A stretch of DNA of 42,734 nt from Cyanophora paradoxa CCMP329. Taxonomy: Eukaryota; Plantae; Glaucophyta. The position numbers and the translations under genes were made by a program. Position 1 is the stretch's first letter. Every line of letters begins with the position of its first letter. The stretch spans positions 1 to 42,734 of the forward strand of contig QPMI01000456.1 in the NCBI GenBank assembly GCA_004431415.1, read 5' to 3'. Under the pieces are notes generated by a model. That model searched no databases, was not told where the DNA came from, and worked only from the letters and a program-made list of their open reading frames with translations. Below, in pieces: positions 1-42,734 of this stretch.

Positions 1-1353
1 GGGCGCAGGCGGCGGCTGACCCCGATTTGCAGCGGAAGCATGCGTGCGATACAGGCTCCGGATGTCGCCGAGGAAAGCGCCGCAGGGACGCGGAGCGCCA
101 CGAAACCCGCCGCCGCATGGCCGTCCCCTGCGACGCTCTGCAGCCGCTCCTGTCTGTTTCTATCATGCTGCCTTTCGCCTAACAAATCGGAAGGCTGCGG
201 CTCGGGCAGGCGCGCGCGGCCGAACGTCCAAATCAGCTGATGGAGGCGGGTTCCGAAGAGCTGAGGTTCGAGAATCCAGTACGCGCTGCGCCTGGCTGAC
301 GCCTGGCGCGCTGGGACGGCTTCCACTGCCGATTTGTGCGATTGTTTCCGGTAACCCGCTCTTTATCGCGACGTACCCCGGATCTCGCAACTCGCTTCTG
401 ATTTGGGCGCCCGGCAGCTGCAGGAACGTAGCTCGCGCGAACGGAAAGCTCGAATCCAGCGTTTGCGGCCCGCTGCATCATCAGCATCCGTCGCATCGTT
501 TCCTGTCGTCGTCGGCAGCCGAACGCCGAGCTCGCGAACGTACGCCGACTGTACGTCATCCCAGCAACATACGCGAGCGCAGGCCTTCTGCCAGCTGAGA
601 CCTTTCGGCGACGCCCCGGCTTCTAGATCTCATGAAGGGATTCGCGCTTGGTTTGGCCGTTGCGCCGCGATTACCACGGTGCGAGAGAATGCGCATGCGC
701 ATTCCATCATTGCTACGCCTCTGTGCTCGCCCGGTCTTCCAAGCCAGTTCTGACAGCTCGCCCAGCCTGACGAGCAGTCGCTCCGGCGGTATCTCGCGGA
801 AAGTGCTGCGCAGCAGGCGGCGGCGGAGACGGGCTCGCGCATCGTCGGCACGGCCGTGAACTGGCTCAGCGGCGCGCTCCTCCCCGACGCCGTGGTGCGC
901 ATTCCTCCCGCGGCCGGCCGGGGCCCCGCCGATGGCCCAGCCCGGCCCGCGCCGCGCTGGCGCAACCGAGCCGCCGCGCGCTCGCGCAGATACACATCGC
1001 GAATTACGGGGTTCGTGAAGGCGACGGTGGTGATTCCGGGCGGGCAGGTCCGGCAGTTCATCGGCGCCTTCGGGCGCTGGTTCCCCTCCCCTGAGTCGAG
1101 CCGCCCCGGCGTCCACCTTTCGAATAGCCGTAGAGTAACCTTTAACGCTGTGCGTGATCATGATCAGTTAGACTGCGTCCCGGCCCCGGTCTGGGCGCCC
1201 CGCAGCGCCGGCTTCGCGAGACCGTGCACCTGTGCATTCATGTTGGGCAGCAAGCACTGCCAGGCAGATCTAGTCTTTGAGAATGAGAAAAAGAGAGAGA
1301 CAGAGCGCGGGCGCAGAAAGAGGGAGAAAGAAGAGAGCGGAGCGCAGCTGCAG

Positions 1354-4257
1354 CTAGCCCTGGGTCTCGGCGAGCTCCTTCTCGACGACCTTGGCGCGGC
1401 GCAGCGCCGCCATCGCCTTCGCCTTGTCCCCCGCCGCGCTCCACTTCGCCGCCAGCGACTTGAAGGCCGCCAGCGCCCCCCGCACGCGCACCTCGTACCC
1501 CTCCGGCGTCAGCTGCGCCCCCGTCAGGGGCTCGCCTAAAAGAGACTCGAGAGAGGGGGAGGGTGGGCGGGCGCGCCTTGCCGGACTGGACCTCGGTGAC
1601 GAGGACCTGCATGCGCATCTCGGTCTCCATGATGCGCGCCGTGAGCTCGTCCGGCACCAGCCCCCCGCAGGCCGCCTCCTTCGCCCGCGCCTGCTCCAGC
1701 TCCCACTCCAGCAGCCCGTTCGTCGTCGCCAGCGTCAGGCTGCCCCGCGCGTCAGGGGTAGCGGAGGGGGGTAGAAGGGTACGGCGCGCCTCTCGGGGTC
1801 CTCGAGGTCATCATCATCGGCGGCGGCGGCGGAGGGGCGCCCGCCGGCGCCCGTCGAGGGGCGGGAGGCCCCCGTCGATGGCCGCGAGGCGGCCGGGGAG
1901 CCCGCCGCGCCCGCCGACGGCCACCCGCCGCGGCCGGCCCGCCGCCCCCGCCGGCGAGAGGGCGGCGGGCGACGGGGGCTGGGGGTGCCGCGGGGCGGCG
2001 GCGGCCGCGGCTGTGGCCTGGGCGGAGGCTACGATGCCCTCCGCCGCGGCCGCCAGGGTCGGGAACGACGACCCGACGATCAGCACCTGCCGCGGCGCCC
2101 GCGTTCGCCCGAAGGGGGGTACGGGGGCCGAGCGGGGGGGGTACGGCACCTCCTCTGTGACCTCGCGCTGGTCCTTTCCCCCCGCGATCGGATCCCGTAC
2201 CCGCGCGCGGAACTCCGCTGCAGAGGGGTACACGAGTCGGCGGGGCCGGGCGGCGGGCGCGGGCGGCCGTACCGAAGGCGCCGTTTGCGCGGCGGCCGCC
2301 CTCGTCCTTCAGCTGAGTGCAGCGGCGTCTCGGCCGAGGAGCTTTAATCGGGAGGGGGGAAGGAGCGGGGGGTACCGGGACGCGCTCGTTGAAGTCGGAG
2401 CGCGTGAGGAGGGCCTTCAGGGGGAGCTCCCCCACCCCCAGGACGAGGGGGGTAGAGGACCCGAAGATCCCCAGGATCTTGGCCGGCGCCTGCTGGATCT
2501 AGGGGGAGGGCGGGGAGGGGGGTAAGGCTCGGGGTACGGGAATTCAAGAAATGTTGGGGGGTACCTCGAAATCGACGCGCTTCTTCTCGAGAAAACGCGC
2601 CAGCGCGCTCCGCTTCCGTTCGATTCGAATCTTGTGCAGTACCCCGGGCTCTGCGGCGCACCCTGTCAAAGGGGCACGGGGAGAGGTCGCGGGCAGGAGC
2701 GCACGGGCGGAGCCCGTGGGGGGTACGTTGAAGGGCGGGCCGGTCCATTCGGTGGCGGCATCGGACGAGGGGTAGGGGTACGAGAGGCGGAGCTGGCAGG
2801 GCTCCTTCCCCTTGAGGGGTATGCCCTCGACCGAGACGAGGGCGATCTGCGCGGGGCGCCGGCCGGTTCGAGCTCGGGCGTACGCGCGGCGTGCAGGGGG
2901 GTGCGGGGCGGGGGCGCGCCTCGAGGTCAGCCTCGGAGAGGTCGCGGTGGTAGACCTCCTCGCGGCGGGTGCGGAGGGCGTAGTGGTGGGGCGGGATGCC
3001 GGCCCCGGGGCTCCGGCGCGCCTCCGAGACGGCGAGGAGGCCCTGGGCGTGCCGGTTCTTCTCGCGCACGACCTCGGCGGCGGCCTCGCGGTCGCCCCGG
3101 CGCAGGCACTCCTTCGCCGCCTCGTGCGCCGCGTCGATCTGCCGCTGCAGCTGCGCCTCCATCGCCTCCAGCAGCTCCTCCCGCGACCGGCCCCGCGACG
3201 GCGACGGCGACGACGAGGAGGAGGAGCCCGCCGGCGGCCGCAGCGACGGCCCAGCCGCCTCGGGCGTCCGCGGGGGCGTCTGCGCCGCCGCCGGCGGCCC
3301 CGGCGCCGCGCCGGAGGCGCGCCGCTGCTGCGGGGCGCCCGACGCCGCCGGGGAGAGCGGCTGCGGGGCCGCCGCCGCCGCCGACCGCGCTGGGGCCGCT
3401 GCCGGCGGCGCGGCTTGCCGGGGCGCGGGCGCCGCAGGCTGCGCTGCGGTGGGCCTCGCTGCGGCGGCGGCGGCGGCAGCGGGCGGGGCAGCCGCGCCGC
3501 CGCCCTCGAGCTGCTTGGCCTGCCTCAGGAGGGACATCGCCGTCTGCTTGTCCCGCGCGCGCTGGCCTCCATCGCCGCCTTCTTCAGCCGCTGCACCTCC
3601 GCCGCCCGTGGGTCCCCGCCGCCGCCGCCGCCGGGGGCGCTTGGGGCGCTGCGGGCGCCGCAGGCGCCGCGGCCTCGCCTGCGGTGCCGGCGGCATCGCC
3701 GTGGGCGCTGCGCATGCGAGTGAGCCGATATGCGGTTTCGAGTTGCCTTGGAGGCGCCATCGCACGGCCGCATCCGCGCGAAGCTAGAGTCAAGTGACCG
3801 GTTCATGCGCACCGGTTTGCGGCCTCTGTTGCTGTTGCGCGAAGGGGTTTTGGAAGCCATCGGAGCCGCGTAGGCCGCGGTCGGCTGCGGCTGGGCGGGC
3901 CGTGGCAGGGCATGCCGGGCTTGCGGCTCGGGCGCGAGACCGAGCGCTGCTTCTGCCGCTGCAAGTTCCGCGAGGAGGTCCGAGTCATGCAGGTCGCTCT
4001 GCAGGTGCGGTCAGCGCTCAGCGGGAGCTGCGCGGGGCGGGCGTATACGTGTCGCGCGCCTCCGTCAGCTGCACATTTTCGATGTCGCCCATGCCGTGCG
4101 CCGCCGCCATCATCCTTGCGAGGTCTTCGTGCTCCGCGGCCGCCATCGCGTCGAGCTGCGCCAGTTCGGGCGGCAGGAACGAGTCTTCGGCACGCCGCGA
4201 CTCAGGCGAGCGCCGCTCATTCTTCTCCTTCTTCTTGCCGAAGCCGAAGAAGTCCAT
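1354..4257 (-). CDS. Host CC2D1A/B (Lgd/Freud-1)-like protein: DM14 repeats + C2 domain, multi-exon
   Basis: Starts MDFFGFGKK (4257). DM14-like helical hairpins 'EVQRLKKAAMEA..RDKQTAMSLLRQAKQLE' and 'AAKECLRRGDREAAAEVVREK'. 'GIPPHHYALRT..HRDLSEADLE|IALVSVEG' leads into a C2-like region. C-terminal 'QSGK|LTPEGY...GDKAKAMAALRRAKVVEKEL' ends at TAG 1354-1356. Exon structure is only partly resolved. Confidence 0.7.
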
Positions 4258-4621
4258 CCGCTGGCGCCCTAGCTGCTTCTGCAGCTGAGACAAGAAAGTC
4301 AAGACTTGTCGGCGGGTACGCGTTGCGACGAGCCAAGGCCATGGTCCTCCGAAGTGCCGCAAGGACTCAAACGTGACTCTTTGACCGTTTGTTGCCTTGC
4401 AGTTCAGCTAAGGGGTCCTTCCGCCCAGCATCATACGCCGCTCCTTCCAATAAGCACCCCAGAGCCGCAGACCAGCTGCAGAGTCAGTGCAGACCAGCCG
4501 CGGTCGCACCCAGCCGCTGAGCGGGCGGGGCAGCGCGCGTGCGCCCATTCACAATCCATCGCACCAACTGGCAATGCAGTAGCGGCGGCGCTGCTGCGCC
4601 ACAGCCGCAGCGTGCGCAACG

Positions 4622-5900
4622 ATGGGCGCCGGCTCGTCCGCGCGGTCGCGCTATCCCGCCGCCGAGATCGTGGGTGAGGTGGAAGTGACGCCCCCGCCGA
4701 AGAAGGGCCCAGGCCTCCGCCCCCGCGCGCCCGCCCGCCCCGATGCCCCCGCTCGTCGAGGTCCGCTTCCTCACGTGCACTCGTAGTTCAGATCTAAATC
4801 TGTCGCCCGTGCCGCTGAGCTTCGAGCTGAGCGCGGTGCCGCCGCAGCCGCTGCCGCCGGCGCCGCCGGTGCTGTACGCGTTCGAGGCGTGCCCGGAGTG
4901 CGCCCGCCTGGAGCTGAGCCTGCGCCACTGCAAGATCCGCTACGAGCGCCGCGAGGAGGAGCCGCTCGAGCTCCGCCTCCCCTGGTGCGCCCACGACCGC
5001 CGCGCCCGAGCCGGTTCGGGGTCCAGCCGGCCTGGCCTGCCCGCAGCACATTCCTAGAGCCAGCTCCCATCGCTTCTCTAAAACGAATGCCCGCCCCCTT
5101 CTAGGTACGTCGTGACGACGGAGCGCCCCGTCCCGCGGCTGCACCACGGCCGCCACGTCCTCGAGGACCTCCCCTCTATCCTCCAGCACATCGCGCGTAC
5201 CCCTCCCCAGCGCCGGCTCGACGTACCCCCTTCCCGACTGACTTCGCCCCCGCAGGAGAAGCTCCCCGGCGCCGCTGCCCTGCTGCCCATCGTTCGCCCA
5301 TCTACCCCCCCCCCCCCCCCCTCCGGATTCGAACGCGGGCCGCAGGACTTCGAGGCGCGGGCGCGCGTGCGCGTGTTCCTCCTGTCGGCCTCGAACCGCC
5401 TCACGGCCCTCGTCCGCGGCGCCGTCGCGCCGCCGCCGCCGCGATTGCGAGCGCCGAGGGCGGGGACGGGGCGGCGGAGGCGGCGGCGGCGCCCGCTGCG
5501 CGCCCCGTGGGGAGCTGGCCTCAGAGATCGGGGCGGCGCTGGGCGAGCTGGCGGCGCAGGCGGACCCTATGGGCGCGCCCCTCTTCGCGTTCCTGCCCTC
5601 CGCCGCCGACTTCTGCCTGCTGCCCCTCGTCTGGGAGCTCCGCGCCGCCCTCGCCGCCGCCGGCGCCGCCTCTGCCCTCCCGCCCCGCCTCCAGGCCTGG
5701 CTCCCGCCGCCGAGGCCGCCGCCGCCCTGGGCGTCCGCGAGCCGCCCGCGGGGCCCCTGCTTCAGCTCGCCGCCGCCCGCCTCAAGAGGCCCCGCGCCCC
5801 GGCCCGCGGCCCCGCGCCCCTTAGCAGCCCCGCTCGTCCACACGTTGACGTTGCTGCTACAGCCAAACGCGATTCATTCGACCCAGGCCCTCGAGCTCTA
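4622..5900 (+). CDS. Host glutathione S-transferase-family protein, multi-exon
   Basis: GST N-domain motifs 'VLYAFEACPECARLELSLRHCKIRYE' and 'VPRLHHGRHVLEDLPSILQHI'; C-domain 'PSAADFCLLPLVWEL...PRLQAWL'; putative start MGAGSS. Boundaries are approximate. Confidence 0.65.
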
Positions 5901-8430
5901 GATCTAGATCAGATCTCGATCTATTGATCATGATCATCGATACTGCTGCCGTGCCGCCCCGTACACGTGCACGCTAGTAAAAAGGGCCGACTCGGCGAAC
6001 TGATCTAATTACGACCTAGCTGAGACCTGTTATATTTGATCGGCCACCGCTCTAATATTTCTTCGTGTCTGTCATCCCCTGTCACTAGATCTGCTCAGTC
6101 TGGTTCGTTTATTATCTCTTCTCGATCTGTCTCCGTGTCTTTCCTTTTTTATAGTCGATTTTGGCTCTTGTCCAGTCTTTCTGCGTGCTCTTGTCTTAGT
6201 TCTTTTGCTTTTTTGCCCCTGTGCCCCTGGCAGCCCCCGCAGTGCTGGTGCCTAGAGACTGTGGCCGGTAATTCACCAAAAAAATAATTCCGTCGACCTA
6301 ATTGCGATCTAACTGCGATCTAATTCAAATAGGTCTCAGTTAGATCGCAATTCGATCGCCGCTGCCCGCGCCGGCCCGGCGGGGCTGCCCCGCGCTCCCC
6401 GCCGCCCGGCCAGCCCCACCCCCCGCCCCAACCTCTTCTAGCTCGAGCTCCTCTTTCGAATTCTAGCCGATCGCGAGCGCCTCGAAAACAGCTCGCGATC
6501 GCCTTTAGCTATAGCTAGGCCTGCGCCAGCCTGGCGCCGGCGTCTGACGGCTAGCGCTCGCCCGGCGCGGGCCACCCGGTGACCGCCTTCAAGGCTTCTG
6601 GAGCTCTGCTTTTCTTCCATTTGAACGGACGCAACGTTTTCAAGGCTTCTGGAGCTCTGCTTTTCTTCCATTTGAACGGGCGCAACGTTAACGGTCCTTC
6701 AAGTTTGCTCCTTTCCCTGACCTCTAGATCCCCGGATTAATGATCAAGCCATTGATATTGCCCCGAAATGGAACGTGAATTTCCCTTCCCCGACCCCGCG
6801 CGCAGCAGCGTGCACGATATCGATCTAGCACGACCCCTTACGAGCGCGCGCCGCAGCGGGCCCTTCATCTATTCAGTCTTTCCTTTCCCACCTTCGCCCC
6901 CGCGGCCGGGCCCCCAATTGCAACCCACCGCCCCCCCCCCCCCCCACCGCCCCCCCCCACCCCACCCCCCCCCTCAGAATCGGGGCGGCGCTGGGCGAGC
7001 TGGCGGCGCAGGCGGACCCTATGGGCGCGCCCTCTTCGCGTTCCTGCCCTCCGCCGCCGACTTCTGCCTGCTGCCCCTCGTCTGGGAGCTCCGCGCCGCC
7101 CTCGCGCCGCCGGCGGGCCGCCTCTGCCCCTCCGCCCCGCCTCCAGGCCTGGCTCCCGCCGCCGAGGCCGCCGCCGCCGCCTGGGCGTCCGCGAGCCGCC
7201 CGCGGCCCCTGCTTCAGCTCGCCGCCGCCCGCTCAAGAAGGCCCCGCGCCCCGGCCCGCGGCCCCGCGCGCCCCTTAGCAGCCCGCTCGTCCACACGTTG
7301 ACGTTGCTGCTACAGCCAAACGCGATTCATTCGACCCCAGGCCCCTCGAGCTCTAGATCTAGATCAGATCTCGATCTATTGATCATGATCATCGATACTG
7401 CTGCCGTGCGCGCCCGTACACGTGCACGCTAGTAAAAAGGGGCCGACTCGGCGAACTGATCTAATTACGACCTAGCTGAGACCTGTTATATTTGATCGGC
7501 ACCGCTCTAATATTTCTTCGTGTCTGTCATCCCCTGTCACTAGATCTGCTCAGTCTGGTTCGTTTATTATCTCTTCTCGATCTGTCTCCGTGTCTTTCCT
7601 TTTTATAGTCGATTTTGGCTCTTTGTCCAGTCTTTCTGCGTGCTCTTGTCTTAGTTCTTTTGCTTTTTTTGCCCTGTGCCCCCTGGGCAGCCCCGCAGTG
7701 CTGGTGCCTAGAGACTGTGGCCGGTAATTCACCAAAAAATAATTCCGTCGACCTAATTGCGATCTAACTGCGATCTAATTCAAATAGGTCTCAGTTAGAT
7801 CGCAATTCGATCGCCGCTGCCGCGGCCGGCCCGGCGGGGGCTGCCCCGCGCTCCCCGCCGCCCCGGCCAGCCCCCACCCCCGCCCCAACCTCTTCTAGCC
7901 TCGAGCTCCTCTTTCGAATTCTAGCCGATCGCGAGCGCCTCGAAAACAGCTCGCGATCGCCTTTAGCTATAGCTAGGCCTGGCGCCAGCCTGGCGCCGGC
8001 GTCTGACGGCTAGCGCTCGCCCGGCCGCGGGCCACCCGGTGACCGCCTTCAAGGCTTCTGGAGCTCTGCTTTTCTTCCATTTGAACGGACGCAACGTTTT
8101 CAAGGCTTCTGGAGCTCTGCTTTTCTTCCATTTGAACGGGCGCAACGTTAACGGTCCTTCAAGTTTGCTCCTTTCCCTGACCTCTAGATCCCCGGATTAA
8201 TGATCAAGCCATTGATATTGCCCCGAAATGGAACGTGAATTTCCCTTCCCCCGACCCGCGCGCAGCAGCGTGCACGATATCGATCTAGCACGACCCCTTA
8301 CGAGCGCGCGCCGCAGCGGGCCCTTCATCTATTCCAGTCTTTCCTTTCCCACCTTCGCCCCCGCGGCCGGGCCCCAATTGCAACCCACCGCCCCCCCCCC
8401 CCCCCACCGCCCCCCCCCCCACCCCCCCCC
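5520..8430. repeat. Tandem direct duplication of ~1.45 kb (5520-6972 / 6973-~8430)
   Basis: Near-identical copies differing mainly by homopolymer indels and joined at poly-C tracts. Confidence 0.9.
6588..6689. repeat. 2 x 51-bp tandem repeat (also at ~8048-8149)
   Basis: TTCAAGGCTTCTGGAGCTCTGCTTTTCTTCCATTTGAACGG(A/G)CGCAACGTT occurs twice in tandem. Confidence 0.9.
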
Positions 8431-10429
8431 CCCCCCACCCCCACCCCCACCCCACCCCCACAATTGCAACCCCCTGCTGTACATATATTCATATTATATA
8501 TTATATTAGCTTCACACACACACACATATATATATAGCAGTGCACGCCGGCGCGCGCGCGCGCGCGTCAGGCGTCGGCGAGGAGGGCGGCCTCGGCGTCG
8601 GCGGCGAGCTCCGCCTGCACCGCGTCGATGGCCGTCTCGTCCTCCAGCTCCAGCTCGGGGCCCGCCCCGCCTGCCGCGGCGCTCAGGATCATGATCAGCG
8701 GAGGGCGGGCGGGCGGGCGTGCGCGCACTCGTACCTCGAGGGCGGCGAGGTCCACGGCCCCGGCGGTCTCGTCCAGGTGGCTGGACACGTAGTCGGCAAA
8801 GGCTTCCCGGACCCTACCCCAGGCGGCCGCCCGCCCCGATCAGACCCCGCTCAAGAATGGTTCAAGACCAACTGAGCAACTGCGCAGGACTCACCTATTA
8901 TCACCAATGAATTCCCCCGGGGCTTTATAGTCACGAATATTTCCGCTAGAGTAGATGTCGTAGCAAGTTCCACTCTTCAGAGGTTCGCCATCAGCTGTCT
9001 TGTTTTGGATCGCCAGCGACGCCTTTCGAGACTCTCGAGGTCCGCCTGCATACTCCATAGCATACTGCGGGTCACGATCATGATGATCATGACGAATTTG
9101 AACTTGAAGAACCCCAGAACGTTAACTATTACCTTATGGCAAAACTTGGCGAATTCGCCATAGGGCCCTTCAATGCCCGTTGTTATGAAGCGCGGGTCCC
9201 CGCCGCAGTCCCAGTCCTGTACGTACGGGTGCAGGCACAGATTAATATCAAGACCGTCGGACTCGGCGGCGTTTCTAGATCTGGCGCCGCGGCCGGCCCG
9301 GGGCCGGGCCGGCCGGGCCCGGCCCGGCCGCGGCTCGAGTACTAGTCGTCAGGACCAACTCGGCCGGCCGCGGGTCGCAAAGATCTAGATCCAGACCAAC
9401 TCTGCATAGATGGGCACAATTTGACGCACGGTAAAGCACATCATGGTCTCCTCGCCTGCCGCATGGTGTCATACGAAGTCACTGAGTCGGGACTAATTCA
9501 TTTATAATTAGACTCATGATCAGTGACTAATATACTCTGATATATATAGTTAGGTCGATGCGAATTCGAACGCACCCTTCATCACCCAGGTTTTGATGTA
9601 CTTTCCGGAGCTCGAGGTCAAGTTGCTCCCAACCTCGATGGCCGTCTGACCGTCGCGATCGGAAAGATAAGTCGGAGACGGGGGGCCGCGGGCCAGGTCG
9701 TGCAACTTCTAAATCAAATTTCGGCTTGTATATGTGAGATCGATTCGATTGCACGAATGCGACACGCGCGGCAGGCCTAGAGCGCCCGCCTGCATGGGTG
9801 ACCTAGGCCTGTTGGGGATCCCAAACATGGGCTCGCACGCGCGCGGCCACTCACCCCAAGCGATAGGCACTCGTCGCCTCCATTGAACTGGATATGCGTT
9901 CCGCCAGCGGACTTGCACCTGCGTGTTCGAGCGCGCTTGTAATTAGCGAGAGCGATGCGGTCAGCGCCAAATGCAGAATTCCGATATCGATCGTGATTCA
10001 CTCCATCTCATGCATATGATCATGTATATATAGGCGCGGCATCGCGTGCGCAAAAACTTGCCAACGGCGGCAGATCTGCAAACGGAATGATCCTTGCATC
10101 AACACGTTCACGCGCACCACTCTTCATAGTAAGCCTTGGCGTCCTCAAGGTTTCCCGCGTTGATCTTCGACTTCGTAAACCCATCCGCTTGACCCGGGGA
10201 AAGGATGCCCTCCTTCACGTTGTCCGATGTGACGAGTTCGGCCGAGTCGCAGGGGCCTTTCGGGGGCTGCAGGGATCGTGTTTCACGGGGCGATCGGCAA
10301 GGTGTAGCATCTGCTGCTCTTTGCGTTGCCCATGCTGCTGCTGCTGCTGCTCAGCGGCTACTGCTGCTGCTGCTGCTGCTCTCCACTGAGTCTCCAGACG
10401 CACGCGCGCGTTAACTAGACACTCTCCTG

Positions 10430-10945
10430 AGAGTCACTGAGAGTGCGCGCGAGAGTCTTGGCATGGACTCTTAGCTGTATCATAGTACCGGTAGTATACC
10501 GCAGTGCACCGGTACCTGCACATGGTACCGGTATTGCACTGCGCACGTGCAGAGTCACTGCAGACTCATGATCACACTGCAGAGTCACTGCAGACTCTGA
10601 TGAGAGTCACTGCAGACTCAGTGCAGAGTCAGTGCAGAGTCACTGCAGACGGTGCAGTGCTGCCAGTGCACTGCGCGCATGCGGGCCCGTCTGCGGCACG
10701 TGCGCGGTCACCGCCGGTCACACGTGCACGCCGCGCGCGGTGCACGTCCGCCGTCCGGTACTGTAATTTCAGTCTGTAAATTGCAAATTACTGGTAGTAC
10801 GTATACGCTGCGATCATGAATGAATCATGATGCATGTACGTATACGCCGCGATCGATCGACCGTCGGACGTACGGTATACGTACGTACGTCGCGAATCGC
10901 GATCGCGACTCGCGAGTCGCGACTCGCGACTCGGCGACTCACTGA
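10430..10945. repeat. Degenerate simple repeats built from short palindromes
   Basis: GAGTCACTGCAGA units, then GTACGTATAC and TCGCGA(C/G)TCGCGA runs. Confidence 0.75.
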
Positions 10946-11046
10946 GGCTGTTTTCCGGTTGCAGGTCAAGTCTTACATATCAATGGCGAAATGGAGGACT
11001 TGCCGGGCCGAGTTCGGTACTTTCCGCGAACCGGTGGTACTTTTCG

Positions 11047-12747
11047 CCAACCGACAGTCCGGTAGACTTAAGTCTTTGGCGCGGTTTTCCCAAACACAGC
11101 ACGCCGGCCCGAGTCAGCTCCTGCCGGCGGCTGCCTATATTTAACAAATATATGCAGTTAACCGTATATACCCAAATATATAATTCTTTTACTCAAGACT
11201 TGCGTGACCTCACGCTCTTGGTGATTGGCCAGGCGCACGTGTGCCTCACGTGTGCCGCCCATCAGCACTACCCCTCGCCTTCGTGCGCACCAACTTTCCG
11301 CCCGGCTAGCTCGCTCCGCTCGCTCCAGCGCTCGGCCTTCGCGCGCTCCACGTGCTCGGGACGCATGTGCGACGCTCTCCCTCGCTTGTCGCCGCCCGCC
11401 GCAGACAAACGCTCATCGAAGGCGATCCTGCGGCGCGCGTCTTCCGTCAACGCTCTCCCCGTGCTTAAGATGCATGTAACAAGCTCTAGACGTGCCGGTG
11501 CGCCAGGCCTGCCGCTGGATCGGTCCCGGTTGTTCGAATCGCGGTTTTCGCCCATCCGGCGCGGTTTCGCCGCCCCGGTGCCGCCCGTGTCCCCGGGTGT
11601 GTTTCCCCATCCTTGTGCATGCTTTAGAACACCGCTGCATGCCCAGAAAGAGTGCCGCACTCGTGAAAGAAAGTTCGAGGTGCCTTGGACACGGGCCACA
11701 CGGGCGAGCGCTACATCGAAGGGGGGGCCGGGCGAGCGGTGCCAGAAGCTAGTAAACATGCCTACGTACGCCTCGGAATGGCGCTGCGTGCGATTCCGGC
11801 CCGGGGCCGCCGCCAAGGTGAAGGACTGCGCCTGGGTGGCGGTGGTGGTCCATCAGCCGGCGGCGAACTGGTCGAAGAAGAGAACGGAAAGGAAGTATAG
11901 CACCTATACATCATGAAACGACGATGCGCGACCGGCGGGCGAGCCCCCCGTCGTCGGGCGGTCAAGGACTCCGCGGTGCTGCGCACGCGGAGGCAGTCAG
12001 GTTGGCTGCCCTACGTGCAGGCAGCGCGCTGGCTTACGAGTCGTTTCTATATCCTTAGATGCATCGTTTGTGTGTCTCGGAGCCGAATGGCGCGCGGCAT
12101 TGTCTCGGTCTGCACATGGCGGGAGGCGACATGTCTCAGGGTTCGGAGGCGACGCAGGCGATCTGCTCACGCACCGACATGATGTAGAGCATCTAGAGAT
12201 GCCTGGGAAGTGTCGCTGCCAGCGCCCGCGATGGGCGCAGCGGACTCCGACGTCCCTCCCGCGGCATTTCCTTCTGCGCCTTGGTTAGCCTACGTGCGGT
12301 AGGGGCGTGACTGCGAGCAATAGGCATGAAAGCATACCATAAGTGGATGTAGCTGGGTGCGGCTGGGCTGGCACGTGGGCAGAAGAAGATGACTTTCGAA
12401 CTGCGGCCACCGCCATGCCTAGCCTCCTCTTTGGCCATTGCTAGAGCTGCCTAGCGTGCGTAGGAGGCGGATCGCTGTCGCTTATGCAGCTAGGCTGCTC
12501 AGGCCGCTCGCTGCCACGCACGAGGTCGCGGGGGTACGAGCGCGAAGGAAAGTTTGCCGTACCCACAAAGTTGAGTTGGAATTTGCATACTACTGCGAGT
12601 CGAGTCAAAAAGTCCGAGTCAAAAACTCGGGCGTTTTGCCTGATTGGTCAAAATAAACTCAATCCACCGGCGCAGGTACCGGTCCTGTTGGACCGGCGTG
12701 CTGTGAAAATCGCGCCAAAGACTTAAGTCTACCGGACTGTCGGTTGG
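11047..12747. mobile_element. Putative non-autonomous TIR DNA transposon (~1.7 kb)
   Basis: CCAACCGACAGTCCGGTAGACTTAAGTCTTTGGCGCGGTTTTC at 11047 and its reverse complement (1 mismatch) ending 12747; the match extends imperfectly inward (ACAGCACGCCGG). No TSD or transposase recognised. Confidence 0.65.
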
Positions 12748-12774
12748 GACTGTTGGTTCGTGTTATCGAGCTTC

Positions 12775-13095
12775 ATAGCTAGCGAGATCTAGAGGGGTAC
12801 CGGTAGGTATACACAGACTACAGCGCTAGCGCTAGCACTAGCCATATGCATAGTGCACTGCCGCCTAGTCCCTAGGCCCTATAGCTACGTATACTAGCCT
12901 ACGTATACTAGCCCTATAGCTAGGCCCTACGTATACTAGCTATAGCTAGTCCAAGTCCTAGGCCCTAGCTAGCTATATAGCGCTAGTTGTATGCCGGCAG
13001 CTGGGCCGGCGCCATGTACATAAGACATAGCTAGCGGTAACATGCATATATATGTACATACTACATAGCTAGCGGTGGCTAGCGCTACCGTGGCA
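12775..13095. repeat. Low-complexity CTAG/TAGCTA/TACGTATAC palindromic tract
   Basis: Seen directly in the sequence. Confidence 0.75.
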
Positions 13096-15588
13096 CCGCG
13101 GTACCCCCCAGGGCGCCAGGCCAGTCTTCAGGCAAACACTGCGGCAAACGGGCTGTTCCGGTTGAGCCTCCTAGGCAAGACTTGACCGGCGTCCTAGGAC
13201 CCGAACAAATAGCCACCACCGGCGAAGCGACAGCCCCGGTAAAGTCCAAGTCCGCCGCCTGTGTTCAGCATCCGGAAAACAGCCTGAGTCATCATCGCGA
13301 ATCGCCGAGTCGATGGCCAGGTCCCGGGTCGACGTCGGTGACGGTCGGTCCGACGGTCACGAAAAAAATGCCCGCGCACGAGGGTGGTTGGAGCCTACTT
13401 AGAGGCTTGGAGCCTTGTTGGAGCGTTGGAGCCTAGTTGGAGGGCAATGGAGGCTGGCCTCTTCGAATTCCAACTTACAAGTTCATGCAGAAAAAACGCG
13501 AAGTACCGCCGAAACTTGCAAGTTGCATGAAAAAAAACGCGAAGTACTGCAAAAAAAACAATTGCATGCGCAAACTCCAATGTTACGGTGTTACCCCAAT
13601 GTAACCCCATGCGCATGCATGGCGCGGGCGCCGGGCCGGCGCCGCCCGGCGGGGCCGCCGCCGGCCCCGCCGCCGGGCGCCGGGCGCCGCCGGCGGGCGG
13701 CCTACTAGTACTAGGCTAGCCTACAGCTGCCTATAGCTATTAGCTACTAGTAGCCTACTACCGCGGGCCCGGCCCGCGGCGCGCCGGCGGCCCGGCGGCG
13801 CCCGGCGCCGGCGCGGCGGCGCCAGGCGGGCCTGTGAGCGGCAGTCACTGAGTGAGCCTGGCCCTGACTCCTGAGAGTCCATGATGCTGAGACAACCCAG
13901 GTCGACGTCACTGTCACCGTGGCACCGCCGAGTCGGCGCCGACTCACCGGTACCCATGGCCAGCCTCCCAGGCCGAGCCACTGATCCCCGGCCGGGCCGC
14001 CGAGCGCGCGAGCCGAGCGCGCGGCCGAACGCGTCGCTGCGCGCTCGCCTTTCAAGCTTGAATCTCTGCGCGCTCTCACTTCCGAAGCTCAGCGGCTAGT
14101 TCTGTGCGCTTCTATCCGACGCAGCCGGGCCGCGCGCCCGCCTCGAGCTCACAGTCCACGCCGCGGCGCACGTATATACTCCACCGACGATATATATACT
14201 CGAGCTCCACCGACGAGATGGGCCGCCGTGGTCCTCCCCCGGCTATATATGTTCCGTGCGCGGGCCCCGCCTGGTTCCCTGTCTGTTGCTTGCATGAATT
14301 GTTAACGTTGCTTCAAGGCTTGCTGACTGCCTGGGGATCCGGAAGATGTCTACTGCTACACGCTAGTTTAACACATCTGGAAATCGCAATAACTAGCGAT
14401 CGTGAGCGTTGAGTAGGCCGAGGCGGAGCTCGCCATGGACGGATTCGGGTTCCTGGCCCCATCGCATCTAATTGCGGATTGATTGCAGGTTTAACTTTAC
14501 ATCGTTACTCGGATTCCGACCGCAGAGCTCAAGATCGCATATCCTGCATGCTGGCCTCGCTGCAGCGGGTATGGTCGAGCTGTCTTTCAAGTTTCGACAA
14601 CTTCGTGAAGAAAGTTTTCCGGTGCGCATTGAAATAGCAATGAAAGCCTCGTGTTGCGCACATCCTCGAGCAGCTGCAGGCAGCTGGGGGTGTTCTCGTC
14701 ATTCCTTCCCGGGTTCCACCTGAGCTCAAGAATGCCGCACCGGAAGGGGCAGCCTAGTGGCAGGTTGGACGACAGCTCGCAGCTCTTGATGCTCCTGCTG
14801 CGGACGACAGCTCGCAGCTCTTGTCAAAAATTGCGTCTTTGGACCGGATTGCCCTCATTTAAATTTCCATTTGCAACGAACTTCGGAACGAGCTCCCTAA
14901 CTAACCTAAGGAATATTCAATGCGGTATGGCTAGCTATTGGCCAAGACGCTGTGGTTGCCGCGACTTGATGTTTATGATTGGCTATGGGGGCGAGTGAAT
15001 CCAGATCTGGTGCCCCACCGGTATCTCTTATTGCTTGCAATTGCGTATGCACGGTCTCCGCTTTCTCTCCCTCTCGAGGCCAGACGTGCTCTCTCATGCA
15101 TATGATCGTGGCTTCCACTGGGAGCCAGGAATTAAGTTTACCACATGGTAAACTTGCAACTTCACTCACTTAGGGCTGACTTTACCACACCTGTCTTTAC
15201 CCCACCTAGGAAAGCCGCGCGGGGGAGCACTGCTGCCGTGCTAAATGTGCTTAGCTAGGCATAAGTGCATGGGATCCATTGAGCGCCGATGGCCCGGTAG
15301 CTTCTGTGGTCCGTCGTGGATGCGAGCACAACTCGTCAAGAGAGCGACGCATGCGGGCTGCCTTGACTGGTTCAAGTGTTCTAAAAGGTCGTTTAGAGAC
15401 GATTTGCAGCTTTTAAGGGGAGGTTGTTGGGCGGCCCGACCTCGGCCAACTTCACCCAGGCCCGACCATTATGAGCTGGGGCGCAGCGCACAGCGCTTTG
15501 AATGCGGTAAGCATTGATTTCAGCTACGTTACAACCGAAGTACGGCTGCCACATCGGTGCTCTTGAGACCGATGGCTGCCAATGGTTG

Positions 15589-15996
15589 CGTACCGAACGC
15601 TCAGACCGAGCGCCGCCGAGGTAGCCGGCGGTGCTAACGCCTCTAGCTAGCTAGATCGCGTGCTCTAGCTAGTTCTCCGACCGCCGGGTGCCGCCGTTGG
15701 AGCCTTGCTGGTGCGGTGGTCGGACGGGTACCCCCTGCGAGTAGTTCCCCCGGGCAAAGTCGCCGGGGCAAAGTCGCCGGGGCAAACTTGCCGGGGCGAA
15801 GTCGCGGTTTCCGGAGCGCAGGATCTGGAGCTGTGTTCTGCTAGCGTCCAAGTGCTGTCGGCGTGGCAAGCGGTCAAAGTGCTGTCGGCGTGGAAGCGTG
15901 GCACGTGGCGCTCGAAAAGGTGCGCCGGAGGCCTTCTTTCCGCACCCATAGCGGCCTTGCGCGTGCGTCCGTGCGGCCTCCCTTGACAGGAGCGTC
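15589..15996. repeat. ~400-bp host repeat module, copy A (copy B 18267-18691, partial copy C ~21862-22180)
   Basis: Shared GGCAAAGTCGCCGGG mini-repeats, AAGTGCTGTCGGCGTGG x2 and GGCCTCCCTTGACAG. Confidence 0.9.
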
Positions 15997-16174
15997 TCTC
16001 GCGCGGGCAGCTCCGACAGCGGAGTAGGCAGTCGGCTGCTTCTTCAGGCGCGGCGGTCTCGGCGATCGCTACTGCGATGTCGGCGGAGCCAAACCGCTCC
16101 GTCGAGGTGAGCGTTTTCGCGGACTTGCGGTACTACCCGTGGGGCATCCAGGACCCTGAAGAGACGCAAGGTAC

Positions 16175-16414
16175 TTGTCGCTTTTGCGACCAGGATGCCA
16201 TACCATAGAAAACCCCTGTGCAGTTCCTGTGCGAGGCATGGCTGTGCGATTCACGATCAATGTTTCGGAGTCGTGGCCGGAAGCGTTAGTGGCCGATGTG
16301 TGCCGTGAGTATTTCGTGCCCAAATCCAATGTAGCGCTGTATTGGTACAACCCAGAAACCAATGGATTCGAGCGGCCGGTGCGAAAGTTCCTTGCGTCTG
16401 ACGATGATTTCTGA
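16175..16414 (+). pseudogene. Small repeated gene family, copy 1 (ALYWYNP..F family)
   Basis: 'VRFTINVSESWPEALVADVCREYFVPKSNVALYWYNPETNGFERPVRKFLASDDDF*'; upstream part is disrupted. Confidence 0.5.
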
Positions 16415-16679
16415 TGCGGCTTCCGCGAATTCACGCGTGCGCGTGCATGCGCACAGACATCGAAACCACAGGGACCATCTCCAGGCGATCTCTTCTACCT
16501 CACGGGCGACCAATTTCCGCCGGGAGCGGAGCCCGCACGATACCTGGCAAGATTGGCCGCCCGTTTCTCAAAGGCACCAGCGACGGCAGCGACGCAGAAC
16601 AGCGATGCTCTAGATATAACTTCGCTCGTGCCGCCACCGCTCGACACGCGCGGACTCCTTTGTCTGCGCGCGACGCCAC

Positions 16680-16986
16680 CAGTCGAGAATATTAATGAAG
16701 GAAACAGCTCCGTAGCGGTGCATGTTGTAGCGGACGATTGGAGAATTATGTCAGGTGCCCATTTATCCCGTTTCAGAGACATTTCTTACAGAATTAATGG
16801 GCCTGTGCAGATCTTGTGCAAGTCAATGATCCGGATTCGGGGTCGTGGCCGGACGCGCTGCTGGCGCGGGCGTGCAGCGAGTTTCTCGTACCGAAAAACA
16901 ATGTAGCGCTGTATTGGTTCAACCCAGAAACCAGTGGATTCGAGCGGCCGGTGCAAGCTTTCTTTGCGTCTGACGATGATTTCTGA
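16680..16986 (+). pseudogene. Small repeated gene family, copy 2
   Basis: 'SSVAVHVVADDWR...GPVQI', then in another frame 'SWPDALLARACSEFLVPKNNVALYWFNPETSGFERPVQAFFASDDDF*'. Confidence 0.5.
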
Positions 16987-17696
16987 TGCGGCTTCCGGAT
17001 CCGCGAATTCACGCGTGCGCGTGCATGTGCACAGACATCGAAACCTCAGGGACCATCACCGGGTGATTTCTTCTACCTCGCGGGCGACCAGTTCCCGCGG
17101 GGATCCGGAGAACGAGCGCAGGCCTCGAACTACCTGTCGCGAATGCGAGCCATGATTGCTCTGGAAAACATCCGCTCAATGGCGACGTATAGTGCTAGCT
17201 AGCTTCATTATTCCTGATGCACTACGCGTACGGCGCCGGCTTCGTCTCGAATACGAATTCGACCAGCATGTATATTCTCTAGTGGTTTTCGCATACATGG
17301 CTCTCTAGAGAATTCGAACTCTTCGATTTATGCGACCGCTAGCGCTCCGCGGCAGCGTTGTCCCAAGGCCGATACGCTCATTTGCGGCAAAGGATTCGAA
17401 TTAAGAAAAATACAGCAATCTCTGCGCAGACGAATTCGAATCTCTGTTCCGCTCAGCGGCTAGCTATAGCGTGCATGGCGCCGGCGGCCACGACTTCGAA
17501 TAAGATGCAGCTGTCGGGCCGCTAGGGGCCTTGAAACGGGCAATAGCTAGGATCCGAAAACGGTCGCCAGGAAGGGCGCGTGCTCGACTTCTGGGATCAC
17601 CGAATCCCTCGCGACGTAGTACAGATCATCCGGGGATGGCCCTGGACTCGACCTCTGTGCACGCGCAAGCGTGAATTCGCGAATGCCGCATCATGA

Positions 17697-18196
17697 TCAG
17701 AAATCGAGGGAAGACGGAAAGATATCTTGCACCGGCTCGAAGTACTCGGCAAAGAACTCGAGGTAAATGAAGCACCGACTTGCTGGGTCGTATCGATACA
17801 TCATCAGCGCATCAGGGTGCGCGTGGTATGTGCTGCGGACGAGTTCACGGTACGCAGCCTCCAGAAGATCTGTCTGCCACGTCTCTGAAACATAGATCTT
17901 CAATCTAACAGGCCCTGCGCTGTTTAGATTAGGGCACAAGCTTAAGGCATCGATGCAACCGTGGTCGCACCTGTCATATCAGTGATGCCCACCGGAAGGG
18001 GCCGGCAGTCCCCGAGAACGCGCACCTCGACAGAGCTGCCCGCGTTCTCGAGCCGCGATCGCGGCGCGTACAGAGCAATCAGCGCTTCCGACTCGGCGAC
18101 CTGCTCTTCTGTTGGCTCTGGTACTGGTGGCGCCGACCGCGGCTTCCGTGAAGTAACGAGCTGTTTTCGAATACGTTTTCCCCATGCGGTAAGCAT
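17697..18196 (-). CDS. Small repeated gene family, copy 3 (frameshifted)
   Basis: ORFs 17942-18196 and 17697-17939: 'ALYAPRSRLENAGSSVEVRVLGDCRP...GPVRLKIYVSETWQTDLL...YRYDPASRCF...PVQDIFPSSLDF'. Confidence 0.55.
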
Positions 18197-20056
18197 CGAT
18201 CTCAGCTACTTTACAAACGAACTACGAGCGCCAAGTTGGTGGTCTCGAGCTCGAGACCGATGGCCGCGTACCGAACGCTCAGACCGAGCGCCGCCGAGGT
18301 AGCCGGCGGTGCTAAAGCCTCTAGCTAGCTAGATCGCGTGCTCTAGCTAGTTCTCCGACCGCCGGGTGCCGCCGTTGGAGCCTTGCTAGTGTGGTGGTCG
18401 GACGGGTACCCCCCTGCGCGTAGTTCCCCCCGGGCAAAGTCGCCGGGGCAAAGTCGCCGGGGCAAACTTGCCGGGGCGAAGTCGCGGTTTCCGGAGCGCC
18501 GGATCTGGAGCTGTGTTCTGCTAGCGTCCGAAGTGCTGTCGGCGTGGCAAGCGGTCAAAGTGCTGTCGGCGTGGAAGCGTGGCACGTGGCGCTCGAAAAG
18601 GTGCGCCGGATGCCTTCTTTCCGCATCCATGGCCATGGCGGGGTTAAGCTGCGCGTGCGTCCGTGCGGCCTCCCTTGACAGATGCGTCTCTCAGGGATGG
18701 ATGCACACGAGGAGACGAAACGCGAGTTCGAAGAGAGCGGCCAGGAGCGTGCGGAGAAACGCCAGCTGGAGACTTTCCAAGACGCCGGGGCGAACTTTCC
18801 GGAGCGAAGTCGCATGAGCGCTATTAAGCGCCCGCGTGCCGGAGATGCGTATGATGCGAAGGACGCAAAGGATGAAGTACGCGCGGTCACACTTCATATC
18901 GCTACATCCAGCGTGCGTCTGCTCGCTCGCGCTTCGAATTCTTTGCTCGCTCGGCCACAAATTTAAACCACGCGCGCAGGAGATGCCCGTGGTCACTCTC
19001 GAAATCTCCAGCCCCGCCTGCATCGTCGTGCGGCCCGCCCGCCGGCGCCCTCTTGCTCGTTTTCTCAGACCAGCCGGCTTGCCATTGGCACAGGACCCGG
19101 AGCAGAGCACCTTCAAGCCCAAGCAGCGGCTGCCGGCAGAGGGCTGGCCATCATCGAGGCCACCCTGCGTGCCCACCAGCCCCGCACGGTCGCATTGCGG
19201 CTTGAGAAGTGCGCGCGGCTCCGAGCGCCGCCTCGTGCACTAAGTGCAGCCCGCAGCGCCCGCCTCGAGGACATTCCGGCATCGCTGCAGGATATCCTCG
19301 TCGAGAAGGTTGCGCACATCCACCTCGTCGGCGAGACCACGCTGCACCCGTTCCCAGAGGAGAACGCAGAGTCGGCCCTCGTCTATGCTACTATGTCGGA
19401 CCTTCGCAAGCGTGGGCTGCTCACGATGACCATGTCGCCCGAGGTGCGGCACGGCCATGGCCAGCTAGCGCCCTCCCTTTCCTCGACCCCGCCCATCTGC
19501 AACCCAGGTACCCTGGCTCGTGGACCCCCTCAAGTTCGTTTGCGGCGAGTTGCCACCCTACAACAAGATTTTCCAACGGTTTAACACCTTCATGGAGCAC
19601 ATCTACGGCCCCTTCCTGTGAAATCAATCAGGGCAGGCACTCGTTATGCACTACGGCGCCGACATGTAATGCGCTACCTCAGTAGCTCTGAAACCCTGAC
19701 TTCAATTAAATAGTGCACGCCTCCGCCTCGCCTATCGCCGGAGTCGACATTAGCAGTTGACGACGCTCAAATGGCAGGCGCGCGCTTTAGGCGAGAAAGC
19801 GCCATCGCTGAGCTACATGAAGCTCTCCACGCGTACATTCATGGGTTGCCGCTGCCCACAAGGGAGCCGACAAGTCGACAACCGGCATCTTCGATGACAG
19901 GTGCATGCACATGCAGTTTTGCGGTCAAACCAGAATTGAGGAGAAACAGATCAAAAACCAAACCAGAACCAAGCTCGCCAAGATGTTCGAACCAGGGTGA
20001 AAGTGTCCAAATGGATTCCTGGTGCGAGGGTATCCGGGATTAGCTATGTGTCACTT

Positions 20057-20288
20057 GCAGTGATGTGTTCGGCATCGATACCGGTATATTCGGATCCAGG
20101 GTATTGATTGAGTTTCCAGCTCAATCGCGAGCGTCTGCAGCTGGCATGGCTTATGTGAAGGCAGCACAGAAAACCCATCGTGACATTCTTGTGCATGGTA
20201 CACTCAAGATCTAAATATCGCGCGCAGTGATGTGTTCGGCATCGATACCGGTATATTCGGATCCAGGGTATTGATTGAGTTTCCAGCT
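20057..20288. repeat. 65-bp direct repeat pair (20057-20121, 20224-20288)
   Basis: GCAGTGATGTGTTCGGCATCGATACCGGTATATTCGGATCCAGGGTATTGATTGAGTTTCCAGCT occurs twice. Confidence 0.9.
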
Positions 20289-21334
20289 AAATCGTGCGCA
20301 CACATACATATGTTATTGAGTCCGTTCTGCTAATCCTTATAATCTCTGCGAAATGCACTTGCAGTTTGCGAAATGCGAGAGCGCAATCCCAAGTTCTTCG
20401 AGAGCCTTGAAACAAAGTAGTTTGAATTACACAGCTCTCTCGTCAAGAACTGCTCCACGTGCACCAGCACAAGACGAGAAGCACATGTTGGTGTCGCATG
20501 CAGGTAAAAACCATTGCACGTTAATCAACACATGAATTAATTGAATGTATACGCAGGGTTTCTATTCGCTGTTCCCTCTTATGCAGTACGTACACTACAG
20601 GAATCTCGATAAATATAGCCAGCGAACAGATCTAGAGCGAAGCTTACAGACGGTATATCTTTCCAATAGACTATTACCATCCGGACTTAAGCATTTCCTT
20701 GCCTCCCCAAAACTCTATTGCTAGAATAGTTATAGCAATCAGAAGGTCAGGTACATATGCACGCAGACATGCAGCTTGTTAAAGATCGGCCGCGGAGGTA
20801 AGGCTCCTAGGAAACGGTACAGGTAGAATTTGTAATGTAGAACTTAGGTAAGGCTTGGTAGCCCGAGTGTATACGTAGTGGTATCCTGTTCGTGTCGTAG
20901 ATTTGTTGTGTAATATGATGTGTTAAATATATTTGAATCGTTGTGTAAAGTTTCGGATTTCCAAAATTCGTGCTGCACTACGGCGCCGGCTTCGACTTGG
21001 ATCCGAGACGAATGCGACCAGCATGACTACTATATAGTTCACGTCTCCTGCTACTCAGAATTCGAATTCGAGAAAACAATACAGCAATCTCTGTGCAGAA
21101 GAATCTGTGTTTGGCTAGTGCGCATGGCGTCGGCGACCACGAATAAGATGCAGCTGCGGACCCGTACTAGGTCCTAGGGATTTGCACTGGCTAGGATCCG
21201 GAAACGGTCGCCAGGAAGGGCACGTGCTCGATTTTCGGGACCACCTCATGCCTCGCGACGTAGAACAAATCATCCGGGAATGGCCCTGTACTCGACGCCT
21301 GTGCACATGCACGCGTGAATTCGGGAATGCCGCA

Positions 21335-21820
21335 TCAGAAATCAAGGTAAGAAGCAAAGATCGCTTGCACCGGCGGCTCGAAGCAACGGCTTTCTGGATC
21401 GTACCAATAGAGCGCAAGCCCGCTAACATTGCCTACAGAGTTGCATTCGCAGTCCAGGTCGAAGTAAGCCTGGATCAGAAGGTCTGTCTGCCACGACATA
21501 GAAACATCTATCCTGACGCGCACTGGCCCTGCCTGTTGAGATCAGGGCACACAATCAGGGGCAACGATGCCGGGTTGCAATTGCACGTGTGCACCCGTCT
21601 TTTCAGTGACGCGTAGCGGGGAAGGCCGGCAGTCACCGAGAACCCGCACCTCGACTGAGCTGCCCCCGTGCACGAGCCGCGGTCGTGGCGCGTATAGAGC
21701 AATCAGCACTTCCGACTCTGCGATCTGCTCTGCTGTCGGCGGCATGCGCAGCTGTCCCGCTGTCACTCCTGACTTCCTTGCAGCTTTGGTAGCGAGCTGT
21801 TTTCGAGGTACTTTCTGCAT
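21335..21820 (-). CDS. Small repeated gene family, copy 4 (frameshifted)
   Basis: ORFs 21542-21820 and 21335-21523 are paralogous to copy 3; ~20970-22290 duplicates ~17220-18780. Confidence 0.55.
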
Positions 21821-22293
21821 TCTGGAACGCAGTCCGACAGCGAGCGAACGAGCGCCGCCGTCTTTGGAGCCTTGCTGGTGCGTGGTCGAACGAGTACCCC
21901 CGGCAGGAAGTTCCCCCCGGGCAAAGCCGCCGGGGCAAAGTCGCCGGGCAAAGTCGCCGGAGCACTGTCGCGGTTTCCGGAGCGCCGGATCTGGAGCTGT
22001 GTTCTGCTAGCGTCCGAAGTGCTGTCGGCGGGGCAAGCGGTCAAAGTGCTGTCGGCGTGGAAGCGTGGCACGTGGCGCTCGAAAAGGTGCGCCGGATGCC
22101 TTCTTTCCGCATGCGCACCCATATATAGCGGCCTTGCGCGTGCGTCCGTGCGGCCTCCCTTGACAGTAGCGTCTCTCAGGGATGAATGCACACGAGGAGA
22201 CGAAACGCAAACTCGAAGAGAGCGAACAGGAGGTTGATTATGAGCTTGAGACGGAGGAAAGCGGCCCGGCGCGTGCGGAGAAACGTGCGCGAG

Positions 22294-22576
22294 ACACATA
22301 GTAAAATGCGGAGTTTTAACCCTCGGCTTAATCTTAATTGATTTTGTTGATATATCTCGTATATTCTATTTCAATCAATCGATAATCTGTGTATATCTTA
22401 TCGAATATTCAATTATTTCGATTATTTTGTATTCTTTTCGATATTTTATCGTAAATTTCTCTTATTTTCCGATTAGTCTTACTGAGTTAATCGATAATCT
22501 GTATATATTCCGAATAATATAACTGAATCTCAATTAGATCTTGCCTCTGGTTAAAACTCCGCATTTTACTATGTGT
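22294..22576. repeat. Terminal fold-back with 28-bp perfect inverted repeat arms
   Basis: ACACATAGTAAAATGCGGAGTTTTAACC (22294-22321) / GGTTAAAACTCCGCATTTTACTATGTGT (22549-22576). Confidence 0.9.
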
Positions 22577-22830
22577 GATTGGTCTAAAAGTTAATTGATT
22601 TAATCGATATTATATTCATGTACTTTCTCGATTAAATTTAATTAAATTTAAATTCATTTAATCGGAAATATATCGCTTAACTCGATTAAGATCCATATTA
22701 GATTCATTTGTTTAATAAAACAAATAGATCTCTTATTGAATCCAATCGTAATTATACATGAAACTTATATGATTTTATCATTGTTTTATTGAGTCTAAGG
22801 GGGACCCTTAGGAATTTAATGAATAATTGG

Positions 22831-22921
22831 GTGTCACAGGTGTCACAGGTCCATCCCATCGAAAGGGAAAATCACTCTTTATAGGGCTTGAGCTGGGATA
22901 AACCTGTGACACCTGTGACAC
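22831..22921. promoter_or_regulatory. Inverted iteron element 1 (candidate origin/protein-binding site)
   Basis: GTGTCACAGGTGTCACAGGT ... ACCTGTGACACCTGTGACAC, a 20-bp perfect IR built of 9-bp TGTCACAGG repeats. Confidence 0.6.
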
Positions 22922-24093
22922 ATACCATATTCAGTAAGGACCTCTTATATTGTGAAAATCTCAGTGTTAGTTGGTGTAGTTGATTCAAAAAATGCATTTT
23001 ATACTCTGATTCATTGTTATTTCCTGTGAAATTTGAGTCAACTCAACCACTTAGTCAACCCTTGCATTGAATTCGTAACAAAATCCATATACTATTACTA
23101 CTTTTACGATTAATATGAGTCAACCTTGAGTCCACTTTAATATAAATATTATATAATAGGGGAATCAAGGGAGATGCTTACTAAATGCAGTGTTAGATTG
23201 ATGGGATCATAGATGGGATCACAGTTATCGAAGCAATATAATATAGTTGAATATTCGATATCATAAGTTGATCGAAACGATAAGTATATGGTTATAAATC
23301 GCGATTTTTGAGTTATAATCGAATTTAATCGAATTAATTTTGAATTTCAAAACTCGCTTTAATCGTAATAGCGATCTATACACATTGAGATTCGTATATG
23401 TGATTGCAAGTTATTGTTATGTATGATATATGTGATTATATTCGACCGTCAGTGCATCGATTTGATAACTTGCTAGTGATCTATATTAAAAACTCACGTT
23501 TAATGGATTTTAATCGAATTTATAATCAAAATTCAAAATCGGTTTCATCGCGATTTGGAGTTACAGTTAGTGAAATTCCGATATGGCTCATAAGCGCTGT
23601 GACCGCCTTGAAATGCTCGATTTTATGACGTTTTAAGCGCATCGATTTGATAAGTTGGTGTTGAGATATCGTAGCAAACGTTAATATTGATTTTCTAGAC
23701 GGGTACAGCATTAATCTAGAAAAAACCGCGTTTTTTTTTTACTTTTCAAGTTTCACGGCGAACGAAGTAAAGGTTCCCGAGCGGATTTGAACCGCGTAGT
23801 TTTGAGTCAGAAATCAAGCTCTCTATTCTCTGAGCCAAAAACGGCTTACCACCAAGTCGACTCCTGGGCTAGTGTTTCACCAAGTCTACTATGGCAAGTG
23901 ACTTTTGCATCTTCAAACTGTTATATCTCATCACCAGATCATCAAAACGCAACGTTCTGCATATCGCTGTGAAGCGCTTGATAAGATCTACAAGACTATG
24001 TGTATATCATGTGCATATATGTATATCAGTCATACATATATTTGGAAAAAACGAGTTTTTGCCTAGCAAACTAGCTAGTTTTGGTCCTTTCTC

Positions 24094-25452
24094 TTAGTGT
24101 TCTCTGAGGTTTAGGGCTGTATATGACTCCTTAGTAGTCTGAAAGTCATTATACCATCTCTGGCTATTAACCTCAGAAAGTTTCTGTGTCCCTGCTATAG
24201 TGAGCTTTTTGAGTTCCCTGTTAACTTTCCCAGCCTTCTCCTTTCTAGCCTCTATCAAAGGCTTATCTGGGACTTCATTAGCAGCTTCTATGCCTTCTCT
24301 CCTTATAGCAGCATCAGCCCTGGCTTCCTCTTTAGCTTGCTCCAAGGCATCCACTGTAGGGTTTCTAGATATTCAACTGCATTCACAGGCAACAGCTCAT
24401 GGAAAGCAAACCTGTTTTCTATGATCTCACCAGTGGGACTCCTTAGCTTAAACTTAAAGCCTTCCCTACTATCAACAGTGTAAACCATCCTAGACCAATT
24501 GTTACCCTGTTTAGCAAAGGGGTTCTTCTCAACTTTCACTCTAACAAACATGCCAGGCTGCATGGTATCAAGGTAAGCTATTGATTTCTTGAATCTTTCA
24601 TCTTCTAATCCCACTATATACCTATAATGCTCCTCTGTAGTTTCGCCTGGCTTCATCTTAGTAGCTGAGTGAACTGTATTATTGTAATTATACTCAATAT
24701 CACCTAACACATCAAAGAATCTAGCTGTGTTATTAGCTATGCAATAGTTTGTGATCAGTCTCTTAATCTGCTTGTTAAAGGCTTCAATTCGACCTTGGCT
24801 TCTATGGTCAGCAGTTCCACTCACTTGGTGTTCTATGAATTTACTAGATAAATACTCCTGGAATATTCGATTTTGGAATTCACTCCCAGCATCTGATTGA
24901 ACTTTTACTATGGGTCTTGCCACTCTCATTTCAAGCTGTTTAAATGCAGCTAATGTAGTGAGAGCTGATTTATCCCTTATAGGTATGATATACCCAGTTC
25001 TCAGTGTAGATTCATTGCAGTCATAAAGGTATCATAGCCATTGTTTTGTTTCTTATAAGCTGGGAAAAAGAGCAAATCAATCACATAGGTATCAAGGGGT
25101 TGCCTAATTGGGACCATGGGATCTCTCTTCCTAGATATAGCAGGTGCATTGATCTGAACAACTTCTTGTTTTTTATAGAACTCTTGCAACTGCTTATAGG
25201 ATTCATCAGGTAACTCAGCCCTCATAGCTTGAAGCCCTTTGTAACCAGTTCTCACATCATAGAATCTCTTGGCAATCTTGCTGGTTTCTTTCACTGCAAT
25301 AGCAACTGGGATCTCTACTGGGACAAGCTCTTTCATCTCTGACTTTTTTACAATTCGAGATTCTCCTTTTCCTCCTTGGGAACTGTGATAGGCAGTAGGT
25401 TACCTTGTAGTTGCTCAGTGGTTCTCCTAACTATTCTTCCAGTTGCTGGCAT
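24094..25452 (-). CDS. Retroviral-type (rve, DDE) integrase, Polinton class; frameshifted
   Basis: 'FYDVRTGYKG', 'YVIDLLFF..NNGY' (D1), 'VQSDAGSEF' (D2), 'SQGRIEAFNKQIK' (E), 'YNNTVHSATKMKP'; spans ORFs 25001-25336, 24303-24929 and 24094-24354. Confidence 0.92.
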
Positions 25453-25455
25453 CTC

Positions 25456-28400
25456 TTAATTAAAAGGAACAGAATTAATACCATCTGGTAAGATGTATCT
25501 CTTTGCATCAAAGCAGTTTAGGGCAACCCTTCTACTCACAGTGTCTATTATTGTGTGATCTGCCCTTCTTTTCTGCTTTGCAGTCACAGTCTTGCTGATA
25601 CCTGCAAATAAACACTGTTTAAAATCATTAAATTGGAGTTCCTCAGTTGAAGTCCCAGAGAGCTTACTCCTCTCAATCTCAGCAGTTCTGAAACTGTAAA
25701 CTTTAGCTCTCAGACCCACATACTCCAATATAGCAGAGCCAGGCATTTCATTTTTGTATTTACCTGGGGTCATTCTGGAATCACCTCCAAGGTCTAATGC
25801 ATAGGATATATTCTCTATATCTTTTTGTAGGGTCTTAGATTCGATATATAGACAAAAGGAGTCAGTATCATGGAATAGTAACTTTGCTTTTGTCCATTGG
25901 GACCTTACAGTATCATAGAAGAACTTGTAGTTATGCAGTTTGGCTGCATCCAGAACATAAGCCCCAATAGCAACTGGCTTATCTAGCTTCACATGCTTTG
26001 TGTAAAACTCAAAGGCAACTGCTTTTTCGTTTATGGGACTTGTTGATTTCACCAATGGGGAGGCTGCATATTTCATAAACAGTTTCTCACTGTTTGCAAT
26101 CTTAACCACAGATCTACCTCTGCAAGATTCAATGCATTTCCCATAGATTGAGTTATTCATGAGTTTATAGAAATCAGCCTCGAATTTATTCACTGCTTTC
26201 CTTCTCATCTCAGTATTCAGCTCAATGTAGGGTTTCATTACAGGAGCCACAGTAAATGATAGGACCCTGTGAACCTTCTTTAGTTTCACCCCTTTGTCCA
26301 ACAGATACTGTAGAAGAGGCTCAGAAATCACATAGTTGGTCACAGAACCAAAGGTTGCAGTTAGCTTAGGGGTCTTATCAAGCTCTTCTCCTGAGAGATC
26401 TAATAGGCTCTTTTGATATTGTGATAATTCTGCATATTCTACTATTTTCTTGTTAATAATTAGGGGGAAATCACTGTGGTCTAGATATAGCCTAATTGGG
26501 TAATCCAGATCAACTTCCAGGAAACTGGATCTGTTATCTTGTGGGTTGAATTCGGTCTCCCATCTAAAATCACCAACTGGGATTGGCTGACTCAAACAGT
26601 AGCCATACAAGTTGTTAGCATCAAACAGCATTATATGGGAGTTCTCACCATCAGCCTCAGCATACCTACAAGGCATTGTTGCAAAGCCACCCCTGATTCC
26701 CCTCTCAACAAATTCGTATTGCTCTACATCACTTATAAGCTCTATTTTTGCCTTGGTGGTCCTAAGCATAGCATCCCAAGATAACCCAGGTGCAGATACA
26801 TAATGAACTGGGTCCAATCCATATACTGAGTGTGAAAGCCTTCTGAAAGCCTGGAATTTGCTCATTAACTCATCTACATCAGCAGCCCCAAAGTCCATAA
26901 AATTACTTGCATCAATGAACTTGTAAAGACCCCATTGCAATGAAAGGTATTGATCAAAGTTTTTCGAAAGGATTTCGATTCGCTTTTTATCACCCATGCC
27001 TGCTATTTTTCTGAAAATGAATGTCCCACAGTCATCCATTTGGTCAACAACCACTGCTACTTTTGTTTGCTTTGAGATTCTCCTATGGAGATTGCAGTTT
27101 CTGCATGCAGGTGCAATGTAATTACCTGTGTGGTGATCATGATCCCTGCATTTGAAGTTTTCCTTGGTGAACCTCTCACTGCAAAGGTAACAGTGTTTGG
27201 TAGCTCTGTAAATAGCCTTTTGCTCATCTGTGAGTTCATTCATGGGAATATTGGTGAACAGGAAATCGATTAGCTCTCTTGCTTTGGACTCCAAGCATTC
27301 AAACAGACCTCCCATTGGATCCTGACCCTCAAATCGAAACTCCTGAACATCTGCCCCAGTGACTATTCTAATGTTGACTGCTGAGACTTCCCTCTTGGAT
27401 TTCGATGCATCAATGGGGATGCTTCTATGTTCAATCTTGCAGTAAACCACAACAGGAAGCCAGACAGTTTTCCTGAGGTTTTTCAGTCCAAACTCTATTG
27501 TGGTGTCAGGCTTAGGGGTGATTCCCTTTGAGAGTCTCCAATCAATGCATCTGTTTGAGTCCACATGAGCAGTGAGTTTAGCCTCAGACCTGAATCGAGA
27601 TAAGCATGTATCACAGTAGTGTAACTTTTGATCCTTGGTTTTATCAAGGGCAACTCTGAGAAGTCTTGAAAGGGACATGATAGTAATATAGTGACCATTC
27701 CCTTCATCATCATGAATGAGCATTAGATTAATCTTTTGCTTTCTGCCTGGGTTGCTGGATTGATGTAGGGATATATAACATCTCCATCCATTCCAAATAT
27801 GTTTATGCTGATGCCTGCATTTTGAGATTCGAATTTATCAATGATTTCAGCATCACAAGGAACAGGGAATGGGATATTGTCGAAATTGAGAGCCAAAGGA
27901 TTGTATGTGGTTGGTGAGTATTTCCATTTGCGATATTGTGTAAGCTCACTTCTCTTGTGGGAATTTACATCTTTCCTATGGATCCATGCCAAAATGGCAT
28001 TTTCAAAGCAAGAATCATCAATATTTCGAATATTCACTGTGGCTCTCTTGGCTGCAATTGATTCTGGTGTTTTACATAGCAGCCACCAGTTGGGGCATAA
28101 CTCATAATAGCAACTCTTAGCATTTCGATTCTCTCCAATCGATAGCTATCAACAACATTCATCTGTTCCTGACACATTTGGGCTGCTTTATTCAGCTCAG
28201 TTCGAATATTTCTCGATTTGGTTAATTACAAAATAATCGCTGTAAATGTATTCGATATCCAAACCTGTGGATTGCTGACTTTTACGAACTTGCAGATAAA
28301 CGACAAGCGAACTTTGATTGCCCTGAATTGATCCAGACTATCTCTTAAACGTTTTGGTAGAGAGGTTGCAATTCTATCTAAATATTCAATCACATCTACC

Positions 28401-28695
28401 ACAACTTCCCTTCTGGCTCTGTATGTGAGCAGCGATATAATTCATTCATGGCTGTTCCATCTTCTGCCTCTGGTCTATTTGCCTCAGGCGATCGAGTTCA
28501 TCAAGAGTCTCAACTTTGTCATAGAGGTTATTGGCTTTTCTGGTTAATTTGCTAAGTGGGTCTGCCCCTTGAAATAAATCCGATTTCCCGGTCATATTCA
28601 GCCTCTGTGATTTTCATGGGCTGCATACAGTGTTCCCAGTAATCCCATAAGTTCCCATTTCTTCTCTCTAATGAGTCTGTTGCTAATTCGGGCAT
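25456..28695 (-). CDS. polB: Protein-primed family B DNA polymerase (pPolB), N-terminal part frameshifted
   Basis: Motif A 'LFDANNLYG', B 'KLMNNSIYGK', C 'FHDTDSF', plus 'YGLDPVHYVSAPGLSWDAML' and 'GLRAKVY'. OTU-like 'NIDDSCF...SINIF...NGHY', C2H2 finger and endonuclease VII 'CYLC..RDHDHHTGNYIAPACRNCN'. Start at 28695 is tentative. Confidence 0.95.
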
Positions 28696-28747
28696 AGTTC
28701 CTAACTTGTTCCTACTAAAAGGGAGGTTTTAAATGGGGAATCTGACA

Positions 28748-28796
28748 CAAAATTTGATGAAAACTACTTAAAGAAATATCTTCTATATATATAAAA
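28748..28796 (+). promoter_or_regulatory. Shared promoter motif (also 29604-29636, 30034-30085, 32503-32545)
   Basis: CAAAA(T/A)(T/A)TGA ... A(C/T)TTAA(A)G ... TATATATA shortly upstream of ATGs at 28802, 29656, 30105 and 32557 (TATA box degenerate in the last). Confidence 0.7.
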
Positions 28797-28801
28797 GGAC
28801 A

Positions 28802-29600
28802 ATGCAGAGAGAAATCGTATTGCCTGGAAAAGCTCAAAGCGGCTTTAATGTGCTTTGTGATCTGATAACTTCAATGATTATGTTGCTCTTGGAAGTAACA
28901 GGAAACCGCTCCCTCTTTGGGCAAAGCTTGCAAAATATGGATTAAGTGACTATGACCTGCCTCCAGAGTCTGAGCATTGCGCCTGTGATCATCCAATTAA
29001 AGACAATGCTATATTCTGCATGTTAATAAAAGATTGTGGTCATTGTTGGGAATTGCTGCATTTTACGATTTATTCCGAAGGGTGCCAGAGGTCAGATATA
29101 TGTGAAAGATGTGGAGATCGGCATAAAACGAAAGGATAATTTCTGTAATAAGTGCAGAATCGCTTTAAAGCAAGAAGAACTGGAAAGAAAAAGAGAACTT
29201 GAAAAACAAGAGGAAGCTCGAAAGAGGCAGCTTGAATTAGAAGAAAGAGAGCGAAGAGAGAGAGATTAGAACAAGAAAGAGCAAGGAATAAACATGCAGT
29301 TAATCTTTCCTGATTTGGTGCAACCAATTATTCCGAAAATGGATAATCTTCGCAGAGTGATATAGAGAGGTCAGAAGGGCAGATCTGCATTGATTGAAAT
29401 GTATGCAGAACTCAGTACAACAAATACATTGGTTGCTGGGTTCAGGTGCCTTATCTTAAAAAAGATATCGCAAAAGGATTAGATTGCAGATCGGAATAAG
29501 GACAAGAAAACATGGGAGACCTTGGAAATCGAACCATTTGTGCATTGCTAGGTAAGCATTTCAAACTATGTATATTGAGCGATTGGACAAAGAGGTTAGA
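28802..29600 (+). CDS. Cys-rich zinc-binding hypothetical protein, frameshifted
   Basis: 'HCACDHPIKDN', 'VIVGNCCILRF', 'CERCG..H' and 'FCNKCR', followed by an E/R/K coiled coil. Confidence 0.55.
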
Positions 29601-29655
29601 GAACAAAAAATGATTTAAAGAATTCTCTATATATATTAAGAGAGACAGAGGAAAA

Positions 29656-30000
29656 ATGCCACTCAGTGGAAGCCCAGAGAGAGCTATGAAGAGATACCAG
29701 CAAACTGAAAAAGTAGGCTCAAATCAAAAGTTTAACGAAAAAATAGCCACACGCTTAGGATCTATTCAAACCGATGATACCTATAGAGCAATGAAAATAG
29801 CAAGTTCATGTCAGCGAAGTATGCAGCCAATGCAGTCTGCTTTGTCAAGTATTTGTATGATGTCCCTTACTCAAATAGAGGGAGAAAATTGAAACATGTC
29901 TAAATTATTTTTCCAGCATATTACTAGGCTGGGGATATGCTGTTTATTCGCTGAATACCCATTCATCCTTTTGTATCTAACCACTCGATATATCATGTGA
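29656..30000 (+). CDS. Small hypothetical protein (frameshifted)
   Basis: 'MPLSGSPERAMKRYQQTEK' follows the promoter motif; end uncertain. Confidence 0.4.
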
Positions 30001-30104
30001 TAAATTTCGTAGGGATACTTTCTCGATTTCCAACAAAAAATGATTGGGGACCAAAACTACTTAAGAAAATCTTCTATATATATAAAGGGCCCCGATCGCT
30101 GAAA

Positions 30105-32338
30105 ATGAACGCAAACAGACTAAATCGCTCAAATCGCTCGCTAACTGGCCAGATCTGATGAGGAACTGTCCAAAAACATGATTATCCCAGGAACTGACAG
30201 CAAAGACCCTGTTTTCAAGCATAAGGGAGTGCTTGGTCCTGGAAAAGTATGAGGAACCTGGCAACATCAGTATGTATCTTGGGCATTCTGCTCTCAGACA
30301 ACATGATGGTTATTGATTTGATGATAGGAGGACTTTGAGAAATTCCGAGATATGTTTCCTGATGACTTTGATGCCAATCAGCCCATGGCAAAACTAAAAA
30401 GGCTATATGTTACTTCAAACGACCTGAGGAGTTCACTAAACTCAAAATTACCGATAAGGCTCCAGGCTTTAAAGCTTTGAAAAGGTTGACCTGAAACAAT
30501 CACTGGAACTGGACTTCTGGATTAATTAATGTTTGTCCAGTGTCAACAGACCTGGGTAATTGTCCATGGATGATACTGTGATTTCAATGAGCCTATGATG
30601 AGTTTAAAAAGTGGATTGCAGAGAACTATATCTATAAGAGTGATATACTGCTAGTGCTAGCTCAAATGATGAACTGGAAAAGAGTATTCTTAAAGAGCTG
30701 GTGGATATGGCTTTATGCATCCCAATATAATCTCTAAACTGAACTGGCTTTAGCTTTGATGCTGCAATAGGACTCATTGCCCATGCTGCAATGGTTCCCA
30801 TGAATCGAATAACTGGTATGTATGAAAGCCAAAGGAGAAGATAAAAGTATATGTGTCCACTACAGTGCATTGCAAAAAACGATTTATCTTCATTGGAATG
30901 CAATCTGATATCTTCAATCTCATTATAAATCCGCTGCTCTGGAGGCTCATTATGATGTCAGTCTTGTGTGCAAAGAGGTCCTACAACACACTTGGAGATA
31001 CTCCAAAGTCATGGTTCAAACTCAATACTGATATGGGATTTGGGAGCATGATGACACAAACCAAAGATTTACCTAGACATTAGTTGCCTTGTTGTCCCTC
31101 AATACTTGGCAGGGCTGTGCATTATAGTCAAGAGCTTTGAAGGATGAAGAGAATAGAACAGCTTTCGAAGAGAATCGAAAACATTAATTTCTATTGCCAA
31201 AAATCTTAACATCAGGATATCGCAAATCCTTCTGACTGATCTGCTCCCTCTGCTATGATGATGAGTTTTACGAGAAGATTGATACAGTTCCATATGTAAT
31301 TGGATTCGATAATGGTGTATTTGATCTGACAACTATGACTTTCAGAAGGTAAACTGGAAGACATGGTGAGCAAGAGTGTGGGTTATGATATACTGAGAAT
31401 GTAGACCCAAGAAAGTGAGCATCTCAATCAGATTTATAGAGAGATTGTAGATGATCCAGCAGAGCGAAACTATCTTCTGGCATTATTGCATTGCTTGAGT
31501 GGATCAACAAATCACAGAAGTTCTACATGTGGACTGGTGCTGGTGCTAATGGTAAATCACTTGTTCAGGAATACTGCAACAGATATCTGGGGCTTATTAC
31601 GCCTCTCGAAATATCCTATTGGACCAAACCTAAGAAGAACTCATCAGATGCTACCCTGAACTTGCCAAACTCCTGGAAGCGACTTGTATTCAGTAATGAG
31701 GCTGAAGATGGTGATAACTGCAAATCTCCAAATTAGGAGTCACAGGTGGAAATGAAATGACTGTGAGAGCCTTGTTCAAAGATCCAGTTATCCTTACTCC
31801 AATGTTTCAGTCTACATTACAACCAATGACAATTTGACTATAAACAACCAGCTTTGCAATTCAGAAGGCTTTCATACCAGAGATTTAACAATATTTTCAG
31901 AGAGAAGCCAGAAGCTGGTCAAAAGAAAGCTGACCAACTCTGTTCACACTTCTACAATGATGATGAGTATAAGATGGCTCACATGAAGATTTACTGGATA
32001 TGTGGAAGAACAAGAGGTTGAAGAGATCTTAAGAAATCCCAATCGATTATTGACAAGGAATAACTTATAGCTGAAAATGATAAGATTGGTGAATGGCTTA
32101 GGATAATTTCGAAGTTACACATAATGCAAACGACTTTGTTTCGAGTGATATCATTTACAAATCATACAGAAGTGTCGATGATAAAGTTGAATGTGTTTCT
32201 GTGATGAAGAGAGTAAGGGAAATCTTCAATGTGAAATCAGAGGTTAAACGAATTCAGGGAACCAGAGCAAGGGGCTACATTGGACTTCGAAAGATAACAA
32301 GGGTTCAAGAAGACAATGGAGAGGATGTTGAATATTAA
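30105..32338 (+). CDS. Prim-Pol-like primase + D5-like SF3 helicase, multiply frameshifted
   Basis: Walker A 'MWTGAGANGKS', Walker B 'KRLVFSNE', 'TGGNEMTVRALFKDP' and D5_N 'PYVIGFDNGVFDLTTMTFR'. N-terminal 'VID(F)DD...YFKRP...TGTSGLINVCP' is reconstructed across frameshifts. Confidence 0.85.
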
Positions 32339-32398
32339 ACAAAACGATTTATGATTGAAATGTATATGTAATTTTTATAGCCTTACTGGAAATGGTGT

Positions 32399-32489
32399 TG
32401 TTCACAGGTGTCACAGGTCCATCCCATCTAGGGGGCTATAAAGAAAAATGACCAGGGGACGATAAAAACCTGTGAACACCTGTGACACC
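32399..32489. promoter_or_regulatory. Inverted iteron element 2, directly downstream of the helicase gene
   Basis: TGTTCACAGGTGTCACAGGTCCATCCCATC ... ACCTGTGAACACCTGTGACACC. Confidence 0.6.
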
Positions 32490-32556
32490 TATCGAAAAAG
32501 ACCAAAATTTGACAAGAATACTTAAGGCTTACTTGATTGTGTATAGTGAAGACAAA

Positions 32557-32776
32557 ATGGCAAAATCTTGATGAGATGACCATGACTGAGTTAGATAAAT
32601 GCATAAAGCATGGAGATATAGGGGCATATATCGAAATGTCACAGAGATTGATAGGTTACAATATGTATGCAGCAAAACCAAAGAGAAATAGATCAGTAAA
32701 CATTCACATAACTGTTTCAGTGTCTGAGAATGCAAACAAAAAACAACAAAAGCATATTTACAAAAGTTATCTGTGA
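32557..32776 (+). CDS. Small hypothetical protein (frameshifted)
   Basis: ATG preceded by the promoter motif; overlaps ORF 32537-32776. Confidence 0.35.
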
Positions 32777-32867
32777 CTTGATTGATTGCAAGTATAAAGC
32801 CAATTCCTTTGTATATATTTTTATAGCTGCCTCAGTGGCATACTGAGACCGCTTTTTCTCAATTATC

Positions 32868-33113
32868 TTATAGACCTGGGGGTCCATTGCTACTATCAGT
32901 TGGCAAATAATATTTAATCGGTCTCCCTCTGGGTCTCTGCTCCTCTTTTTGGGCTTTTCTGCGATAATAGGATGCCAGGGCTTGCTGCTTTTTATACTCT
33001 CTATATTCTGGGTCCTCTCTATATCGTTTCTGCATTGCTAGAATGTGTCTTAATAGACCCTCAGTAACAGGTTCATCACTGGTAAACTCGATTAAACTAA
33101 TAGTGTCCTCCAT
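32868..33113 (-). CDS. Small basic DNA-binding protein with AT-hook
   Basis: 'YREDPEYREYKKQQALASYYRRK...RPRGRP'. Confidence 0.65.
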   Translation of the reverse strand: MEDTISLIEFTSDEPVTEGLLRHILAMQKRYREDPEYREYKKQQALASYYRRKAQKEEQRPRGRPIKYYLPTDSSNGPPGL

Positions 33114-33436
33114 TTATATTCCCAGAGAAAACGTTTTCTGCTGGCAGAGAACTTCTCCTTGGATACTCCTGTTGCTCATATGTATACTCTGTGGGGTCTG
33201 CTGGCATTGACTCCACAGAAACTGTTGACTCCTTCTCTCTCTTGCTTCTGAGGCATTATCCTCATTATCTGACATCTCAAACTCTATGTTGTGTCACAAC
33301 ATCCACTGTGGCAATTGCTCACCACATGCAGACTGAACATCTCAATAAACTTTCGTATTATGTCCATGTCTCTAATAAAACAGAGAAAATTAAAGCCAAA
33401 CTCGTCTTTTATATACTGTTGGGGCTACTCCCTTTT

Positions 33437-34118
33437 CTACTTCAGCTTTGGTGGCACCAGGTTCAATGGTTCCCTTTGGGTCTTTGTTTTCATTTCATCT
33501 ACTGCCTGCTCATCAATTTGGTTCTCTTTCTTAGCAATAAACTGTTTATCTGGGACACCAGTGATACCCATTTTGAATACTTCCTTTCGAAGCATCTCCT
33601 TTAGCTTGGCTCTCTCTTTCTTCTCAGTAACATACTGCTCCAAGGCACTTGATTTGGCTTCCAGATCTTTGAGTTTAGCAGTCATCTCATCCCATTGAGC
33701 TTTGGGAATTCGATGAATATTTTGAGTGGGAGCAGTCTTATATGTGACTTCACCAGCCATAGACTGGATTACCTTGTCTGATTCCTTACTAAGACCTTCA
33801 CCTTTGCGAGCCAGTGAAAGATCTTGCAAGCCTAAACCTTTATCATCAGCAGCACCAATAATTCGCCTGGCACCCTCAGCAACAGCTTCATTTTGAGGCT
33901 TCTGGTGAGATGTTGAGTTGGTCACTGGTTGAAGCCTGTGGGGCTTTGTCATCGACTGATTCCTCATAGGCAGCATTGAGGGTCTTCTTCTTGCTGTGAG
34001 GGCTTCACCTCATTCATACCATTGAATTTCATTGGTTCAGTTTAATGGATCCATTGTTTCCACCACCTGAATAGCCAACAGCCCCAGCTGGGATCCCTAT
34101 CTTTCGTTTGGGAGGCAT
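33437..34118 (-). CDS. Hypothetical protein (possible virion core), frameshifted
   Basis: Starts MPPKRK (34118); C-terminal ORF 33437-33976 with coiled coil. Confidence 0.5.
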
Positions 34119-34169
34119 TGTATCTTTATTAGAATGAGAGATAATTTTATAAACCGCGTTTATATCGCA

Positions 34170-34911
34170 TCAATTTATTGCTATGGACTTGGCTTTTCAC
34201 TTCTTTGGGGCTTCCTCTTTCTGGTGGTTTCAGTTCATCTTCTTTCTTTTTTGGCTTCTGTGGAAGCGAGGAAATGGGAAATCTTTCACAAGCTCAGCTT
34301 TATCTACATAGTATTTAACTGAGTAGTTTGCAGAGGACCAAATAATATACTGATAGGAGTGAACATACTCTTCAAACATCTTGTAAAATCCTCTTTATTT
34401 CGCATTATATTGTATTCTTCCTCTATGGCTTCAGTTCTTTGCGATTTGCAGCACTTAAAACATAGCATAGTCCGAATTAACTCGAATAGTCGAAGAGACT
34501 TTCCTTAGCTTTTGTGTGATGCAGATAATGGATATTTTCGAATGGCGACCTCTGGAATACAGAGATCCATATTTTATCCGAGTTAGGTCTACATCTCATT
34601 ATCGATTAAATCATCTAAAACCACACATAACTGGTTAACAGGTTCACCTTTTTCTATTTTCTCTTGCCTTCATCTAGCAATTTAGCAATGTAAGGGGCAT
34701 CCCATTTTCCCAGTTGCAATGTTGCACTTTATCCCAGAAATGATTGAAGCTGGTTCCACTCACAACTAATACAACATCAATCTTTTTGGCATCATGCAAC
34801 TGCTTCAACCAATACTTTACAGCTTCTGATTTACCAGTTGCTGATTTCCTATTGCTAACGAAATGGTGGTTCTATCATTTCACCAGCCACAAATTCATCC
34901 AAATCATTCAT
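34170..34911 (-). CDS. A32/FtsK-HerA-type genome packaging ATPase, frameshifted
   Basis: Reverse-strand reading gives Walker A 'KSATGKS', 'VVLVVSGT', Walker B 'VVLDDL', Arg-finger 'SRGRHSKISIICITQ' and 'IRVNSD'. Confidence 0.85.
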
Positions 34912-34974
34912 TGTTGTATATCTTTCTAAATAAAGACAGATAAAAATAATGCAGGGACTGAATATCGTAACAAT

Positions 34975-36327
34975 CTACAAATTTATACGCGTAACCATCT
35001 TTGTCCAAAATTATAACTAATGCATGAGAGCGCGAACATTAACATCGATTACCTTATCTGAAGGCATGTAGAGGGTGAGGAATGAAGAGAGGAATTTGTT
35101 AAATCAACATAACCAGACTGGGCAATATTTCGAATTGCCTTTCTCCATCAAGCAGAATGGGAGTCCTGAAAGGACATAGCGATCAGCAACCTTATCCATG
35201 TTAGAGCATTTGAAGGCATCAGCAATTAGCTCAGCACCTTTGAGTAGGGAAATTGGCTCAGTGGCAAAAAGTCGCTGTCCATTTATTTCAGTGTGAATGT
35301 ATGTCTTTGGAGTTGGCATAGGTCTTAAGAACACTGTGGGAGCCATTGGATTTGTCAACAGTTTTATCACGAACTGAAACAAGCAGAGCATATACAAGAC
35401 CTGAGATTTGAGAGAGGTTAATTCGATTGGGTTGGGCATTGCCCTTGGCAGGGAAAGCACTAGCATCTACAAATCCAATATCAAGGGAGGGAATAGCCAT
35501 GCCAGTAGTCTTTAACTTTTCAATTACAGTAGCGAAAAGCTCATCAGAAACATTAATAGCATGCATGTAAAGGCGAGGAGAAGTAATAGAAATACAGGAG
35601 TTGTTGCACCAAGACTGAAAGTTGTGATTTTTGACCAACATGGGCAAGTGTGCATTAGCAGTATCCAAGACCATCATCTTTGTCTTATCAGCAACTGTCC
35701 CACCAACAACAGGGAGAGAGCGACCACCATAGGAAGTTTCAACATAACCCTTTCCAGCATCCTTAAACCAAACAGTAACAACCATTTCACCAGATAAAGC
35801 ACCAAGGGGAAGGTAGTGATTTAGCCAAGGCACAGGAATTTCAACGAAAAATGAGCCACCAAGGCGGTTGGTTCCATGAGCAGGGATGCCATGAACCATG
35901 CCCATTGATCGCTTCTTTTTAGCTAGTTGATCCTCCGAATAATAGACCAGGGGGAAATGAGCAAGGAAATCAGATGGAATATGGTAGGTGTAAGATCCAT
36001 AGGTAATTTCAAGTCGCTGAACTAAAGCACCAACTGGGCGAGTGTATCCATTGCGAACTAGGTCAGTATCACCAGCAAAAGTGATGGCTGGAAGGTCGAA
36101 AGCAAGTTCGAGTTTTCCACAGAAATTGTAGCGAGGTAGCTTGAAGGAAATGCGATTTCCAACATTATTCTCAAAAGTATTGCTGGGATTCACAACAACT
36201 AGAACTGGCTTAGACTTGGATTCGAGACCAAGCATAAGGGAGTTATCCAGGAAAAAGGCTTTCGCCTCTCTGGGGTTGTTAGGGCTTCTTTCAGCGAAAG
36301 TCTTTGAAGAGTGGAAGTGATATCCAT
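34975..36327 (-). CDS. Major capsid protein (double jelly-roll), frameshifted near the ends
   Basis: 'RISFKLPRYNFCGKLELAFDLPAI...YTRPVGALVQRLEITYG', 'FVEIPVPW..YLPLGAL', 'INGQRLF'; beta-rich, ~450 codons, lies between the ATPase and penton genes. Confidence 0.75.
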
Positions 36328-36374
36328 TATATTCTCTTTTTATACTGCAACATAAAAAATCTACCAATGATCCT

Positions 36375-37382
36375 TAATTTATGCGAAGTTGTAATAACTG
36401 GATAGGAAGGGTGAAGCTGTGACATTCGCATCTTAAGTATTCATAAACTGGGTCCCAGCTGGCTCATCACCATAGCGAATTTCAAAGGTAGATGAACAGG
36501 TTGACCCTCAAAATCAATTGGTTCATTAATAGCATTTACAATATCAACCGAGAAAGTGGATAATCCAACCTTTTATTATAGTATTTGTAAAGTGGTGAGC
36601 TTCTGTTGAATTGTAAACAACATGCTCACCATAGTCTTTATCAGGGACCACTATTTTGTGAAAGTAACCAGTCAGAAGACCATCCCCACATTGCACCAGA
36701 TCACCCAGCTCCTTTACTCTCACAAACAAAACACTGTCCCTGGTCTTCTCAGGCTCAAAAGAAGATATAATGCCATTCACTCGACCACCAGTAAAGATTC
36801 CATCAGTGAGAGCATCATAGACCTGTGATTGGATTGGGGAATTACCATATCTTCCAGGATCAAGACCCAGCAGTCTAGCTGAACTCAACAGCTTTTGGAT
36901 TGTTTGTTGGCTTGGGTTCACAGCTACTGAGAAAGCCAGTAAAATGGTACTGCTGAGTGGAATATAATTCGTTTCAGTGATTCATCCCATTTGCAGCGAA
37001 TGGATGGTTGGGGATTTCTGCCTTCGAATTTAGAGTTAATTACATTCACCAGTTGCTGGTGGCTTTGGATGGGGGTGTTTCGACTTATAATGAATTGTTT
37101 CCATTGTTCATAGTCAGCAGCTGGGCGAACTGTTGGAATTCCTGAGCTTCCAGCTCCAGGAGTTTGTTCAGAATAATAAATGCTAAATGCATTGTCAACT
37201 GTCACATCTCCTGCTTTGGTTTCACCACTCACCATAGGGATACTGTTATAAAATTCGGCTGAGACCAGTCTCACAGCCCTCACATTCTCATAACTACTGG
37301 GGAGTCTAGCCACAAAGCTTGATGTGGGACCATCACCAGAGATTGTATTAAATGAGCTAACCTCGATGTAATCCACAGGCAT
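36375..37382 (-). CDS. Minor capsid (penton) protein 1
   Basis: 'YIEVSS...SSFVARLPSSYENVRAVRLVSAEFYNSI' and 'VLFVRVKEL...FHKIVV...GEHVVY'; ORFs 36924-37382 and 36544-36921. Confidence 0.75.
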
Positions 37383-37411
37383 TCTTCTTTTATCTATATT
37401 TATATATTAAA

Positions 37412-38331
37412 ATGAACCGGCTCGTTAATATTGATAGCAGGGATAGAAGCCAAGGACAAAATGAAAACTCTTACAGGGTCACCCTCACAAAGTAGAGAGA
37501 CCAAGGGAATGTAGGGTTCTCTATGCAGAGATTCCAAACAGTATCTATAACAGTGTGGGAACTGATCATCTAACAGTTCAGTTTAATTACCAAGATGGTT
37601 CATATAACCAAGTGATCACACAACAAGTGTATCCCCTTCCCAGTGGCTACATCAATCAGGGTCATTTTGGGGTCACACACCCTTATAATTATGGGCTGAA
37701 CTATTCAAGCTTCCAAACCATTGCAGGCAAAACAGTAGCTTTTGAGTTCAAGATATTCTACAACCCAACAACCTATAAAGTGGAGTTTTACAGTAACCAT
37801 GAGTTTCGTTTTATTGCAAGCAACCAGAGAATAGGGAAGCTTTTGGGTGTAAGTTCTACTGAATACACCACTGGGTATTATAGCACTCCTCCTGTTGGTG
37901 GATCTCCCTATCGACCTGAGAACCTTTTAAAGTATGATGGCAAACCTATTACACCTGATCACCCAGCATGGGGAATCACCTTCTCAGGACCCAGACTCTC
38001 CTCTAAGCCCTTGCAATATTATTTTGACAGCAGGAAGATGTCTGATATGAATGCTGAGCAGTATCTGTACATGCATATTAAAGAGCTGCCCCTTTGCCAG
38101 CAGACACAATATAATTCCAAAATCGCAACCACAAAACCAGGGGCATCCTTAGATTGCAATTGAGTAAGATATAGGGGCTATGTTTACCATAGTGGTGAAC
38201 ATGCAATTTATTCAAATAATGACAGAAACCTGGTGATAAGGGAACTCACAGTTGAGTTTAAAGATTACTTTGGTGAACTGATTGATATGAATGGAATCGA
38301 TAATTCTTTTCAGTTGGAGTTTATCGAATAA
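37412..38331 (+). CDS. Minor capsid (penton) protein 2
   Basis: 'MNRLVNIDSRDR..NSYRVTL...YAEIPNSIYN', 'YLYMHIKEL' and C-terminal 'FKDYFGELIDMNGIDNSFQLEF*'. Confidence 0.8.
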
Positions 38332-39864
38332 AGGCACCTGTAAAGTCAACTCTCATTGTGGGAGCATTCACATACACAAGGGGATAAATGCGAATATACT
38401 TATTCTCAGAGAATAACCTATGTAAAAAGCATCCTTGATGCTGAGAGGAAATCCACTCAATAGAGCCACATCACCTGAGTTGTGAGCATTGTTAATGTTC
38501 TCACAGACATATATTTTGTTTTGCCCATCTGATCGAATAAAAGACCAGTTGATCCCATCAGTGGATGTTGCCACATTGAAAGTCTTAATAAAAGCATTGG
38601 TGTCCCCTGATCCATAGGCAATCACAGAAGAGAGTTCAAAAGTATATGGAAAAGCAACTTGAAGGTATTCAGTGGGGGTTTCCCATATCTGCAGGAGCAT
38701 AGGCTCCAGCTTCCCAGCCAAATGCTGAAGGTCTAGCCATGAAAGGCTCTTTACCAGTCACAGAGGATGAGGCAGTGAAGGCATCATCTGCAAGCTGATA
38801 CCAATTAGCATCCAAAGGAGGTGATGTAGTGAGAGTGGATGAAATGTAAGCCTTTGTAGGGTTCTTTAGTTCATAGTTTGCTACTAAAGGCTGCAAAGCT
38901 TATTATCATATCATTGTTTGCTGCTATGTAGTTTCAGTGAAGCAAGCATATCTGGGATTTTAGAAGTGTCATCCAGGGAGCTTACTATATGATTTGGAAG
39001 AGGTACTGATAGCCTATAGTATCTCCCATAATCCTGATCATAGTTGTAGGGTAACAACTCCTCCATCTTATCAAGGGCAGAAAGCTCACTTGCAGCCATG
39101 AGCATGTTAATCAATGGGCTTCCATCTGTTGAGGCAATCCATGAGAGAATGCCCCAGCTGTTTACAGTCTCATAAGCATAACCCACATAATCAGACTCTA
39201 AATGTGGGTCCACCTCTCCACAAGAGATGCTTATTACTATTATATCATCATCATCACTGTAAATCTTCTTTGCATGGCTGTAACCACACACACTGGGATT
39301 ATTGTTTCCCGAAATGGCACCATCAATGAGACAGACATATACTCCCCGATTGAAATCAACAATGCTTACAGGAGAGAAATATGTAGGAGCAGCAGAAGTA
39401 GCCCTAGCAGCAATCTTACAAGGCATAAAGTTGTAATTGTTGTCATTTGTGATAAATATTGGTTTCATATTCTGAGTATCAAAGGATGTATCACAATGTC
39501 CTTTAGGGAATCCTGTATTAGTGATTCACCAGTAACTGAATTGATTGCAGTCTCCAAGGGTCCCACATCATACTTTGTATTAAAAGGGCATTTTCGATGA
39601 TATTTCGAGGATTTGCGAAAATCAAGGGCAGTTGAGTTAGGTAAATATTGTGTAAATCGTTTGCTGTCAGTTTAGGTTCACCTGGTTTATCAGGATGCCT
39701 TATATTCAAACCATTGCAATGATCCCACCAGTGGAAGTTCCACTCACAAGATCCACAAGATCGATTATTCTCCTGCCAGTTCGATTTTCGATTTCTTTGA
39801 GCAGCCTGGTTATGATAATGCCCCTTGCACCTCCCCCTGAAAACTGAAACGACTTGAGAGGCAT
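38321..39864 (-). CDS. Patatin-like phospholipase probably fused to an F5/8 type C (discoidin) domain
   Basis: 'FSGGGARG', 'GTSTG', 'ARATSAAPTYF', 'IDGA..NNP', then 'FTASSS...EYLQVAF...VIAYG...IKTFNVATSTDGINW'; several frameshifts. Confidence 0.8.
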
Positions 39865-39907
39865 CTTTTACTTATCAGGAATTTTATAAATCCATATAGT
39901 AAAAGCC

Positions 39908-42734
39908 ATGAGCTTCAATTACCCACCCAATCTAGAAACCATTCAAGATGATAATGCAAGCAGCACCAAGCATGTGAACTTTGATAATATTAAAGTAAAG
40001 GGTTCAGTTTCAATTGACCACAGCTCTGATAATTCATCAAAGACTCAATCAAGGGAGCATGCTTTATCTGTGAATCAAACCGATCCAGATAAAGAGGATG
40101 TCAGTGTAGCCTTTAGTTTGGGTAATGTGAAAGCAAACCAAGTGGCAGAGATCAAAGCAACAAGAAGGAGACCTAGGAAACTGAAAACCAGTGGCACTCA
40201 CCAGATATACCTTCCAGGTTCGATAGTGGTCGATTGATTTTCAATGTTCAAGATGAGCAGGGCAAACAGAACACAGCTTTGCGAATTTACAATGAGGGCA
40301 GCACTGCAAAAGCTGAGGTCCCCCAAGTATTGCAAGTGGGTCCCATTGCCAATACAAATCAGGTCTCCTACACAAATGATGTCTACCCCAAGGATATTAC
40401 ATATGACTTTGCAAGAATGAGCCTTTTGGTTTTTCTTTACTCCAAAAGATGTCCATCAAAAAAAGCCATCAATTACAATCAACAGTAGCCCCAGTCAACC
40501 AGTAGCAATCCATTTACATCCTGATTTAGTCGAAATGGATAGGCACCTTTTGCCTTTGTATAGCAATGTGAAAGACCTTGGAATTCGAACCAGGCAATGG
40601 CGAAATATCCATGGCAGCAATGTGTATGCAAATGGAGAGAAGCTTGTAGTGAGAAAACTCTAAGGGAAATCATTGAGCATTATGGTCCCAATGGACCTAC
40701 TGTCCCATTCCCTATTCCATTTCCAATGGACCACCCGATTAACACCAAAGAAACAGCCTGGAAGAGAATACACAGCAACTGAAGATGTAGCCTTTGGGCA
40801 GCATATTGTTAGTTGGGAGCAAGTTCGCAATAAACCTATAATTGAACCAGAAAGCAAATAGATGAGCAGTATTTACCTCCTGAAGTCGATATATTAGAGC
40901 TTGATGAATATCAATTCGTTCCAGATGAGGAAGAGTATTTACCAGATGGTTTTGACCCACAAGAATATGAATATGATCAGTTTGACCCCAATGAGGAGGA
41001 GATACTACCAGATGGCTTAGATCCCCAAGAGTTGAGTATGAGCAGAACTATGAACCTGATGAGGAGTATTTGCCAGATGGGCATGATCCACCAGCTGTTG
41101 ATTATGAGCAACCTTATGAACCCATGAGGAATTATTACCAGATGGATTTCGACCTGAGATCTGGGAGTTCTTTCCTGATTATGAACAAATTAATAATAAA
41201 CCTGCAAAGTATCCCCAGAGGATCACAATCATGATTGGGATGAGATCTTAGGCAAACCTCAAAAGTATCCACCAGAAGGATCACAGGCATGATTGGGGTG
41301 AAATTGATGGGATTCCAACTGAGTTCCCACAAGCAACATGAACATATTGGGATGAGATCAATGACCAACCAGAATTTGCAAAGGTGAGCCTCTTGATAAC
41401 TTGGGGTTTCTCTTTACCAGACTTGCAATTCCCTGAAAGATCTTTTTGAATGAACACTATGTATGTGAATGGGACACTTGCGAATTCAGCTATGAGAGGA
41501 CCACTTCATATTAGGACATTACCAGGCTCTTTGAAACCCCACCACCACCAGGAGCAACCATACCAAATATCTTTGTGTCAAGCTACATGGAGGCTGACAT
41601 TCCCACAGATACATTCAGAGTCCCAACAGACCCAGCAACCTACCAAAATTACAACTCTGCTATACAGGTTCATGTAGCAGATGTAAGCAGCTTAGATGGC
41701 TCAAGACCAATGATAGTTTTCAGTCGAGATAAGTATTCCTACATTCCCATAGTGGGAACTGCAAATGATAATTATGGAAGGGCAGAGCTTGCATGGATTA
41801 AAACAGATTATGGTGGGGTTCTGGAAGCCAATCAGAGGATGGCTGCAAAACATACACAATGAAAATATTTCGAGAGTGTCACAGAGGATTATTTAGAAGA
41901 GCAAGGATATATTGATGAAGGTGAACTCAACAAATATTCTTTCTCTTTTTGATCAAAAATGACACAAACCTTACAGTCACAAGTAACATACACCAGTAAC
42001 CTTTATACAAGTAACATTTTCACAAGTAACCTATGGGCAAGTAATATTTACGGAAGTAATCTAGAAGTCGACTATTTGACTGTGAATATTGAAGCAAATC
42101 TACCAATCATCCTACATCCAATGTAGTTTTAGGTTGGATCGATAACCACACCCACACAAAAGATGAAATAACAGATTTTGCACATGAGCATTTATGGGAG
42201 CATATAACAAATCCACCATTAACCTTCCACCCAGTTCTCATGAGCATTTATGGGAGCATATAACAATCCACCATTAACCTTTCACCTGATCCACACAGTC
42301 ATGATTATTCCCAGATCACAACTGCAATCACAGACACCCTTGGAGTGAAATCGATCAACAACCAGTGTTTGCACAGTTGAATGCAATCGGAAAATGTTTT
42401 CAATGGAGTCACACTTTACAATCGAGTAATACACCTGAAAGATTGTTTGAATGATCATTATGTTAGTCTCAATGGGACTTTTTACAGGTCAAACAGGCAC
42501 TCCAATGGGGAACTCTTGCAGTAAGATTACCCAGGATCCAATGTAAATGGAGTTTATGATGGTGATTTTAATGTAGGGTAAATGATACTTTCCCCAGTAT
42601 CTATGTTACGAATTATCACCCAGGTGAAACAGGACAAGTAGCCGATTTTTTCAGCAGCTATTCAAATAAACGTTACAGATCAAAGCGCATATGATGGAGC
42701 AAGACCTAAAATTGTGTTCACAAGGAGAAAGTTG
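39908..42734 (+). CDS. Large repetitive fibre/spike-like structural protein (fragmented, runs off the window)
   Basis: Acidic 'EE(Y/I)LPDG.DP' repeats (~40920-41160), 'TSN(I/L)Y' pentapeptides (~41975-42065) and HxH repeats 'HEHLWEHITNPP' (~42145-42310). Confidence 0.6.

Follow-up and report, generated by a model that had tools for sequence, protein, structure and literature searches.

The genome of Cyanophora paradoxa carries an endogenous polinton-like virus (PLV) whose new parts are a protein-primed polymerase (pPolB) without proofreading motifs and a primase-helicase followed by a phage-type palindromic repeat. The best explanation that we can offer, in which we place somewhat better than even confidence, is an integrated PLV of the Cyanophora family, in which the proofreading-less pPolB would be aided by a Prim-Pol/SF3 helicase loading at facing TGTCACAGG repeats.

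An integrated polinton-like virus in a GC-rich genome

We analysed a stretch of 42,734 nucleotides (contig QPMI01000456.1), hereafter the window, which contains the following features:

22294..42734: endogenous PLV, left end and most of the genome (GC step and public contigs)
22294..22576: terminal segment, likely start of the left terminal inverted repeat (TIR) (inverted repeat, fold z -8.5)
22831..22921: array 1, a palindrome of two TGTCACAGG repeats and two inverted ones that face them (z -8.5)
24094..25336, minus strand: rve DDE integrase in three frame pieces (profile)
25456..28694, minus strand: Maverick-type pPolB, start approximate (profile, PF03175 1e-13, and EndoVII)
28800..29900, plus strand: Cys/His-rich and coiled-coil ORF pieces (no significant profile match)
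30100..32338, plus strand: Prim-Pol (motif-inferred) fused to D5_N/SF3 helicase, heavily frame-broken, start approximate
32399..32490: array 2, also palindromic, some 60 nt past the helicase stop (z -2.7)
32537..34230, mostly minus strand: small ORFs without assignment (ORF list)
34233..34911, minus strand: A32-like packaging ATPase, frame-broken (PF04665 0.008)
35020..36327, minus strand: double-jelly-roll (DJR) major capsid protein (MCP) (homology to P0001, fold searches, Atlas Capsid_N)
36444..37382, minus strand: probable penton 1 (motif-inferred, no profile match)
37412..38331, plus strand: probable penton 2, divergent from penton 1 (motif-inferred, no profile match)
38324..38899, minus strand: F5/8 type C (discoidin) domain, probably fused to patatin (profile 2e-6)
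38900..39864, minus strand: patatin-like phospholipase, frame-broken (profile 6e-9, 1e-4)
39908..42734, plus strand: probable fibre or tail-like protein, truncated by the window end, with acidic repeats

A reading made from the sequence only had described an AT-rich element within a GC-rich genome, an endogenous PLV with a mosaic gene set. The GC step and the profile and homology matches bear out the first description, and the gene content the second. The element has 39.3% GC and its flank 62.1%, with a sharp step at 22294 (0.66 to 0.34 over 22251-22350). Public contigs cover all bins of the element, and at 22294 one host-side contig ends and one virus-side contig begins. The first 28 nt of the terminal segment recur as a perfect inverted copy 283 nt further on, and a contig from run X19 spanning 22294-22697 joins this segment to downstream DNA. 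The element runs past the window end at 42734, with its right end and target site duplication outside the window. No tRNA genes were found in the window.

That viral or contaminant DNA was mis-assembled onto host DNA at 22294 is very improbable. Such a chimeric join could account for a left flank that is a multi-copy host repeat, for the lack, among the contigs listed, of any that extends at least 31 nt to either side of 22294, and for one X19 contig that runs from 22294 into other GC-rich DNA, absent from the window. However, the junction coincides exactly with the conserved terminal motif, which is also where an independent contig starts, flank and element are present in the same runs, and hundreds of such insertions have been published for C. 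paradoxa.

The capsid family and gene set are those of Cyanophora PLVs

We are highly confident that the element is a real member of a capsid family catalogued in C. paradoxa. Its MCP is 53% identical to P0001 (EukProt, C. paradoxa; Bellas 2023 Table S2 row 106), exceeds 25% identity to a listed member of clusters 21/29 of that study, and has about 141 of about 170 N-terminal residues in common with row 107 (~83%, counted by eye). Bellas 2023 (Tables S2 and S4) lists 366 MCP hits for C. paradoxa, and clusters 21 and 29 are labelled ‘new’, with no group name and, in columns that we counted by hand, no Mavpol label. A phmmer search of 1.84e9 representatives with the MCP gave four matches: two were true, both Cyanophora-type, and P0123 and P0124 were rejected as spurious. 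The same search matched no virophage MCP, and the MCP was not recognisable in Mavpol clusters. We found no relatives of it in IMG/VR or JGI metagenomes, and a PDB sequence search gave no meaningful match.

In fold searches with the MCP, DJR capsids come first, but the AlphaFold models are of low confidence (pLDDT 34 and 37); with such a poor model, D13 and PBCV-1 score better than the MCPs of mavirus and Sputnik. The Atlas score to Capsid_N clusters is 0.97, but recognition (1791) is below 2300. An NCLDV affinity from HHpred was discarded as non-diagnostic, as NCLDV top matches are common for unrelated PLV MCPs.

The remaining genes agree with this family. The integrase is supported by PF00665 (E 1e-3), phrog_956 (2e-10) and IS481 (4e-10); it has a putative, motif-inferred SH3-like tail, and no chromodomain was seen in its pieces. 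The Walker A, Walker B and GRH pieces of the A32 ATPase sit in three frames. Profiles or homology thus uphold the integrase, pPolB, D5-like helicase, A32, MCP, patatin and discoidin domains of the gene list first proposed, whereas its two pentons, Prim-Pol, patatin-discoidin fusion and fibre were recognised by motifs. The pentons, the fusion and the fibre, which gave no significant profile match, are presumed from motifs in frame-broken pieces; a BLAST comparison of the two pentons was not significant, and the fibre candidate has a weak PHROG tail match (E 0.046).

The family is catalogued yet unnamed and unplaced, and its gene set is already published. Among the 156 glaucophyte PLVs in Table S6 of Bulzu 2025, by our hand count, A32 occurs in 139, lipases in 89, rve in 85, PF03175 in 49, D5_N in 40, PIF1 in 34 and Prim-Pol in 8, and each of nine protease profiles in 0/156. 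The combination in the window of rve, pPolB, helicase, A32 and lipase with no protease seen is that of the Cyanophora PLVs (Bellas 2023 clusters 21/29; Bulzu 2025), which have the same rve, pPolB, D5/Prim-Pol, A32, mCP, lipase and discoidin and, as here, show no protease or tyrosine recombinase; the discoidin-patatin fusion is also part of the Bulzu 2025 set. No maturation protease was found in the Pfam-scanned ORF fragments of the window, where frames are broken and which the element exceeds, in keeping with the earlier remark that no adenain-type protease is recognisable. We found no difference in gene content, and the portions of these sources available to us mention neither the exonuclease loss nor the repeat arrays described below. 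Because both the MCP family and the gene content had been described, the suggestion of a possibly undescribed lineage does not hold, by the refuting condition that the sequence-only reading had itself named.

Other groups resemble the element in part. Of the features of Aquintoviricetes (DJR MCP, mCP and A32, without a protease), the MCP and A32 are supported in the element and the pentons are motif-inferred. Nucleocytoviricota-like PLVs (Zoravirus, Zephyrvirus; Bellas and Sommaruga 2026, preprint) have the same Capsid_N-like MCP signal, rve, pPolB or primase-SF3, and lipase, but HUH endonuclease, Mriya48 and VLTF2/3 were not detected in a Pfam scan of the window's ORF fragments with general profiles. 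Mavericks and adintoviruses (Polintoviricetes) have the same rve and vOTU-bearing pPolB, whereas the window element is without Exo motifs, shows no protease, and has an unrelated MCP and an extra primase-helicase.

Frame breaks and methylation

Nearly every gene of the element is frame-broken, and these breaks look like assembly error for the most part. Over 28783-29286, the X4 and X6 contigs differ by 2 letters and 10 gaps, and in many contigs gaps far exceed substitutions and recur in separate runs, whereas flank contigs such as 21314-21630 show 0 differences. Breaks of this kind are often assembly artefacts (Bellas 2023). If the frameshifts were instead real, this copy would be a decayed relic no longer able to replicate or package. 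We consider this improbable: the excess of gaps and the matching flank speak against it, as do the intact catalytic motifs and 792-aa ORF of the polymerase, although the sheer number of broken genes and the small deletions that contigs reveal in some copies would fit. So would the strong CpG depletion, with TpG/CpA excess, which suggests long methylated residence (CpG observed/expected 0.07-0.41 in element coding blocks, 1.1 in the host). C. paradoxa has CpG methylation on repeats and viral genes, and this copy is probably silenced by it.

The short contigs blend many copies and do not single out this one. Contig depth over 28819-32828 is below that of the capsid module; depth here is no measure of copy number. 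X19 and X20, guessed to be RNA runs, yielded scattered pieces that may be DNA.

A Maverick-type polymerase without exonuclease motifs

Within the pPolB gene, an unbroken ORF of 792 aa (25456-27834) was found. The protein has a putative terminal protein (TP), vOTU Cys/His motifs, an EndoVII insert and intact palm motifs A, B and C, but ExoI, ExoII and ExoIII are missing, removed by an in-frame deletion of some 90 aa that one homolog (P0002) has as well. The span from FIDS to LDP is 34 aa in these two proteins, versus 122-176 in the 111 of 119 other homologs in which it was measurable; 110 of the 119 others listed keep all three Exo motifs and none lacks all three. Identity to the 119 listed matches besides P0002 is 33-39%. 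In a further set of 81 pPolB loci, the span was measurable in 41, none as short as 34 aa, and the shortest (72 and 79 aa) both have ExoI/II. In none of these 81 loci did we find a relative of the MCP, the pentons, the ATPase, the helicase or the patatin, and single-sequence scans of IMG/VR with the pPolB and a penton gave no match.

The Exo motifs of Maverick pPolB are conserved across taxon groups (Jeong 2023), and loss of the exonuclease together with acquisition of a helicase has been reported for mavirus and, independently, for PLVs (Krupovic 2024). Judged by its motifs, the window pPolB fits this published rule, by which a pPolB that lacks the exonuclease should be accompanied by a helicase. 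Our literature searches found no earlier mention of ExoI-III loss in a Maverick-type pPolB. Mavirus-like virophages have the same rve, exonuclease-less pPolB and separate SF3 helicase; in the window, however, the pPolB is of Maverick type, carries an EndoVII insert and has lost part of its exonuclease, the helicase is apparently fused to Prim-Pol, no protease was seen and no virophage MCP matched. We infer that the element works like mavirus, with exonuclease-less pPolB, SF3 helicase and rve, but was independently derived.

The helicase is supported as D5-like SF3 by D5_N (8e-5) and the phrog_1156 primase (5e-4). Its Prim-Pol domain, presumed from motifs in frame-broken pieces, and a probable C-terminal winged helix gave no profile match, and a search for an intact homolog yielded none. 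Both the exonuclease loss and the arrays had been missed in the sequence-only reading.

Palindromic arrays as predicted origins

The two arrays have a 27-nt exact repeat in common, array 2 being the less perfect copy by its fold score. Their pattern occurs at only these two sites in the window and in 0/100 shuffles. The TGTCACAGG 18-mer was found in 30 IMG/VR loci, in 11 of which a VapE/D5/DUF5906 helicase ORF lies at 9-335 nt, with the 18-mer downstream in 10 of the 11. This count comes from a scan of 29 chosen ORFs; for a control consisting of one permuted pattern, the corresponding count was 0/11 (Fisher p 0.02). In the other 19 loci, many of them coding repeats of collagen type, no SF3 gene lies within ~340 nt; both-strand enrichment was not significant (14/30 versus 2/11, p 0.15). 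The 11 phage helicases are mostly VapE-type and distant from the window helicase, and their C-terminal domains did not align with it. One locus, L099 (Prim-Pol-D5_N-DUF5906), has an identical 2+2 facing layout, over 72 nt compared with 74 nt in the window.

Facing iterons immediately downstream of the helicase gene are also the arrangement of pRN1/SaPI-type replicons. The pRN1 origin is a stem-loop of ~100 bp that begins 54 bp past orf904, and SaPI iterons face each other directly after rep. As in the window, pRN1 (ORF904), SaPI (PriRep) and phage VapE-D5 loci have a primase-SF3 helicase gene and, no more than ~60 nt beyond it, a palindrome of ~90-100 nt in which short repeats face each other, and in the phage loci the 18-mer is identical to the window iteron. 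The window element differs in being eukaryotic, integrated and linear with a pPolB, with a second array near its terminus and an origin that is predicted. The association of the 18-mer with SF3 helicase genes suggests that arrays 1 and 2 are likely origins of pRN1/SaPI type. We found no earlier mention of the arrays in the PLV literature searched.

The arrays could instead mark the borders of a nested mosaic with replicases that do not cooperate: either the Prim-Pol/SF3 block (~28.8-32.8 kb) is a separately mobile replicon that brought its own origin into some of the copies, or rve, pPolB and helicase together form a transpoviron-like unit that became fused to the capsid module. This is unlikely, though it deserves weight. 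All genes for replication and integration lie between the arrays, with the capsid module outside, and a 64-nt inverted match (78%) links them; yet similarity ends at the array, with no wider TIR relic. Repeat-bracketed second replicases are described in Barth 2026, where one QPMI01 contig carries an AEP-only unit besides two transpoviron-like ones, and different helicases occupy the slot within the family (D5_N 40, PIF1 34 of 156). On the other hand, the placement of the array directly behind the helicase stop, together with the phage parallels, favours a working origin over a scar, and an exonuclease-less pPolB is expected to accompany a helicase.

A possible replication cycle

For the cooperating replicases that we prefer, the following mechanism has, in our judgement, a slightly better than even chance of being right. 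The linear genome would have entered a host repeat by means of the rve integrase. Once the element is activated, the C-terminal winged helix of the helicase would bind the iterons; the enzyme would then open the AT-rich spacer and start priming, as is proposed for pRN1 ORF904 and SaPI Rep. Starting from the genome ends, the TP-vOTU-palm pPolB would prime and then extend. A32 would package the DNA, with no maturation protease involved, into a DJR capsid that carries two pentons and a fibre, and patatin-discoidin may help in entry.

More tentatively, and with rather less than even confidence, we suggest that this is a glaucophyte-restricted lineage with a giant-virus-like capsid, part-way through a third independent loss of pPolB proofreading with helicase gain, which captured a phage-type replicon (Prim-Pol/SF3 with its TGTCACAGG iteron origin) and copied the origin to its terminal region.

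For the start of replication in PLVs and virophages with primase-helicases, a short iteron common to phage origins makes binding directly testable and can serve as a motif with which to search thousands of catalogued elements. A Maverick-type pPolB without exonuclease beside a helicase would independently test the exonuclease-helicase trade-off, in a culturable alga with hundreds of copies. If the capture of a phage-type replicon is true, it would give polinton-like viruses their first internal replication origin defined by sequence.

Family assignment and gene content

The element that begins at 22294 belongs to a family of polinton-like viruses (PLVs) that is catalogued but unnamed. The sequence-only reading had proposed a possibly undescribed lineage, which no longer stands, as the available tables place its MCP in Bellas 2023 and the same gene content in Bulzu 2025. 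Among 1.84 billion representatives the MCP had four matches, of which two are real: P0001, a homologue with 53% identity from EukProt Cyanophora paradoxa, and P0122, a second homologue. P0001 appears in Table S2 of Bellas 2023 (PMC10120064), and a second C. paradoxa row there shares about 141 of some 170 residues with the window MCP, counted by eye. In Table S4 of that paper, 366 MCP hits fall into clusters 21 and 29; both bear the label new and have no group name. For 156 glaucophyte PLVs, the available tables of Bulzu 2025 (PMC12220804) give A32 139, rve 85, lipases 89, PF03175 49, D5_N 40, Prim-Pol 8 and PIF1 34, with nine protease columns all zero, and glaucophyte PLVs with a discoidin-patatin fusion are described. 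Because of these entries, together with the adintovirus-like relatives in C. paradoxa noted earlier by Starrett 2021, the hybrid gene set is already published. We take the likely host to be C. paradoxa itself or a near relative.

The Atlas matches of the MCP are Capsid_N clusters, with low recognition. For a poor MCP model, Foldseek ranks double-jelly-roll capsids first, and VIA gave a Z of 9.0 and an rmsd of 3.9 (144 aligned, N-terminal barrel only). Top matches to NCLDV do not fix the class, since unrelated PLV MCPs often give them too.

In the ORF fragments, profile scans support an rve integrase, a family-B polymerase with an EndoVII insert, a D5_N/SF3 helicase, an A32 ATPase, a patatin and an F5/8-C domain; with the MCP homology, this bears out that part of the gene list first proposed. 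The rest of that list, a Prim-Pol domain, two pentons, a patatin-discoidin fusion and a fibre, is presumed from motifs in frame-broken pieces. Absence of a protease had also been noted, and none was matched in the scanned ORF fragments of the window, which stops short of the element's right end.

Cys/His-rich ORF pieces upstream of the helicase (28861-29266, + strand), possibly a zinc-finger protein, had no family match. An acidic Pro-Asp-Gly repeat tract within the probable fibre (40846-41400) varies in length among copies. Over the discoidin gene, the public run X20, possibly RNA, has one 1151-nt contig (at 38153-38955) from a divergent copy; its depth of 31.5 is far above that of other X20 pieces, and its source may be either a paralog that is transcribed or DNA.

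A pPolB without proofreading motifs

Within an unbroken 792-aa ORF, the pPolB retains palm motifs A, B and C together with the vOTU histidine; the vOTU cysteine motif sits in the upstream piece, outside this ORF. ExoI and ExoII carry substitutions, and a deletion takes out about 90 residues up to ExoIII. The homologue P0002, 47% identical, has the same substitutions and deletion. Among the best 120 of 675 matches that passed, 110 of the 119 others retain ExoI, ExoII and ExoIII, and in none are all three missing; the span is 34 aa here versus 122-176 where measured in that set.

In the available text of Jeong 2023, Exo motifs are conserved across integrase-linked pPolBs, and in that of Krupovic 2024, exonuclease loss accompanies helicase gain, independently in mavirus and PLVs. 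The element fits this pairing and has a Maverick-type pPolB with an EndoVII insert. Because of these two properties we infer an independent loss, and the element is likely a third case.

Palindromic arrays as predicted origins

Two palindromic arrays are found in the element:

22831-22921: array 1, near the left end, TGTCACAGG repeats facing inverted copies
32399-32490: array 2, about 60 nt past the helicase stop, TGTCACAGG repeats facing inverted copies

They have a 27-nt exact repeat in common, and the pattern has no third site in the window and occurs in 0 of 100 shuffles. The 18-mer was found in 30 IMG/VR loci, 11 of which have a VapE/D5/DUF5906 primase-helicase ORF 9-335 nt away, with the 18-mer downstream in 10 of these 11. 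Many of the remaining loci are collagen-type coding repeats, and three are both-strand arrays near contig ends. A single permuted control pattern gave 11 loci, none adjoining a primase-helicase gene (p 0.02 vs the 18-mer); the both-strand contrast was not significant (p 0.15). Locus L099 (Prim-Pol-D5_N-DUF5906) has the same two-plus-two layout, 72 nt versus 74 nt in the window, with its array upstream of the gene. Counting against an origin are the single control pattern, the non-significant both-strand contrast, the distance between the helicases, and C-terminal domains of the element and IMG/VR proteins that gave no alignment.

One 80-kb IMG/VR contig has facing TGTCACAGG arrays 36 kb apart (L082:3001-3087 and L099:2932-3018), only one adjoining a Prim-Pol-D5 gene, an echo of the window's two arrays. 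In various viral contigs (L085, L089, L091, L094-L096, L098, L101, L102, L108), TGTCAC iteron arrays also lie directly 3′ of genes for VapE-like helicases, which suggests a widespread origin family.

According to the available text on these systems, a stem-loop of about 100 bp that begins 54 bp after orf904 serves as the pRN1 origin, comparable to the roughly 60 nt here, and SaPI iterons form a facing pair just after rep, bound by a winged helix, much as array 2 follows the element's helicase gene. The main alternative is that the helicase belongs to a separately mobile replicon nested in the element, similar to those in the available text of Barth 2026. We predict from the above comparisons that arrays 1 and 2 are replication origins. 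The literature text covered on PLV or virophage iteron origins, on exonuclease-less polinton pPolBs and on Cyanophora viruses describes neither these origins nor the exonuclease loss of this pPolB; figures and bioRxiv supplements may already place the family or mark these palindromes, and Barth Fig. 6 marks palindromic repeats, one QPMI01 contig included.

Boundary, frameshifts and host flank

As first read, an AT-rich element lies in a GC-rich genome: GC steps from 62% to 39% at about 22294 and the sequence stays AT-rich to the window end. The 28-mer at this terminus returns inverted at 22576, and in public runs one host-side contig ends and one virus-side contig begins exactly at it. Runs of one organism contain up to 0.45 of sampled window words, and contigs cover 30 of 30 bins in both comparisons. 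A chimeric join is less likely than a genuine junction, which we grade as likely, since none of the contigs listed bridges 22294.

Contigs from runs X4 and X6 differ from 28783-29286 by 2 letters and 10 gaps, gaps far outnumber substitutions in many contigs, and a flank contig (21314-21630) is identical to the window. Most of the frameshifts thus look like assembly error, which Bellas 2023 (PMC10120064) reported in other cases, although the contigs pool many copies and so give no single-copy resolution; a decayed relic is less likely.

A host repeat has three copies (15746-16055, 18427-18747, 21913-22232), with the virus at the end of the third. The flank also holds a near-identical tandem duplication (about 6045-8437, period about 1455-1460 nt), which may be recent or an assembly artefact, and a 46-nt, 96% inverted repeat (11047-11092 and 12702-12747) flanking about 1.7 kb, possibly a non-autonomous DNA transposon. 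An intron-containing host gene (1752-4300, − strand) had no significant Pfam match; we take it to resemble CC2D1/Lgd from DM14 and C2 motifs.

CpG o/e is 0.07-0.41 in the coding blocks, with TpG/CpA excess; the terminal region has 1.39 and the host 1.1. This fits reports, in the available text, that CpG sites of C. paradoxa are methylated in its repeats and viral genes. Unlike the CpG-depleted genes, the non-coding terminal region (22294-24100) is CpG-rich, with many small palindromes.

Proposed replication

Most likely, the integrase put the genome into a host repeat. Once the element is activated, the primase-helicase would bind at the arrays to unwind the DNA, a low-fidelity, terminally primed pPolB would copy it, and the capsid module would package it without a protease. 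Beyond the published gene set and catalogued family, the element has two testable replication features for which the available literature text gave no earlier description: the loss of the pPolB proofreading motifs and the predicted origin arrays.
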